DNA from: Escherichia coli
GTDB taxonomy: Bacteria; Pseudomonadota; Gammaproteobacteria; Enterobacterales; Enterobacteriaceae
Length of the DNA: 64,000 nucleotides
Assembly (NCBI RefSeq): GCF_051903065.1
Contig: NZ_CP178438.1
Reading direction: 5' to 3' (one strand)
In this document: one piece after another, positions 1 through 64,000 of the stretch
How the letters are laid out: each line of letters starts with the position of its first letter
Numbering within the stretch: the stretch's first letter is position 1
Notes under the pieces: model-generated
Told to the model about the DNA's origin: nothing
The model's input: the letters and a program-made list of their open reading frames with translations, nothing else
Databases searched by the model: none
Made by a program: the position numbers and the translations under genes

Positions 1-742
1 ACTGCGCTTTCACGTTGGCGTACTCGGACGGGTCCAGACGCTCTTTTTGCACGCGGGTCATGTACAGGATGTCAACTTCCGCCATCACTTCTTCAATAGA
101 GCTGTGCAGACTCCATGCGATCCCTTTTTCATCAAGCATATCCAGAATGTATTGCGGCATTGCCAGCGCGTCCGGCGCGATGAAGTAAAAACGGTTGCCG
201 TCGAACTTCGCTAACGCCTGAGTCAGGGAGTGAACGGTGCGGCCATATTTCAGGTCACCAACCATTGCGACGTGGAGATTGTCCAGACGCCCCTGGGTTT
301 CCTGAATGGTGAATAAGTCCAGCAAGGTTTGCGTCGGATGTTGGTTGGAGCCATCACCGGCATTCAGTACCGGTACATTGCCGGAAAACTCGGTGGCCAG
401 GCGCGCCGCACCTTCCTGCGGATGACGCATCACTATCGCATCGACGTAAGTGCTGATAACCGAAATGGTATCGGCCAGCGTTTCGCCCTTTTTACCCAGT
501 GATGTATTGGCGCTGTCGGAGAAGCCCACCACGCTGGCACCCAGGCGGTGCATGGAAGTTTCGAAAGAGAGGCGGGTACGGGTAGAGGCTTCGAAGAAAC
601 AGCTGGCAATGACTTTGTGCTTCAACAGCTCTGGTTGCGGGTTTGCTTTCAGTTTCGCCGCTGTCGCCAGCACCAGATTAAGGTCATCGCGACTAAGGTC
701 GTTTATGGAAATGATATGTTTCTGATATAGCGGATTAGCCAT
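1..742 (-). CDS. pyrB: Aspartate carbamoyltransferase catalytic subunit; start codon at 740-742, C-terminus lies beyond window start
   Basis: Reverse-complement translation from 742 reads [61 protein letters not shown]..., matching PyrB as recalled; followed upstream by pyrL leader. Confidence 0.93.
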
Positions 743-745
743 CTT

Positions 746-880
746 TTATCTCCTGACGCCTGGGCAAAAAAAAGCCCCTCGATTGAGGGGCTGGGAATGG
801 GTGATCAACGGGAAGAAAAACGGCAGGCCAGCGTCTTTTTTCAGACGCGGTAAGACAAAATGTCGAACACACTGAACCAT
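746..880 (-). CDS. pyrL: pyrBI operon leader peptide (44 aa)
   Basis: Last 44 aa of ORF 746..946: MVQCVRHFVLPRLKKDAGLPFFFPLITHSQPLNRGAFFCPGVRR; ATG at 878-880 (complement). Confidence 0.9.
   Translation of the reverse strand: MVQCVRHFVLPRLKKDAGLPFFFPLITHSQPLNRGAFFCPGVRR
766..791 (-). terminator. pyrBI attenuator: GC hairpin plus U-run inside the 3' end of pyrL
   Basis: Minus strand reads GCCCCTCAATCGAGGGGC followed by 8 T; lies between leader start and pyrB start. Confidence 0.75.
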
Positions 881-1160
881 ACATCCTCCCGGCAAATTGT
901 CCGGCATTATACTCATCGTCAGAAGCGGTGCAAGCATTTGATGCAATATTTTGTCAGCGCAAACGGTTTATTTGAATTATAAGTCAAAATATATGCATTT
1001 TTATTTACTGTGATTCTGGAGGGGAACTGTCGTTCGGTATCAATAATTGCAGACATTTCCTGCTTTTTTCTTTTTCACTTTCACGCAATCAGATATGCAT
1101 TTTATTCCATTCATCCGACTTATAGGGCGGAGTGTGAAAACGAACGGCTAACACTATTGC

Positions 1161-1556
1161 TTACAGCTCAGGGATGCGCGCTATCACTTTAATTTCAAAA
1201 TCAAAGCCTGCCAGCCATGTAACGCCCACCGCCGTCCAGGTTGGATAAGGTGGCGCGCTAAATATTTCATTTTTCACCGTCATGATGTCTTCAAATTGTT
1301 TTTCTGGATCGGTATGAAAGCTCGTAACATCAATGATATCGTCAAAAGTGCATCCCGCAGCTGCCAGGGTCGCATGCAAATTATCAAATGCCAGTCTGAC
1401 TTGTTGCTGAAAATCGGGTTCTGGTGTTCCGTCCTCTCGACTTCCTACTTGCCCGGAAACAAACAGCAAATCGCCGGAACGAATAGCCGCAGAATAACGA
1501 TGTTCTGCATACAGTGAATGTCGGCCAGCAGGGAAAACAGCGGTTCTTTCTACCAT
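1161..1556 (-). CDS. yjgH: RidA/YjgF-family protein
   Basis: 131-aa ORF MVERTAVFPAGRHSLYAEHRYSAAIRSGDLLFVSGQVG..., matches YjgH as recalled; conserved position next to pyrBI. Confidence 0.88.
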   Translation of the reverse strand: MVERTAVFPAGRHSLYAEHRYSAAIRSGDLLFVSGQVGSREDGTPEPDFQQQVRLAFDNLHATLAAAGCTFDDIIDVTSFHTDPEKQFEDIMTVKNEIFSAPPYPTWTAVGVTWLAGFDFEIKVIARIPEL

Positions 1557-1686
1557 TTGGTTATCCTCAAGATTTACGACATGAACAGAAGATTTATATT
1601 TACCAGGAGCCGCTTTTAGCGGACGACGTGAGTAAACAAAACCCAGACATCATGGGAAATGGCTGGGCTTAATTGAGCGTAGTCGG

Positions 1687-2400
1687 TTATGCGCCAAACG
1701 CGCCATCAATGGTATGCATCGCGCCGGTAACAAAACTGGCTTCTGGCCCTGCTAACCATGCGACCATACCAGCGACCTCTTCCGGTTGCCCATGTCTTTT
1801 GATAGCCATAAAACTATGCAACATATCGCGCATTGGCCCGTTGGCGGGATTAGCGTCGGTATCAATTGGCCCTGGCTGGACGACGTTGATGGTGATCCCA
1901 CGCGGTCCAAAATCACGGGCCAGCCCGCGCGCCATGCCTTGTAGGGCAGATTTACTGGCGGCATAAGCAGCCATGCCTGCAACAGGCATACGATCGCCAT
2001 TCACGGAGCCGATGATTAAGATGCGCCCGCCTTCGGGCATCTGCCGGGCGGCTTCAACAGAGGCATGGTAAGGAGCATGAATATTGATTTTGAAAAGGCG
2101 ATCAATATCGTCGGCATTTAATTCCAGGGCATCGCCAAAGACGCCAATACCTGCATTTACCACCAGGATATCCAATGCGCCGCTCTTACGAACGACATCA
2201 ATGACAGCGTCTCTGTCAGCACTATCTGTGAATACTGCTGTCGCTCCAGTCTCTTGTGCCAGGTGTTCAGCGGCATCTTTCGACCCCGCATAGGTGAATC
2301 GTACATTGGCCCCATCGGTGACGAAACGACGTACGATAGCGGCACCGATACCACGACTGCCACCGAGGATGAGAACTGTCTTACCTGTAAAAGCGCCCAT
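1687..2400 (-). CDS. bdcA: Short-chain dehydrogenase/reductase, c-di-GMP-binding biofilm dispersal mediator
   Basis: SDR motifs GKTVLILGGSRGIGAAI and YAASKSAL; probable start MGAFTGK at 2398-2400 rather than the longer ORF start at 2478. Confidence 0.88.
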   Translation of the reverse strand: MGAFTGKTVLILGGSRGIGAAIVRRFVTDGANVRFTYAGSKDAAEHLAQETGATAVFTDSADRDAVIDVVRKSGALDILVVNAGIGVFGDALELNADDIDRLFKINIHAPYHASVEAARQMPEGGRILIIGSVNGDRMPVAGMAAYAASKSALQGMARGLARDFGPRGITINVVQPGPIDTDANPANGPMRDMLHSFMAIKRHGQPEEVAGMVAWLAGPEASFVTGAMHTIDGAFGA

Positions 2401-2470
2401 AAGGACTCCTTGATTTATTATGTAACATGCATTACAAAACTGTTTTAACTTTCTGTCAATAAGTTTTGTA

Positions 2471-3064
2471 ATGGTCACTAAAAAACAATCTCGCGTTCCA
2501 GGTCGTCCCAGACGTTTCGCTCCTGAGCAGGCAGTCTCTGCGGCAAAAGTGCTTTTTCACCAAAAAGGTTTCGATGCTGTCAGTGTTGCTGAAGTTACTG
2601 ATTATCTTGGTATTAACCCCCCGAGCCTCTACGCGGCTTTTGGCAATAAGGCTGGGTTATTTAGCCGTGTACTCAATGAATATGTCGGTACGGAAGCTAT
2701 TCCGCTTGCCGATATTCTTCGTGATGATCGTCCGGTAGGGGAGTGCCTGGCTGAGGTATTAAAAGAAGCGGCGCGCAGATATAGCCAAAACGGCGGCTGC
2801 GCTGGCTGTATGGTTCTTGAAGGCATTCATAGTCATGATCCACAAGCGCGTGATATTGCCGTTCAATATTATCACGCCGCAGAAACGGCCATTTATGACT
2901 ATATCGCCAGGCGGCATCCACAAAGCGCACAATGTGTGACTGATTTTATGAGTACCGTGATGTCAGGGCTTTCTGCGAAGGCACGAGAGGGGCACTCCCT
3001 CGAACAACTCTGTGCAACAGCTGCACTGGCGGGGGGAGCGATAAAAACTATTCTCAAGGAGTGA
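2471..3064 (+). CDS. bdcR: TetR-family transcriptional regulator, divergent from bdcA
   Basis: 197-aa ORF with N-terminal TetR HTH (FHQKGFDAVSVAEVTDYLGINPPSLYAAFGNK). Confidence 0.88.
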   Translation: MVTKKQSRVPGRPRRFAPEQAVSAAKVLFHQKGFDAVSVAEVTDYLGINPPSLYAAFGNKAGLFSRVLNEYVGTEAIPLADILRDDRPVGECLAEVLKEAARRYSQNGGCAGCMVLEGIHSHDPQARDIAVQYYHAAETAIYDYIARRHPQSAQCVTDFMSTVMSGLSAKAREGHSLEQLCATAALAGGAIKTILKE

Positions 3065-3196
3065 TGCGGGCCTTGACCCGAAAGGCGGGAACGCGCCTGC
3101 CGATAAGTTGTGATAAGACAATAATTCACGCGTTAAGGCTAGCGGAATTGATCATCTTTTCGTATAACGATAGAAATGAAACGTTGTTTTAATTAA

Positions 3197-3661
<465 letters not shown>

Positions 3662-3782
3662 TGACTTTTCGCCGTAAATAACTCCAGGTTTACGGCGAGT
3701 TTGTGAAAAGAGCGTTTTTTGATATTTTTTTGTGAGTAAAATTTGTAATGCTTAGACGTTCTTATTAACTCAAGGAGTTCGT

Positions 3783-3811
3783 CATGAGCAAAATATCAGA
3801 TTTGAATTATT
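3783..3811 (+). pseudogene. 5' stub (MSKISDLNY...) of a gene cut off by IS1; position corresponds to yjgL of K-12
   Basis: AAGGAG RBS at 3772-3777, ATG at 3783, reading frame runs straight into the IS1 terminal repeat at 3812. Confidence 0.45.
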
Positions 3812-3826
3812 GGTAATGACTCCAAC

Positions 3827-4330
3827 TTATTGATAGTGTTTTATGTTCAGATAATGCCCGATGACTTTGTCATGCAGCTCCACCGATTTTGAGAACGACA
3901 GCGACTTCCGTCCCAGCCGTGCCAGGTGCTGCCTCAGATTCAGGTTATGCCGCTCAATTCGCTGCGTATATCGCTTGCTGATTACGTGCAGCTTTCCCTT
4001 CAGGCGGGATTCATACAGCGGCCAGCCATCCGTCATCCATATCACCACGTCAAAGGGTGACAGCAGGCTCATAAGACGCCCCAGCGTCGCCATAGTGCGT
4101 TCACCGAATACGTGCGCAACAACCGTCTTCCGGAGCCTGTCATACGCGTAAAACAGCCAGCGCTGGCGCGATTTAGCCCCGACATAGCCCCACTGTTCGT
4201 CCATTTCCGCGCAGACGATGACGTCACTGCCCGGCTGTATGCGCGAGGTTACCGACTGCGGCCTGAGTTTTTTAAGTGACGTAAAATCGTGTTGAGGCCA
4301 ACGCCCATAATGCGGGCTGTTGCCCGGCAT
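3827..4330 (-). CDS. insB: IS1 transposase InsB
   Basis: 167-aa [29 protein letters not shown]... Confidence 0.9.
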
Positions 4331-4524
4331 CCAACGCCATTCATGGCCATATCAATGATTTTCTGGTGCGTACCGGGTTGAGAAGCGGTGTAAGTGAACT
4401 GCAGTTGCCATGTTTTACGGCAGTGAGAGCAGAGATAGCGCTGATGTCCGGCGGTGCTTTTGCCGTTACGCACCACCCCGTCAGTAGCTGAACAGGAGGG
4501 ACAGCTGATAGAAACAGAAGCCAC
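4249..4524 (-). CDS. insA: IS1 InsA
   Basis: 91-aa [43 protein letters not shown]... Confidence 0.9.
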
Positions 4525-4646
4525 TGGAGCACCTCAAAAACACCATCATACACTAAATCAGTAAGTTGGCAGCATCACCCACTGCATAAATTAATGTGAT
4601 GCCGGGATGTTTTTTGTGTTTCCCGGCATCTTTATAGCGATATCAA

Positions 4647-5651
4647 TTATTTACTGAGCGTCGCGACCATCACCGCTTTGATGGTATGCATGCGGTTTTC
4701 CGCCTGATCAAATACAATGCTGGCGGCAGATTCGAAGACCTCATCAGTCACTTCCATTCCGCCATGTAGGCCAAACTCTTCCGCCATTTTCTTGCCAAGC
4801 GTCGTCTGGTCGTCATGAAAAGCGGGCAGGCAGTGGAGGAATTTGACCTCAGGGTTACCAGTCAACTGCATCATCTTGCTGTTCACCTGATAATCACGCA
4901 GCAATGCAATGCGTTCAGCCCATTTCTCTTTTGCTTCACCCATCGACACCCATACATCGGTATAGATAAAGTCAGCACCTTCAACTCCTTTGGCTACATC
5001 TTCCGTCAGCGTAATATCCCCGCCATTTTGCTGTGCCAGGGCGCGGCATTCCGTAACCAGCGCAGCTTCCGGCCAGCATGCCTGTGGCGCGACCAGACGC
5101 AAATCCAGACCGGTAAGCGCCGCAGCTTCGAGCATCGAATTGCCCATGTTGTTACGTGCGTCACCTGCATAGACCAGCGTCATTTCGTTGAATGCTTTAC
5201 CGGGTAAATGCTCCTGCATGGTGAGGAGATCCGCCAGCAACTGCGTGGGGTGAAACTCATTGGTCAGGCCGTTCCATACCGGCACGCCAGCGTATTCCGC
5301 CAGTGTTTCGACAATCTCCTGACCATAGCCGCGATACTGAATACCGTCATACATGCGACCCAGCACGCGGGCAGTGTCTTTAATCGACTCTTTATGACCA
5401 ATCTGACTGCCGCTTGGGCCGAGATAAGTAACGCGAGCACCCTGGTCATATGCGGCAACTTCGAAAGAGCATCGGGTACGGGTCGAGTCTTTTTCGAAGA
5501 TGAGCGCGATGTTTTTACCAGTGAGTTTGGCTTCTTCTTTGCCGCTTTTCTTATTGGCTTTCAGCTTCGCGGCTAACTGCAGCAGGCTGTTGAGTTCAGC
5601 TGGCGTGAAATCGAGTAATTTCAGGAAATGCTTATGATAAAACCCGGACAT
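4647..5651 (-). CDS. argI: Ornithine carbamoyltransferase
   Basis: 334-aa ORF with STRTR carbamoyl-phosphate motif and HCLP motif; full-length match to ArgI as recalled; next to pyrBI as in K-12. Confidence 0.95.
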
Positions 5652-5677
5652 AGATCCCTCCTGTGGCTAACGCCTCA

Positions 5678-5718
5678 ATGAATTAAAATTCAATTTATAT
5701 GGATGATTATTCATTTGC
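5678..5718 (-). promoter_or_regulatory. Tandem ARG boxes (ArgR operator) in argI promoter
   Basis: atgAATTAAAATTCAattt followed by atggATGATTATTCATttg, two 18-bp palindromic TGAAT...ATTCA motifs just upstream of argI start. Confidence 0.65.
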
Positions 5719-5812
5719 AAGTCTAAAGCATAAATCTTTGTCACAAAGGTGGAGGCAATGTCAGTGGTGTGTGACAATAAGAGTATCGGCAGGACATTAA
5801 GAGGAATGAGCC

Positions 5813-6229
5813 ATGGCAAACCCGGAACAACTGGAAGAACAGCGTGAAGAAACACGTTTGATTATTGAAGAATTACTGGAAGATGGCAGCGATCCGGACG
5901 CGCTGTACACCATCGAACACCATCTTTCCGCAGACGATCTGGAAACCCTGGAAAAAGCAGCAGTTGAAGCGTTTAAACTCGGTTACGAAGTGACCGATCC
6001 AGAAGAGCTGGAAGTTGAAGATGGTGATATCGTGATTTGCTGCGACATCCTCAGCGAGTGCGCGTTGAATGCCGATCTGATCGATGCCCAGGTTGAACAA
6101 CTGATGACGCTGGCGGAGAAATTTGATGTTGAGTACGACGGTTGGGGCACTTACTTTGAAGATCCCAACGGCGAAGACGGCGACGATGAAGATTTTGTCG
6201 ATGAAGACGATGACGGGGTTCGCCACTAA
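5813..6229 (+). CDS. rraB: Regulator of ribonuclease activity B (acidic protein)
   Basis: 138-aa [41 protein letters not shown]..., acidic C-terminus. Confidence 0.9.
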
Positions 6230-6242
6230 TTAATTGATTAAA

Positions 6243-6277
6243 ATGCCCGATAGCACACACTAGCGGGCATTTTTTTA
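6243..6277 (+). terminator. Rho-independent terminator between convergent rraB and yjgM
   Basis: ATGCCCG...CGGGCAT hairpin followed by 7 T. Confidence 0.6.
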
Positions 6278-6778
6278 GAGTTCGCGCAACATCCGCACTT
6301 CACAATCAACATGGCCCGTGCAGCCAAGTGCATAGTCGATATGTTGAAAACCTAAATGTTCATACAAACCAATCGCTTCTTTCAAAAAAGCGGTCGTTTC
6401 CAGATAGCAGCGTTTGAAGCCCATTTCTCTTGCCTGCTCCATCGCCTTTAAGGCCAGTTTTTTTGCCAGCCCTTTGCCGCGAATAGCCGGAAGAAAATAC
6501 ATCTTTTGCAGTTCGCAAATGTCCGATTCACTACCTGCTAATGGCGCAATCCCACCGCCGCCGACCACTTCACCCTCGTACTCAACCACCCAATATGCAT
6601 GACCAGGCTGACTATACACTTGATACAGCTCGTCAAGATTCGGATCGGCGACGGTGTAGCCTTTATCAGCGGTAAGACCGTATTCGGCGGATACCTGACG
6701 AATGACGCGGGCGATAGCAGGATTATCCTGCAGCGTCAGGCGACGCATTACAGGTGATTGCGGCGCAATGTTATTCAT
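6275..6778 (-). CDS. yjgM: GNAT-family N-acetyltransferase
   Basis: 167-aa ORF with acetyl-CoA-binding motif [23 protein letters not shown]. Confidence 0.85.
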
Positions 6779-6970
6779 AGTTTAACCCAATAAAAATAAA
6801 GTAATTATACATTTGTTTAATACCACTCTCTTCTTACGTGCGCAAGCGTCTTATAAAGCAATAAAGTTTTTGCCAGTCTATTACTGATAAGAGTATTGTA
6901 ACGTGGCAGAACATTTTACTGTCTGTATCTATAAATTATATCAATGGATTTTTTAATTCAGGGAATTTTT

Positions 6971-8167
6971 ATGGCTCAAGTTATTAATGAAATGGATGTT
7001 CCGTCCCATTCGTTTGTTTTTCATGGTACAGGTGAGAGATATTTTCTTATTTGTGTGGTGAATGTGTTGTTAACGATTATAACGCTAGGTATCTATTTAC
7101 CATGGGCATTAATGAAATGTAAGCGTTATCTCTATGCTAATATGGAAGTTAACGGACAACGATTTTCTTATGGGATTACCGGTGGGAATGTTTTTGTTAG
7201 TTGTCTTGTTTTTGTTTTTTTCTATTTCGCAATCTTAATGACAGTGTCAGCAGATATGCCGCTTATTGGCTGTGTTTTGACTTTGTCACTGTTGGTTTTG
7301 CTTATATTTATGGCAGCAAAAGGACTGCGTTATCAGGCCTTGATGACTAGTCTCAACGGCGTAAGATTTAGTTTTAATTGCTCTATGAAAGGGTTCTGGT
7401 GGGTAACCTTTTTCTTGCCGATTTTAATGGCCATTGGGATGGGGACTGTTTTCTTTATCTCGACAAAGATGCTACATGCCAATAGTTCAAGTAGTGTTAT
7501 TATATCTGTGGTTCTGATGGCAATAGTTGGTATTGTTTCCATTGGTATTTTTAATGGTACTTTATATAGCCTGGTAATGAGTTTTCTCTGGAGCAATACC
7601 AGTTTCGGTATACATCGTTTCAAGGTGAAATTAGATACTGCGTATTGTATAAAATATGCCATCCTCGCATTTTTAGCTTTATTACCTTTTCTCGCTGTTG
7701 CTGGTTATATTATCTTCGATCAAATATTAAATGCGTATGATAGTTCTGTGTATTCAAATGATGATATTGAGAATTTACAGCAATTTATGGCAATGCAACG
7801 TAAAATGATAATCGCGCAGTTAATCTATTATTTTGGGATTGCTGTTAGCACCAGTTATTTAACGGTGTCGTTGCGAAATCATTTTATGAGCAACTTGTCA
7901 CTGAATGATGGGCGTATTCGTTTTCGCTCAACTTTAACATACCACGGTATGCTTTATCGCATGTGTGCGTTGGTGGTGATATCCGGGATTACGGGCGGTC
8001 TGGCTTATCCACTGCTGAAAATATGGATGGTTGACTGGCAGGCAAAAAATACGTATTTGCTGGGCGATTTGGATGACCTTCCTTTAATCAATAAAGAAGA
8101 ACAACCAGATAAAGGCTTCTTAGCCAGTATTTCACGGGGAATTATGCCTTCTTTACCATTTCTGTAA
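6971..8167 (+). CDS. yjgN: Inner-membrane DUF898 protein
   Basis: Multi-pass hydrophobic ORF; likely start MAQVINEMDV at 6971 (track ORF begins 6944). Confidence 0.8.
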   Translation: MAQVINEMDVPSHSFVFHGTGERYFLICVVNVLLTIITLGIYLPWALMKCKRYLYANMEVNGQRFSYGITGGNVFVSCLVFVFFYFAILMTVSADMPLIGCVLTLSLLVLLIFMAAKGLRYQALMTSLNGVRFSFNCSMKGFWWVTFFLPILMAIGMGTVFFISTKMLHANSSSSVIISVVLMAIVGIVSIGIFNGTLYSLVMSFLWSNTSFGIHRFKVKLDTAYCIKYAILAFLALLPFLAVAGYIIFDQILNAYDSSVYSNDDIENLQQFMAMQRKMIIAQLIYYFGIAVSTSYLTVSLRNHFMSNLSLNDGRIRFRSTLTYHGMLYRMCALVVISGITGGLAYPLLKIWMVDWQAKNTYLLGDLDDLPLINKEEQPDKGFLASISRGIMPSLPFL

Positions 8168-8222
8168 GAGATAAAAAAGGCCGGAGCATGCTCCGGCCTT
8201 CGTTTTCATCACTGTGTTTTGA

Positions 8223-11078
8223 TTACAGCGCGGCGATAACAGCCTGCTGTTCAATCAGCTTCGCTTTCGCTTCCGCATAGCCTTCAAGCTTCTCACGCTC
8301 TTTCGCGATGACCGCTTCCGGTGCGCGGGCGACAAAGCCTTCATTCGCCAGCTTGTTCTCGATACGGCTGATTTCGCCTTCGATCTTCGCCACTTCTTTC
8401 GCCAGACGCGCCAGCTCATCTTCTTTGTTGATGAGGCCAGCCATCGGGATCAGCAGTTCTGCGCCGTCGATGATCTTCGTAACGGAAACCGGACCTTTGT
8501 CATCGGCAGGCAGCACGGTGATGCTTTCCAGACGCGCCAGGGTTTGCAGGAAGCCACGGTTTTCATTTACGCGACGTTCTGCATCCGCGCTGCAACCACG
8601 CAGCAGCAGCTCCAGCGGTTTGCCCGGCGCGATATTCATTTCTGCACGGATGTTACGTACCGCAACGATCGCCTGTTTCAGCCACTCGGTGTCGGCCAGC
8701 GCCGCTTCATCAACCTGAGATGCATCATACTGCGGGAACGGCTGCAGCATGATGGTGTCGGCAGTGATACCGCAAAGTACTTTCACACGCTGCCAGATGG
8801 TTTCGGTGATGAACGGAATGATCGGATGCGCGAGGCGCAGCAGACCTTCCAGTACAGTCACCAGCGTATGGCGAGTACCACGCAGTTCGGCTTCGGTGCC
8901 ACCGTTCATTACCGGCTTAGTCAGCTCCAGATACCAGTCACAGAACTGGTTCCAGGTGAACTCATACAGAATGCCTGCAGCGATATCGAAGCGGAAGCTG
9001 TCCAGCGCTTCGCGGTACGCTTTGATGGTCTGGTTGAACTCTGCCAGAATCCAGCGGTCCGCCAGCGACAGCGTCATTTCACCACCGTTGAAGCCGCAAT
9101 CCTGACCTTCCGTGTTCATCAGCACAAAGCGGCTGGCGTTCCACAGCTTGTTACAGAAGTTACGGTAGCCTTCCAGACGCTTCATATCCCAGTTGATGTC
9201 ACGACCGGTAGACGCCAGTGCCGCCAGGGTGAAGCGCAGGGCATCGGTGCCGTGCGGCTCAATACCGTTCGGGAACTGCTTCTCGGTGCGCTTACGGATT
9301 TTGTCCGCCAGCTGCGGCTGCATCATATTGCCGGTACGTTTCTCCAGCAGTTCCGGCAGCGAAATACCGTCAACCATATCCAGCGGGTCAATAACGTTAC
9401 CCTTGGATTTGGACATCTTCTGACCTTCGTCATCACGAATCAGACCAGTCATGTAAACGGTGTGGAACGGCACCTGCGGTTTGCCATTTTCATCTTTGAT
9501 GAAGTGCATGGTCATCATGATCATGCGGGCAATCCAGAAGAAGATGATGTCGAAGCCGGATACCATCACGCTGGTTGGGTGGAACTGACGCAGGGCGTCG
9601 GTGTTTTCCGGCCAGCCAAGGGTAGAGAAGGTCCACAGCGCAGAAGAGAACCAGGTGTCGAGAACGTCTTCGTCCTGACGTAGAGCAACGTCGGCACCGA
9701 GGTTATTTTCTTTACGCACTTCATCTTCGTTGCGGCCAACATAAACGTTACCCGCTTCGTCGTACCATGCCGGGATACGGTGACCCCACCACAGCTGACG
9801 AGAGATACACCAGTCCTGAATATCGCGCATCCAGGAGAAGTACATGTTTTCGTACTGCTTCGGTACGAACTGAATGTCGCCGTTCTCAACCGCTTCAACC
9901 GCCGGTTTCGCCAGTACATCGGCACGCACGTACCACTGGTCGGTCAGCATTGGTTCGATAACTACGCCGCCACGGTCGCCGTAAGGAACGGTCAGGTCGT
10001 GCGGTTTAATTTCTTCCAGCAGGCCGAGTGCGTCAACCGCAGCAACGACCGCTTTACGTGCAGCAAAACGCTCGAGTTTCTGGAACTCTGCCGGGATTTC
10101 GCTGGAATAAACGTCAGATTCGTTACCTTTGGTATCGAACACCTGGGCGCTTTCACGGATATCGCCGTCAAAGGTCAGGATGTTGATCATCGGCAGCGCG
10201 TGACGTTTACCCACTTCATAGTCGTTAAAGTCGTGCGCCGGAGTGATTTTCACGCAGCCGGTGCCTTTTTCCATGTCGGCGTGTTCGTCGCCAACGATCG
10301 GAATACGACGGTTAACCAGCGGCAGAATGACATATTTGCCAATCAGATCTTTGTAACGCGGATCTTCCGGGTTAACGGCTACGCCAGTATCGCCCAGCAG
10401 GGTTTCCGGACGGGTAGTCGCGACCACCAGATAATCTTTACCGTCTGCGGTTTTCGCACCGTCAGCCAGCGGATAGCGGATGTGCCACATCGAACCTTTC
10501 GATTCGCGGTTTTCGACTTCCAGGTCAGAGATAGCGGTGCGCAGTTTCGGGTCCCAGTTTACCAGGCGTTTGCCACGGTAAATCAGGTCTTCTTTATATA
10601 GACGAACGAAAACTTCTTTCACCGCATTGGACAGGCCTTCGTCCATCGTGAAGCGTTCACGCTCCCAGTCGACGGAGTTGCCGAGACGGCGCATCTGACG
10701 GGTAATCGTGCCGCCGGATTCCGCTTTCCATTCCCAGATTTTGTCGATGAAAGCTTCGCGGCCGTAGTCGTGACGGGTTTTACCTTCTTCTGCGGCAATC
10801 TTGCGCTCAACGACCATCTGGGTAGCGATCCCGGCGTGGTCAGTACCGACCTGCCACAGGGTGTTTTTGCCCTGCATGCGCTGATAGCGGATCATGGTAT
10901 CCATGATGGTTTGCTGGAAGGCGTGACCCATATGCAAACTGCCGGTGACGTTCGGCGGCGGGATCATGATGCAGAAACTCTCCTGGCTTTCATCGCCATT
11001 AGGCTTAAAGTAGCCCTGCTTTTCCCAGTGCTCGTAAAGCGGCTGTTCGATATCTTGTGGGTTATATGTCTTTTCCAT
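8223..11078 (-). CDS. valS: Valine--tRNA ligase
   Basis: 951-aa ORF with class I HMGH ([15 protein letters not shown]) and KMSKS motifs. Confidence 0.97.
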
Positions 11079-11521
11079 TATTTCCAGGTTGCCGTATTCA
11101 GGTTGAAACCAGCCACGCGGTAGGCTTTATAGCGTTCGCGCGCCAGTTGTTTCAGAGAATCTTCATAAGGAACGAAGTCTACCACTTCTGTGAAAGCGGT
11201 GGCAAAATCTGCAAAGCTTGTTCGCAGACTAATCAATATATCGCGCGGGCTGCTGCTGCGTTTTTGCGGCCAGGCGATCTCCACCGGCGCACCGCCGCGC
11301 GGTCCTTCTCCCGCTAAATTATGCGGAACAAAGCTTTCTGCCGGACGCGCCCACAGGGCTTCATCCAGCCGGTAAGCCTGCTTTTCATCTTCACAGGCGA
11401 TGAGCACGCGCTTACCGCTGCGCCAACGTTCTGCGGCAATTTCACACACCAGTTGCTCAACGGCGCTTAAGCCATCGACGGTGGTGTCATTGTCCAGAAG
11501 GTAGAACGTCGCGTTTTTCAT
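11078..11521 (-). CDS. holC: DNA polymerase III chi subunit
   Basis: 147-aa [49 protein letters not shown]...; stop overlaps valS start. Confidence 0.93.
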
Positions 11522-11539
11522 AAATGGGGCTTCTTGTGG

Positions 11540-13391
<1,852 letters not shown>

Positions 13392-13654
13392 CTACGCTCC
13401 TGAATCTTAAAGACAACGGCGGTGGCTACAGATAGAATTGCAAGCTTTCGTAACTCATGTCCGCTGTTGCGATGACTTCGTGTTAATCTTAACGTTATTA
13501 CGGCATTGGCACGTCAGAACAAAATCTGAGAGGTGAATCCGTTGAGTATAATTATCTTAGCGACGATTTCGACGACTCAAGAGAATAAATGACGTTTAAG
13601 CCATGAAACAAGCTAAAATCCTGCAAAAGACGAGTTTTTACGGGCGTATTTAAA

Positions 13655-14755
13655 GTGATAATCATAAGATATCTGGTGCGGGAGACGCTCAAAAGCCAGC
13701 TGGCGATACTCTTCATCTTGCTTTTGATCTTCTTCTGTCAAAAGTTAGTGAGGATCCTCGGCGCAGCGGTTGACGGCGATATTCCGGCGAATCTGGTGCT
13801 CTCCCTTCTCGGGTTGGGCGTGCCGGAAATGGCGCAGCTTATCCTGCCATTAAGCCTGTTCCTCGGGCTGCTGATGACGCTGGGCAAACTGTATACCGAA
13901 AGTGAAATTACGGTAATGCATGCCTGCGGCCTGAGCAAAGCGGTTCTGGTGAAAGCGGCAATGATCCTTGCGGTATTCACGGCAATCGTCGCGGCGGTTA
14001 ACGTGATGTGGGCGGGACCGTGGTCATCGCGTCATCAGGATGAAGTGTTAGCAGAAGCGAAAGCGAACCCTGGCATGGCGGCGCTGGCGCAAGGGCAATT
14101 CCAGCAAGCGACTAATGGCAGCTCGGTGCTGTTCATCGAAAGCGTTGACGGCAGCGATTTCAAAGATGTGTTCCTCGCACAAATTCGACCAAAAGGTAAT
14201 GCACGTCCTTCTGTGGTGGTGGCCGATTCCGGACATTTAACCCAGCTGCGCGACGGCTCCCAGGTCGTCACTCTCAACCAGGGAACGCGCTTCGAAGGCA
14301 CTGCACTGTTACGTGATTTCCGCATTACGGATTTCCAGGATTATCAGGCGATCATTGGTCACCAGGCGGTGGCGCTCGACCCGAACGATACCGACCAGAT
14401 GGACATGCGCACATTGTGGAACACTGACACCGATCGTGCTCGCGCAGAACTGAACTGGCGTATCACGTTGGTATTCACCGTGTTTATGATGGCACTTATG
14501 GTCGTACCGCTGAGCGTGGTTAACCCACGTCAGGGACGCGTACTGTCGATGCTGCCAGCCATGCTGCTGTATCTACTTTTCTTCCTGATCCAGACCTCCC
14601 TGAAATCGAACGGCGGTAAAGGTAAGCTGGACCCGACGCTGTGGATGTGGACCGTTAACCTGATTTATCTGGCTTTGGCGATTGTTCTCAACCTTTGGGA
14701 CACCGTGCCGGTCCGCCGCCTGCGCGCCAGTTTTTCGCGTAAAGGAGCGGTGTGA
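13655..14755 (+). CDS. lptF: LPS export ABC permease LptF
   Basis: 366-aa ORF, GTG start, MIIIRYLVRETLKSQLAILFILLLIFF... Confidence 0.93.
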   Translation: MIIIRYLVRETLKSQLAILFILLLIFFCQKLVRILGAAVDGDIPANLVLSLLGLGVPEMAQLILPLSLFLGLLMTLGKLYTESEITVMHACGLSKAVLVKAAMILAVFTAIVAAVNVMWAGPWSSRHQDEVLAEAKANPGMAALAQGQFQQATNGSSVLFIESVDGSDFKDVFLAQIRPKGNARPSVVVADSGHLTQLRDGSQVVTLNQGTRFEGTALLRDFRITDFQDYQAIIGHQAVALDPNDTDQMDMRTLWNTDTDRARAELNWRITLVFTVFMMALMVVPLSVVNPRQGRVLSMLPAMLLYLLFFLIQTSLKSNGGKGKLDPTLWMWTVNLIYLALAIVLNLWDTVPVRRLRASFSRKGAV

Positions 14756-15837
14756 TGCAACCTTTTGGCGTACTTGACCGCTATATCGGTAAAACTATTT
14801 TCACCACCATCATGATGACGCTGTTCATGCTGGTGTCGCTGTCAGGCATTATCAAATTTGTCGATCAGTTGAAAAAAGCCGGGCAGGGGAGTTACGACGC
14901 GTTAGGCGCAGGAATGTATACCTTGCTGAGCGTGCCGAAAGATGTGCAAATATTCTTCCCGATGGCGGCTCTGCTTGGGGCGTTGCTTGGTCTTGGGATG
15001 CTGGCGCAGCGCAGCGAACTGGTGGTGATGCAGGCTTCTGGTTTCACCCGTATGCAGGTTGCGCTGTCGGTGATGAAAACCGCCATTCCGCTGGTCTTAC
15101 TGACGATGGCGATTGGTGAATGGGTCGCGCCGCAGGGCGAGCAGATGGCGCGTAACTACCGTGCGCAGGCGATGTACGGCGGCTCGTTGCTCTCTACCCA
15201 GCAAGGTTTATGGGCGAAAGATGGCAACAACTTCGTCTACATTGAGCGGGTTAAAGGTGACGAAGAGTTAGGTGGCATCAGTATTTATGCCTTTAACGAG
15301 AATCGTCGTCTGCAATCCGTACGCTATGCCGCTACTGCGAAGTTTGACCCGGAACATAAAGTCTGGCGTCTGTCGCAGGTTGATGAATCTGATCTGACCA
15401 ATCCGAAACAGATTACCGGTTCGCAGACGGTGAGCGGCACCTGGAAAACCAACCTCACGCCTGACAAACTGGGCGTGGTGGCGCTGGACCCGGATGCACT
15501 CTCTATCAGCGGTTTGCACAACTATGTGAAGTATCTGAAGTCGAGCGGTCAGGATGCCGGACGTTATCAGCTCAACATGTGGAGCAAAATCTTCCAGCCG
15601 CTATCTGTGGCGGTGATGATGCTGATGGCGCTGTCGTTCATCTTTGGCCCACTGCGTAGCGTACCGATGGGCGTGCGTGTGGTCACCGGTATTAGCTTCG
15701 GTTTTGTCTTCTACGTACTGGACCAGATCTTCGGTCCGCTGACGTTGGTTTATGGTATCCCGCCGATCATCGGCGCACTGTTGCCAAGCGCCAGCTTCTT
15801 CTTAATCAGCCTGTGGCTGTTAATGAGAAAATCGTAA
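14755..15837 (+). CDS. lptG: LPS export ABC permease LptG
   Basis: ATG at 14755 overlaps lptF stop codon; MQPFGVLDRYIGKTIFTTIMMTL... Confidence 0.93.
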   Translation: MQPFGVLDRYIGKTIFTTIMMTLFMLVSLSGIIKFVDQLKKAGQGSYDALGAGMYTLLSVPKDVQIFFPMAALLGALLGLGMLAQRSELVVMQASGFTRMQVALSVMKTAIPLVLLTMAIGEWVAPQGEQMARNYRAQAMYGGSLLSTQQGLWAKDGNNFVYIERVKGDEELGGISIYAFNENRRLQSVRYAATAKFDPEHKVWRLSQVDESDLTNPKQITGSQTVSGTWKTNLTPDKLGVVALDPDALSISGLHNYVKYLKSSGQDAGRYQLNMWSKIFQPLSVAVMMLMALSFIFGPLRSVPMGVRVVTGISFGFVFYVLDQIFGPLTLVYGIPPIIGALLPSASFFLISLWLLMRKS

Positions 15838-15851
15838 CCGAATGAACGAAT

Positions 15852-15880
15852 AAAGGGAGCGAAAGCTCCCTTTATTATTG
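15852..15880 (+). terminator. Rho-independent terminator after lptG
   Basis: AAAGGGAGCGAAAGCTCCCTTT hairpin followed by T-rich run. Confidence 0.6.
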
Positions 15881-15939
15881 TTAGCAAAGTGTGCTTCGTT
15901 CATTCCTGAAAAATTATGAAAATCCAATATATTGCAGTG

Positions 15940-15990
15940 GTGTAGGCATGATAAGACGCGCCAGCGTCGCATCAGGCAAAGACAAATCGC
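15940..15990. repeat. Single REP element
   Basis: GGCATGATAAGACGCGCCAGCGTCGCATCAGGC matches the REP unit seen at 11540-11880. Confidence 0.5.
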
Positions 15991-15997
15991 ACCTGGC

Positions 15998-17500
15998 TTA
16001 CCTTTTTCTCCCCCCCAGCAAACTCCCCAACATTCCACGCACAATCTGATTCGTCACCTGGCGGGCGGCGCTTTTGGCCATTGTTCGCACCACACCATCT
16101 TTCTTCCCGCCGCGTGGTCCGGTAGTGCCAAACAAAATATCCTTCAATCCACCAAGAATGCCGTCATCCACCGCCACCTCTTTCCCTTTCACGGCAGGAT
16201 TATTTTGCTGCTCGGTGCTTGCCTGTACGCCTTTTTGCAACATCTCATAGGCGGATTCCCGGTCCACGTCATCCTCGTACTTGCCATACACCGGAGAGTG
16301 ATTAATCAAGCCATTACGCTCATCTTCCGTCACCGGTCCCATCCGCGAACAAGGCGCAATCACCATCGCCCGTTCCACCACAGAAGGACTTCCTTTTGCA
16401 TCGAGAAACGAGATTAACGCCTCGCCGGTCCCCAGTTCCTGGATTGCCTTTTCGGTATCAAATGCAGGGTTGGGGCGCATGGTTTGCGCCGCAGCTTTTA
16501 CCGCTTTCTGATCTTTGGGCGTAAAAGCCCGCAAAGCGTGCTGAACGCGATTACCGAGCTGGCCGAGCACATTATCCGGAATATCAGACGGGTTTTGCGA
16601 AACGAACCAGACGCCCACGCCTTTTGAGCGAATAAGCCTTATCACCTGCTCAATCTTATCCAGCAGTACCTGCGGGGCATCGTTAAACAGCAGATGTGCT
16701 TCGTCGAAGAAAAACACCAGTTTTGGTTTCTCCAGATCGCCCGCTTCCGGCAATTGTTCATATAACTCTGAAAGCATCCACAGCAGGCTGGCGGCGTACA
16801 GTTTTGGCATCTGATAAAGCTTCTCGGCGCTGAGGATATTGATAACGCCTTTACCGTTGGCATCGGTGCGCATCCAGTCTTTGATATCCAGCATCGGCTC
16901 ACCAAAGAAGTGTGCTGCGCCTTGCTGTTCCAGCGACAACAGCCCGCGCTGGATGGCACCAACCGATGCGCTACTGATATTTCCGTACTGATTCTGGAAA
17001 GATTTGGCGTTATCGCCGATGTACTGGGTAATCGCCCGCAAATCTTTAAAGTCGAGCAGTAACAGCCCCTGATCGTCAGCAATGCGGAAGATGATATTCA
17101 GCACGCCAGATTGCACATCGTTGAGATTCAACAGCCGCGCCAGCAACAGCGGCCCCAGGTCTGAAACCGTCGCCCGCACCGGATGGCCTTTCTCGCCAAA
17201 GATATCCCACACCACCACCGGATTGGCATGCGGTTGCCAGTCATTGACGCCGATATTTTTAAGCCTTGCGAGCAGTTTTTCCGATGCCGTTCCTGCCTGC
17301 GCGATGCCGGTCAGATCGCCTTTCACATCGGCCATAAACACCGGAACACCGATTTCCGATAGAGACTCCGCCAGTTTTTGCAGCGTGACAGTTTTACCCG
17401 TCCCCGTTGCGCCAGTAATCAGCCCGTGACGGTTAGCCATTCCCGGCAGTAAAAATAGTTCTGTGTCCGGCGTGCGGGCAATTAACAGGGGTTCGCTCAT
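15998..17500 (-). CDS. yjgR: DUF853 (HerA/FtsK-like) P-loop ATPase
   Basis: Walker A GATGTGKT; start [12 protein letters not shown] at 17498-17500 with GAGGAAA RBS (track ORF extends to 17548). Confidence 0.88.
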
Positions 17501-17629
17501 GAGATTTCCTCCAGTTTCCTGCCTGGAGTATAGGCAACGGCTGCGCACTCTTCACCGCTAAATTCAGCAGATTGCGAGACGCCTTCCAAAGAGATTTAAG
17601 TGCCGGGCGACAGGCACCCGGCAAAGGGA

Positions 17630-18649
17630 TCAGAAGTCGGCTTTCAGGACCACTCGGTAGCGCGCTTTACCATCGCGCACATGCTTGATGGCGTCGTTAA
17701 TTTTCGACATCGGGAACAGTTCGGTAGTCGGCGCAACCTTGCTGCGGGCGGCAAAGCGCATCAGCTTACGCAACTCATAAGGCGTGCCGGTAGCAGAACC
17801 AGAGACGCTGCGGTCGCCCGCAATTAACGTAAAGGCCGGAACAGACAGCGGCGTGAGGACCGCACCGACCGTATGGAAATTACCGCCATAGGTCAGCGCC
17901 TCAAAATAGGGCTGCCAGTCGAGGCTGACGTTGACGGTGTTGATAATGAGATCAAACTGCCCCGCCAGTGCTTTCAGTGCCTGTGGATCGCGGCTATTCA
18001 CCACTTTATCGGCACCCATCGCCAGCACTTCCTGCTCTTTCGCCGGATTAGAACTAAAGGCCGTCACCTCGCATCCCATTGCGTGCAGAAGTTTTATAGC
18101 GATATGCCCCAGCCCGCCAATACCAATTACCCCAACGCGGCTGGTAGCAGTGATATGGTGCATCAACAGTGGTTTAAAGACCGTGATACCGCCGCACAAC
18201 AGCGGCCCGGCGGACTCGATATCAATATTTTCTGGCAGTGGAATCACCCATTGCCAGTCCGCACGCAACTTCTCGGCAAAGCCACCGCGATTCATAATCG
18301 TCGGCACCGCACCTTGCTCGCAGTTGATCTGATTACCGCTAATACAGGCGTCGCAGTGACCACAGCTACGCGCCGTCCAGCCAATCCCGACACGCTGACC
18401 GACCTGCAAACCTTTATCCTGCGCGGCGCTCCCGAGTGCCACCACGCGACCAATCACCTCATGCCCGGCAACCAGCGGATATTGTGAAAATCCCCATTCG
18501 TTATCGATCATCGACAGATCGGAATGGCAGATCCCGCAGTAATCCACCTGCACTTCAACATCTTGTGGCTTCAGTTCACCGGGATCGTACTCATAAACTT
18601 CCAGTTCGCCGCCTGCTTCTTTTGCGGCATAGCTTTTTATCATCGACAT
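17630..18649 (-). CDS. ahr: NADPH-dependent zinc alcohol/aldehyde reductase
   Basis: MDR zinc motif GHEVIGRV and cofactor motif GIGGLGH; start [14 protein letters not shown] at 18649. Confidence 0.9.
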
Positions 18650-18844
18650 TTTTTGGTCCTTCTCTGGTGTTGTCTGGGAAGTGTAGAGCATGGCAGGGCG
18701 GGGTGCCTGGAGTGTGACAAAGGTTACACATCGCTGTATGCAATGCTGAAAATTTCAGCACTTAGCAAAGTGGGTGCAAGCTGGCGCTTGCATGGTGGCG
18801 TGCGACAGGTATAATCCACAACGTTTTCCGCATACCTCTTCAGT

Positions 18845-18929
18845 GCCGAAGTGGCGAAATCGGTAGACGCAGTTGATTCAAAATCAACCGTAGAAATACG
18901 TGCCGGTTCGAGTCCGGCCTTCGGCACCA
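18845..18929 (+). tRNA. leuX: tRNA-Leu(CAA)
   Basis: GCCGAAGTGGCGAAATCGGTAGACGCAGTTGATTCAAAATCAACC...GGTTCGAGTCCGGCCTTCGGCACCA, 85 nt with long variable arm and encoded CCA. Confidence 0.97.
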
Positions 18930-18942
18930 AAAGTATGTAAAT

Positions 18943-18967
18943 AGACCTCAACTGAGGTCTTTTTTTA
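18943..18967 (+). terminator. Rho-independent terminator after leuX
   Basis: AGACCTCAACTGAGGTCT hairpin followed by 7 T. Confidence 0.65.
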
Positions 18968-19115
18968 TGCCTGAAATCCAGTGTTTATCTACCTTTCCCG
19001 CTATATTAACTCTCTCAAGGTCAACCGATATCAACGTACATCTACCAACATATGTTGGTACAGATGATGGTATTTCCGGTTCGATAATGCTTGTACCAAC
19101 AGGGAGGGAATACGC

Positions 19116-20381
19116 ATGGCATTAACAGATATCAAAGTCAGAGCAGCCAAGCCAACGGATAAGCAATATAAGCTGACTGATGGTGGCGGTATGCATCTGC
19201 TTGTCCATCCAAATGGTTCTAAGTACTGGCGTTTGCAGTACCGTTATGAGGGAAAGCAAAAAATGCTGGCACTTGGGGTTTATCCTGAAATCACACTAGC
19301 GGATGCCAGAGTACGTCGTGACGAGGCGCGTAAGCTGCTTGCGAATGGCGTCGATCCGGGAGACAAAAAGAAAAATGATAAGGTTGAACAGAGTAAAGCA
19401 CGAACCTTTAAAGAAGTCGCGATTGAGTGGCATGGCACCAATAAAAAGTGGTCTGAAGATCACGCCCATCGTGTGCTAAAAAGTCTGGAAGATAATCTTT
19501 TTGCAGCGCTTGGTGAACGTAATATCGCTGAGTTAAAAACTCGAGATTTATTAGCACCCATTAAGGCCGTAGAAATGTCTGGACGTCTTGAAGTGGCCGC
19601 TCGTCTTCAGCAGCGCACTACAGCCATCATGCGCTATGCAGTGCAAAGTGGGTTAATTGATTATAACCCGGCACAAGAGATGGCTGGGGCGGTTGCTTCC
19701 TGTAATCGACAACATCGTCCCGCGCTTGAATTAAAGCGCATCCCTGAGTTGCTTACAAAAATAGATAGCTATACTGGTAGGCCGCTAACCCGATGGGCGA
19801 CAGAACTCTCTTTGCTGATCTTTATTCGGTCCAGTGAGCTGCGTTTTGCTCGTTGGTCAGAGATCGATTTCGAAGCGTCTATATGGACTATCCCACCGGA
19901 GCGGGAGCCTATTCCTGGAGTGAAACATTCCCATAGAGGCTCAAAAATGCGTACAACGCATCTAGTGCCTCTTTCAACGCAAGCTCTTGCAATTTTAAAG
20001 CAGATAAAACAGTTTTGTGGGGCCCATGACTTGATATTTATTGGTGATCACGATTCGCACAAACCCATGAGTGAGAATACGGTAAATAGTGCGTTACGGG
20101 TCATGGGGTATGATACAAAAGTAGAGGTTTGTGGTCATGGCTTTCGAACAATGGCCTGTAGTTCATTGGTCGAATCAGGTTTGTGGTCTCGTGATGCTGT
20201 TGAACGTCAGATGAGCCACATGGAGCGAAATTCAGTGAGGGCCGCGTATATCCATAAAGCAGAGCATCTGGAAGAACGCCGCTTGATGCTACAATGGTGG
20301 GCCGATTTTCTGGATGCAAACAGAGAAAAATTTATCAGTCCATTTGAATATGCAAAGATTAATAATCCATTAAAACAGTAA
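19116..20381 (+). CDS. int: P4-type tyrosine integrase
   Basis: 421-aa ORF next to tRNA; C-terminal catalytic region HGFRTMACSSL...RAAYIH. Confidence 0.9.
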   Translation: MALTDIKVRAAKPTDKQYKLTDGGGMHLLVHPNGSKYWRLQYRYEGKQKMLALGVYPEITLADARVRRDEARKLLANGVDPGDKKKNDKVEQSKARTFKEVAIEWHGTNKKWSEDHAHRVLKSLEDNLFAALGERNIAELKTRDLLAPIKAVEMSGRLEVAARLQQRTTAIMRYAVQSGLIDYNPAQEMAGAVASCNRQHRPALELKRIPELLTKIDSYTGRPLTRWATELSLLIFIRSSELRFARWSEIDFEASIWTIPPEREPIPGVKHSHRGSKMRTTHLVPLSTQALAILKQIKQFCGAHDLIFIGDHDSHKPMSENTVNSALRVMGYDTKVEVCGHGFRTMACSSLVESGLWSRDAVERQMSHMERNSVRAAYIHKAEHLEERRLMLQWWADFLDANREKFISPFEYAKINNPLKQ

Positions 20382-20704
20382 TCATCCCGGGCAAATGCCC
20401 GGGAACTTACTCCATGAATATTTTCTTTGTTAAAAAGGCAAAACGATATTAACTGATGTATTAAATGTTTACCGGATTGCTCCCTGCAGGTGGATTATCA
20501 GAATCCGCAGTTATTCGTTATTTATATATATTCAATAAAAAGAAACATCATAAAAAATCCCGCACCCACAGGGTGATGCGGGATAACTGACGTAAGGAAT
20601 GTTACCGGGATTTGGTGGTCCCTTGTGCTGATATGAATACAGGTTCTATTCTATACAGAATCCTTTTCAGTACAAGAGACTGTATTACAGTTTGCCATAT
20701 ATGA

Positions 20705-22204
20705 TTACCTGTGGTCCGGAAGAATAAGTGGCTGCGGTTTCAGACTGTCTGCCGGCACATTTTTCTCTCCGTTAAAAACCATAACGGGTTCATTATCTTC
20801 GTCTGTCAGCGGATTGAATGGCGGTATATTTTCGGTACGAATACCGGTCAGCCACTGAAAAATGCCTGCGAAATTACGGGCACTGATTTTCCTGCTGACG
20901 GACTGATGAGACGTGATGTCACTGGCGGTAATAATCAGGGGAACGCTGTAGCCCCCCTGCACATGACCATCATGATGAACAGGATTAGCACTGTCGCTGA
21001 CCGACAGCCCATGGTCAGAAAAGTAAAGCATTGCAAAGTGACGGGAATGCCGGCGAAGGATACCATCAAGCTGACCGAGAAAGTTATCCAGTTTACTGAT
21101 GCTGGCGAGGTAACAGGCAATCTTTCGGGGATACTGCTCCAGGTAATAATTCGGCCAGGAGTTAAGTCGGTCACACGGATTCGGATGAGAGCCAATCATG
21201 TGCAGGAAAATCACCTTCGGCGAGGATTTATCCGCCAGCGCACGTTCTGTTTCCTGTAACAACAACATGTCATCCGTTTTACGGGAAGCGAAGCTGCCTT
21301 TCTTGAGGAAAACGGTATGCTCCGCATCAGAAGCAATAACAGAGATGCGTGTGTCATGCTCTCCCAGTTTTCCCTGATTGGATATCCACCATGTGCTGTA
21401 TCCTGCTTTTGCTGCCAGCGCCACCACGTTGTTGCCGGAGTCAGGGTTCTGCTCATAGTCATAAATCAGTGTCCGGCTCAGGGAAGGTACGGTACTGGCT
21501 GCTGTCGATGTATAGCCGTCAATAAATAAACCGGGAGCAGTATTCAGCCACGGCGTGGTTGGCACGGGATAGCCATATACCGACATATAATCCCTGCGCA
21601 CACTCTCACCAGTAACGATAACAATCGTGTCATACAACGGCACACCCGGCAGGATTTTCCAGTTATCAGCCCCGTGCTGACTCAGTTGTTTATAACGCTG
21701 CATTTCACGCAATGTGTCAGTTGTCCCCACAACAGTTCCTTTAACCATCCGCAACGGCCAGCTGTTTACAGAGCATAATACGAATAGCAGCAGTGCCAGC
21801 CAGTTACGGTGACCGCGGTGGTGTGTCCGCCAGAAAATCACCATGAATACCAGAATCGCGGCACTGACCAGAAAATGATAAACAGGAATCATCCCGGTAA
21901 ACTCTGCAGCCTCATCAGCCGTGGTCTGCAGCAACGCGACAATAAAACTGTTGTTGATTTTACCGTACGTCATACCCGCAGGCGCATACAGTGCACAACA
22001 GAACAGAAATAACAGCGCTGTAATGGATGTGAGGGTATTTCTGTGTGCAAGGAGAAGAAGGAGAAACAGAAGCAGCACATTTCCTGTGGCATTCTTCTCA
22101 GTGTATCCGCATGCAATTGTGGTTATTGCAGAAACAACAAAAAAGAATAAAAACAATAAAATCCGGGGTGTGTTTCCCGGACAAAACAGTTTTCTGATAT
22201 TCAT
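20705..22204 (-). CDS. Membrane-anchored sulfatase-family protein (phosphoethanolamine-transferase-like)
   Basis: N-terminal multi-TM segment then soluble domain with metal-binding-type motifs (TGESVRRD, HMIGSHPNP); family call from memory of architecture only. Confidence 0.55.
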   Translation of the reverse strand: MNIRKLFCPGNTPRILLFLFFFVVSAITTIACGYTEKNATGNVLLLFLLLLLAHRNTLTSITALLFLFCCALYAPAGMTYGKINNSFIVALLQTTADEAAEFTGMIPVYHFLVSAAILVFMVIFWRTHHRGHRNWLALLLFVLCSVNSWPLRMVKGTVVGTTDTLREMQRYKQLSQHGADNWKILPGVPLYDTIVIVTGESVRRDYMSVYGYPVPTTPWLNTAPGLFIDGYTSTAASTVPSLSRTLIYDYEQNPDSGNNVVALAAKAGYSTWWISNQGKLGEHDTRISVIASDAEHTVFLKKGSFASRKTDDMLLLQETERALADKSSPKVIFLHMIGSHPNPCDRLNSWPNYYLEQYPRKIACYLASISKLDNFLGQLDGILRRHSRHFAMLYFSDHGLSVSDSANPVHHDGHVQGGYSVPLIITASDITSHQSVSRKISARNFAGIFQWLTGIRTENIPPFNPLTDEDNEPVMVFNGEKNVPADSLKPQPLILPDHR

Positions 22205-22363
22205 CGGAGTATATCGACAACATTATGATGAAGAGAACAGGATAATAAAAATCAGAAATTATCTGTAAAACAGATAACAGACAACCCTGCAGTATAATTA
22301 CTGCAGGGTGTTTCCTTTTAATTACAGAAGATAAGTAATTATTATCTTTCAGGAGCAGTTTCG

Positions 22364-23104
22364 TCAGAAGTTATAAGTCACACCAAGCATGATGTCATGA
22401 CTTTTAACATCAACCTCTGATTTATATTTATCGCCCCACTCATCCTTGTAACTCACACTGCTGTCACCTGCATCAATATAGCGATAGCTGAGGTCAAGAG
22501 CGATATCCGGGGTTACGTCATAACGGACACCAGCCCCAAGGCTCCATGCAAAGTTGTCAGCAGAGTCTGAGTGTGACAACGACTCACGCCCACTGTACCC
22601 GTACCCATAATCCCAGGTACTGATACCAGTTGTTTTCTGATGAATTCTGGCGTAACCAATCCCTGCGGATACCCATGGTGTGAATGCACTGTCGTTCCGG
22701 AAGTCATAGTACGTATTCAGCATCAGAGTGTTGACTGACACTTCATTCTTCAGGTCATCACGCCAGTAACCACCTGACCAGCTGTCTTTATCTACGTTAT
22801 ACTTCGAATCAGCTTTTCCACGCGCGTAAAACTCCAGTTCTGTACGAACCGGAATACTGAACTGCGGATAAAAATCATAACCGGCCGCAATACCGCCACT
22901 GAATACCGTATCATGGTCATCGCCGCCTTTATACTTTGACGTTTCTTCCTCATCTCCTGACAGGAAACGCTGGTCTGAAAGTGACACCACAGAGGCACCG
23001 GCTTTACCGGTCAGATAAAAACCGCTTTTACCTTCCTCAGCACCTGCATTTGCTGCAAATACACAGGCTGCGGCCACCACTGAAACAGCAAAAACCTTTT
23101 TCAT
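22364..23104 (-). CDS. Small outer-membrane beta-barrel protein
   Basis: Signal peptide MKKVFAVSVVAAACVFAANA, alternating amphipathic strands, C-terminal GVTYNF with terminal Phe. Confidence 0.65.
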   Translation of the reverse strand: MKKVFAVSVVAAACVFAANAGAEEGKSGFYLTGKAGASVVSLSDQRFLSGDEEETSKYKGGDDHDTVFSGGIAAGYDFYPQFSIPVRTELEFYARGKADSKYNVDKDSWSGGYWRDDLKNEVSVNTLMLNTYYDFRNDSAFTPWVSAGIGYARIHQKTTGISTWDYGYGYSGRESLSHSDSADNFAWSLGAGVRYDVTPDIALDLSYRYIDAGDSSVSYKDEWGDKYKSEVDVKSHDIMLGVTYNF

Positions 23105-23455
23105 TTCAATTATCTCCGTTATTGCTCCGTTGCTGCAAGCAGTACTCAGTGCATTTTAAAACCCGCCATGCGATAGTCTCAATTGAATAAAATCGATCTA
23201 ATCGATAGATGATATCGATCGTCATTAACCAGAAATTTTTATCGTATTCAGTCAGCACAGATACAACAAATGCATGCCATGCAGACAGTCATACCCGGCA
23301 ACAACAGCAGATGGTTGCTGAGCAAGCAGGGAGTGAGGCTGAATCCCGGGGAAGAAAAAACCTGTAAAATTTGTTTATTCTGCCAGGAGATAAAAGTGAC
23401 GTGTGTTCATGTAACACACCAGGGACGAAAGATGCATGGACTGACAGTTTGGGGG

Positions 23456-24511
23456 GGCTTTGTTGAATAAATCGAACTTTTGCTGAGTTGAAGGATCAGA
23501 TCACGCATCCTCCCGACAACACAGACCATTCCGTGGCAAAGCAAAAGTTCAGAATCACCAACTGGTCCACCTACAACAAAGCTCTCATCAACCGTGGCTC
23601 CCTCACTTTCTGGCTGGATGATGAAGCGATTCAGGCCTGGTATGAGTCGGCAACGCCTTCATCACGAGGAAGGCCCCAGCGCTATTCTGATCTCGCCATC
23701 ACCACCGTTCTGGTGATTAAACGCGTATTCCGGCTGACCCTGCGGGCTGCGCAGGGTTTTATTGATTCCATTTTTGCCCTGATGAACGTTCCGTTGCGCT
23801 GCCCGGATTACACCAGTGTCAGTAAGCGGGCAAAGTCGGTTAATGTCAGTTTCAAAACGTCCACCCGGGGTGAAATCGCACACCTGGTGATTGATTCCAC
23901 CGGGCTGAAGGTCTTTGGTGAAGGCGAATGGAAAGTCAGAAAGCACGGCAAAGAGCGCCGTCGTATCTGGCGAAAGTTGCATCTTGCTGTTGACAGCAAC
24001 ACACATGAAGTTGTCTGTGCAGACCTGTCGCTGAATAACGTCACGGACTCAGAAGCCTTCCCGGGCCTTATCCGGCAGACTCACAGAAAAATCAGGGCAG
24101 CCGCGGCAGACGGGGCTTACGATACCCGGCTCTGTCACGATGAACTGCGCCGCAAAAAAATCAGCGCGCTTATTCCTCCCCGAAAAGGAGCAGGTTACTG
24201 GCCCGGTGAGTACGCAGACCGCAACCGTGCCGTTGCTAATCAGCGGCTGAGCGGAAGCAATGCACGGTGGAAATGGACAACGGAATATAACCGTCGCTCG
24301 ATAGCGGAAACGGCAATGTACAGAATGAAGCAGTTGTTGGGAGATTCACTGACGCTGCGTGACTACGATGGTCAGGTAGCGGAAGCTATGGCCATGGTGC
24401 GTGCGTTGAACAGGATGACAAAGGCTGGGATGCCAGAAAGCGTGCGTATTGCCTGAAAATCCAGCCAGCTACAGGGTCGTTCGCACGAAATCTTATTTAT
24501 TCAACAAAGCC
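23456..24511 (+). mobile_element. IS903-like element (IS5 family)
   Basis: Terminal inverted repeats GGCTTTGTTGAATAAATC (23456) and GATTTATTCAACAAAGCC-like (to 24511); no matching flanking duplication. Confidence 0.88.
23533..24456 (+). CDS. IS903-family transposase
   Basis: VAKQKFRITNWSTYNKALINRGSLTFWLDDEAIQAWY... matches IS903/IS102 transposase as recalled; probable GTG start at 23533. Confidence 0.88.
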   Translation: MAKQKFRITNWSTYNKALINRGSLTFWLDDEAIQAWYESATPSSRGRPQRYSDLAITTVLVIKRVFRLTLRAAQGFIDSIFALMNVPLRCPDYTSVSKRAKSVNVSFKTSTRGEIAHLVIDSTGLKVFGEGEWKVRKHGKERRRIWRKLHLAVDSNTHEVVCADLSLNNVTDSEAFPGLIRQTHRKIRAAAADGAYDTRLCHDELRRKKISALIPPRKGAGYWPGEYADRNRAVANQRLSGSNARWKWTTEYNRRSIAETAMYRMKQLLGDSLTLRDYDGQVAEAMAMVRALNRMTKAGMPESVRIA

Positions 24512-25624
24512 CATACCCCTCTGAAAATCAGTCATCAACTCACCAACACATCTTCTGAAATCTGTATTAAACTTATTGCTTAAATAGATGATATAACACA
24601 TCTTCCATTGCACGGAATCAGCGAAAACTGTCATTCTGGCAATCTTAACAAGATCATTTATCGGTTAATTTTATCAGTAAACAATGGAATATCACACTGA
24701 TAAAATGAACATTCAGGGTAAGATGATAAAATTCACATAAAAAATGCTGAAGATTATTTATTTCATGCAGATAAACGATAAAATACAAGAGAGTATATTT
24801 TTCAGTGTAAGAGTCAATCGTTCATCTCCACTGACGATCACGGTCAGCACATAAACAAAGTGAGTCCTCCTGCTTAGTCATTGCGTATCAGAAACTAAAA
24901 AACAAAAGATTCTGTAAACAACGTGACATTTTTTATGACATTTCCCGAATACAGATATATCAACAAACAGTAGTCAGCGTTGAATTAATAAGTTTTACAG
25001 GGCTATACGTATCTTATAAAACCACTCAACGACCATCATCACCTGACTATTTAGCGGGAGTATCATCTGTATAAATTCCTAAATAATAACACCTGTTATT
25101 AAAATAAGAATGCTGTCAGCAGTAAATTATTAACATAACACCTGTCCACTCTATCTGTTCTTCTAACTCAACCGGCATCGAAAATATTGCCTGATTAGTG
25201 CATCATAGCCTTCTTTTTTCTTTCCCGACCATCAAAACAAATACAACATTTACAACCACACAATAAAACAAAACTAAAACAAAACTAAAACATAAGATTA
25301 ACAACACCAATCAACAGGAAAACACTGAATATTGAGGTGCCCTGTAACCTGGAGAGCGCATACGGCGCATGTGATCAACACAGCCCATTCTTTTCTGTCA
25401 TCCCCCAAATGCAGAACAAACAAGCATAACCTAATGAATATAAAATAAAATATTATTTTTCACCATCATAAAAACATCAATGTATCTTTATATAAAAACA
25501 CTGATAACATGACATAAACATTTAAAAACATAAACAAATCACAACAAAAACATTTGATAATCACTTAGTGACAAAATAAAATTGAGACGATTTTGTTATA
25601 AGAGAGGCGCCATGGAGTGAGATA

Positions 25625-26644
25625 ATGAATAACGAACAGATGCTTATCAAATGCAAAGATCCCCGTAAATGTCGGTTTTATGCTGAATATCTGAATCACA
25701 AATACCCCAATGAATTCCCTCAGTTTGCGCCTGACAACCCACAAAACTGTATCAGAAATGTTAATGCGTTTTTAAAAGAAAAGTATTGTAATACTTCAAA
25801 CAATTCTTTTGGTGTTTTTGGTTCGACTGCAGAAGAAGCTCTCAGCAAAGAAATTAATGAACTTGAAATTATTGCAGGGCAGGCAATACTGCCTGAAGAG
25901 AGTTTTCTCTGGTTGAAAACTGACGAACTTGCGACTTTCTTTACCTGGACTACTATTTATCTGTCGAAGGAAGACCATACAAATTTCCCGGAAATAAACC
26001 ATAATTCATCAGGGATAAAAAACGGAATTGAAGTCAGAAAAAGACGAACAGTTACCGATGAAACGTTAAATACTTACAAAAAAAGTAACCTTCCGGATAA
26101 TCCATCATCCCATAACGAACGAATAAAAGTAATCATTTTATATTTTGATTCCTGTCATTCTTTAATTAATAAAAATGCAAAAAGCATATACCTCGAGGAA
26201 CTCAGGCAGACGTGGCTTAAAAATAAAAGCGCTTGTCAAAAGTTTAAGTGGCTCCTTCCTGACGATGATGAAATGTGTCAGTGGTTCTGGACAAGACTGA
26301 AACAAAAACAGGATGAAACACATCCGGTACATAACCCGGTGACCCGGTGGTTCATACCATCTTCAACGAAAGAATATTATCTTGCCTCTCTCGTCGCCTT
26401 TGCTTTATGGAAAGAGGCACCTGATACCATTGAACTGTTCAGAACACGCATAAATCATGCCTGGCATCAAAAAAAACAAAAAGACAAATATCGGAATGAT
26501 GGTAAAAAGGCTATTAATATACATATAAGAAGCAATGCGAAAGAAATGCTTGATGAACTCAGAACTGTTTACGGTCTGAGAACAGGAGAGTTTTTTGAAA
26601 TGCTGATTACAGAAAAATATCTTGAACACAAGCGAAGGAAGTAA
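25625..26644 (+). CDS. Hypothetical protein, AT-rich, lysine-rich C-terminus
   Basis: 339-aa ORF preceded by GAGAGG RBS-like sequence; no recognisable motif. Confidence 0.5.
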   Translation: MNNEQMLIKCKDPRKCRFYAEYLNHKYPNEFPQFAPDNPQNCIRNVNAFLKEKYCNTSNNSFGVFGSTAEEALSKEINELEIIAGQAILPEESFLWLKTDELATFFTWTTIYLSKEDHTNFPEINHNSSGIKNGIEVRKRRTVTDETLNTYKKSNLPDNPSSHNERIKVIILYFDSCHSLINKNAKSIYLEELRQTWLKNKSACQKFKWLLPDDDEMCQWFWTRLKQKQDETHPVHNPVTRWFIPSSTKEYYLASLVAFALWKEAPDTIELFRTRINHAWHQKKQKDKYRNDGKKAINIHIRSNAKEMLDELRTVYGLRTGEFFEMLITEKYLEHKRRK

Positions 26645-26753
26645 TTCATTACCTGTTACATTCTAAATAATCTCAGACAGATATTATCTCCGTGAATCCC
26701 CCGCCACCTTTCCGGTGCGCGGGGTTTTGTCTTTTTTCACCGGGAATACATGT

Positions 26754-27581
26754 ATGAATCCGTCTGATGCCATTGAGGCAATTGAAAAACCGCTCTCCTC
26801 CCTGCCTTACTCACTTTCCCGTCACATCCTGGAACATCTGCGCAAACTCACCAGCCACGAACCCGTGATTGGCATTATGGGGAAAAGCGGGGCCGGTAAA
26901 TCCTCACTCTGTAATGCACTGTTTCAGGGGGAGGTCACCCCGGTCAGTGATGTTCACGCCGGCACCCGGGAAGTGCAGCGCTTCCGTCTGAGTGGCCATG
27001 GTCACAGCATGGTTATCACTGACCTGCCCGGGGTGGGCGAGAGCCGTGACAGGGATGCAGAGTATGAAGCCCTGTACCGTAACATTCTGCCTGAACTTGA
27101 CCTGGTACTGTGGCTGATTAAAGCCGATGACCGTGCCTTGTCTGTGGATGAGTATTTCTGGCGACACATTCTGCACCGGGGACATCAGCAGGTGCTGTTT
27201 GTGGTGACGCAGGCCGATAAAACGGAGCCCTGCCATGAATGGGATATGGCCGGTATTCAGCCTTCTCCCGCACAGGCACAGAACATTCGCGAAAAAACGG
27301 AGGCGGTATTCCGTCTGTTCCGGCCCGTACATCCGGTTGTGGCCGTATCGGCTCGCACCGGCTGGGAACTGGATACGCTGGTCAGTGCGCTCATGACAGC
27401 GCTTCCCGACCATGCCGCCAGTCCCCTGATGACCCGCCTGCAGGACGAGCTGCGCACGGAATCTGTCCGCGCTCAGGCCCGTGAACAGTTTACCGGTGCG
27501 GTGGACCGGATATTTGACACGGCGGAGAGCGTCTGTATTGCCTCTGTTGCCCGCGCGGTATGGAACTGGATTTTCTTCTGA
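26754..27581 (+). CDS. YeeP/YkfA/YfjP-family GTPase
   Basis: P-loop GIMGKSGAGKSSL, DLPG switch motif, TQADK; likely start MNPSDAIEAIE at 26754. Confidence 0.8.
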   Translation: MNPSDAIEAIEKPLSSLPYSLSRHILEHLRKLTSHEPVIGIMGKSGAGKSSLCNALFQGEVTPVSDVHAGTREVQRFRLSGHGHSMVITDLPGVGESRDRDAEYEALYRNILPELDLVLWLIKADDRALSVDEYFWRHILHRGHQQVLFVVTQADKTEPCHEWDMAGIQPSPAQAQNIREKTEAVFRLFRPVHPVVAVSARTGWELDTLVSALMTALPDHAASPLMTRLQDELRTESVRAQAREQFTGAVDRIFDTAESVCIASVARAVWNWIFF

Positions 27582-27780
27582 ACCCGGTGGTGATGCACCA
27601 GACTCTTGTTACAGATTTTTAACTCCATGAAAACACAATGCAAACGCAGCCATACCCGGGTTGTCCCCTTGTGTTGTGTTTTCCAGATTAATAGAATGCA
27701 TCGATCGTTATAAACGATCGTTTGTGGTAAATGACCTCCTCCGTGGTTGTCATGAAAATGCGTCTCAGGAAGGTTAAATA

Positions 27781-30165
27781 ATGCACGAAAAGAACATCGC
27801 CCTGCTTTGTGATGAAGCCGACCGACTTTTGCAACTGAACATTAATCTGCTCCGGCAAATGGTTGATGAACCGGATGTGTTATCTGACAGTAAGAACGAA
27901 AACAGACTGCTTTTCGATAAACAGAAAGCACTGAAAAGAATTGAGGAGCTGGAGGGCGAACAAATCAAAACCGCCCGCAGGGAGATGGTGCTGGCTGTTG
28001 TCGGCACGATGAAAGCAGGTAAATCAACTACCATCAACGCCATTGTGGGGCAGGAAATTCTGCCTAACCGTAACCGCCCCATGACCTCTGTACCGACGCT
28101 CATCCGCCACGTTCCCGGAAAAACTGAGCCGGTCCTCCATCTGGAACATATTCAGCCCGTCCGCAATTTATTAAGCACACTGCAACAAAAACTCGACACC
28201 CCGGCAGGACAGCAAGTCGCACAGACCCTGCAGCAAACCGGGGATACCTGCGAACTGCTGGATATTCTGGCAAATGATGGCTGGCTCAAAAATGAATACC
28301 ACGGGGAGGAGGAAATCTTTACCGGACTGGCATCGTTAAACGATCTGGTTCGCCTTGCTGCGGCAATGGGGAGTGAGTTTCCTTTTGATGAATACGCAGA
28401 AGTGCAGAAACTGCCGGTGATCGACGTGGAATTCAGCCATCTGGTGGGGATGGATGCATGCCAGGGAACACTCACACTGCTGGATACCCCCGGCCCTAAT
28501 GAGGCCGGACAACCGCAGATGGAAGTGATGATGCGGGATCAACTGCAGAAAGCCTCTGCGGTGCTGGCGGTGATGGATTACACCCAGATGAACTCAAAAG
28601 CGGATGAAGACGTCCGTAAAGAGCTTAATGCCATTGCTGACGTATCAGCCGGCCGCCTGTTTGTGCTGGTCAATAAATTTGATGAGAAAGACCGCAATGG
28701 CGATGGGGCAGATGCCGTACGCCAGAAAGTTCCGGCAATGCTGAACAGTGATGTGCTGCCCGCCTCCCGCGTTTATCCAGGCTCATCACGTCAGGCGTAC
28801 CTGGCTAACCGTGCGCTTCATGAGTTACGGAAAAACGGAACCCTTCCTGTTGATGAAGCCTGGGTCGATGATTTTGTCAGGGAAGCCTTCGGTCGCATGA
28901 AAAAAGAATACGTCTGTAAAGACAGTGAAATGGCAACCGAAGGGGCGACAGACCTGTGGGAAGGTTCACTTATCGATCAACTGATAACGGAAGTCATACA
29001 GAGCTCCCATTCCAGAGCGGCGGCACTGGCGGTTGATTCTGCCGCCGCAAAACTGATGCAGAATGCGGAAAATGTCAGCGAATATCTGTCATTACGCCAT
29101 CAGGGGCTACAGCAAAGCATTCAGTCACTGCAGGCGCATATCTCCAGCCTGCTGGCGGATATCCGGGAAATCGCGGACTGTCAGGAGCAGGTGACCGCAG
29201 ATGTCAGAATGGCTATGGAGGAGATCGATACTAAAACCCGGGAATTACTGACGGGGGTCTGCACCTCACTGGAAGAGGAGCTGAATGACTATTTCAGAAG
29301 CGGTAAACGCAAAGAACAGCAAATGCTGGAGGAAGAAAATTCAGCGCAGCCCCGGGAGAGAAACGCATTCGCTTTCTTTCACGATATTTTCGGAACCGGA
29401 AATCAGCATGACAGGATGCGGGACTTTGATCCGGACAGCCCCGAAATAAAATTCAGTGATCGCAGGGAAGCCCTTGAACTGATGACGCAAATCGAATCGA
29501 CCGTGACCAGCCTGCACCGTGAGGCTGAAGCACAGTTCCGTCCTGAACTGGAAAAAATCGTCAGGGGTATTGAAACAGGTTTTCGTGGTACGGCCCTGTA
29601 CGCCACAGAAAATATTGCCGGACGCATCAATGCCCGTCTGGAGGATGAAGGTTTCACTGTAAAAATCAGTTTTCCGGCAGTCAGCCAGTTACAGACCCGG
29701 CTCGCAGTAAAAACAAATCTGAGCGCGCTTATGGAGGAAAGAACGGAGACCGTCACTCGTCGCTGTCGACAGGATGGTGTCTGGGGTACGCTTTGTCGAT
29801 GGGCAAACACCAGTGACTGGGGCTGGAAAGAGTACAGTGTGGATGTGAGCCGCAGCGTGATCAATATCAACAAGGTCAGAGAGGAAGTGATGTCACTGAC
29901 CCGGGCATATTTCGGGGAGCTGCAGGCATCCATTGAGCAGGATATTAACCAGCCCGTCCGCCAGGAAATCGATGCCTTTTTCTGCGCATTCAGGGAGAAA
30001 GTTGAACAACTGCGTAACACGCTGATTCAGAGCTCTGAAGATCGTAAACGCGATCAGCAGGCGCAGGAACGGCTTACCGGGCGACTTCAGGCATTAAATG
30101 AAAGGGTTCCTGAGCTCATTACTGACAGTAAGGCGCTGAGGGAAGAGCTGGAGACAATGCTGTGA
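27781..30165 (+). CDS. Dynamin-like GTPase, CrfC/YjdA paralog
   Basis: 794 aa; G1 motif VVGTMKAGKSTTINAIVG, LDTPGPNE, VLVNKFDEKD; long coiled-coil C-terminal half; RBS AGGAAGG upstream. Confidence 0.85.
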   Translation: MHEKNIALLCDEADRLLQLNINLLRQMVDEPDVLSDSKNENRLLFDKQKALKRIEELEGEQIKTARREMVLAVVGTMKAGKSTTINAIVGQEILPNRNRPMTSVPTLIRHVPGKTEPVLHLEHIQPVRNLLSTLQQKLDTPAGQQVAQTLQQTGDTCELLDILANDGWLKNEYHGEEEIFTGLASLNDLVRLAAAMGSEFPFDEYAEVQKLPVIDVEFSHLVGMDACQGTLTLLDTPGPNEAGQPQMEVMMRDQLQKASAVLAVMDYTQMNSKADEDVRKELNAIADVSAGRLFVLVNKFDEKDRNGDGADAVRQKVPAMLNSDVLPASRVYPGSSRQAYLANRALHELRKNGTLPVDEAWVDDFVREAFGRMKKEYVCKDSEMATEGATDLWEGSLIDQLITEVIQSSHSRAAALAVDSAAAKLMQNAENVSEYLSLRHQGLQQSIQSLQAHISSLLADIREIADCQEQVTADVRMAMEEIDTKTRELLTGVCTSLEEELNDYFRSGKRKEQQMLEEENSAQPRERNAFAFFHDIFGTGNQHDRMRDFDPDSPEIKFSDRREALELMTQIESTVTSLHREAEAQFRPELEKIVRGIETGFRGTALYATENIAGRINARLEDEGFTVKISFPAVSQLQTRLAVKTNLSALMEERTETVTRRCRQDGVWGTLCRWANTSDWGWKEYSVDVSRSVININKVREEVMSLTRAYFGELQASIEQDINQPVRQEIDAFFCAFREKVEQLRNTLIQSSEDRKRDQQAQERLTGRLQALNERVPELITDSKALREELETML

Positions 30166-31067
30166 CTTCACCATTTATTCAACAAATTGCTGATAACCGG
30201 GTATGTCAGGTACTCACCTGTCTTCCTGAAAAATTTGTGGTTGATTTCGCAAACGGAATCGATGTTGCACAGGAGCATATCCGCACGGCCGGAGAGCGCA
30301 CGTTCTTCCGGCGTTTAAAAGAGGGGATGACCGGCGAAGGCGCTGCACGGCAGAATGCCATCAATGCTTCGCTTGCACAGGGCGTTGAGGCGTCCCTGCG
30401 CTGGCTGACGGAGCTGACAACGTCACTTGCCACCACAAACTACGCGATTACCCGGGTAAACGACAGGGTCAGTTCACTGGTCAGTGATACTGCCAGGCTG
30501 GCGCATTATTCGGCTGACACGCGGGAGCAGTTACTCACCCTGGCCGATCAGGTTCACCAGAAACTGAATCATCTTGAAGAAAAACTCCACCGTGTTGACC
30601 AGGTTCAGCGGGCGCAGTTACATCTTGAGCAGATATTCTCATGGTGGAGCGCCGGGCGATATGCGTCATTTTCCCCTGCCGGACGTTGTTATGTGGCACT
30701 TGAAGAGCTTCGCTGGGGCGCGTTTGGTGATGTGATACGCCAGGGCGAAACAGGCCAGGTTAACCAGCTACTGGATATTCTCAGACATAAAGCATTAACG
30801 CAGATGGCACAGGAGAGTGGCGGTAGTGCAACCGTGCGTCTGAACACTCTGGACTGGCTTGGTGGTCAGGGCCGGGAGCAGGCAGATAACGAGTGGCATG
30901 ACGCGATTAACTGGCTGGGGGACTGGTGCAGTGAAGAGCAGCATCCGGTGATCTGGTCAACCACGCAGGCTGCAGAACACTTACCGGTTCGCATGCCTCG
31001 CCTCTGCTCTGCAGAACGCCTCTCTGAAAGTATGGTCGATGAAATATTTCAGAAGGGGGCAGCATGA
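30162..31067 (+). CDS. YjcZ-like protein (partner of the dynamin-like GTPase)
   Basis: GTG start overlapping upstream stop; N-terminus resembles K-12 YjcZ as recalled (LPEKFVVDFANGIDV.QEHIRTAGERTFFRRLK). Confidence 0.7.
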   Translation: MTSPFIQQIADNRVCQVLTCLPEKFVVDFANGIDVAQEHIRTAGERTFFRRLKEGMTGEGAARQNAINASLAQGVEASLRWLTELTTSLATTNYAITRVNDRVSSLVSDTARLAHYSADTREQLLTLADQVHQKLNHLEEKLHRVDQVQRAQLHLEQIFSWWSAGRYASFSPAGRCYVALEELRWGAFGDVIRQGETGQVNQLLDILRHKALTQMAQESGGSATVRLNTLDWLGGQGREQADNEWHDAINWLGDWCSEEQHPVIWSTTQAAEHLPVRMPRLCSAERLSESMVDEIFQKGAA

Positions 31068-32134
31068 GTACAGAAATGAAAACGGGGCTGGTGCTGTCCG
31101 GCGGCGGGGCGGTGGGCGCTTATCAGGCAGGTGTGGTTAAGGCACTGGCAGAGTGTGGCACACAGATCAGCATGGTTTCAGGGGCCAGCATTGGCGCATT
31201 CAATGGTGCCATTATCGCGGCCTCTCCCGATCTGTCAGAAGCAGCCGCACGCCTGGAGGCGCTCTGGAAGCATCTGGGGAATAATCAGGTGCTGTCGGTA
31301 AACCGATCGGTTTACTTTTCATTGCTGAAAAAAATGGTTCAGGCCATGAACCTCTGCCAGATCCCCGGACGTGCAGGAGCACTGCTTACGACACTTCTTC
31401 GCCATATATCGATAATCAACGGCTTCGACAATCCGATGGCTCAGCCGCTGTTGTCAGATGAGCCTCTGACAGCGCTGTTGGATCATTATCTTGATACTGA
31501 TGCTCTGGCAGACGGGCTACCGCTGTATGTGTCGCTGTACCCCACAGAAGGGGGCATGCAGGATATTATTGACTGCATTCGTGCTGAACTGGGTGCCGGA
31601 ACCACGAAAAACGCCGTTTTTCAGCATATCCAGAGCCTGCCCCGCGGACAGCAGAAAGAGGCTCTGCTTGCGTCAGCCGCGCTGCCCCTGCTGTTCCGTC
31701 CCCGTGAGGTTCAGGGGACAATGTTCGGTGATGGTGGTATGGGAGGATGGCGAAATATGCAGGGAAATACCCCTGTGACGCCTCTGGTCGATGCCGGATG
31801 CAATATGGTGATTGTGACGCATCTGAGTGACGGTTCTTTATGGGATCGCCAGGCTTTTCCGGACACCACAATCCTTGAGATCCGTCCCCGGAAAAGGCTG
31901 AAATATGCAGGTGATGGTGGCAACAGCGGCGGTCTGCTCAGTTTCACGTTGGCACATACCGACGCCTGGCGTCAGCAGGGCTATGAAGACACGATGCTGA
32001 CGATGGAGCATATCCGGAAACCGCTGGCAGCACGTCAGGTACTGTCCCGGTCAGAAACGGTGTTGCAGAAAAGTCTGGAGATAACGGAAGAGGCAGATTT
32101 GGCACTGAGAAACGCGATGGCCCGGATTAAATAA
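31064..32134 (+). CDS. Patatin-like phospholipase
   Basis: ATGA start/stop overlap with upstream gene; Gly-rich loop LSGGGAVGAYQAG, nucleophile elbow GASIG (GxSxG), DGG motif in FGDGGMGG. Confidence 0.85.
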   Translation: MSTEMKTGLVLSGGGAVGAYQAGVVKALAECGTQISMVSGASIGAFNGAIIAASPDLSEAAARLEALWKHLGNNQVLSVNRSVYFSLLKKMVQAMNLCQIPGRAGALLTTLLRHISIINGFDNPMAQPLLSDEPLTALLDHYLDTDALADGLPLYVSLYPTEGGMQDIIDCIRAELGAGTTKNAVFQHIQSLPRGQQKEALLASAALPLLFRPREVQGTMFGDGGMGGWRNMQGNTPVTPLVDAGCNMVIVTHLSDGSLWDRQAFPDTTILEIRPRKRLKYAGDGGNSGGLLSFTLAHTDAWRQQGYEDTMLTMEHIRKPLAARQVLSRSETVLQKSLEITEEADLALRNAMARIK

Positions 32135-32464
32135 AGACGCCCCAAAGAAACGCCACCGCCTGTGGTGGTGTTTTTCCTGTCTGGTGTTATTGAAAATATT
32201 TTCAGACATATATTACCTGAGAGAAAGTTTTACCCCTCATCTGTCAATTCACTCACTGGAAATTTAATTATGAAATTACCTGTAAAGTTATTAATGAGCC
32301 TTATATCTCTGGTAAGCGTTATTGCACGTGCCGGGGAATATAAAAATTACAGCCGGGATGAAATAAAATACTGGCGATATACATCATACAAGGGGTGGAA
32401 ACTTCCGGAAGGTTTCACTGATGAGAAATTTTCCAGCGCCATTTACAACGGAAGAATATTTACA

Positions 32465-32953
32465 ATGAAACGTTTACATACCCTTATGTTATTTCTGGCG
32501 GTTCTGTTCACGGGCTTTAACTTTAACGCAGAAGCGGCTACCGTAAAACAAGCTCTTAGTTGTAACCCAGAAGCCTGGGCTGAACAACCTGGAGCGTGTC
32601 CATCAACGTACGAGTTGTACGAAGGTGACGCTACCTACAAAGCCGCTATCGACAAAGCATTAAAACCGGTCGGACTGAGCGGCATGTTCGGTAAAGGCGG
32701 CTATATGGATGGCCCTGGTGGAGGTATCACGCCAGTAAACATTAACGGTACAGTCTGGTTCCAGGGCGACGGTTGCAAAGCCAATACCTGCGGCTGGGAC
32801 TTTATCGTAACACTCTATAACCCAAAAACCCATGAAGTTGTTGGCTACCGTTACTTTGGTTTAGATGACCCGGCCTACCTGGTTTGGTTCGGTGAAATTG
32901 GCGTGCATGAATTCGCGTATCTGGTGAAAAACTACGTAGCTGCGGTTAACTAA
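32465..32953 (+). CDS. Secreted protein, possibly Ivy-like (lysozyme-inhibitor fold); alternative upstream in-frame start at 32270
   Basis: Signal peptide MKRLHTLMLFLAVLFTGFNFNAEA; GDGCKANTCGWDF loop resembling the Ivy CKPHDCG loop; second signal-peptide-like segment in frame upstream. Confidence 0.4.
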   Translation: MKRLHTLMLFLAVLFTGFNFNAEAATVKQALSCNPEAWAEQPGACPSTYELYEGDATYKAAIDKALKPVGLSGMFGKGGYMDGPGGGITPVNINGTVWFQGDGCKANTCGWDFIVTLYNPKTHEVVGYRYFGLDDPAYLVWFGEIGVHEFAYLVKNYVAAVN

Positions 32954-32968
32954 TTTAAGGAGTCTATC

Positions 32969-33181
32969 ATGAAAACTTTTATCAAAACTTTACTCGTTGC
33001 TGTAACTATTCTGTTCTCTGTCTTCGCTACTGCGAAACAAGTAAAACTGCCAAATAACATCAAATACGTTAATACTACAGAAGCGTTTTCCTGTACCGAA
33101 ATTGACGGTATGAATTGCCAGACAAAGAATCAGTTCAACTATAAAGATAACAGCTATGTGGTGATGCTGCCAACTTACTGA
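32969..33181 (+). pseudogene. Small secreted-protein gene truncated by IS1 (last 6 codons and stop lie in the IS1 terminal repeat)
   Basis: Signal peptide MKTFIKTLLVAVTILFSVFATA; frame runs into GGTGATGCTGCCAACTTACTGA of IS1. Confidence 0.5.
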
Positions 33182-33214
33182 TTTAGTGTATGATGGTGTT
33201 TTTGAGGTGCTCCA

Positions 33215-33490
33215 GTGGCTTCTGTTTCTATCAGCTGTCCCTCCTGTTCAGCTACTGAAGGCGTGGTGCGTAACGGTAAAAGCACTGCCGGACATCAGCG
33301 CTATCTCTGCTCTCACTGCCGTAAAACATGGCAACTGCAGTTCACTTACACCGCTTCTCAACCCGGTACGCACCAGAAAATCATTGATATGGCCATGAAT
33401 GGCGTTGGATGCCGGGCAACTGCCCGCATTATGGGCGTTGGCCTCAACACGGTTTTACGTCACTTAAAAAACTCAGGCCGCAGTCGGTAA
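33215..33490 (+). CDS. insA: IS1 InsA
   Basis: 91-aa [21 protein letters not shown]... Confidence 0.9.
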
Positions 33491-33912
33491 CCTCGCGCAT
33501 ACAGCTGGGCAGTGACGTCATCGTCTGCGCGGAAATGGACGAACAGTGGGGATACGTCGGGGCTAAATCGCGCCAGCGCTGGCTGTTTTACGCGTATGAC
33601 AGGCTCCGGAAGACGGTTGTTGCGCACGTATTCGGTGAACGCACTATGGCGACGCTGGGGCGTCTTATGAGCCTGCTGTCACCCTTTGACGTGGTGATAT
33701 GGATGACGGATGGCTGGCCGCTGTATGAATCCCGCCTGAAGGGAAAGCTGCACGTAATCAGCAAGCGATATACGCAGCGAATTGAGCGGCATAACCTGAA
33801 TCTGAGGCAGCACCTGGCACGGCTGGGACGGAAGTCGCTGTCGTTCTCAAAATCGGTGGAGCTGCATGACAAAGTCATCGGGCATTATCTGAACATAAAA
33901 CACTATCAATAA
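33409..33912 (+). CDS. insB: IS1 transposase InsB
   Basis: 167-aa [24 protein letters not shown]... Confidence 0.9.
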
Positions 33913-34216
33913 GTTGGAGTCATTACCCACTTTTTGAAAGCAACCAGATGATAGGGTAAAGATAAGTGCTGTGTTCGGCGGTAAATTCTCAGTACCACCC
34001 ATTGAAAATCGAACGGGGAAACGGGAAATTTGGAGCAAAGTGCTGGTATGCAAGGGATGTGTGGATCTCTGTGACGGGAAAACTACGGGGATATTGCGGG
34101 AAAGGGACGGGGGAAAGGTTCTATGTTGATGCTGATCAGATCTTTTCTAGTTTGCACTTGCTCATACCGTGAACAGCGTTAGTGTGGTGAGCATCATTTG
34201 CCAAAAGGGTTAGACA

Positions 34217-35440
34217 ATGAATGCCATACAGCAGCATGCTGCAGCGCTTCTGGATAGTGTTGCACGATGGAATGAAGTGACGACTCTGGCTAAATTACGC
34301 TATCAGGCCGAGCTGGCACCTGATTTCAGCCTCATGGACTGGCTGAAGAATGACGAACTGGCCCTTTCACGCTATCTACGATTTTTGCTTTCTCCTGATG
34401 AAACTCATGGTCAGTCATCACTGTTTCTAAAGGGATTTCTCTCCCTCATTGAAAAGAGTGGGCACGATAGCCCTATAACCACCGGAGGTAGCCATCATAA
34501 AGTCAGGGTTGATTATGAAGTCACTATTGAAAACAGAAGAAAGATAGACCTGTTGATGACATCTTCAGAGGGTTTTATTGCTATCGAAAATAAGCCATGG
34601 GCAGCAGATCAGGAAAATCAGTTACGGGATTATGCATTATGGCTGAACAAATGTGAAAGACCATGGAAGTTAATTTATTTATGCAATCAGGATCCGGGAG
34701 AGTGGACTCTTCCTGGCAATACTCCGGAAGCACTGAAGCAACATATCCTAACGATATCCTGGCATGAAGTCGTCAAATGGCTGAACGAATGTTTATTGCA
34801 TGTTCGGGCAGGTGCGGTCAAAATATTTGTTGAATCATTGATTAAATATATCAACCAGTCAATTAATGGTGAGTTCATAATGGATAATAGTCGTGAGTTG
34901 TCAGAAATCATCCGCAAGGATAGCTACTCTATAGAATCGGCATTTATGATTTTTAACCAGATGAATGAGGTTCGCAACGATTTATTCAAAGAGTTTATTT
35001 CTGATTTAAATGCCAGTTTCATTAATCATCCTTATTCTATTGAAACCTCGGATGGGGACCTATCGAAACGTGGGGCTAATTTTTATATCCCATTAAGCCC
35101 GGATGGTAATTACTCTTTGTGCTGGGAGTTTGAATATTCAGGTTATTATGGTTTATTTTTTGGCATTTCGGGAGTGAGTCTGGTTGAAGGTCAATCTGCA
35201 AAAATAGCTGCTGCCATGTCAGAGATATTTCCACACACGCAGGGTAAATCCAGCGAATACTGGTCATGGTGGAGCAGGGGTTTAGATCTGCAAGGGAAAA
35301 ATCGCATTCCTAGAGACTGGGGTAATGATGGAGCGGTTTGGGCGAAGCTCCGTGAGCGTGATGCAGACAGCATTTTTGCAGCCACCCGTGAAGCGATTCT
35401 GGCCGTTCATGAAAAGCTGGATATGGACTTATTGCGTTAA
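34217..35440 (+). CDS. Hypothetical protein with PD-(D/E)xK nuclease-like motif
   Basis: 407 aa; KIDLLMTSSEGFIAIENKPW fits the D-x(n)-E-x-K restriction-endonuclease-fold pattern around residues 110-126; no other recognisable domain. Confidence 0.5.
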   Translation: MNAIQQHAAALLDSVARWNEVTTLAKLRYQAELAPDFSLMDWLKNDELALSRYLRFLLSPDETHGQSSLFLKGFLSLIEKSGHDSPITTGGSHHKVRVDYEVTIENRRKIDLLMTSSEGFIAIENKPWAADQENQLRDYALWLNKCERPWKLIYLCNQDPGEWTLPGNTPEALKQHILTISWHEVVKWLNECLLHVRAGAVKIFVESLIKYINQSINGEFIMDNSRELSEIIRKDSYSIESAFMIFNQMNEVRNDLFKEFISDLNASFINHPYSIETSDGDLSKRGANFYIPLSPDGNYSLCWEFEYSGYYGLFFGISGVSLVEGQSAKIAAAMSEIFPHTQGKSSEYWSWWSRGLDLQGKNRIPRDWGNDGAVWAKLRERDADSIFAATREAILAVHEKLDMDLLR

Positions 35441-35484
35441 TTATTTGATCGTTTTCAGAAAATGCCTGAAGTGAGAGAGGGGAC

Positions 35485-36021
35485 ATGGATAATATCGAAG
35501 ACAGCGTTCCGCTTGGTATACAGCAGTTGATTGATGCTGAGAACGACGGGAAGATTTGGCTAAACAGTATTCCGGTCGTGAACGAGCTGTTGGATGATTT
35601 GCAGCGCGTGGCGTGGCATGTGCGAATTCAACAGGCAAAACATGAGATAACGGCGCACAAAAGCGCGTATTTGGTGAATGCCAAAATCAGCGAACTGGTG
35701 CAGATCTTCGAGGGGCGGAATCCGGCTTATGCTGTCCTGCCGTGGAATACCGATCCCCACCAGATGAAAGCATATATTACGAAACAGGACGACTACTGGG
35801 GAGACGATGCCGACGTTACCCATGATGATGCCTTGCCGCGATTACTCGATTGCTGTGCCGCTGCGGCAACTTTTGGCGTTGAGTCGCTATTGCCAGACTG
35901 CCCTGAGATATTCCGCAGTAGCAAAGAACAAGTTCTCGCTGACCTGTCTGAGCAGCGCTATCTGGCTGGCGCATTACTGATGGGGGTGCCAGTAGATATA
36001 TTTATCCAGATGGTGGGCTAA
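35485..36021 (+). CDS. Hypothetical protein (178 aa), 45 bp downstream of the PD-(D/E)xK gene
   Basis: ORF with GAGAGAGG RBS-like sequence upstream; no recognised motif. Confidence 0.45.
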   Translation: MDNIEDSVPLGIQQLIDAENDGKIWLNSIPVVNELLDDLQRVAWHVRIQQAKHEITAHKSAYLVNAKISELVQIFEGRNPAYAVLPWNTDPHQMKAYITKQDDYWGDDADVTHDDALPRLLDCCAAAATFGVESLLPDCPEIFRSSKEQVLADLSEQRYLAGALLMGVPVDIFIQMVG

Positions 36022-36454
36022 ATAAACCCTAAGACCGCTACACTTTTGCCAATCCAAGTTTACTTCCGGTTTCCATGAAGTGGTGAACCTTTTTCAACAG
36101 CAGCACATTGAACGACATTGGTGATTGCGAGTTATCGTGTCATGAAAAGCTTGCCATAGTCTGCTCAGTAATTGAATAACTGTAATCCTGTGGCTTTTGG
36201 CTATATCAGTTGGAGTAAGCTGGTTGAAGGAGCGCTCATAACCGATTTTATTGAGAACCGTGAACAAGGCCGGGAATCCTTTCCGGGATTGTGAGGGGTT
36301 GAGCAAGCCTACGGGCGCGGTAGTGTTTTTTACACCAGCCCGGAACAGTTTGGAAACCAGAGCTTCGTTTAGGGTTGTGTCTATTGTTGGTGGGTAAGAT
36401 CATTTTTTGTGTTTAGTCAGCCAGCATCATATGAATTTAACCGAGTGAGCAGCA

Positions 36455-37300
36455 ATGGGGATTTTCAATAGAATCAAAAAGGCTCTTGGTTTGGAAGTGC
36501 GAAAGGGGTTTCGACGCTGGTCCACTTCTGAGCTTGAAGAGAAGAAGGCTTATCTAGAAAACAAGTCCGCAGAAGAGTTCACTGCAAAAGATCACCATCT
36601 GTCGGCAGAATGGGTCATTCAACGTTATTTACCAGTAGGTGAAGAGCCTACACCCGAACAATGGTCAGAGGTCTCTGGTGACATTCAGCAGAAAATTGAC
36701 ATCAATTTAAATAAGGCTGCTGCGGGTGAACTCCTTAAAACTGAGTATATGCAACCCGCTCGCTATACCCTCACCAAGGACGACTTCCTAAGTGATATAG
36801 TGCCCGCTTTCTCAAGGTTTGATTGGCTACCAAATCCTCATTCAAAGGATTGGCAAGGCCGCGAAATCTGGGAATCGCTCTATGAATTTACTCAGCCGTA
36901 TTCTTTTAAGCATGGTGAAGCAAAAGATGCTCTGATGAGTATCTGTGACACCTACCAGGCTATGCACCTAGTAATGGATCTAGCGCGGACATACTCTCAA
37001 ATTTGCCAAGCGCAGCTTGATGGCTCGACGAGGATTAAGGTGGTTTGTTCTGGCAAGCATTGTGATGACTGCATGACTCTTGTTGGCACGAAACTGGGCG
37101 TTGATGAACTGCTAGCTACATTTAAGAATGGAGTTCCAAAATTTCCTCATCCTTTGCATTATGAAGATGAAGTTCGTTGGTGCCCGGCACCATTTCTATC
37201 GCCGGAGAGCCCACTTAAGGATGACGATGATCCAGAGTTTCATGCCTTTTTAGTTGATCTGTTTGATGGACCAGAGAAGCACAAAGACAAATCAAATTGA
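36455..37300 (+). CDS. Hypothetical protein (281 aa) with Cys cluster CSGKHCDDC
   Basis: ORF with acidic C-terminus; possible metal-binding Cys cluster; no recognised family. Confidence 0.45.
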   Translation: MGIFNRIKKALGLEVRKGFRRWSTSELEEKKAYLENKSAEEFTAKDHHLSAEWVIQRYLPVGEEPTPEQWSEVSGDIQQKIDINLNKAAAGELLKTEYMQPARYTLTKDDFLSDIVPAFSRFDWLPNPHSKDWQGREIWESLYEFTQPYSFKHGEAKDALMSICDTYQAMHLVMDLARTYSQICQAQLDGSTRIKVVCSGKHCDDCMTLVGTKLGVDELLATFKNGVPKFPHPLHYEDEVRWCPAPFLSPESPLKDDDDPEFHAFLVDLFDGPEKHKDKSN

Positions 37301-37389
37301 AATCTACGTCAGGAATAGAGCCAATAGAAATGTTGAAGGGGAGGCCAGATCAAATGCAATTATGCCCTTATCTGGGTAGTGACTCCAAC

Positions 37390-37893
37390 TTATTGATAGT
37401 GTTTTATGTTCAGATAATGCCCGATGACTTTGTCATGCAGCTCCACCGATTTTGAGAACGACAGCGACTTCCGTCCCAGCCGTGCCAGGTGCTGCCTCAG
37501 ATTCAGGTTATGCCGCTCAATTCGCTGCGTATATCGCTTGCTGATTACGTGCAGCTTTCCCTTCAGGCGGGATTCATACAGCGGCCAGCCATCCGTCATC
37601 CATATCACCACGTCAAAGGGTGACAGCAGGCTCATAAGACGCCCCAGCGTCGCCATAGTGCGTTCACCGAATACGTGCGCAACAACCGTCTTCCGGAGCC
37701 TGTCATACGCGTAAAACAGCCAGCGCTGGCGCGATTTAGCCCCGACATAGCCCCACTGTTCGTCCATTTCCGCGCAGACGATGACGTCACTGCCCGGCTG
37801 TATGCGCGAGGTTACCGACTGCGGCCTGAGTTTTTTAAGTGACGTAAAATCGTGTTGAGGCCAACGCCCATAATGCGGGCTGTTGCCCGGCAT
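37390..37893 (-). CDS. insB: IS1 transposase InsB
   Basis: 167-aa ORF identical to copy A InsB. Confidence 0.9.
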
Positions 37894-38087
37894 CCAACGC
37901 CATTCATGGCCATATCAATGATTTTCTGGTGCGTACCGGGTTGAGAAGCGGTGTAAGTGAACTGCAGTTGCCATGTTTTACGGCAGTGAGAGCAGAGATA
38001 GCGCTGATGTCCGGCAGTGCTTTTACCGTTACGCACCACGCCTTCAGTAGCTGAACAGGAGGGACAGCTGATAGAAACAGAAGCCAC
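37812..38087 (-). CDS. insA: IS1 InsA
   Basis: 91-aa [21 protein letters not shown]...NTILRHLK. Confidence 0.9.
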
Positions 38088-38257
38088 TGGAGCACCTCAA
38101 AAACACCATCATACACTAAATCAGTAAGTTGGCACCATTACCAGAAATAGTGACCAATAACTATTTATGTAAATTACATTAAAAACAAAAAAAATACTGC
38201 GCTCTTTATTTTTTACTTATTATCTGATAAAGTATCCCTCGTAGATTTATATAGGGG

Positions 38258-39580
38258 ATGATTATGCGCAAGTATTATTATTTTTTTATATATTCCGTAA
38301 TATCTTTTAATTCCATAGCAGCAGATCCACAAGTGAAACAAGATGATGGGGTGGGTAGTGATTCTTTTTTTATTACAAGTTCTTCTAACACACCAACCAA
38401 GAAAGAAAATGTACAGGGGACTAATTCTGTTGCTATTGGCAATAATGTTCAGATTAAGAAGGGAGATGGTTCAGATCTCAAAAATATGAGTGACGGTTCA
38501 GTAGCTATTGGAAATGGTGCCTCAACTATGTATGAAGGAACTACTGCTGTGGGTAAAGGGGCAAAAGCAACTGGCTGGCGCTCAACAGCAATTGGAGTGG
38601 GTGCGACCACAAATGCTGAATCAGCTACAGCCATGGGTAATGGTGCAAATGCCAATAACTGGGGGGCTAGCGCATACGGGACTATCGCAAAAGCAACGGG
38701 TACAAACTCAACAGCAATAGGTAATGCAGCTCAAAGTTCAGGAGAACTTTCTACAGCATTAGGTGTTTCATCACAAAGTACTGGGCATTATTCAGCAGCG
38801 CTAGGTACTTTATCTAAGGCTGAAGGATATGGTTCTGTTGCTACCGGCCTTCATGCTAATGCAAAATCTCAATATGGTATTGCACTCGGTTCATATTCAG
38901 TCGCTGATCGTGCCGCACTTGATGATACAATGTTGGGAGCTATTTCTGTAGGCGGTACAGCTAATGACACTCTAGGGTACAGGACACGTCAAATTATTAA
39001 CCTTGCAGCAGGGACAGAAGATAATGATGCCGTGAATGTATCACAACTTAAGAAAGAGGCAGGAGAAAGAGTTGCGGGCGATGCAGCTACCTTAACAGCA
39101 GCTAAGAATTACAGCGATGCTGGTAATAAACAAACGCTGAAAACAGCTAATGAATATAGCGACGCTGGCGATGCGAAAACATTACAGACAGCAAAGAATT
39201 ATAGTGACACCGGAGACGAGAGAACACTGAACAGTGCTAATAATTATACCAATACTGCCGTTAAGAAAAGCAATGCCAATACGCTTTATCAGGCAAATCA
39301 GTATACTAATCAGAAGTTCTCTGAATTGCGTAAAGTAGTTGATGAAAATCGTAAACGTTCGGATGCCGGCATTGCCGGAGCTATGGCTATGACGGCGATT
39401 GCACCTGTCCCCTATAAAGATTATTCATTCGGTATGGCTGCAGGTGGCTATCGCGATCAAGGTGCAATTGCGGCAGGGATTAATATCAAAACAAGTGAAA
39501 GCTCGTTAATGAAAGTAAATGCATCTTGGGACAGCCAGAATGGTGGTGGTATTGCGGCTGGTTTTAATGTCGGATGGTAA
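38258..39580 (+). CDS. YadA-like trimeric autotransporter adhesin
   Basis: Signal peptide; head repeats (NSVAIGNN, SVAIGNGA, STAIGVGA, STAIGNAA); neck-like NAVNVSQLK; stalk repeats AKNYSDAG/ANEYSDAG; C-terminal anchor ending GFNVGW. Confidence 0.8.
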   Translation: MIMRKYYYFFIYSVISFNSIAADPQVKQDDGVGSDSFFITSSSNTPTKKENVQGTNSVAIGNNVQIKKGDGSDLKNMSDGSVAIGNGASTMYEGTTAVGKGAKATGWRSTAIGVGATTNAESATAMGNGANANNWGASAYGTIAKATGTNSTAIGNAAQSSGELSTALGVSSQSTGHYSAALGTLSKAEGYGSVATGLHANAKSQYGIALGSYSVADRAALDDTMLGAISVGGTANDTLGYRTRQIINLAAGTEDNDAVNVSQLKKEAGERVAGDAATLTAAKNYSDAGNKQTLKTANEYSDAGDAKTLQTAKNYSDTGDERTLNSANNYTNTAVKKSNANTLYQANQYTNQKFSELRKVVDENRKRSDAGIAGAMAMTAIAPVPYKDYSFGMAAGGYRDQGAIAAGINIKTSESSLMKVNASWDSQNGGGIAAGFNVGW

Positions 39581-39659
39581 AAGATTGCAAGTGGACAATC
39601 GTAAATAATGCTTCAAAAAACGAGATAGTTCAGTAACTAGTCATTTAAATTTCTACCAT

Positions 39660-39689
39660 AACCCCCTCAAATCATTGAGGGGGTTTTTG
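39660..39689 (+). terminator. Rho-independent terminator after adhesin gene
   Basis: CCCCCTCAAATCATTGAGGGGG hairpin followed by TTTTT. Confidence 0.6.
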
Positions 39690-39782
39690 TATATGTTGCA
39701 GAGAGTTTTATCGTAAGACTGAAGCGCCACGGTTTTAACAGCCCCCTCTGAGTCATTAAAAATGGATTAAAGAGAAGTGTCC

Positions 39783-39881
39783 ATGAGCGGTAAGCGTTAT
39801 CCCGAAGAGTTTAAAATTGCAGCGGTAAAAATGTTGCTTACATCTATCTGGCATCAGGAAAATCTGTGCCCAAACGGGTAA
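39783..39881 (+). pseudogene. IS3-family orfA N-terminal fragment
   Basis: MSGKRYPEEFKIAAVKML... typical IS3-family OrfA start, terminates after 32 codons. Confidence 0.4.
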
Positions 39882-40009
39882 TCCGCACACAATCGCCTCA
39901 ACAACTGGACAGGCTCTGAGGCCAATATAATAGTCAGGTTCCGATTGTGCAGGTGCAACCTGTCACCATTTCTCAGTACGCTGCAACTTTTGCTGGCAGG
40001 GGATTAATT

Positions 40010-41026
40010 TCACACTACCTGATATTCGGTCTCATTTCCCAGCATCGACCAGATTATTCGCGCGTTTTTGTTAGCGACCGCCACGGTCGTTTTATTAAAT
40101 CCGCGCCGTTCCTTTAACTGGTTAACCCACTGATTAATATGACTATCATTGTTATTCGTGGCATCCCTGACGACAGCTCGGGCACCATGAATAAAAAGTG
40201 TTCTCAGATGCTTGTCGCCTTTTTTCGTCATATTCATCAGCACCTGCCTGTAGCCACTCGAATGCTGGCGTGGAACCAGACCCAGCCATGCAGCAAAGTG
40301 GCGGCCATTCTTAAATTCAGTTCCTTTGCCAATAGCAGCAACAACGGCCGTGGCCGTTTTAGGGCTAATACCTTTAACTTGGGCGATACGCTGACAGGCT
40401 TCTAATTGCCTGAATACTGTTTCAATTTCCTTATCAAAAAAATGGATCCGACGCTTGAGATCGTTAAAGAGATCATAGAGTTCGGCAATCGTCCTGCGCA
40501 TTCTAACGCTAAGACCATTTTCAGCATCTTCAAGGATAAGCGGTACAGCACGACTAACTCTTGAGACTACCGCGCCAATTGGTTATTCCCCGATCAAGCA
40601 GCAGTCCCCGGATTTGACAGACTGTCGCAGTACGATGATTGACAATACGCTGTCTTGCACGGTGCAGAGCCTGAATATCCTGCTGTTCAGGGCTTTTCGG
40701 TGGAACAAACTGCATCGTAGGTTGCATCAGACCCACAGCAATCGCCTACGCATCGTTACCATCATTTTTTGCCCTCGGACAAAAGGTTTTACATATTGGG
40801 GGCTGATGACTTTTACGTTATGACCCAGTTTCTCAAACTCACGCTGCCAGTAAAATGCCCCGGTGGACGCTTCGCTCCCAATCAGACATGCAGGAATATT
40901 TGCCAGCGTCTGGAGCAATTCTTTTCGGCCAGTGCGTTTCGTAAAAACCGGTTTACCGGCCTAGTTTAACCAGCAGATCTGAAAAACATTTTTAGCCAGA
41001 TCAATACCCAGAAATACGATCTTCAT
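40010..41026 (-). pseudogene. IS110-family transposase pseudogene (one in-frame stop, two frameshifts)
   Basis: Minus strand from 41026: MKIVFLGIDLAKNVFQICWLN then TAG; continues in ORFs 40727..40918, 40554..40736 and 40010..40501 in shifted frames. Confidence 0.75.
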
Positions 41027-41223
41027 GGTGATTCTCCTGGTGAACACATTTCGTATAGTTAACCTTAGAGGGAGGAGGTAGTCCATCCCATTAACTGGAA
41101 GTCCAGATATGACGGCATAGAAAAAATCAAGGTTCTTAAGGACAGAACCACCGTCTCAAACAGATGTTTGCTGACCTGAGTCTGGAAAACCGGGGGCTGA
41201 AAGACATTATCAAAAAAGCTTTA

Positions 41224-44780
<3,557 letters not shown>

Positions 44781-44961
44781 TGACCACTACACCTTTCTCT
44801 GCCAGCCACTCATTCAGTTCATGTTCCAGAGACAGATTGATAATATCGTAATCGGACCTTGCCATTCCCGTTTCCTTAGCACATGTTTTCAGGCATGGGG
44901 ATAAAGTATAAAGAATGTCGTACTGCCGCTGCCAGAGCAATATTCCCCCCTGCTGGTTGTA

Positions 44962-45621
44962 TCAGAGATGGTATGCCGGTATTTTGTGGGTTGTTCCCGT
45001 CAGGTTATCGTGCACCTCCACGGTCGTGGTCACCACCGGCATTCCGGCCTTTCTCAGCCTCAGGACATCAGCCGCAATACGCTGACTGCCAAACCAGAAC
45101 AGGCCGTCCAGTGCAGTCACCAGTAAACCTGCCTCCAGCGCATACTTCAGCCGTTCACGGGGCGCTTTCACTTCCCTGGCAACCTGCTGATATGGCGATG
45201 ATGTGCTTTCATTCCCAACCACGCGACGAATACGGTGAGACAGATGATACCGGTATATATCCGGCACACCAGAAAGACTGGCCTTCAGGCTGTACACGCA
45301 GCCAAACCGTTTATCGTTGAACACCACATTTTTCTGGCTGATGCCCCATTCTTCACGCAGCGCGGCAATCAGTTGTGGTGTCCGGGTAAGCAGCAAGCGA
45401 AAAGGCAGCTCAAAACTGGTGACGTAATCCACATTCAACAATGCAATACGCAGTCGTTCTTCTGGCCCGGCCTCTGTCTGCCGACACTCCTCCAGAACAT
45501 CCTGCCACTGCCGGCGAAGACGGGGCGATTCGTTCCGTTCTGTAAAACAGTATTTATCTGCCAGATAATCAATTCGTGTACGCATACTGAAAAGAATTCC
45601 GTATAAAGATTCAGCAGACAA
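44962..45621 (-). CDS. Hypothetical protein (219 aa), downstream of alpA-like gene
   Basis: ORF only; may be the 3' half of a split gene with 45674..46237. Confidence 0.4.
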   Translation of the reverse strand: MSAESLYGILFSMRTRIDYLADKYCFTERNESPRLRRQWQDVLEECRQTEAGPEERLRIALLNVDYVTSFELPFRLLLTRTPQLIAALREEWGISQKNVVFNDKRFGCVYSLKASLSGVPDIYRYHLSHRIRRVVGNESTSSPYQQVAREVKAPRERLKYALEAGLLVTALDGLFWFGSQRIAADVLRLRKAGMPVVTTTVEVHDNLTGTTHKIPAYHL

Positions 45622-45673
45622 AACTTTATCAGTCTGTAAAAATTAACGGAAGAGTCGATATTTCTCCCGGTCA

Positions 45674-46237
45674 TCACCGGATGATTGTTGCAATAACCAG
45701 TGGCCTCAGAGACTGAACAGCCGTTTTTAACGCAACGTATTGCTCTGATGTATCAGGCCGGGTAACCCGAAAACACCTTTCCACCCGACATTGTCCGCCC
45801 GTATCCATCCCCCGCCAGGTCTGCTGCAGTAAATCCACCACTTGCGAACATTCTTCATCAACTGTCACACTGGCTCGCGGATGGCAGAAAAGCTCCTGGC
45901 TGAACAGCAACAGGCATCGTATTGTTGCTCCTCCATGTTGTTCCCGCAACCAGCGTAATACCACCGGCGAGGATGGACTGGCCGTGTGATTACGCTCAGT
46001 AATACGTTCGTGCACCTGTCGGTAAAAGGAAGTACAGAATGCATGAATCTGTTGCCCGTTGATATTTCCTTCTGCCGAATGGAGTGTGAAGTAAAATGCC
46101 AGCAAATGCGGCCAGTGGTCCACCGCCTGCTGAATAAAACGCCGGATGTCTCCCGGCTCTGAAATTAATGCTTCGGTTATTTGCACGAAATGTTCCTTTT
46201 CAAACCCTGTTGAATTTTGTTCAGCCGGTGCAGACAC
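45674..46237 (-). CDS. Hypothetical protein (187 aa), downstream of alpA-like gene
   Basis: ORF only; no recognised motif. Confidence 0.4.
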   Translation of the reverse strand: MSAPAEQNSTGFEKEHFVQITEALISEPGDIRRFIQQAVDHWPHLLAFYFTLHSAEGNINGQQIHAFCTSFYRQVHERITERNHTASPSSPVVLRWLREQHGGATIRCLLLFSQELFCHPRASVTVDEECSQVVDLLQQTWRGMDTGGQCRVERCFRVTRPDTSEQYVALKTAVQSLRPLVIATIIR

Positions 46238-46428
46238 ACGGGAAGGTGCGCATCAACACCGGTGTAATGCCAGTTATAAACAATGTGAATGGAATGACGA
46301 ATCAGTCAGGAAAGAGCTACAATCTGCTGGCTGACCGGAGAGGGTCAGCAGGAAGATGAACGGTAATGTCGCCAGCACCAGGGACAGGGCTGATTTCCGC
46401 AATACCAGCGCCGACATTGCAACACGTT

Positions 46429-46665
46429 TCATGCTGCTGCTCCTCGTGATTCCTCAATTCGCTGCTGCATCCACTGCTCCACTTCACTTTTGTACCAGCG
46501 GCTGCTGCGCCCCAGCTTGATGGGTTTAGGAAAATGCCCTTCACTGATCAACTTGTAAAACCATTTGTCAGTCATACCGGTGAAGCTGGTGATGTAGTTC
46601 ATGTCGATCAGGGGATCGTCGGCACGCAGCAATACACTGTCGTGGCCTGTTATTGAGGTCAACAT
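46429..46665 (-). CDS. AlpA-family phage/island transcriptional regulator
   Basis: Small HTH protein ...ITSFTGMTDKWFYKLISEGHFPKPIKLGRSSRWYKSEVEQWM, typical AlpA-type sequence; exact start uncertain. Confidence 0.7.
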   Translation of the reverse strand: MLTSITGHDSVLLRADDPLIDMNYITSFTGMTDKWFYKLISEGHFPKPIKLGRSSRWYKSEVEQWMQQRIEESRGAAA

Positions 46666-46733
46666 AGTAAGGATATCCTCTGTGCGATTTATAAAGGTTG
46701 GGCAAATGCGGGTGAATCTGCTGAACTGAGCTT

Positions 46734-47306
46734 TCAGAACTGGCCTGCTACGGGATACCAGGGGTTACCGGCGAGGCAACGGGCTTCCGGATCGCACACA
46801 CCACGACGATCGCGGGCGAAATCACTGAACGCCCAGATCAAATCTTTGAGGATGTCTTCGCAGTCCGGTGAACGACTGTCCAGCACCACATCCCGGGTTA
46901 TCTGTTTCTGGTACGGTGCCGCTTCCCCCGGTGACGCGAAGCCCAGTACGTTGCTCCAGGCATCCAGAATCAGCCGGTCCAGTTCGGGGCCGTCGAAATA
47001 CTCCTGTCTGACGCACAGCACCACGTGGTATTCCGGCTTTTCCGGATGACGGGTCAGGAGCCAGCAAAGGTCGCGTCCGGGTTTCGCATTCATCAGCGCA
47101 CTGACGGTTTCGATAAAATCCATACCAAACCAGGTCTGTCTGCTGTTGAAGGCGTTGTCATGTTCCCACGGCAGACGAAGCAGGATCCGCCGTATCCGTG
47201 AGCCGGACTGCTCACGCAGCGCACGCTCAAGGACGCCGATGACTTTGTTCTGATAAGATGGCCAGAAGGGTGCCAGGCTATAGTCGAAATAAGGGATAGC
47301 ATTCAT
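46734..47306 (-). CDS. YagK/YfjJ-family (inovirus Gp2-like) protein, paralog 1
   Basis: Start MNAIPYFDYSLAPFW at 47306; shares motifs with the other two paralogs (EYHVVLCV / FHAHAVFW / HYHVILLL). Confidence 0.55.
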   Translation of the reverse strand: MNAIPYFDYSLAPFWPSYQNKVIGVLERALREQSGSRIRRILLRLPWEHDNAFNSRQTWFGMDFIETVSALMNAKPGRDLCWLLTRHPEKPEYHVVLCVRQEYFDGPELDRLILDAWSNVLGFASPGEAAPYQKQITRDVVLDSRSPDCEDILKDLIWAFSDFARDRRGVCDPEARCLAGNPWYPVAGQF

Positions 47307-47553
47307 AAGATATGCTCCATTATGCGCAACCCACAACGCGCCCTGCCCGTGAATGAGCTGACGTGTTATGGCTTGCGGATGAGATTGATGGAATAAGTGA
47401 AGAACTGAAGCAGAACGGGAAGATAAGGGACAGAACACCGGATGCAGGTTCAGGGTGAATGATCTCCGTTGACTTCAGTTCACATCATTAATCATCGAGG
47501 TAAGTTTTTACCGACTAAGTGTTTCCGGGCCAGGAAACTCATGATTCAAACTT

Positions 47554-48120
47554 TCAGAAGTGAGGCTTACGAGGACGCCCTGCTGCAGGACGTTCAGGAA
47601 CTTCATTGCAGCCGTAGGCACACAGCCCGTCTTTTTGCTCTTCTTTCGCCAGATAATGCAGGGCACCGCGAATATTATTGATGCTTTCAGGATCGTTGTG
47701 GCGCACAGGAATGTTGATGTTGTATGTATAATGCGGCTGATATGTACAGCGGTGTGCCGAACCGCTGTTATGCGTAATAGACCGCCAGCATTCCGTAATC
47801 CGCTCCGCAAAGGGATATATTTTTTTAACCCTCTGACGATCGATCCAGAAAACCGCATGCGCATGAAAACCATGATCAACCGTCCATTCAATCACCCAGA
47901 AGAAGCCAACGATATTTTCAAATTGTTCTACCTGCTCCAGCAGCATACGCAACTGCAATTCAAGCCAGCGATGATCAGGTTGTAAGAAATCAGGCGTATC
48001 TTTCCTGTAGAAGAAATCCATGCGTAAGGCCCGCAGGCAGGAATAGCGTGCCATCATTTGATTGATGTGATTGTCAAGTAAAGCGGTAAAAAACCAGTTT
48101 GGTGTATAAGATTTAGGCAT
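47554..48120 (-). CDS. YagK/YfjJ-family protein, paralog 2
   Basis: 188-aa ORF with FHAHAVFWIDRQ His-hydrophobic-His motif. Confidence 0.55.
   Translation of the reverse strand: MPKSYTPNWFFTALLDNHINQMMARYSCLRALRMDFFYRKDTPDFLQPDHRWLELQLRMLLEQVEQFENIVGFFWVIEWTVDHGFHAHAVFWIDRQRVKKIYPFAERITECWRSITHNSGSAHRCTYQPHYTYNINIPVRHNDPESINNIRGALHYLAKEEQKDGLCAYGCNEVPERPAAGRPRKPHF

Positions 48121-64000: not shown

Follow-up and report, generated by a model that had tools for sequence, protein, structure and literature searches.

The two signal-peptide-like segments that share a single reading frame at 32270-32953 of the window (the whole 64,000-nucleotide stretch of Escherichia coli DNA analyzed here) are the product of an in-frame deletion fusion, a by-product of that deletion and of longest-ORF annotation, and on balance we consider it likely that the locus contains one functional gene with a fused remnant of another in front of it. 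The downstream gene (32465..32953, + strand, as are the other features given with coordinates below) is predicted from the start positions of its homologs, from dN/dS and from profile and fold matches to Ivy to encode a 162-aa preprotein of the Ivy superfamily, with a mature form of 138 aa. Its disulfide loop is non-canonical, and the gene is new and unannotated, having been flagged once already in a 2024 preprint. The origin of the double signal peptide is thus an ordinary one, deletion plus annotation, around a real and moderately interesting gene.

Organization of the locus and of the open frame

The window is part of an E. coli chromosome and is 100% identical over the query to NZ_CP136025.1. 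The region belongs to an integrative island that adjoins tRNA-Leu, ahr and yjgR and carries a tyrosine integrase. Upstream of the open frame lie a dynamin-family gene (27781-30165), an RdcB/YjcZ-family gene (30162-31067) and a patatin-like phospholipase gene (31064-32134), the stop codon of which ends at 32134 and is followed by a terminator-like hairpin with a T-run (CACCGCCTGTGGTGGTG plus TTTTT, 32154..32175) in a region that is kept in both the window and locus L002. A promoter scan of the + strand from 32170 to 32270 found no convincing sigma-70 promoter. The leader gave no Rfam match and contains a single short palindrome, and an RNA element or repeat was dropped as its explanation on these grounds. 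Downstream, the first ∼64 codons of a gene for a 136-aa secreted partner protein (32969..33159) are cut off by an IS1 element whose end starts at 33160, full-length copies of the same gene being present in L008, L011, L014, L018 and L020. Other small secreted proteins (YfjT-like, 128-aa, 136-aa and 129-aa) are also encoded among the island neighbors, and several of these belong to PHROG families without an assigned function.

The frame is open from 32162 to 32953 (GTG start, 263 aa) and contains ATG codons at 32270 and 32465 with no intervening stop. PGAP annotates 32270-32953 in record NZ_CP136025.1 as one CDS for a 227-aa hypothetical protein, WP_000775505.1. A hydropathy scan of this product located exactly two hydrophobic cores, at residues 5-21 and 69-85, each with K/R before it and an A-x-A site after it, so that the two successive signal-peptide-like segments of the original prediction, with no stop between them, were borne out (the calls being made by classical n/h/c-region rules). 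The first, MKLPVKLLMSLISLVSVIARA, occupies residues 1-21 (32270..32332), is followed by GEY and comes from the truncated upstream gene. The second, MKRLHTLMLFLAVLFTGFNFNAEA, is the predicted native signal peptide of the Ivy-like gene and occupies residues 66-89 of the 227-aa product (32465..32536); it consists of KR, a 13-residue hydrophobic core and AEA, after which cleavage is predicted to expose ATV, and it stands at the N terminus of all short homologs, with an upstream in-frame extension in the window.

An in-frame deletion fused the start of a neighboring gene to the Ivy-like gene

Database searches with the 227-aa product returned two length classes, one of 223-227 aa that carries the extension and one of 160-161 aa that starts with MKRL and is 58-81% identical to the distal part of the 227-aa product. 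In loci with the short form (L002-L005) the patatin-like gene and the 160-aa gene are separated by another gene, which encodes a 180-aa secreted protein, and intact arrangements were found in L002-L005, L022/L023, L006 and L011-13. A BLASTP search with residues 1-65 of the window product aligned residues 1-63, gapless and at 51% identity (E 5e-20), with residues 1-63 of the 180-aa protein of L002, and the first signal-peptide-like segment aligns with MKFIVKALIYLAVMLSFTANA, the signal peptide of the intact 180-aa parent. A Pfam scan of this parent protein gave no match. The homology ends after codon 63 (ATA, 32456-32458), and the interval 32270..32458 is accordingly assigned, on BLASTP, DNA alignment, dN/dS and disabled alleles, to a 5' remnant comprising codons 1-63 of the 180-aa gene.

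The same boundary is seen in the DNA. The window is collinear with L002 up to TACAACGGAAGAATA, after which there is a gap of ∼0.9 kb before the alignment resumes at TTTACA-ATG. Across the junction L011 reads ggagaatttacaATG, L002 reads aaggaatttataATG and the window reads ggaagaatatttacaATG, placing the join within a short GGA(A)GAAT similarity. The junction and ribosome-binding region (32450..32464) is itself a composite, in which GGAAGA (32450-32455) consists of remnant codons and TTTACA (32459-32464), the last 6 nt before ATG 32465, is native 5'UTR as in L011; the join supplies a Shine-Dalgarno-like GGAAGA 9 nt upstream of this ATG. The lost segment held the last two-thirds of the 180-aa gene and a gene of ∼130 aa that is intact in L006 and L011 and a pseudogene in L002. 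We found the remnant in 2283 of 5426 complete E. coli genomes (about 42%) and the deleted segment in only 40 of the 5426, which makes the deleted arrangement the common form in E. coli.

The first 195 nt are free of stops because they are the native frame of the truncated gene, and since the deletion kept that frame the double signal-peptide pattern is not a chance one. A random deletion has a prior of one in three of ending in frame. The ancestral island carried, behind the patatin-like gene, a row of genes for the 180-aa, ∼130-aa, 160-aa Ivy-like and 136-aa secreted proteins, from which the window lineage lost ∼0.9 kb between codon 64 of the 180-aa gene and a point 6 nt before the Ivy-like ATG, leaving an in-frame junction at which the signal peptide of the first gene and 42 further codons run into the signal peptide of the Ivy-like gene. 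The original prediction had offered as alternatives either a leader or remnant in front of a true start at 32465 or the fusion of two genes for small secreted proteins, and both apply at once, in that 63 codons of the 180-aa gene have been fused in frame by the deletion and the comparative evidence favors 32465 as the start.

The functional start and selection on the two parts of the frame

All homologs outside the fused lineage begin at the Met equivalent to 32465 and have the signal peptide at their N terminus, and the diverged homologs (59-80% identity) are without exception 160-161 aa long and begin with MKRL. Alleles with a disabled remnant give the same picture. In L008/L009 a TGG>TGA change introduces a nonsense codon into the remnant and the downstream 161-aa gene is intact; frameshifts in the remnant occur in L014-17, L024 and L025; and in those checked, the G6, G8 and G9 frameshift variants together with L024, in which IS1 has deleted the upstream start, the downstream ORF is identical to that of the window at 162/162 residues. 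The Ivy-like gene has dN/dS values of 0.11-0.26 at dS 0.2-2.4, a substitution pattern of strong purifying selection on the downstream 162-aa gene. For the remnant (65 codons) dN/dS is 0.97-2.25, although substitutions are few (Sd 1-3, Nd 7-16). The upstream part thus has the properties expected of a gene remnant, being the start of a gene that is intact elsewhere, with no purifying selection on these small counts and with disabling mutations that are tolerated. Its start is preceded by a weak Shine-Dalgarno sequence, GGAA, as against AAGGAG in the intact parent genes, and in an AlphaFold model of the 227-aa product residues 1-90 have a pLDDT of 36-62, whereas the rest is above 85.

From these comparisons of sequence, 32465 is probably the functional start, and the PGAP model of 227 aa most likely results from over-extension to the longest ORF. 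The working product would be a preprotein of 162 aa that begins at 32465. Its own Sec signal peptide would direct it to the periplasm and be removed after AEA24, and oxidation there would yield an Ivy-fold protein of 138 aa that contains two disulfides. Any translation from 32270 would instead give a 227-aa chimera in which the second hydrophobic segment is internal and in the wrong orientation for signal peptidase, a product that would probably be mislocalized.

We also considered that the 227-aa fusion might itself be a functional, membrane-associated product, with the first signal peptide cleaved or serving as an anchor and the second segment tethering the Ivy-like domain to the inner membrane. 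PGAP annotates this length, the 2024 preprint takes the helices as a transmembrane domain, and the in-frame form is by far the commonest, with 1266 G7 and 44 G4TG2 genomes against about 70 out-of-frame exact matches for the G-tract described below. With the first segment inserted N-in/C-out, however, Sec topology would leave the Cys-rich Ivy-like domain on the cytoplasmic side of the membrane, and the two conserved disulfides would be unable to form there; the signal peptide is N-terminal in every diverged homolog. The remnant dN/dS of about 1 or higher, the nonsense allele, the low-confidence residues 1-90 and the poor Shine-Dalgarno sequence relative to the intact parent argue in the same direction, and we regard a functional fusion as improbable.

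The frame of the remnant relative to the downstream gene is decided by the length of a G-tract, which in the window is interrupted (GGGGTGG, 32392..32398) and in other strains is a pure run of G6-G9, up to about G12. Exact matches in 5426 complete genomes comprised 1266 with G7, 44 with G4TG2, 26 with G6, 42 with G8 and 1-2 with G9, G9 being found also in 113 blocks of a protein-position index, so that the in-frame forms G7 and G4TG2 account for about 95% of genomes with otherwise identical flanks. This predominance could mean that the frame is maintained, or merely that the copies are of recent common ancestry, and sequencing errors in the homopolymer may account for some of the G6 and G8 calls in genomes labeled complete. 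A P0002-type allele (G9 followed by ATTTCC) was considered as a frameshift restored by selection and rejected, since the P0006 intermediate (KGGEF) indicates that point substitutions suffice, and this allele is consequently not evidence for frame maintenance.

Variation of the tract raises the alternative that the remnant is a translated leader in which poly-G slippage switches between an in-frame state, in which ribosomes pass over the internal ATG and little correct product results, and an out-of-frame state, in which the leader ORF ends at the ATGA overlap and translation is coupled into the Ivy-like gene, making expression of that gene phase-variable. The tract does differ in length between strains in a manner that can change the frame, and in the G6 and G9 variants the remnant ORF stops at a TGA that overlaps the Ivy-like ATG (ATGA). 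In the G8 variant, by contrast, it ends early and without such an overlap, out-of-frame alleles are rare (about 5%), the interrupted tract of the window should be stable, and some of the length variants are possibly assembly errors. To our knowledge poly-G contingency loci are also atypical of E. coli. A phase-variable leader therefore seems to us a poor prospect, and we continue with a single functional gene that starts at 32465.

The 162-aa protein is a divergent member of the Ivy superfamily

The relationship of the downstream protein to Ivy becomes visible only with a family profile and not with the single sequence. The window protein alone matched nothing in Pfam even at E<=10, nothing in NCBIfam at E<=0.1 and nothing in PHROGs or PADLOC, and a single-sequence search of the PDB gave only noise (E above 0.6). 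An exhaustive phmmer search did, however, connect it with remote relatives of ∼150 aa and 25-38% identity, among them P0090, P0092 and P0095 (E 3e-16 to 3e-13), and NCBI names the P0090 and P0099 clusters Ivy family. Searching with tblastn from the window protein led to genes on Klebsiella plasmids that PGAP calls "Ivy family c-type lysozyme inhibitor" (E 8e-11). In the resulting family alignment (A3) 13 of 19 sequences match the Pfam Ivy family PF08816 at E<=0.001, and the A3 profile matched only four structures in the PDB, all of them Ivy (1GPQ, 1XS0, 4PS6 and 1UUZ, E 4e-9 to 2e-8). The loop residues Cys104 and Cys109 are invariant in A3 and align with the cysteines of the Ivy loop CKPHDC.

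The predicted structure agrees with the profile. An AlphaFold (AF2) model of the 162 aa has a pLDDT of 87.7, low values being found in the signal peptide, and contains five strands together with helices, in keeping with the Ivy fold, in which helices flank a central antiparallel β-sheet. Foldseek with this model returned Ivy proteins for all of the top eight matches (probability 1.0, TM 0.63-0.72), all others having E above 1. The 162-aa protein is on this sequence and model evidence best described as a divergent Ivy-superfamily member. The original prediction had called the distal part Ivy-like with a loop reminiscent of CKPHDCG, and both profile and fold uphold this; a lack of structural similarity to Ivy, which would have counted against it, was not what we found, the model matching Ivy folds only. 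PliC and MliC, which had been proposed for comparison alongside Ivy, were absent from the matches in both sequence and fold searches. A tblastn search against 50,697 phage records gave no match to the window protein, so the idea of a prophage gene is unsupported for the Ivy-like protein, though neighbors fall in PHROG families.

A variable loop and a polymorphic mature region

The putative disulfide loop CKANTC lies within GDGCKANTCGWDF (32774..32791, with the Cys codons at 32774-32776 and 32789-32791), at the position of the Ivy loop CKPHDC. The C-x4-C spacing, the Lys and the next Gly are conserved at the exact Ivy position, and the two cysteines presumably form a disulfide. The three residues that follow the Lys differ, so that the window loop departs from canonical CKPHDC. 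Other E. coli alleles have CKANAC, CKSNAC, CKAHAC and CKSDAC, and CKANTC was seen solely in the window-type allele among the alleles examined; the loops of the remote relatives are CEAHNCG, CKPHACP, CQPHNCS and CEPHNCP. According to the passage of PMC4262234 that cites Abergel 2007, lysozyme inhibition requires CKPHDC, and 30 members conserve it strictly. Inhibition of lysozyme by the 162-aa protein can thus be put forward only tentatively, because its loop is without the Pro-His-Asp of true Ivy. A second pair, Cys33...Cys45 (SCNPEAWAEQPGAC, 32561..32599), is family-specific and has no counterpart in canonical Ivy; both columns are at least 90% conserved in A3, and the match to Ivy begins only after them.

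The mature part is highly polymorphic among strains, falling to 58% identity with dS above 1, in contrast to the remnant and signal peptide, which hardly vary. The window and L020, for example, show 1 difference in 195 nt upstream and a dS of 1.12 in the Ivy-like gene. Near-invariance upstream combined with a divergent mature part points to allele replacement with a breakpoint within the signal-peptide codons.

Possible function and relation to a reported phage phenotype

By analogy with Ivy, the protruding C-x4-C loop would plug the active-site cleft of an enzyme that cleaves the glycan strands of peptidoglycan. Because the loop is CKANTC and not CKPHDC, the target is probably not, or not only, a c-type lysozyme; possible targets are a lytic transglycosylase or a muramidase, from a phage or a competitor, that acts in the periplasm. 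The part of PMC3660660 that cites Clarke 2010 states that Ivy proteins inhibit lytic transglycosylases besides lysozyme, but in vitro the effect of E. coli Ivy on these transglycosylases is only weak (PMC10139938).

That weak activity is also one of several observations consistent with an Ivy-fold domain that inhibits no enzyme at all and that, for instance, has a binding or scaffolding role in the periplasm or serves as an orphan, immunity-like protein whose partner is not a glycosidase. The loop without Pro-His-Asp, the extra N-terminal disulfide subdomain of the family and the neighboring small secreted proteins of unknown function in PHROG families would all suit such a role. Retention of the C-x4-C loop, its Lys and the next Gly at the exact Ivy position speaks for an inhibitor instead, as do the loops CKPHAC, CEAHNC and CQPHNC of remote members, which grade into that of Ivy, and a phage knockdown phenotype that suits a cell-wall-enzyme target. 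We judge a non-inhibitory role to be unlikely, although less so than either a functional fusion or a phase-variable leader, and an inhibitor of a peptidoglycan-cutting enzyme is the reading we follow here.

The knockdown phenotype comes from the PHAGEPACK preprint (bioRxiv 10.1101/2024.04.20.590424), which describes a hypothetical protein of E. coli O121 ATCC BAA-2190, "Hypo_04657," that combines an Ivy-like domain and a CKANTC loop with a further α-helical region. CRISPRi knockdown of "Hypo_04657" led to a higher plating efficiency of T7, and the preprint assigns the helices to a transmembrane domain within a single protein and suggests that T7 lysozyme is what it targets (bioRxiv 10.1101/2024.04.20.590424). 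As CKANTC is specific to the window-type allele among the alleles examined, Hypo_04657 is very probably the window-type gene in its 227-aa annotation, and the "TM" helices appear to correspond to two signal peptides, one of them from the truncated neighbor. CRISPRi also has polar effects on the 136-aa gene downstream. T7 lysozyme itself is an amidase of the cytoplasm. The T7 virion protein gp16 carries a lytic-transglycosylase domain that works in the periplasm during entry, and we infer that gp16 would be the more plausible target of the two.

Taken jointly, the observations allow a wider and decidedly speculative reading, which we think possible but do not favor, in which island Ivy-fold proteins with variable C-K-x-x-x-C loops would form a polymorphic periplasmic defense layer against the peptidoglycan-cutting enzymes of phage virions (e.g. 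T7 gp16), competitors or conjugation systems, with allele swapping within the signal peptide tracking the enzymes of the enemy and the poly-G leader modulating the amount that is correctly exported.

The 227-aa hypothetical-protein model, present in about 42% of complete E. coli genomes, is probably a chimera that extends too far upstream, a correction that affects thousands of genomes, and PGAP labels strains with a frameshifted remnant as carriers of a pseudogene although the real gene is intact there. E. coli has a second, unannotated and highly polymorphic Ivy-superfamily gene, carried on mobile islands; its inhibitory loop is altered, and a phage-related phenotype has been reported for its knockdown. 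The product is an easily tested candidate for inhibiting, in the periplasm, a lytic transglycosylase or a non-vertebrate muramidase, and the gene touches on the long-standing question of what purpose Ivy-type proteins serve.

Comparison with known periplasmic inhibitors

The closest known system is Ivy itself (inhibitor of vertebrate lysozyme; E. coli YkfE; P. aeruginosa Ivyp1 and Ivyp2; PF08816). The window protein resembles it in being a predicted periplasmic preprotein of similar size with an α/β fold, and in having at the same position a six-residue C-K-x-x-x-C loop, closed by a disulfide in Ivy and presumably so here, that is followed by Gly. It differs in that its loop is CKANTC without His, where Ivy has CKPHDC, in an added N-terminal Cys-x11-Cys segment, and in having no direct match in Pfam or NCBIfam; the gene sits outside the core ivy locus, on an integrative island at tRNA-Leu, and is preceded by an in-frame remnant. 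PliC and MliC (COG3895; PMC2267010) are likewise lysozyme inhibitors of Gram-negative bacteria, periplasmic or anchored in the outer membrane, but they are eight-stranded β-barrels, a fold other than that of the Ivy-like protein. T4 Spackle (gp61.3) acts in the periplasm to inhibit gp5, the tail lysozyme of the phage (PMC7650644). It has no sequence or fold relation to the window protein and was not among the fold-search matches, but may be a functional analogue, each being a small secreted protein of a mobile element that acts, or in the case of the window protein would act, against a peptidoglycan-cutting enzyme in the periplasm and in this way restricts infection by phages.

A Mosaic Boundary within the Ivy-like Gene

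Comparison of the window with two other loci carrying homologs of the Ivy-like gene (L018 and L020) revealed a sharp mosaic boundary between positions 32270-32536 and 32537-32953. The first segment, which comprises the remnant (the truncated secreted-protein gene fused in frame upstream) together with the signal peptide, is almost identical across strains, whereas the mature Ivy-like part shows a between-strain dS of 0.2-1.2. Near-identity on one side of the boundary against this divergence on the other suggests that allele replacement has been recurrent, with the breakpoint inside the signal-peptide codons of the Ivy-like gene.

Within the remnant, a G-run varies in length across E. coli, with G6, G7, G8 and G9 alleles and others up to ∼G12, and in the variant loci (L014-L017, L024 and L025) its length sets whether the remnant and the Ivy-like gene share a reading frame. 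The out-of-frame alleles are labelled by PGAP as "frameshifted" pseudogenes, but the 162-aa open reading frame is nevertheless intact. The window allele has the interrupted run GGGGTGG (32392-32398). Immediately 3′ of the G-tract lies a 24-nt near-perfect palindrome, GTGGAAACTTCCGGAAGGTTTCAC (32395-32418), which could fold into a hairpin in the RNA or serve as a binding site for a protein.

Neighbors and Relatives of the Ivy-like Gene

In most loci the 3′ neighbor of the Ivy-like gene is a gene for a 136-aa secreted partner protein, assigned to PHROG 8968. The window copy is interrupted by IS1, the end of which starts at 33160, and the 70-aa open reading frame found directly after the Ivy-like gene (32969-33181) corresponds to the first ∼64 codons of the partner. 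The usual downstream set of DUF932, antirestriction and RadC genes is absent 3′ of the Ivy-like gene in the window.

The gene also occurs in a mobile element distinct from that of the window, present on metagenome and Logan contigs (L006, 2598-5309, and L011, 2106-4309). Here closely packed genes for small secreted proteins are arranged in the order YfjT-like, 128 aa, Ivy-like, 136 aa and 129 aa, followed by an 834-aa SMC_N/AAA protein; in locus L002 a frameshift has made the 128-aa gene a pseudogene.

A phmmer search aligned large proteins of 490-1603 aa (P0098, P0105, P0106, P0112, P0113, P0115 and P0116), in 3-7 repeated stretches, to residues ∼96-144 of the Ivy-like protein, which cover the loop plus two strands. 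The repeats could reflect compositional bias, as an artefact, or be copies of an Ivy-like hairpin module. The Salmonella enterica cluster P0090 holds both 156-aa versions and 314-aa relatives, the latter named "prophage protein" in UniRef and consisting of an Ivy-like domain with a ∼160-aa C-terminal extension. In the 160-aa E. coli family (cluster P0015), UniRef gives some members the name "DNA polymerase III subunit gamma/tau," which looks like a propagated mis-annotation.

The Surrounding Island

The island, which has a tyrosine integrase, sits at a tRNA-Leu integration site adjoining ahr and yjgR (window ∼18800-20400, equivalent to 4192444-4193980 of NZ_CP136025.1, a record 100% identical to the window over the query). 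Its cargo includes genes for a phosphoethanolamine transferase and an outer-membrane protein, and it bears many fragments of IS1, IS3, IS5, IS110 and IS630. Upstream of the remnant, dynamin-family, RdcB/YjcZ-family and patatin-like phospholipase genes (27781-32134) have overlapping ends and look like a single operon. These genes may constitute a membrane-remodelling or defence-type module; PADLOC returned only weak matches, to LeoBC (3.6e-5) and to a phospholipase effector (2.9e-5).

Follow-up and report, generated by a model that had tools for sequence, protein, structure and literature searches.

An IS1-enclosed segment of Escherichia coli genomic islands carries a predicted PD-(D/E)xK nuclease gene of a catalogued family and two probable passenger genes

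We find that a 3.4-kb segment enclosed by two inverted IS1 copies in an Escherichia coli genomic island brings together, as a mosaic, three genes that evolve independently and do not make up a three-gene system. The first gene, g1, is the only part with an identifiable role; judged by profile matches, it is not an orphan and is already catalogued as the single-gene phage-defence candidate PDC-S26; g2 and g3 are probably passengers. We favor, with a probability of roughly 0.55, a reading in which a single-gene nuclease defence candidate and two passenger genes have been enclosed by IS1 in a tRNA-associated island. A previous sequence-only reading of this DNA had proposed a functional three-gene nuclease cassette, for defence or as a toxin, mobilisable as an IS1 composite.

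The segment lies within a 64,000-nt window (the whole stretch of DNA that was analysed) between inverted arms at 33159-33929 and 37373-38143, which span 771 nt at 99% complementarity and far exceed chance origin. These arms, together with the IS1 termini and open reading frame coordinates, bear out the IS1 positions and orientations and the three reading frames of 407, 178, and 281 aa that had been read from the letters (Table 1). The IRR ends of copies B and C both point inward, the InsA (91 aa) and InsB (167 aa) frames are intact in each, and DNA identical to copy B is annotated in RefSeq as an IS1 family transposase with a programmed frameshift. A third IS1 occupies 3812-4579 of the window. 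The RefSeq pseudogene on DNA identical to the IS630 scar corresponds to window positions 36038-36168. The start of g2 lies only 44 nt past g1, and the two are probably co-transcribed; a promoter scan returned no sigma-70 consensus promoter on the plus strand, and a terminator scan returned one weak candidate only, within g3. A 407-aa frame at 6944-8167 adjoining a 167-aa frame was considered as a second copy of g1 and rejected, as both frames are unrelated and the equal lengths coincidental.

Table 1. Features of the IS1-bracketed segment, in window coordinates
Feature	Position	Strand	Description
IS1 copy B	33160-33927	+	768 bp; IRL 33160, IRR 33927; InsA 33215-33490, InsB frame 33409-33912
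Leader 5' of g1	33928-34216	+	289 bp; identical in strain G3/10
g1	34217-35440	+	407 aa; PD-(D/E)xK nuclease, Pfam PDDEXK_4 / PADLOC PDC-S26
g2	35485-36021	+	178 aa; begins 44 nt past g1 stop; very rare orphan
IS630-family transposase gene fragment (scar)	36028-36159	-	g2-g3 spacer; 72-84% nucleotide matches to annotated IS630 transposase genes
g3	36455-37300	+	281 aa; relative of phage portal-adjacent protein
IS1 copy C	37375-38142	-	768 bp; IRR 37375, IRL 38142; inverted relative to copy B

The sequence-only reading could name no family for any of the three genes, which proves wrong for g1. The protein matches Pfam PDDEXK_4 (PF14281) with an E-value of 5.3e-22 over residues 42-197 (model positions 9-168 of 183) and 14 PADLOC models of PDC-S26, the best at 7.4e-34 (residues 37-354) and 8.1e-34 (residues 44-388); RefSeq names it 'PD-(D/E)XK nuclease family protein' or 'PDDEXK-like family protein'. 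It shares with the PDC-S26 / PF14281 family a near full-length HMM match, a single-gene organisation in other genomes, and an island location, and nothing at the sequence level of g1 sets it apart; the E. coli g2 and g3 fall outside the family definition. The protein comprises N-terminal helices, a nuclease core at about residues 97-215, and a W-rich alpha/beta C-terminal domain at about residues 225-407. The motif string that had drawn attention to the gene, KIDLLMTSSEGFIAIENKPW, corresponds to residues 109-128. Structure prediction by AlphaFold, which had been proposed as a check on this protein, gave a model (pLDDT 83) whose residues 67-155 show an alpha-beta-beta-beta-alpha-beta topology; D111 lies within the strand 109-115, and E124 and K126 sit where the strand 120-125 ends. 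All of 21 homologs share E124, N125, and K126, at least 90% of them have D111, and the motif ENKPWAxDQ is likewise invariant among homologs. Foldseek places the model near Bax1, MspJI, Can2, and Cdn1. The predicted core is thus a restriction-endonuclease-like fold with a conserved D111/E124/K126 motif. A PDB sequence search with the g1 profile gave no significant match, and the gene is absent from the phage collection searched.

Relatives of g1 sit in integrase-bearing or defence-rich islands. Their neighbors include integrases with DUF927, AbiE, SIR2, and WYL genes; a WYL regulator is found in 13 loci, hsdM-hsdS lies directly upstream in six, and an IetA-like ATPase also occurs as a neighbor. 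In E. coli, flanking genes encode type II Zorya components, DptF, a TIR protein, and a pair of UvrD/DEAD helicases. PADLOC, run on the 10 island genes neighboring the block in the window, returned nothing convincing, only a weak LeoBC-like match to a GTPase. PDC-S26 has been reported as frequent in enterobacterial pipolins (PMC11551731). Our literature searches retrieved no experimental or phage-protection test of PDC-S26, its only mention in the library searched being in that pipolin paper (two versions), and nothing for PDDEXK_4, PF14281, or the RefSeq protein accessions. The label 'defence' for g1 is accordingly a matter of classification and gene neighborhood, and on both counts the nuclease-defence part of the earlier proposal gains support, its three-gene form being the part left unsupported.

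At the 47 species loci examined with the fused form, the gene has no recurrent partner. Among distant loci that encode only the N-terminal nuclease, an adjoining reading frame matches the g1 C-terminal domain in 17 of 32, and 16 of these 17 lie at position +1, so that the partner in the split form is g1's own C-terminal domain. Together the two architectures point to a two-module design of effector plus sensor. A comparable arrangement is offered by GAPS1, a single-protein PD-(D/E)xK anti-phage system of Vibrio and E. coli that is triggered by the T7 capsid protein (bioRxiv 10.1101/2023.03.28.534373). Like GAPS1, g1 is mobile-island cargo and a single polypeptide in which a sensor and a PD-(D/E)xK effector are proposed to be joined; compared by motif position, the two differ, the GAPS1 motif lying towards the C-terminus (D313, K328) and that of g1 in the N-terminal part (D111, K126; residues 111-126 of 407). 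By analogy, GAPS1 might serve as a working model for g1 action.

The two other genes have histories of their own. When 1.84 billion representatives were searched with a g2 profile, only 19 matches came back, six of them with unannotated N-terminal extensions and on contigs too short for context. Family searches with g2 (NCBIfam, PHROGs, PADLOC, Pfam) gave no match, a PDB sequence search with its profile gave no significant match, Pfam found nothing on a g2-domain fusion protein, and the gene is absent from both phage and plasmid collections; g2 relatives do lie on phage-like contigs, beside a virion lysin gene. By comparison with phage portal-adjacent head-module proteins, g3 lacks the first ~85 residues, lies outside any prophage, and is solitary on bacterial chromosomes. 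Over residues 20-272 it is collinear with proteins of 384-388 aa in phages ST4 and Dolphis, whose genes lie between those for the portal and the capsid maturation protease (hhalign probability 97.5%, E 7.5e-12; C-terminal alignment z 8.4), and the alignment includes a CxxC motif and an acidic DDPxF tail. These phage relatives are annotated as hypothetical proteins. Their portal-adjacent position is the one occupied by minor head proteins of the SPP1 gp7 / Mu F type, a tentative label that for g3 draws only on phage gene position and motif resemblance; Pfam PF04233 (Phage_Mu_F) matches neither g3, nor its 27-28 homologs, nor phage ST4 gp091. The cysteine cluster CSGKHCDDC noted previously in g3 is residues 198-206, and C164, C203, C206, H232, and C243 are invariant. 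No match to g3 was found in Pfam, NCBIfam, PHROG, PADLOC, or PDB, and it is absent from the plasmid collection. The gene occurs alone in many Proteobacteria, and its persistence at 55-68% identity as a solitary gene across beta- and gamma-proteobacteria implies selection.

Several readings of these genes compete with ours. One would make g1, g2, and g3 a single three-component defence or toxin system, for example with g1 as effector, g2 as immunity or regulatory partner, and g3 as a zinc-binding sensor. All three are encoded on the same strand, g2 follows g1 closely, and the search for the trio in other genomes that the sequence-only reading had suggested did recover it in syntenic form in two diverged E. 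coli alleles, one IS1-bounded lineage and that of strain G3/10, so a lineage-specific functional link is conceivable. That search also found the trio nowhere else: neither g2 nor g3 lies within 8 kb of a g1 homolog at any of 86 loci outside E. coli, and co-occurrence of the three is likewise absent at four g2 loci and six g3 loci. Homologs of g1 at 65-83% identity stand without g2 and g3, homologs of g2 and g3 occur without g1 and without each other, and an IS630 scar separates g2 from g3. In G3/10, identity is 99.3% for g1, 91% for g2, and 87.5% for g3, dropping at the g1 stop codon, and the g2-g3 spacer is 91% conserved; the comparison marks a recombination breakpoint at the g1/g2 boundary. 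This lack of linkage, the solo homologs, the scar, and the breakpoint argue against the functional cassette, and we consider a three-component system very unlikely. It is distinctly improbable, too, that g2 and/or g3 are phage-derived genes active independently of g1, with g3 interfering with head assembly or either gene serving in anti-defence or superinfection exclusion: the g3 collinearity and solitary conservation and the lysin-adjacent g2 relatives speak for this, against which g3 matches nothing in Pfam, PHROG, PADLOC, or PDB and its phage relatives are themselves hypothetical proteins. For g1 itself, the nuclease could have a role other than defence, either by serving mobile-element maintenance or recombination, or by acting as a restriction-like enzyme of fixed sequence or modification specificity that is not triggered by infection. 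Structurally its best neighbors are restriction and nicking endonucleases together with the repair nuclease NucS, and among the genes next to its homologs are integrases and primase-like DUF927 genes of integrative elements. However, no methyltransferase adjoins g1 in the E. coli block, its homologs' neighbors differ from locus to locus around no fixed element backbone, and the family that the protein matches was put together as a defence candidate, all of which renders this reading unlikely.

A further alternative concerns mobility, namely that the block moves as a unit between sites by transposition, as an active IS1 composite. Of 5,426 complete E. coli genomes, about 34 have the IS1-bounded block, located in pheV, pheU, and leuX islands with at least nine different outer junctions; matches in at least 13 genomes stop exactly at the outer IS1 ends, and both IS1 copies look intact. 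Like IS1 composite transposons such as those of the Tn9 type, the block thus has two complete IS1 copies around a cargo and loses synteny at their outer ends. It differs from them in that its IS1 copies appear to have been inserted independently, and in lacking both a target-site duplication and an empty site. The 9-mers outside the pair in the window (CAGCTATGT and AGAAATAGT) and inside it (CACTTTTTG and CCTTATCTG) mismatch, confirming the missing duplication already remarked on, and the 11 contexts in which both outer ends are present (the window and 10 further E. coli genomes) yielded none of about 9 bp. No empty site joining the window's flanks exists among the 5,426 genomes, and none was found for the commonest pheV context, where the only match joining the flanks has a single IS1 and an additional 87 bp, as in strain EH08-18-36, whose lone IS1 occupies the same left junction and precedes 87 bp that cassette-bearing genomes lack. 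Some block-bearing genomes have one flank in common and differ in the other, which fits adjacent deletion or IS1-by-IS1 recombination. In G3/10, sequence to the left of the leader runs on for 152 bp to a differently placed IS1, and there is no right IS1. Intramolecular IS1 transposition was also considered as the source of the inverted pair and rejected, since in no context is an inner 9-mer the reverse complement of the opposite outer 9-mer. The proposed composite mobility is in keeping with the many flank contexts and three tRNA islands but is unproven given the missing duplications and empty sites; an active composite appears quite unlikely. Across genomes the inner junctions are invariant and the outer flanks widely different, and the block flips its orientation, one flank being seen on opposite sides in different genomes. 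What the data demonstrate is IS1-driven rearrangement, not composite transposition.

We propose that two separate IS1 copies enclosed a mosaic segment in a tRNA-associated genomic island of E. coli, and that the pair did not deliver it there as a clean composite transposon. Since the inner junctions are identical everywhere, we take the block to have arisen once; IS1 activity and IS1-by-IS1 recombination have since reshuffled it through inversion of the segment, loss of adjacent DNA, and exchange among the pheV, pheU, and leuX islands. Within it, g1 would act as a stand-alone anti-phage or abortive-infection effector, its W-rich C-terminal domain sensing a signal or controlling activity and its N-terminal core (D111, E124, K126) cutting nucleic acid once infection is sensed. 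Both g2 and g3 would be passengers of phage origin, g3 being a phage head-module relative that has been truncated. A bolder version, to which we give little credence, would make PDC-S26 a new infection-triggered defence whose C-terminal domain recognises a phage structural protein, perhaps joined in E. coli by phage-derived g2 and g3 as modulators or independent interference factors, where g3 might poison head assembly or be the bait that arms the nuclease.

Our analysis tidies the annotation of this locus, as an apparently new three-gene nuclease system becomes a catalogued single-gene candidate and two passengers in an IS1-scrambled island. The locus also illustrates clearly how IS1 pairs can invert and trim island DNA while not behaving as classical composite transposons, and the solitary bacterial genes represented by g3 make up a conserved family with kinship to a phage head-module protein. 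For PDC-S26, the segment supplies a native E. coli allele that, at 1.2 kb, is easy to test.

The first gene of the IS1-bounded block, g1, is by its profile matches an already catalogued single-gene nuclease defence candidate. Its product matches Pfam PDDEXK_4 (PF14281; residues 42-197, E 5.3e-22) and 14 HMMs of PDC-S26, a PADLOC family of candidate phage-defence genes, with a top E of 7.4e-34 and nearly the whole protein covered. RefSeq names it "PD-(D/E)XK nuclease family protein" or "PDDEXK-like family protein". When 21 homologs of 28-83% identity are aligned, every sequence keeps H64, E101, R108 and the block E124-N-K126-P-W-A-x-D-Q, and at least 90% keep D111. The AlphaFold2 model (pLDDT 83, pTM 0.53) begins with N-terminal helices, passes into a canonical alpha-beta-beta-beta-alpha-beta core (residues 67-155) with D111 on beta2 and E124/K126 on beta3, and ends in a separate C-terminal alpha/beta domain (about 225-407). 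Foldseek against the PDB placed Bax1, MspJI, Can2 and Cdn1 on top, at E about 5e-3 and over the core only, and returned no structural match for the C-terminal domain. The nuclease fold that the sequence-only reading had proposed from a motif is therefore supported as a predicted fold, for the core and with modest Foldseek scores.

Features of the window and of the compared loci (positions without a locus name are in the window)
Feature	Position	Strand	Description
Third IS1	3812-4579	-	core DNA on the upstream side of the leuX island
ORF beside third IS1	4647-5651		ornithine carbamoyltransferase-like
ORF	6275-6778		167 aa; acetyltransferase-like protein
ORF	6944-8167		407 aa; multi-pass membrane protein
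tRNA	18845-18926		tRNA of the leuX island; Rfam match
Gene cluster left of block	~26750-32134		GTPase, dynamin-family, RdcB-family and patatin-like phospholipase genes
Truncated ORF	32969-33181		70 aa; cut off by IS1-B
IS1-B	33160-33927	+	complete 768 bp; element ends read; intact InsA and InsB
g1	34217-35440	+	ORF, 407 aa
g2	35485-36021	+	ORF, 178 aa
g3	36455-37300	+	ORF, 281 aa
IS1-C	37375-38142	-	complete 768 bp; element ends read; intact InsA and InsB
Gene right of block	38258-39580		YadA-like trimeric autotransporter
isrC sRNA	41332-41454		match, right of block
Group II intron	44218-44304		Rfam domain match, right of block
G3/10 allele	L020:5136-9444		g1-g2-g3
EH08-18-36 lone IS1	L114:2000-2855		cassette absent
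g3 phage relative	L115:2237-3403		Aeromonas phage ST4
g3 phage relative	L116:2743-3897		Pseudomonas phage Dolphis

Outside E. coli we compared 86 loci with g1 homologs, seven from assemblies (Lelliottia, Citrobacter rodentium, Aeromonas and four contigs with one Yersinia intermedia protein) and 79 from a scan in which each species was represented by one genome. The homolog stands alone in all seven assembly loci, among neighbours that include integrases and DUF927, AbiE, SIR2 with cREC, and WYL genes. By tblastn, the orphan gene g2 and the cysteine-cluster gene g3 are absent from 86 of 86, which leaves the proposed three-gene system unsupported. Recurrent neighbours are a WYL regulator (13 loci), a Cas4-like/DUF2779-type protein (nine) and an IetA-like ATPase (four). 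Directly upstream of the homolog and on the same strand, hsdM-hsdS occurs in six Pseudomonas-type loci (L042, L044-L047 and L049; Pseudomonas/Halopseudomonas), with hsdR about 2.5 kb downstream in L042; these six homologs lie within type I restriction-modification loci.

The fused, roughly 400-aa form of g1 is found in 47 of the 79 species loci. The other 32 encode the N-terminal nuclease only (about 235 aa), and in 17 of them the W-rich C-terminal domain of g1 is matched by an ORF of its own, about 120-240 aa long and in most cases 185-225 aa. This ORF directly follows the nuclease gene, on the same strand, in 16 of the 17 split loci, which come from distant lineages (L072, L074, L076, L078-L080, L082, L085, L087, L089, L091, L095, L100, L102 and L104-L106). 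As both fused and split forms occur, the g1 family is a two-module unit whose parts can be fused or separated.

For the product of g2, searches of Pfam, NCBIfam, PADLOC, PHROGs and the PDB gave no match, and the gene is rare, with only 10 clusters in an index of 5.8 billion proteins and 19 representatives among 1.84 billion. A Morganella homolog (76% identical) sits after a type I restriction-modification operon, and homologs of 52-53% identity lie on contigs beside a resolvase and a 949-aa protein with matches to virion-lysin and structural families of PHROG. Neither g1 nor g3 is present in the g2-homolog loci examined, and neither the phage nor the plasmid collection contains g2. Six metagenomic relatives of 325-346 aa (P0098-P0102 and P0104) carry the g2 domain as their C-terminal half, after an unannotated N-terminal part of about 150 aa.

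Searches with g3 gave no family or fold match, and the gene is strongly conserved, with 33 clusters and, apart from the E. coli alleles, 51-68% identity. Homologs occur in Pectobacterium, Dickeya, Paracidovorax, Variovorax, Iodobacter and other beta- and gamma-proteobacteria, and residues C164, C203, C206, H232 and C243 do not vary. The homologs are solitary insertions amid housekeeping genes, preceded in four loci by an ORF of 67-74 aa, and never have g1 or g2 nearby in the loci examined. Among phages, tblastn gave four matches, in Aeromonas and Pseudomonas phages of roughly 90 kb; the relative in ST4 and Dolphis is a hypothetical protein of 384-388 aa whose gene directly adjoins the portal gene on one side and the capsid maturation protease gene on the other. 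An hhalign comparison of g3 with the phage protein, which covers the N-terminal 72 residues, gave a probability of 97.5% and E 7.5e-12. The pairwise alignment is collinear (g3 residues 20-272 with phage residues 88-381) and aligns the CxxC motifs; its C-terminal segment has z = 8.4, a score reached by 0 of 500 shuffles. By these alignments g3 is a collinear, N-terminally truncated relative of the portal-adjacent phage protein. The gene position of the phage relative is that of SPP1 gp7/Mu F-type minor head proteins; Pfam PF04233 matched neither g3 nor the phage protein.

Reading of repeats, element ends and ORFs confirmed the earlier description of an inverted IS1 pair, three ORFs and mismatched 9-bp flanks. 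Positions 33159-33929 and 37373-38143 form inverted repeat arms of 771 nt (99% complementary), the IRRs of both copies point inward, and the motifs on which that description drew lie at residues 109-128 of g1 and 198-206 of g3. The 9-mers outside the pair (CAGCTATGT, AGAAATAGT) and inside it (CACTTTTTG, CCTTATCTG) show no mutual match. In E. coli GDSC2BY4G the leuX tRNA island is virtually identical to the region (100% coverage, 99.9% identity over 8,983 bp). Among 5,426 complete E. coli genomes, 34 carry the 3,447-bp inner segment, always on the chromosome. The spacer between g2 and g3 holds a 130-bp IS630 transposase gene fragment.

One allele, in strain G3/10, keeps the order g1-g2-g3 with a single IS1, 152 bp further left, and the right-hand IS1 absent. 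Its leader is identical to that of the window (33928-34216) and its g1 protein 99.3% identical, whereas identity is 91% in g2, 91% in the g2-g3 spacer and 87.5% in g3, with a 57-bp indel in the g1-g2 spacer. Because divergence starts at the g1 stop codon, we place a recombination breakpoint there. It follows from the G3/10 allele that the gene order is older than the IS1 bracket and that g1 was exchanged independently of g2-g3. On its left G3/10 has DUF2787, LRAT, DeoR and WYL genes, the set that also neighbours the g1 homolog of Yersinia intermedia.

The inner junctions (IS1 to CACTTTTTG and CCTTATCTG to IS1) have the window's form in all 14 other cassette-bearing E. coli genomes examined; the outer flanks vary widely. 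The block lies in the leuX island in the window, in the pheU island in E308 and in the pheV island in AW1.7, GDSC2239PM, CFSAN061761, TW01221, CFS3292, 2017.17.03CC and J6. A TPR-gene flank (L021 versus L027) and an integrase flank (L024 versus L025) each adjoin IS1-B in one genome and IS1-C in the other, so the segment flips by recombination between the inverted copies. We found no genome joining the window's two flanks. For the context seen most often (TPR gene, block, UvrD-helicase gene), both flanks were jointly matched only in EH08-18-36, where a lone IS1 occupies the TPR-side junction of IS1-B and is followed by 87 bp that cassette-bearing genomes do not have. No direct 9-bp repeat is present in the window or in the 10 other genomes that retain both outer ends, and without this target-site duplication, its defining test, the composite-transposon label fails. 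Together, these observations show IS1-associated rearrangement of a block of single origin; they do not demonstrate composite transposition.

About 2,350 E. coli genomes contain the left flank. In the window its ORF is truncated by IS1-B; in strain 720632 the uncut ORF encodes 136 aa and is followed by DUF932, antirestriction and CbtA/CbeA genes. PADLOC gave the cluster left of the block only a weak LeoBC-like match, to the GTPase (E 3e-8). To the right, an ltrA reverse transcriptase/maturase gene lies just upstream of the group II intron (RefSeq annotation of identical DNA), and IS110 and IS3 remnants surround the features there. The third IS1, inverted relative to IS1-B and direct relative to IS1-C, is a possible substrate for large rearrangements. 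The ORFs at 6275-6778 and 6944-8167 proved unrelated to InsB and g1, their equal lengths being coincidental.

A paper on enterobacterial pipolins (PMC11551731) lists PDC-S26 with the defence candidates that these elements often carry; no other mention of the family was found in the literature searched. PDC entries are candidates, not validated systems (PMC11514479). The best functional analogue of g1 would be GAPS1, a single-protein PD-(D/E)xK defence that is triggered by the T7 capsid protein and causes dormancy (bioRxiv 10.1101/2023.03.28.534373). Its motif, however, is C-terminal (D313/K328), so that its architecture is unlike that of g1. The first interpretation is partly supported: g1 stands as a nuclease and defence candidate, whereas the three-gene system is unsupported and the composite transposon unproven. 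The locus remains of interest for PDC-S26, a family for which the literature searched held no published test and which occurs in fused and split forms, and for the kinship of g3 to a phage head-module protein.

Follow-up and report, generated by a model that had tools for sequence, protein, structure and literature searches.

Background

Classical IS1 adjacent deletions and inter-IS recombination events leave an IS1 end at the broken gene, carry no 9-bp duplication and remove the distal DNA; in classical IS1 truncations, the stop of the broken open reading frame (ORF) lies inside the terminal inverted repeat. A missing target-site duplication is conventionally attributed to recombination between IS copies or to adjacent deletion (PMC11708052). 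The same set of features is found at the locus reported here, in a 64-kb stretch of E. coli DNA (hereafter the window), where an ORF of 70 aa runs into a copy of IS1. This ORF is very probably the 5' remnant of a conserved 136-aa gene, cut by IS1-promoted adjacent deletion or by IS1-IS1 recombination.

The region is a leuX tRNA island. The gene is one that belongs to the CP4-44-type integrative islands and lies, in this case, in the leuX island. The window is collinear with the genome of E. coli GDSC2BY4G, at 99.8% identity over the island and about 98.2% over core genes; judged from these alignments, the window strain is related to, yet distinct from, GDSC2BY4G. In the PGAP annotation of GDSC2BY4G, the same ORF is already a pseudogene, 'missing C-terminus'.

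The truncated reading frame

The ORF and its immediate surroundings contain the following features:

32270-32953, + strand: hypothetical gene of 227 aa, upstream of the truncated gene and its conserved partner
32957-32962, + strand: Shine-Dalgarno sequence AAGGAG, 6-nt spacer before the ATG, read directly from the sequence
32969-33181, + strand: truncated fusion ORF, ATG start, 70 aa made up of 64 native residues and VMLPTY, then stop
32969-33034, + strand: predicted Sec signal peptide, residues 1-22, cleavage after A-T-A, from hydropathy and the AXA motif
32969-33159, + strand: native portion at the 5' end of the gene, 63 codons and 2 nt (191 nt), with 100% identity to the intact allele
33160-33181, + strand: end of the ORF contributed by IS1 (the last base of codon 64, then six codons and TGA), lying within the left terminal inverted repeat of the element

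The upstream 227-aa gene has its stop 15 nt before the ATG. Compared with the intact allele (L001:6410-6820), the window matches at 191/191 nt up to 33159 and diverges from 33160. Codon 64 is composed of the native GT and a G that is base 1 of IS1, and still encodes the native Val. The codons that follow (GTG ATG CTG CCA ACT TAC TGA, encoding VMLPTY and the stop) are wholly IS1; translation thus extends 22 nt into the terminal repeat, to the first in-frame TGA. The original prediction had described an ORF that reads through the IS1 end with the codon string GTG GTG ATG CTG CCA ACT TAC TGA, and this is correct at base level. Because all three frames entering the left end of IS1 terminate within 1-8 codons (after 1, 7 or 8), an IS-supplied stop is inevitable and unremarkable, and the VMLPTY tail is its predictable by-product.

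The original prediction had also called a signal peptide, which is plausible on sequence grounds. The n, h and c regions predicted from hydropathy and motif are present in the ORF, with Lys2 and Lys6, a hydrophobic core of 13 residues and the A-T-A motif. In the structural model of the intact protein, pLDDT is below 50 over residues 1-22, the putative signal peptide.

The intact gene and its family

The intact gene is 411 nt long and encodes the 136-aa 'hypothetical protein' WP_000846713.1; it is uninterrupted, for example, in O145 RM9872. The intact protein was found on at least 1000 contigs, and 2335 of 5426 complete E. coli genomes contain the native DNA that borders the IS on its left. Every full-length homolog at 63-85% identity has 136 aa. 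When 1.84 billion representatives were searched exhaustively, just three diverged full-length relatives were added. Two of these were retained; at 32-35% identity they are the most distant relatives, have 136-137 aa and align over their whole length. The remaining one, P0045 (152 aa, 43%), was dropped as low-complexity. One family member of 136 aa, P0064, is named 'Secreted protein' by one source. The intact family has no match in Pfam, NCBIfam, PADLOC or PDB sequences.

Comparison of homolog lengths supports the claim that the native 3' end has been replaced by IS1 sequence: the intact homolog has 136 aa, 72 native codons are gone, and among the full-length relatives (136-137 aa) none has the length of the truncated ORF and ends before the junction. 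Shorter database entries, of 57-64 aa, are labelled 'partial', and one of them equals exactly the 64 native residues. Draft contigs end within the gene at 57, 61, 62 and 64 codons, and the short entries fit draft contigs broken at the IS or fragments at contig ends.

The ORF in the window belongs to the WP_000846713.1 family by identity (191/191 nt) and by synteny, with common neighbours on all contigs. Its first 64 residues are identical to those of the family protein, and the two share the upstream dynamin, RdcB/YjcZ, patatin and 227-aa genes. The family's conserved cysteines are C42, C50, C74 and C100; the truncated ORF, at 70 aa, retains C42 and C50 and is neither full-length nor four-cysteine. 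The predicted fold of the intact protein is a seven-strand beta domain spanning residues 51 to 133, in a model of moderate confidence (mean pLDDT 76.8) built from just 8 sequences. According to this model, truncation after residue 64 leaves strand 1 and half of strand 2, about 1.5 of the seven strands, with about 5.5 lost.

In intact islands, the gene order is dynamin, RdcB/YjcZ, patatin, 227-aa gene, 136-aa gene, DUF932, antirestriction gene, yeeS and on. The upstream 4.2 kb of the window is 96% identical to L001, the sequence with the intact allele. Genes for a GTPase, a dynamin-family protein, an RdcB/YjcZ-family protein and a patatin-like phospholipase form an operon at 26754-32134, with only weak PADLOC matches (LeoBC, phospholipase effector); between this operon and the two small secreted-protein genes lies a terminator-like hairpin (32136-32170). 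The 227-aa protein encoded at 32270-32953 has no Pfam or NCBIfam match and contains two signal-peptide-like hydrophobic segments, at aa 3-21 and 68-85, the second just past Met66; the gene could have a wrongly assigned start codon or could represent two fused small secreted ORFs. Fragments of it in other strains are named 'DNA polymerase III subunit gamma/tau' by PGAP, which looks like a mis-annotation.

IS1 copy B and the missing 3' half

The element that ends the ORF is the second of three IS1 copies in the window and is referred to as copy B:

33160-33927, + strand: IS1 copy B, 768 bp, left arm of an IS1-bounded unit
33215-33490: insA (91 aa) of copy B
33409-33912: insB' frame (167 aa, overlapping) of copy B

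Exact matches to IRL (33160-33182) and IRR (33905-33927) delimit the copy, with zero expected by chance. Its length of 768 bp, its imperfect terminal inverted repeats of about 23 bp (GGTGATGCTGCCAACTTACTGAT ... ATCAATAAGTTGGAGTCATTACC) and the insA and insB' frames for the InsAB' frameshift transposase identify it as IS1. The PGAP label in GDSC2BY4G is 'IS1-like element IS1A family transposase, programmed frameshift'. The other two copies, A (3812-4579, − strand) and C (37375-38142, − strand), are 99% identical to it.

No 9-bp direct target-site duplication is present at copy B, which has CAGCTATGT on its left and CACTTTTTG on its right, and none of the flanks of copies A and C matches or complements these. 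The missing duplication leaves membership in IS1 intact; it shows that the present flanks were not made by simple insertion. The 3' half of the gene and the downstream intergenic DNA (L001:6601-6887) were not found in the 64-kb window. The DNA right of copy B is unrelated to the gene and consists, from 33928, of a PD-(D/E)XK cassette. The reciprocal junction would be expected to read from IRR into gene nt 183; a synthetic query for it gave no exact match in 5426 genomes. No RNA family match was found on either strand of 31000-39000.

The genes usually found downstream in the island recur only at 59674-63070, at 89% identity; in GDSC2BY4G, they are part of another CP4-type module, which has a GTPase gene of its own. 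This second CP4-44-type module (59674-63703 in the window) contains DUF932, antirestriction, JAB/YeeS, YeeT and YeeU/CbtA toxin-antitoxin genes, among others, and is about 89% identical to the module normally downstream of the truncated gene. The island therefore holds two partial, paralogous elements.

IS1 copy A also has no target duplication. It stands in place of about 1.6 kb kept in GDSC2BY4G (a frameshifted hypothetical gene beside argF), and its site is another IS1-associated deletion.

The IS1-bounded unit and its junctions

Copy B is the left arm of a unit with the following parts:

33160-38142, no strand assigned: IS1-bounded unit, 4,983 bp, with inverted IS1 arms B and C and outward-facing IRLs
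34217-35440: PDDEXK_4 protein, cargo (Pfam E=3e-22; PADLOC candidate defence family PDC-S26, E=7e-34)
35485-36021: 178-aa ORF, cargo
Between the 178-aa and 281-aa ORFs in the order listed: IS630 remnant, cargo
36455-37300: 281-aa ORF, cargo
37375-38142, − strand: IS1 copy C, right arm, its IRL abutting a YadA-like gene

The cargo occurs in 32 of the 5426 E. coli genomes, beside pheU, pheV or leuX island integrases. The inner junctions are identical in AW1.7, E308 and GDSC2BY4G, and the outer flanks are as follows:

AW1.7: yghT on the left, pheV integrase on the right
E308: pheU integrase on the left, YadA-like gene on the right
Window and GDSC2BY4G: truncated gene (nt 191) on the left, YadA-like gene on the right

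The junction between IRR and PDDEXK is present in at least 28 genomes, and that between IRL and the YadA-like gene is common to E308, FEX669 and COL60J, with a different inner neighbour and no cargo in FEX669. In MIN10, the YadA-like gene is present without IS1. The junction between the truncated gene and IRL was found in a single genome (GDSC2BY4G) among 5426 complete ones; it is lineage-specific, and the other three junctions of the unit are shared with other strains.

The left arm in E308 agrees with copy B at every substitution site, has one private 1-bp deletion at position 628 and abuts the pheU integrase, an outer flank unlike that in the window. The E308 pheU-island integrase CDS (L013 2613-3866) ends inside this same IS1 arm (AAT A/GG TGA). 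It enters the IS1 end in the frame that stops immediately, and is a second host gene with its last codon and stop supplied by IS1.

Exchange between the arms is also indicated. In COL60J, one IS1 alone separates the YadA-like gene from PDDEXK. The polymorphisms of this IS1 join the 5' part of arm C to the 3' end of arm B, which marks the arrangement as the inversion isomer of the cassette, with a later IS5-associated deletion. Five IS1 polymorphisms (positions 262-396) are carried by arm B in the window and by arm C in GDSC2BY4G (L006). These arm-swapped polymorphisms, together with the COL60J isomer, point to probable recombination or gene conversion between the inverted arms.

Inverted IS1 arms and a conserved cargo are features of a composite transposon, and the whole 4,983-bp unit might have been transposed into the gene, with the DNA on its right side replaced later. 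The occurrence of the unit with identical inner junctions in at least three chromosomal contexts, and its outward-facing IRLs, are as expected of such an element. However, no 9-bp duplication surrounds the whole unit in any of the three contexts examined. Moreover, the YadA-side junction is the older one, because E308 and FEX669 have it with a different left flank or without the cargo. Transposition of the whole unit is thus very unlikely as the origin of the junction.

It is even less probable that the junction is an artefact of assembly, in which contigs were wrongly joined across a 768-bp repeat. Such an error would be favoured by three 99%-identical copies in one window, and short-read assemblies always break at the junction of the gene with IS1. 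Nevertheless, the same linkage is seen in GDSC2BY4G, an independent complete genome that is collinear at 99.8% and is not the same strain. The exact 70-aa product is also encoded on about 17 public contigs, several of which, among those read, run into IS1 and one of which reaches insA; the 64-aa partial product is found on 6 NCBI draft contigs.

Fate of the truncated product

The gene probably still yields a precursor of 70 aa, with 48 residues left after processing. On the basis of the predicted fold, the 48-residue peptide would be unstable and non-functional. The opposite proposal, that it is a functional new variant, a secreted peptide kept under selection, may draw on the intact Shine-Dalgarno sequence, start codon and signal peptide, on 191 native nt without further mutation, and on an allele that circulates in several samples. 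This is very unlikely, however, since about 5.5 of the seven predicted strands and two conserved cysteines are lost, the allele is rare (1/5426 complete genomes versus at least 1000 contigs with the intact protein), and the absence of further decay is expected of a recent event.

Origin of the junction

Simple IS1 insertion, in which the gene is only split and its 3' half lies immediately right of copy B, does occur in this very gene (in CT30, with a 9-bp duplication) but is effectively refuted here by the absence of both the duplication and the 3' half from the window, the right flank from 33928 onward being the PD-(D/E)XK cassette. The original prediction, in which IS1 sequence replaces the native end of the gene, holds. 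It needs one refinement: the gene is not merely interrupted, with its remainder located beyond the IS.

Truncation by deletion or recombination at a resident IS1, the preferred explanation, can be envisaged as follows. Copy B was already resident as the left arm of the IS1-bounded PD-(D/E)XK cassette, and its outward-facing IRL became joined to gene nt 191. The likely route would be IS1-promoted adjacent deletion, that is, intramolecular transposition of the IRL of copy B. Equivalently, an IS1 may first have entered the gene by simple insertion and then undergone homologous recombination with the resident arm. By either route, the 3' half of the gene and the DNA beyond it would be lost and no target-site duplication would be left. 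Either mechanism may be the likely cause, as the data fit both. Copy B contains no donor-specific polymorphism, and a crossover in the first ~100 bp would leave none. The arrangement preceding the deletion was not found in any genome among those searched.

Recurrent IS1 breakpoints in the gene

The gene has a GC content of 41%, against 48.5% for the window, with values of about 23-43% in the first 190 nt. Among complete genomes, five independent IS1 junctions were found in it, between nt 79 and 191:

AR_0011: IRR before gene nt 79
CT30: simple IS1 insertion with a 9-bp duplication of gene nt 128-136
S1-INA-02-A: IRR before gene nt 178
MEI4BO-21: IRR before gene nt 189
Window and GDSC2BY4G: IRL after gene nt 191

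A more ambitious interpretation is that IS1 breakpoints recur in the gene, chiefly at nt 79-191, through selection against the secreted protein or for remodelling of the island, and not just through the preference of IS1 for AT-rich DNA; separately, the PDC-S26 cassette might serve in defence as a mobile module and reshape tRNA islands via one-ended IS1 deletions. This interpretation is considered unlikely.

Implications and comparison with known systems

The locus is an ordinary, textbook IS-truncated pseudogene and is already annotated as such in RefSeq. For annotation, the 70-aa ORF should be labelled a pseudogene fragment rather than a small secreted protein. The other half of an IS-truncated gene need not lie beyond the IS. 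The outer flanks of the cassette have been repeatedly remodelled, which bears on the reconstruction of island history and on counts of 'insertions'. Two side points are mildly interesting: the recurrent IS1 breakpoints in the gene, and the IS1-bounded PDC-S26 cassette with its variable outer flanks.

CT30 resembles the window in the gene affected, in the element (IS1), in its orientation and in the annotation as a pseudogene. The two differ in that the IS in CT30 is flanked by a 9-bp duplication (nt 128-136) and followed directly by the 3' half of the gene, whereas the window has neither. Compared with classical IS1 truncations, nothing essential differs in the window; the distinguishing feature is that the IS here is one arm of a conserved cassette whose outer flanks vary among strains.

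What the first reader, a model, noticed from the sequence alone, without database searches (positions are those of the whole stretch)
38258..39580. YadA-like trimeric autotransporter between an IS1 copy and an IS graveyard
Head repeats, neck-like motif, repetitive stalk (AKNYSDAG / ANEYSDAG / AKNYSDTG) and a short C-terminal beta-barrel anchor ending in W. It is short (440 aa), comparable to immunoglobulin-binding Eib-type adhesins, and is flanked by IS1 on one side and IS3/IS110 remnants on the other, suggesting acquisition as separate cargo. Putative adhesion/serum-resistance factor.
Basis: partly seen in the sequence, partly recalled or inferred. Interest (0 to 1): 0.4.

Follow-up and report, generated by a model that had tools for sequence, protein, structure and literature searches.

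The report
Uncharacterised YadA-like adhesin gene, IS-mobilised
This is an intact gene for a small three-chain surface adhesin of the well-known YadA type, carried between insertion sequences in an E. coli genomic island; it is a real but ordinary new member of a known family, and its binding partner is unknown.

Summary
Window 38258-39580 (+) is an intact ORF, with the true start most likely ATG 38264 (438 aa). It has every part of a type Vc trimeric autotransporter adhesin: a Sec signal peptide, 12 YadA-type head repeats, a neck, a coiled-coil stalk with three 15-residue YxD repeats, and a complete four-strand anchor ending in W. All three Pfam TAA domains pass their curated cut-offs, and an AlphaFold model and Foldseek agree.

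It is not a copy of any characterised adhesin:
- Yersinia YadA: 30% identity, collinear.
- Saa: 39% identity, C-terminal part only.
- EibD: generic head repeats only, with no match to the Ig-binding stalk.
- APEC eYadA: anchor only.

The window is an E. coli leuX island. The 1.5-kb gene cassette, with an IS110 pseudogene and IS3 debris, recurs in other contexts: a pheU island, other chromosomal sites, and a plasmid where two IS1 copies bracket it. It is present in 32 of 5,426 complete genomes.

Alleles keep a near-identical neck, stalk and anchor but carry divergent heads (dS 1.36 versus 0.03). dN/dS of about 0.3 indicates a functional coding gene.

Verdict: a new member of a known kind, of modest interest. 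Adhesin or autoaggregation function is inferred, not shown.

The parts
37375..38142 (-). Complete IS1 copy. insA starts at 38087 and is transcribed away from the adhesin gene. The IS1 end lies 121 nt upstream of the adhesin start codon.
   Evidence: 768-bp blastn matches to other IS1 copies; insA/insB ORFs; RefSeq 'IS1 family transposase' in the identical strain; terminal inverted repeat read.
38173..39695 (+). The gene cassette proper: AT-rich 5' region, ORF and terminator. This is the stretch that stays homologous in a divergent allele at an unrelated site.
   Evidence: blastn of window against L012: 38173-39695 at 80%. GC is 0.36-0.46, against about 0.5 or more in many neighbouring windows.
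38253..38257 (+). Shine-Dalgarno AGGGG, 6 nt before ATG 38264.
   Evidence: Sequence read; conserved as GAGAGG/AGGGG in alleles.
38264..39580 (+). Adhesin ORF, 438 aa plus stop. Precursor 45.0 kDa; 42.6 kDa after signal-peptide removal.
38264..38320 (+). Signal peptide, aa 1-19: MRK + YYYFFIYSVISF + NSIA|AD. It is the classical short Sec type, not the extended ESPR type.
   Evidence: Hydropathy profile and sequence. No dedicated predictor was available.
38414..38983 (+). YadA-type head (left-handed parallel beta-roll), aa about 51-240. It holds 12 repeats with the xxA[IVM]G motif, 10 of them in exact 14-residue register (aa 79-218). The last two repeats are lengthened to 21 and 19 residues.
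   Evidence: register; Pfam YadA_head, 5 stretches; AF2 pLDDT 96-99 with regular strands; Foldseek to the BoaA (3S6L), BpaC (7O23) and YadA (1P9H) heads, TM 0.65-0.79 on the target.
38990..39061 (+). Neck, aa 243-266 (TRQIINLAAGTEDNDAVNVSQLKK). It is also the recombination breakpoint between variable heads and the constant C-terminal module.
   Evidence: Pfam PF05662; alignment to the YadA neck. Homology with the P0118 allele begins at 38990.
39062..39394 (+). Coiled-coil stalk, aa 267-377.
   Evidence: AF2 helices 259-328 and 336-377. Residues 319-378 align to the solved YadA stalk segment 3H7X (E = 6e-7).
39089..39223 (+). Three perfect 15-residue (pentadecad) repeats, each with a Y-S-D motif: TLTAAKNYSDAGNKQ / TLKTANEYSDAGDAK / TLQTAKNYSDTGDER. 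Two degenerate YTN repeats follow.
   Evidence: daTAA defines right-handed TAA stalks as pentadecads with a YxD motif five residues from the repeat end (PMC2373917). One allele lacks exactly one repeat (P0112, 423 aa).
39413..39577 (+). YadA-like membrane anchor, aa 384-438. It has four beta-strands and ends ...AAGFNVGW.
   Evidence: Pfam PF03895 to profile end; 2LME alignment 16-105; AF2 strands 387-396, 399-411, 414-423, 428-436; Foldseek to the Hia, YadA and AtaA anchors.
39660..39695 (+). Intrinsic-terminator-like hairpin (11 pairs, 6 of them GC) followed by a T-run, 80 nt after the stop codon.
   Evidence: It lies inside the stretch conserved in L011 and L012.
40010..41026 (-). IS110-family transposase pseudogene (frameshifted, internal stop). 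It travels with the adhesin gene in every close (>=96% identical) context examined.
   Evidence: RefSeq annotations; shared blastn block 38196-41263.
41093..42034 (+). IS3-family fragments. The second is cut at 42034 by a group II intron (42035-44295, ltrA at 42706-44214), and the IS3 copy resumes after the intron.

Best explanation
The ORF encodes an intact YadA-class trimeric autotransporter adhesin (type Vc secretion) that moves horizontally.

Inferred mechanism, from the established biology of the family:
1. The 19-residue signal peptide takes the 45-kDa precursor through Sec.
2. Three copies each contribute four C-terminal beta-strands to a 12-stranded outer-membrane barrel inserted by BAM. 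The terminal F-x-V-x-W fits the usual beta-signal.
3. The three passengers pass through the pore and fold outside into a lollipop. This is a beta-roll head of 12 repeats, a neck, a right-handed pentadecad (YxD) coiled coil that changes to a left-handed one as in YadA, and then the anchor.
4. The head is the likely binding or self-association surface, so the probable role is adhesion and/or autoaggregation. The ligand is unknown.

Shown here: the architecture, the intactness of the ORF, purifying selection, a mosaic of variable heads on a constant stalk and anchor, and IS-associated movement between tRNA islands and a plasmid.

Inferred only: trimerisation, surface display, expression and adhesive function.
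For: - Domain content: all three Pfam TAA domains exceed their gathering scores.
- Similarity to YadA: collinear alignment from head to last strand at 30% identity over 362 residues. phmmer hits the solved YadA head, stalk and anchor.
- Structure: AF2 model with mean pLDDT 77.9 shows beta-roll, long helix and four strands. Foldseek hits are only TAA heads and anchors.
- Repeats: 14-residue head register and YxD pentadecads fit the daTAA rules (PMC2373917).
- Superfamily size: 8,186 cluster representatives at E <= 0.001.
- Selection: dN/dS is 0.38 against the MIN10 allele and 0.37 against the P0117 allele.
- Gene signals: the ORF is intact in most carriers, with its own Shine-Dalgarno sequence and terminator.
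Against: - No expression signal could be demonstrated. The promoter scan finds nothing upstream above chance.
- Every close (>=96% identical) context has an IS within about 70-120 nt of the start codon, so the native promoter may be truncated.
- Three of the 25 listed carriers have the gene disrupted or possibly disrupted: IS5-family insertions in H32 and H38, and a 1-bp length difference in H31.
- The AF2 model is a monomer of an obligate trimer and is poor for residues 300-346.
- No functional test of adhesion exists for this protein in the literature searched.
Confidence: 0.85

Rival explanations
1. It is an Eib-type immunoglobulin-binding protein. Its main role would then be non-immune binding of IgG/IgA Fc and serum resistance.
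For: - Similar size: 45 kDa, against 42-54 kDa for Eib proteins in the table of PMC7247748.
- Foldseek lists EibD 2XQH (E = 1.4e-6) as a head-plus-stalk match.
- PHROGs shows prophage-borne TAA families related to the C-terminal 260 residues.
Against: - phmmer against the EibD fragment 2XQH matches only generic head repeats (chain residues 22-138 and 31-138).
- The stalk-plus-anchor query does not hit EibD even at E <= 10. From my own knowledge, not checked here, the 2XQH fragment contains the Ig-binding coiled coil.
- The Foldseek match has rmsd 26.8 Å and 18% identity.
- The gene sits in a tRNA island among IS elements, not in a prophage.
Confidence: 0.05
2. It is a variant or orthologue of Saa, the STEC autoagglutinating adhesin, relocated to the chromosome.
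For: Saa is the best named BLAST relative: 39% identity over residues 166-438. The stalk end and anchor are very similar (NRKRSDAGIAGAMAMTAI..., YSFGMAA..YRD..AIAAG).
Against: - The N-terminal 180 residues of Saa have no counterpart here.
- Saa scores only one YadA_head hit, and its 37-residue stalk repeats are absent from this protein.
- Identity is far below orthologue level.
- A truer Saa-like protein exists on phage phiSTEC1589-Stx1c, and it differs from this one in the same way.
Confidence: 0.03
3. It is a silent passenger: an intact but unexpressed or decaying gene stranded among IS debris, with no current role. This rival is not exclusive of the best explanation as to what the protein is.
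For: - The gene is flanked on both sides by IS elements and pseudogenes.
- The upstream region is cut at different points by IS1, ISKpn26 and IS66 in different strains.
- No promoter-like site lies upstream.
- Some carriers have IS5 insertions in the gene.
- It is rare, present in 32 of 5,426 genomes.
Against: - dN/dS is about 0.3-0.4 in both head and stalk.
- The ORF is intact at 99-100% identity on hundreds of contigs.
- At least 68 nt upstream, the Shine-Dalgarno sequence and the terminator are retained in all contexts.
- From general knowledge, not tested here: many E. coli autotransporter adhesins are silenced by H-NS in the laboratory yet are functional.
Confidence: 0.2

Closest known systems
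YadA of Yersinia enterocolitica / Y. pseudotuberculosis (pYV plasmid)
   Same: - Same size class: 438 aa against the 421 aa translated from pYVe8081.
- Same order of parts: short signal peptide, 14-residue beta-roll head, neck, pentadecad YxD stalk with the conserved right-to-left-handed transition segment, and a four-strand anchor.
- The alignment is collinear from head to C-terminus.
   Different: - Only 30% identity.
- NCBIfam YadA model scores 117 bits against a cut-off of 750.
- More head repeats.
- Chromosomal and IS-borne in E. coli, not on pYV.
- Collagen binding and serum resistance are untested.
Saa (STEC autoagglutinating adhesin, pO113-type plasmids)
   Same: Most similar anchor and membrane-proximal stalk, with 39% identity over the C-terminal 270 residues. 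Both are short E. coli TAAs carried on mobile DNA.
   Different: Saa has an unrelated N-terminal domain, a minimal head and 37-residue stalk repeats.
Eib proteins (EibA, C, D, E, F, G; prophage-borne)
   Same: Short E. coli TAAs of similar mass with YadA-like head repeats.
   Different: No detectable similarity to the EibD stalk. The context is not a prophage. Only the EibD fragment could be tested.
eYadA of APEC strain TW-XM (WP_000859812.1; Vet Res 2026, PMC12955052)
   Same: An E. coli 'YadA family' TAA recently linked to adhesion, motility, biofilm formation and virulence in poultry-derived E. coli.
   Different: A different gene: 338 aa, at the cueR-ybbJ locus, alignable only over the anchor (31% over 91 residues).
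UpaG / EhaG
   Same: Chromosomal E. coli TAAs with YadA-like head repeats.
   Different: They are 160-178 kDa proteins (PMC7247748) against 45 kDa here. No direct alignment was made.

Membership tests
Trimeric autotransporter adhesin (type Vc secretion) | C-terminal YadA-like anchor: four beta-strands per chain, complete to an aromatic C-terminal residue | tested here: met
   PF03895 scores 28.8 against 22.7 and matches to profile position 60/60. 2LME aligns to its last residue. AF2 gives four strands. Foldseek hits the Hia, YadA and AtaA anchors.
Trimeric autotransporter adhesin (type Vc secretion) | Passenger built of head, neck and coiled-coil stalk in that order | tested here: met
   This fits the daTAA rules that Ylhead repeats lead into a neck, and that a right-handed stalk lies between the last neck and the anchor.
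Trimeric autotransporter adhesin (type Vc secretion) | N-terminal Sec signal peptide | tested here: met
   n-region MRK, 12-residue hydrophobic core, SIA|AD cleavage-type motif. Judged by eye; no predictor was available.
Trimeric autotransporter adhesin (type Vc secretion) | Forms a heat-stable homotrimer displayed on the cell surface | not testable with these tools
   Needs expression, SDS-PAGE or western blot, and surface labelling.
YadA proper (Yersinia equivalog) | Score at or above the NCBIfam NF033478 cut-off | tested here: not met
   117.4 bits against a cut-off of 750; 30% identity.
Eib immunoglobulin-binding proteins | Sequence similarity to the Eib passenger, including the Ig-binding coiled-coil stalk | tested here: not met
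   EibD 2XQH matches head repeats only. There is no stalk match at E <= 10. EibA, C, E, F and G were not available for testing.
Eib immunoglobulin-binding proteins | Non-immune binding of IgG Fc / IgA | not testable with these tools
   Needs a binding assay.
Eib immunoglobulin-binding proteins | Carried by a lambdoid prophage | tested here: not met
   The neighbours are IS elements and island genes inside a leuX island.
Saa | Saa-specific N-terminal domain and 37-residue stalk repeats | tested here: not met
   BLASTP aligns only residues 166-438 with Saa 182-460, with large gaps at the Saa repeats.
eYadA (APEC TW-XM) | Orthology with WP_000859812.1 | tested here: not met
   31% identity over 91 anchor residues only; different locus.
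UpaG / EhaG | Large (>1,500 aa) multi-head fibre at the conserved chromosomal locus | not tested
   Size alone (438 aa against 160-178 kDa) argues against it. No UpaG or EhaG sequence was retrieved.

The most novel reading that the evidence does not exclude
This may be a further, so far unstudied class of E. coli trimeric adhesin, alongside Eib, Saa, UpaG/EhaG and eYadA. It would be a compact YadA look-alike whose head domain is exchanged as a cassette on a constant neck-stalk-anchor module. IS1 would shuttle it between tRNA islands and plasmids. Its over-representation among poultry and bird isolates (11-12 of 31 carriers) could reflect a host-specific colonisation role.
Probability: 0.3. Interest if true: 0.45.

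Novelty: new member of a known kind. Interest (0 to 1): 0.25.

Why it matters
A 2019 review lists only four characterised kinds of E. coli trimeric adhesin (PMC7247748), and a 2026 paper adds eYadA. This protein is none of them, yet it is intact, under purifying selection and mobile.

If it is expressed, it would be a compact and tractable YadA-like adhesin in E. coli. It offers natural head-swap alleles on an identical stalk and anchor, which is a ready-made system for mapping head specificity. It is also a possible marker or colonisation factor in poultry-associated lineages.

It does not change any concept of how such adhesins work.

Tried and rejected
1. Mosaic with a plasmid adhesin. Plasmid NZ_CP134806 shares only the 3' 580 bp at 94.8%. 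Inspection shows a truncated remnant with an 84-aa ORF, not a hybrid gene.
2. Identity with the recently published APEC 'eYadA'. Rejected: it is a different gene.
3. A Fur box at the conserved TTATCTGATAA palindrome upstream. The best match is 10/19 to the consensus, below the shuffled controls.
4. Sigma-70 promoter upstream. None was found, and the counts equal the shuffles.
5. DNA-level tandem repeat for the stalk. TRF finds none; the repeat is visible only at the protein level.
6. Retrieving Eib and UpaG/EhaG sequences. Cluster names and the phage and plasmid collections gave no named Eib or UpaG. Only the PDB fragment of EibD could be compared.
7. Literature search for the RefSeq accession WP_066019388 and for a TAA in pheU or leuX islands. 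Nothing was found.
8. NCBIfam. No specific family passes its cut-off.

Full report
**1. The observation**

An ORF of 440 codons lies at 38258-39580 on the + strand.

- Head: the motif xxA[IVM]G recurs 12 times. Ten copies sit at exactly 14-residue spacing, at aa 79-218 in 438-aa numbering. This is the NSVAIG-S repeat of the YadA-like head described by daTAA (PMC2373917).
- Domain scores: Pfam YadA_head (49.7 bits against a cut-off of 25), YadA_stalk/neck (35.3 against 28.4) and YadA_anchor (28.8 against 22.7, matched to the last profile position) all pass their curated cut-offs.
Two degenerate YTN repeats follow.
- Interpretation of the stalk: daTAA states that right-handed TAA stalks are built of pentadecads with a YxD motif five residues from the repeat end. 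It also states that they occur only between the last neck and the anchor. That is the arrangement here.

The probable start codon is ATG 38264, not 38258.

- The Shine-Dalgarno AGGGG abuts 38258 but lies 6 nt before 38264.
- RefSeq uses 38264.
- A divergent allele has GTG at that position and nothing at the earlier one.

A terminator-like hairpin with a T-run lies 80 nt after the stop codon.

**2. What the protein is**

- Solved structures, by sequence: phmmer against the PDB hits only TAA pieces. These are the BpaC, BoaA and YadA heads, the YadA stalk segment 3H7X (aa 319-378), and the YadA membrane anchor 2LME aligned to its last residue.
- YadA: BLASTP against Y. enterocolitica YadA gives one collinear alignment from the head to the last strand, at 30% identity.
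- Predicted structure: an AlphaFold2 model built on 34 homologues has mean pLDDT 77.9 and 96-99 across the head. It shows a regular beta-roll (aa 35-240), a long helix (259-377, with a low-confidence break at 329-335) and four C-terminal strands.
- Fold comparison: Foldseek against the PDB returns only TAA heads and the Hia, YadA and AtaA anchors with significant scores.
- Signal peptide: the N-terminus is MRK, then 12 hydrophobic residues, then NSIA|AD. This is a short classical signal peptide. A recent survey links extended signal peptides to long TAAs, so a short one is what that survey would lead one to expect for a short TAA.
- Family size: the superfamily has 8,186 cluster representatives at E <= 0.001.

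Membership of the type Vc family is therefore established as far as sequence and predicted fold can establish it. Trimerisation and surface display are inferred.

**3. What it is not**

- YadA proper: the NCBIfam YadA model scores 117 bits against a cut-off of 750.
- Saa: it is the nearest named relative by BLAST, at 39% identity. The alignment covers only the last head repeats, neck, stalk and anchor. Saa's N-terminal domain and 37-residue repeats have no counterpart.
- Eib: the solved EibD fragment matches only generic head repeats. It does not match the stalk even at E <= 10. The Foldseek match to it is loose, with rmsd 26.8 Å.
- eYadA: the protein recently studied in APEC strain TW-XM (PMC12955052) is a different 338-aa protein at the cueR-ybbJ locus. 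It is alignable only over the anchor.
- Literature: a 2019 review counts four characterised kinds of E. coli TAA, namely Eib, Saa, UpaG and EhaG. I found no paper on this protein. Databases call it 'YadA-like family protein' or 'hemagglutinin'.

**4. Genomic setting and mobility**

The window is an E. coli leuX island. tRNA-Leu(CAA) lies at 18845-18929, followed by an integrase. The window is 99.9% identical to strain GDSC2BY4G.

The gene lies between a complete IS1 (37375-38142) and a run of IS remains. That run comprises:
- an IS110 pseudogene;
- IS3 fragments;
- a group II intron that splits one IS3 copy.

The same 8.9-kb block (33160-42034) sits in a pheU island in strain E89. Across the contexts at >=96% identity, the constant core is 38196-41263, which is the adhesin gene plus the IS110 pseudogene and an IS3 fragment. 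The upstream junction differs between contexts:

| Context | Upstream junction |
|---|---|
| This window and E89 | IS1 at 38142/38143 |
| DSM 103246 group | ISKpn26 remnant from 38180 |
| MIN10 | IS66 debris |
| Plasmid pPKF8-41kb | IS1 at 38198/38199 |

On plasmid pPKF8-41kb the 3.4-kb segment is bracketed by two directly oriented IS1 copies. The same 8 bp, GCGCTCTT, sits at both inner junctions. This is the pattern expected of an IS1 cointegrate with a circular form of the segment.

A divergent allele (P0117) at yet another site is homologous only over 38173-39695, which defines the gene cassette proper.

The gene occurs in 32 of 5,426 complete E. coli genomes, at 39 places and up to three copies per genome. 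By source, 11-12 of the 31 close matches come from poultry or birds, 8 from humans and 2 from cattle. The remainder are from food, the environment or an unrecorded source. The base rates of the collection are unknown, so the poultry excess is only a lead.

**5. Allelic structure**

- Mosaic pattern: alleles P0117 (444 aa) and P0118 (403 aa) have an almost identical neck, stalk and anchor. Their heads are divergent (P0117) or unrelated (P0118).
- Nucleotide identity to P0117 is 53-65% across the head and 95-100% from about 38900 onward.
- Synonymous divergence is 1.36 in the head against 0.034 in the rest. This 40-fold contrast means recombination, not merely faster protein evolution.
- Breakpoint: homology with P0118 starts at 38990, the first codon of the neck.
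- Repeat-mediated variation: one allele lacks exactly one 15-residue stalk repeat, and another lacks 24 residues between two SVAIGN motifs.
- Selection: dN/dS is 0.29-0.38 in the head and 0.17-0.52 elsewhere. The gene has therefore been maintained as a coding sequence.
- Disruption: three of the 25 listed carriers show it. Two have IS5-family insertions and one has a 1-bp length difference.

**6. Mechanism and confidence**

I commit to a functional YadA-class adhesin as set out in the best explanation. Confidence is 0.85 for the protein class and architecture. It is about 0.6 for adhesion or autoaggregation as the actual role.

Expression is the weak point.
- No promoter-like site stands out upstream.
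- Only 68-121 nt of native upstream DNA remain.
- That region is AT-rich, with homopolymer tracts whose length varies between strains.
- H-NS silencing, or a hybrid promoter with the IS1 end, is possible but was not tested.

**7. Verdict**

It is an ordinary example in kind: a new, uncharacterised member of a very large family. The head-swap mosaic and the IS1-mediated mobility are modest points of interest.

Noticed in passing
L008 (plasmid pPKF8-41kb, NZ_CP156818.1) 7276-12230; equivalent to window 38199-41616: The adhesin gene, IS110 pseudogene and IS3 fragment are bracketed by two directly oriented IS1 copies. The same 8 bp, GCGCTCTT, sits at both inner junctions, and there is no outer target duplication. 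This looks like an IS1 cointegrate with a circular 3.4-kb molecule.
   Followed up: partly
L003 2134-3345 (phage phiSTEC1589-Stx1c, PQ600364.1 45015-46226): A CDS annotated 'terminase large subunit' is in fact a Saa-like trimeric autotransporter. It has Pfam YadA_anchor and YadA_head domains and an N-terminus like that of Saa. It lies just after the Rz and Bor genes of an Stx1c phage.
   Followed up: partly
window 42035-44295: A group II intron with its reverse transcriptase/maturase (ltrA, 42706-44214) is inserted in an IS3-family copy. It is absent from the otherwise identical block in strain E89.
   Followed up: partly
window 38183-38215: Homopolymer tracts just upstream of the adhesin gene differ in length between strains (A8 or A9; T5, T6 or T7). 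Whether this affects expression is unknown.
   Followed up: partly
window about 20705-23104 (- strand): An island-borne phosphoethanolamine transferase (EptA-like) gene and an adjacent outer-membrane protein gene lie directly after the leuX integrase.
   Followed up: no
window about 26743-32123: A cluster of GTPase, dynamin-family protein, RdcB-family diguanylate cyclase regulator and patatin-like phospholipase lies in the leuX island. A PD-(D/E)XK nuclease gene follows at 34217-35440, between two IS1 copies.
   Followed up: no
L007 3028-3735 (strain MIN10): A second, shorter 'YadA-like family protein' (235 aa) lies 5 kb from the adhesin gene, among IS66, IS256 and IS3 debris.
   Followed up: no
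L005 4000-4579 (plasmid NZ_CP134806.1): A 580-bp 3' remnant of this adhesin gene (94.8% identity) lies next to a cdiA contact-dependent inhibition locus on an IncF/IncI plasmid.
   Followed up: partly

Follow-up and report, generated by a model that had tools for sequence, protein, structure and literature searches.

In the tmRNA-linked genomic islands of Pseudomonas, an integrase, AlpA, an inovirus Gp2-like protein and an HTH protein form the core, while defence systems are carried as cargo (bioRxiv 10.1101/2024.08.29.610337). In the K-12 prophage CP4-57, alpA is followed by yfjI (DUF3987), which encodes a protein of 469 aa. Here we analysed an alpA-containing block in a 64,000-nucleotide stretch of Escherichia coli DNA (contig NZ_CP178438.1), hereafter the window. 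An earlier note on this DNA had described an alpA-type gene followed, on the minus strand, by a 187-aa and a 219-aa ORF, about 50 bp apart and in different frames, and had suggested that they were either one frameshifted gene or a genuine two-gene unit of unidentified function. The ORF list bears out this layout: the longest ORFs after the AlpA gene are 187 aa (45674-46237, GTG start; ORF1) and 219 aa (44962-45621, TTG start; ORF2), these longest versions leave a gap of 52 bp, and their frames differ (46237 mod 3 = 1, 45621 mod 3 = 0). Our analysis indicates that ORF1 and ORF2 are very probably two autonomous genes on a mosaic integrative island at tRNA-Leu(CAA) leuX, at the point where its conserved backbone gives way to variable cargo. 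The island context is given by a tRNA-Leu (18845-18929) together with an integrase (19116-20381). The features of the block are the following:

47554-48120, minus strand: YagK/YfjJ ("inovirus Gp2-like") protein, 188 aa (RefSeq name and weak Pfam matches)
46734-47306, minus strand: hypothetical protein, 190 aa (RefSeq CDS)
46429-46665, minus strand: AlpA-type helix-turn-helix gene, 78 aa, of the excisionase/transcriptional activator family (ORF list, Pfam and PHROG)
46274-46432, minus strand: hydrophobic small ORF, 52 aa, between alpA and ORF1; its ATG overlaps the alpA stop (ATGA)
45674-46186, minus strand: ORF1, probable UCP030791-family (PF27752) protein of 170 aa (187 aa when read from the farthest start, 46237)
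45667-45680, minus strand: short inverted repeat at the ORF1 stop (sequence inspection)
45586-45673, minus strand: spacer of 88 bp, with stops in both gene frames and the promoter-like element of ORF2 inside
45623-45651, minus strand: promoter-like element, TTCCGT (45646-45651), 17-nt spacer, TG (45630-45631) and TAAAGT (45623-45628) (motif inspection)
44962-45585, minus strand: ORF2, ECs1377-family protein of 207 aa, predicted to bind DNA (219 aa when read from the farthest start, 45621)
44791-44865, minus strand: remnant with the first 25 codons of a 77-aa gene usually found after ORF2 (tblastn with the 77-aa protein of locus L010)

The backbone thus runs in the order YagK/YfjJ, 190-aa paralogue, AlpA, 52-aa ORF and ORF1, and the spacer and ORF2 follow. 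The assignment of the AlpA-type protein rests on Pfam PF05930 Phage_AlpA (40.8 bits, E=2e-10; gathering cut-off 21) and on a PHROG match to "excisionase and transcriptional regulator" (E=7e-10). The 52-aa ORF was absent from the earlier note; the identical RefSeq record lists it as a hypothetical protein, and tblastn recovered it from related E. coli loci with 76-100% identity. Pfam and curated family searches gave no family match for it. The 77-aa-gene remnant is truncated by an IS3 remnant and is labelled "incomplete, missing C-terminus" in RefSeq. Rfam gave no match inside 44700-48400, and a search for iterons or repeats as candidate binding sites found just short two-copy matches.

The starts of both genes most likely lie inside the longest ORFs. 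For ORF1, the favoured start is the GTG at 46186, giving 170 aa: a Shine-Dalgarno-like AAGGAA is located 7 nt upstream, the 100%-identical RefSeq record uses this codon, and the homologues are mostly 166-170 aa long. For ORF2, the ATG at 45585 is favoured, for a product of 207 aa; RefSeq uses it too, and the same Met begins all 23 of the 23 aligned homologues, which come from many genera. Because these shorter starts are preferred over the longest ORFs, the spacer between the genes measures 88 bp (45586-45673).

We then considered the possibility that ORF1 and ORF2 are the halves of an ancestral gene of about 400-470 aa, comparable to yfjI after alpA in CP4-57, that was broken by a frameshift. 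The two ORFs are indeed adjacent, on the same strand and in different frames, with just 52-88 bp between them, and K-12 CP4-57 does carry a single 469-aa protein at the corresponding place. In this respect the remark that CP4-type islands have one larger gene after alpA was right for yfjI, but yfjI is unrelated to ORF1 and ORF2: BLASTP against its N- and C-terminal halves gave E values of at least 5.6, and hhalign gave a probability of 0.4% with both family profiles. In related islands, a YfjI-family gene is located elsewhere, upstream of YagK.

The earlier note had proposed a search for fused homologues, and none was found, either in a set of 5.8 billion proteins or among 1.84 billion cluster representatives. 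A query concatenating ORF1 and ORF2 recovered half-length matches only, with no protein joining both products in their own frames. Among the matches listed, homologues of ORF1 measured 147-250 aa and those of ORF2 156-275 aa, and an exhaustive search of the 1.84 billion representatives with ORF1 gave 56 matches, the genuine ones all of 254 aa or less; two matches of 1777 aa and 1258 aa were spurious, being eukaryotic tandem-repeat proteins. The sole long candidate for a partial fusion (P0124, 275 aa) was rejected as well, since its opening ~85 residues translate the 3' end of ORF1 and the spacer in the third frame; this out-of-frame 5' part is joined to ORF2 by a frameshift, and the candidate is hence an artefact.

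In contrast to what a broken gene predicts, two separate genes of the same sizes are present in many genomes, the very observation that the earlier note had named as decisive against a split gene. At least 80% of the 1.8-kb block is carried by 513 E. coli genomes, and there was no single fused product among the best 30 of these 513 matches. The identical RefSeq record and 6 further E. coli loci each have one CDS of 166-182 aa and another of 207-212 aa, and the spacer measures 88 bp in 6 E. coli loci and 267 bp in strain NU14. The identical two-gene layout was found in every E. coli locus inspected, and also in the distant locus L015. Since both frames run into stops within the spacer, no one indel could bring them together. 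Their dN/dS values (~0.44 for ORF1, ~0.19 for ORF2) show that both genes are under purifying selection. With hundreds of homologues, a match to a curated family and dN/dS below 1, ORF1 and ORF2 are real genes rather than chance ORFs. Together with the same Met start in the stand-alone copies of ORF2 described below, these observations refute a split pseudogene, now an extremely improbable reading.

A fusion protein could also be produced by programmed ribosomal frameshifting or read-through; the neighbouring IS elements of the same island use programmed frameshifts according to their annotation, and the frames of ORF1 and ORF2 do differ. Yet the open frames have no overlap: ORF1 ends at 45674, and the frame of ORF2 opens only beyond the TAA at 45643-45645. 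No slippery-site arrangement is possible without crossing stops, and elsewhere ORF2 stands alone as a gene. The stop codons already exclude this explanation, to which we give next to no weight. Of the two options in the earlier note, the one with two genuine genes is correct. The genes form separable modules, with no obligate link between them, and at the level of fold their functions can now be described in part.

Are the two genes nevertheless an obligate cassette, co-transcribed and cooperating, for instance by jointly providing DNA-binding specificity in excision or replication of the island? Stand-alone copies would then be decayed remnants. Many E. coli islands keep the two genes in one order and orientation, about 90-106 bp apart, and no intrinsic terminator was called between ORF1 and ORF2 on the coding strand. 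The same order also occurs with ORF1 lineages of only about 28-30% identity (L015, and L105 with an ORF2 fragment), where it could reflect cooperation of the two. Moreover, locus L010, which apparently carries ORF2 alone, retains a short ORF1 remnant.

Against such a cassette, ORF2 is intact and strongly conserved as a stand-alone gene in about 78 Enterobacterales species, among ordinary chromosomal genes and with highly varied neighbours, and tblastn detected no ORF1 there. Conversely, ORF1 is found without ORF2 at three loci (L009, L012 and L013), and at these and two others (L102 and L106) unrelated genes directly follow it. Homology breakpoints were located at window positions 45723 and 45652, and at loci without an intact ORF1 homology begins at about 45652; recombination breakpoints lie between the genes. 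At locus L101, identity is 77% for ORF1 and 98% for ORF2. Taken together with a promoter-like motif that moves with ORF2, these data make an obligate cassette unlikely, and we infer that the two genes often lie side by side without needing to, and form neither one gene nor an obligate complex.

The motif is the promoter-like element in the spacer, which ends 37 nt before the ORF2 ATG. We analysed 79 ORF2 loci, comprising the 78 species loci and this window. In 35 of them, the 100 nt preceding the start contained TGnTAAAGT, and in 26 the full pattern was present, TT[CT][CT]GN-N16-18-TAAAGT, with its end 29-41 nt ahead of the start. Mononucleotide shuffles gave 0.1 and 0.01, respectively, an enrichment of roughly 300-fold or more. 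The -35 hexamer of the element is poor, and a scan with a generic sigma-70 consensus called no promoter or terminator in the spacer on the coding strand. Our model suggests that ORF2 would be transcribed from its own promoter of the extended -10 type in the spacer, TTCCGT-N17-TGATAAAGT. The motif could instead be an operator.

Concerning the ORF2 product, it is 100% identical to RefSeq WP_032216521.1, named ECs1377 family protein (phrog_24243), and it matched the NF052300 equivalog model over positions 1-190 of 190 with 320.2 bits (E=3.4e-96; cut-off 190 bits). Next to a conserved N-terminal region it has a C-terminal winged helix-turn-helix, which we compared with HTH_39 (PF14090; winged-helix fold, gathering threshold 21.3 bits), and its structure was modelled with moderate confidence (pLDDT 72). 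ORF2 is a predicted winged-helix DNA-binding protein. We hypothesize that it would regulate transcription, with its own gene and adjacent ones, often cargo, as probable targets. Sequence searches of the PDB gave nothing significant for ORF1 or ORF2, and we found no literature description of the ECs1377 or UCP030791 family.

For ORF1, RefSeq gives the 100%-identical protein the name UCP030791 family, and PF27752 ("putative phage-derived protein") is assigned to homologues between 95% and about 30% identity; for those at 80-95% the assignment was precomputed. These matches argue strongly, if indirectly, for membership in a family that is small, with 56 clusters at 50% identity among the 1.84 billion representatives. 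Comparison of the ORF1 family profile with YagK/YfjJ by hhalign gave a probability of 96.6% (E=6.5e-10, 149 columns). Distant ORF1 homologues have weak PF11726 matches; ORF1 itself has no Pfam match at E<=0.01, to the YagK/YfjJ families or to any other. The protein was modelled with high confidence as a Rep/palm-like alpha-beta fold. ORF1 is thus a diverged, distant paralogue of the YagK/YfjJ "inovirus Gp2-like" proteins.

In the YagK/YfjJ family alignment, H86, H88 and Y156 are invariant. The His-x-His pair aligns to Thr-Ile-Arg in ORF1 (x-x-Arg in the ORF1-family consensus), and Y156 aligns to Ser. The ORF1 family alignment contains no invariant Tyr, and the family does not have the C-terminal Lys/Gly/Cys-rich segment of YagK/YfjJ. 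From this alignment with YagK/YfjJ proteins, themselves only putative nucleases, we infer that ORF1 may have lost catalysis. It would then assist the AlpA/YagK module in maintaining and excising the island, as a DNA-binding or accessory factor without catalytic activity. One could argue that ORF1 is active, as a nuclease or a replication initiator, through residues other than the canonical His-x-His and Tyr: the Rep/palm-like model is of high confidence, Asp23-His24, Arg65, Arg78 and Arg104 are polar residues conserved across the family, and the homologous YagK/YfjJ proteins retain His-x-His and Tyr. However, the substitution of the histidines by Thr and Arg and of the tyrosine by Ser, the family-wide lack of an invariant Tyr and of the C-terminal segment, and a rather relaxed dN/dS make this quite improbable.

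The two neighbouring genes upstream of AlpA were also compared with YagK/YfjJ. The 188-aa protein has the His-x-His and the conserved Tyr intact, and its Pfam matches (REP_ORF2-G2P, E=9e-5; YagK_YfjJ_C, E=7e-4) are both below the gathering scores. The 190-aa protein, in which His-Tyr-His is replaced by Glu-Tyr-His, gave an hhalign probability of 78.5% (E=1.7e-5, 151 columns) and is probably another diverged paralogue with the YagK/YfjJ fold. It shows weak BLASTP similarity to ORF1 (E=0.006), and its match to the ORF1 profile was not supported (2%).

The cargo beside the block varies by strain and includes Zorya II, MADS, BREX, Dnd, CDI and T6SS genes, and PADLOC returned no defence-system match for ORF1, ORF2, the 190-aa protein or YagK. 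Speculatively, and with a low probability in our own estimate, the ECs1377 protein might be a boundary regulator with its own promoter/operator at the edges of Enterobacterales variable regions, controlling the adjoining competition and defence cargo (T6SS, CDI, Zorya, MADS, BREX), while the UCP030791 protein might be a domesticated Rep-like DNA-binding partner tying this control to the AlpA excision module. With ORF1 probably in UCP030791/PF27752 and ORF2 in ECs1377/NF052300, both genes fall into families already catalogued, and leuX islands of this type are common in E. coli. Removing a suspected pseudogene, with both genes intact, is an ordinary finding that matters little. What our analysis adds is a tie, by profile and fold, between UCP030791 and the Rep-like YagK/YfjJ proteins, without their presumed catalytic residues, as well as a winged-helix fold and a conserved upstream motif for the ECs1377 proteins. 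As the block adjoins a slot whose defence or competition systems differ among strains, it could help to delimit cargo hotspots.

In comparison with known systems, ORF2 is a full member of the ECs1377 family (NF052300) with no difference from it, its length and start being those of homologues from many genera. With YagK/YfjJ (PF11726, PF23343 REP_ORF2-G2P) and HUH-type Rep proteins, ORF1 shares profile similarity and the Rep/palm-like fold; unlike them it has no His-x-His pair, conserved Tyr or C-terminal segment, and it is probably a non-catalytic relative. The likeness to yfjI of CP4-57 is that of a gene placed immediately after alpA in a tRNA/tmRNA-linked island, whereas neither ORF1 nor ORF2 resembles it in sequence or profile. 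In contrast to the Pseudomonas tmRNA-linked islands (bioRxiv 10.1101/2024.08.29.610337), the host here is one of the Enterobacterales, the site is leuX, and the proteins are only distantly related. The logic of the layout is shared: a terminal tyrosine integrase, a conserved block of AlpA, Gp2-like and HTH proteins, and variable defence cargo.

An AlpA-type gene is followed on the minus strand by two ORFs of 187 and 219 aa, here called ORF1 and ORF2, which lie about 50 bp apart in different frames. The ORF listing confirmed this layout, described in the earlier note, with a gap of 52 bp between the longest ORFs. The minus-strand order is YagK/YfjJ (an 'inovirus Gp2-like' protein), a 190-aa protein, AlpA, a 52-aa ORF, ORF1, ORF2 and the start of a 77-aa gene.

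Features of the block and of the surrounding island
18845-18929, tRNA-Leu(CAA) gene leuX
19116-20381, tyrosine integrase, 421 aa
42691-44214, reverse transcriptase/maturase ORF of the group II intron
44218-44304, group II intron (Rfam Intron_gpII match)
44962-45621, minus, longest ORF of ORF2, 219 aa, TTG start (ORF listing)
45674-46237, minus, longest ORF of ORF1, 187 aa, GTG start (ORF listing)
46274-46432, minus, 52-aa hydrophobic ORF between alpA and ORF1; its ATG overlaps the alpA stop codon (ATGA)
46429-46665, minus, AlpA-type protein, 78 aa (Pfam Phage_AlpA, 40.8 bits against a cut-off of 21; PHROG excisionase/regulator)
46734-47306, minus, 190-aa hypothetical protein between YagK/YfjJ and AlpA
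47554-48120, minus, YagK/YfjJ, first in the local order

Both genes are likely shorter than their longest ORFs. For ORF1 the GTG at 46186 is the probable start, giving 170 aa: AAGGAA lies 7 nt 5' of this codon, a 100%-identical RefSeq record uses it, and the length is typical of most homologues. The probable ORF2 start is the ATG at 45585 (207 aa): RefSeq uses it, and its Met opens every one of the 23 homologues aligned, which come from many genera. Therefore, the real spacer is 88 bp. The 52-aa ORF is 76-100% conserved across related E. coli islands and annotated only in some records. ORF2 is ordinarily followed by a 77-aa gene; in the window its first 25 codons remain, and the rest is cut off by an IS3-family transposase remnant (41767-44783), itself interrupted by the group II intron.

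The idea that ORF1 and ORF2 are one frameshifted gene was refuted, and a genuine two-gene arrangement, the other option raised in the earlier note, was supported. The 1.8-kb block is covered to 80% or more in 513 E. coli genomes, and separate genes of the same sizes were found in other genomes: all seven homologous loci opened (L001, L002, L003, L098, L099, L100 and L101) carry two annotated CDSs of 166-182 and 207-212 aa, neither with a pseudogene flag. Six of them have an 88-bp spacer, and strain NU14 has one of 267 bp. Among the best 120 homologues per ORF, lengths were 147-250 aa for ORF1 and 156-275 aa for ORF2. The search for fused homologues found none: ORF1, run exhaustively with HMMER against 1.84 billion cluster representatives, had just 56 matches, the genuine ones at most 254 aa, and a concatenated ORF1+ORF2 query revealed no protein joining both products in their own frames. 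Two long HMMER matches were eukaryotic repeat proteins rather than real homologues. The sole long fusion candidate, P0124 (275 aa), was rejected as a frameshifted ORF2 5' end in the third frame. It is a recurrent ORF2 variant (Logan assemblies, 30 member sequences) with a frameshift near codon 20, from which gene callers extend upstream in the third frame, mimicking a partial fusion.

The spacer itself argues for the same reading. ORF1 stops at 45674 and a TAA at 45643-45645 closes the ORF2 frame, therefore no single indel, frameshift or read-through joins the two. Purifying selection acts on both genes, with a mean pairwise dN/dS of 0.44 for ORF1 and 0.19 for ORF2. The expectation of a single larger gene after alpA in CP4-type islands holds for CP4-57, where yfjI (DUF3987, 469 aa) takes this place, but yfjI is unrelated to either ORF1 or ORF2, and a YfjI-family gene is located elsewhere in related islands. 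These results support two genes, both belonging to already catalogued families, to which our fold-level assignments and a motif upstream of ORF2 are modest additions.

The two genes are also separable. ORF1 occurs without ORF2 in L009, where a ProQ/FinO gene and dnd genes follow, and precedes unrelated genes in L012, L013, L102 and L106. ORF2 stands alone (longest ORFs of about 207-260 aa) in about 78 Enterobacterales species, including Citrobacter, Kosakonia, Serratia, Enterobacter, Klebsiella, Rahnella and Erwinia, among highly varied, mainly ordinary chromosomal genes; tblastn found no ORF1 at these loci. Partial E. coli matches stop at 45723 or start at 45652, and in L101 ORF1 is 77% and ORF2 98% identical to the window. 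Recombination separates ORF1 from ORF2. That the pair is co-transcribed and works together as an obligate two-component unit is accordingly unlikely, each gene being found without the other, yet it keeps a small probability, and the two may be functionally linked, because ORF1-then-ORF2 adjacency recurs across loci. L015 carries an ORF1 homologue of only about 28-30% identity and, 106 bp further on, an ORF2 homologue (64% identical) starting at the window start-Met position, apparently with GTG; in L105 an ORF1 homologue precedes an ORF2 fragment, with a BREX system beyond it; and L010, at first taken as ORF2 alone, keeps a short ORF1 remnant.

RefSeq names the protein identical to ORF1 'UCP030791 family putative phage-derived protein', and its homologues carry PF27752. 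The family is small and its contexts are alike: YagK/YfjJ, AlpA, one or two zinc-ribbon proteins, UCP030791, then cargo. In the profile alignment with YagK/YfjJ, the invariant His-x-His (H86, H88) and Tyr (Y156) of YagK/YfjJ align with Thr-Ile-Arg and Ser of ORF1. YagK/YfjJ has His-x-His, the conserved Tyr and a C-terminal Lys/Gly/Cys-rich segment, and ORF1 is without all three; no Tyr is invariant across its family, whose members stop short of that segment. Motif conservation and weak PF23343 similarity suggest that YagK/YfjJ proteins may be active HUH-type nucleases. We infer that ORF1 derives from a Rep-like domain but is non-catalytic, and that it probably still binds DNA or acts as a scaffold within the island's AlpA/YagK module. 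A third paralogue is probably the 190-aa neighbour (hhalign against YagK/YfjJ, 78.5%; His-Tyr-His replaced by Glu-Tyr-His). The block would hold three diverged YagK/YfjJ-fold paralogues (46734-48120 and 45674-46186, minus), in which the presumed catalytic motif is lost step by step: His-Ala-His plus Tyr in YagK/YfjJ, Glu-Tyr-His in the 190-aa protein, and Thr-Ile-Arg with no Tyr in ORF1.

ORF2 belongs to the NCBIfam equivalog 'ECs1377 family', matching at full length with 320 bits (cut-off 190), and to phrog_24243. This family is highly conserved, with 60-72% identity between genera and an invariant block, ERLRIALLNVDYVTSFELPFRLLL. We examined 79 ORF2 loci (78 species loci plus the window) and observed TT[CT][CT]GN-N16-18-TAAAGT upstream of ORF2 in 26, ending 29-41 nt from the start codon, and TGnTAAAGT, with TG two bases before the second hexamer, in 35; shuffling predicted 0.01 and 0.1, respectively. 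The window copy comprises TTCCGT (45646-45651), 17 nt and TGATAAAGT (45623-45631), and the homology shared with loci in which ORF1 is not intact starts at about 45652, right at the motif. We read the motif as a putative promoter of the extended -10 type, alone or combined with an operator, that travels with ORF2; it may instead be an operator, and a generic consensus scan did not call it. The form TT[CT][CT]GN-N17-TGnTAAAGT recurs far above chance across many Enterobacterales genera (L017-L092). Separately, in a minority of species loci (L005-L008, L027, L042, L050 and L076; Kosakonia, Citrobacter, Serratia and Yokenella), ECs1377 homologues lie directly 5' of type VI secretion clusters and point in the same direction as tssB/tssC.

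The positions of tRNA-Leu(CAA) and the integrase place the block inside a mosaic, IS-riddled leuX island, whose part of the window is 99.4-99.99% identical to E. coli NZ_CP136025.1. Its CP4-type end modules are a GTPase, DUF932, an antirestriction protein and a CbtA/YeeU toxin-antitoxin pair. After leuX and the integrase, the first cargo comprises phosphoethanolamine transferase and outer-membrane protein genes (18845-22215; annotation of the near-identical record). The island also carries a 146-aa H-NS family paralogue between IS256 remnants (49931-50371, minus) and the isrC sRNA (41332-41454). Ysr276 antisense RNA and two naRNA4 copies match at 12636-12830 and 11629-11802; all these RNAs exceed Rfam gathering scores.

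Genes downstream of the block vary by strain: type II Zorya in L002, a MADS system in L003, cdiBA in L098, a DNA methyltransferase in L099, KAP NTPases with T6SS remnants in L010 and L011, BREX in L105, and dnd genes in L009, where ORF2 is absent. This suggests that the slot downstream of the AlpA/UCP030791/ECs1377 block is a cargo hotspot for defence or competition systems. ORF1 and ORF2 themselves matched no PADLOC defence model. Pseudomonas islands have been described that combine an integrase, AlpA, Gp2-like and HTH proteins with defence cargo (bioRxiv 10.1101/2024.08.29.610337), and the E. coli leuX block with its variable cargo resembles them.
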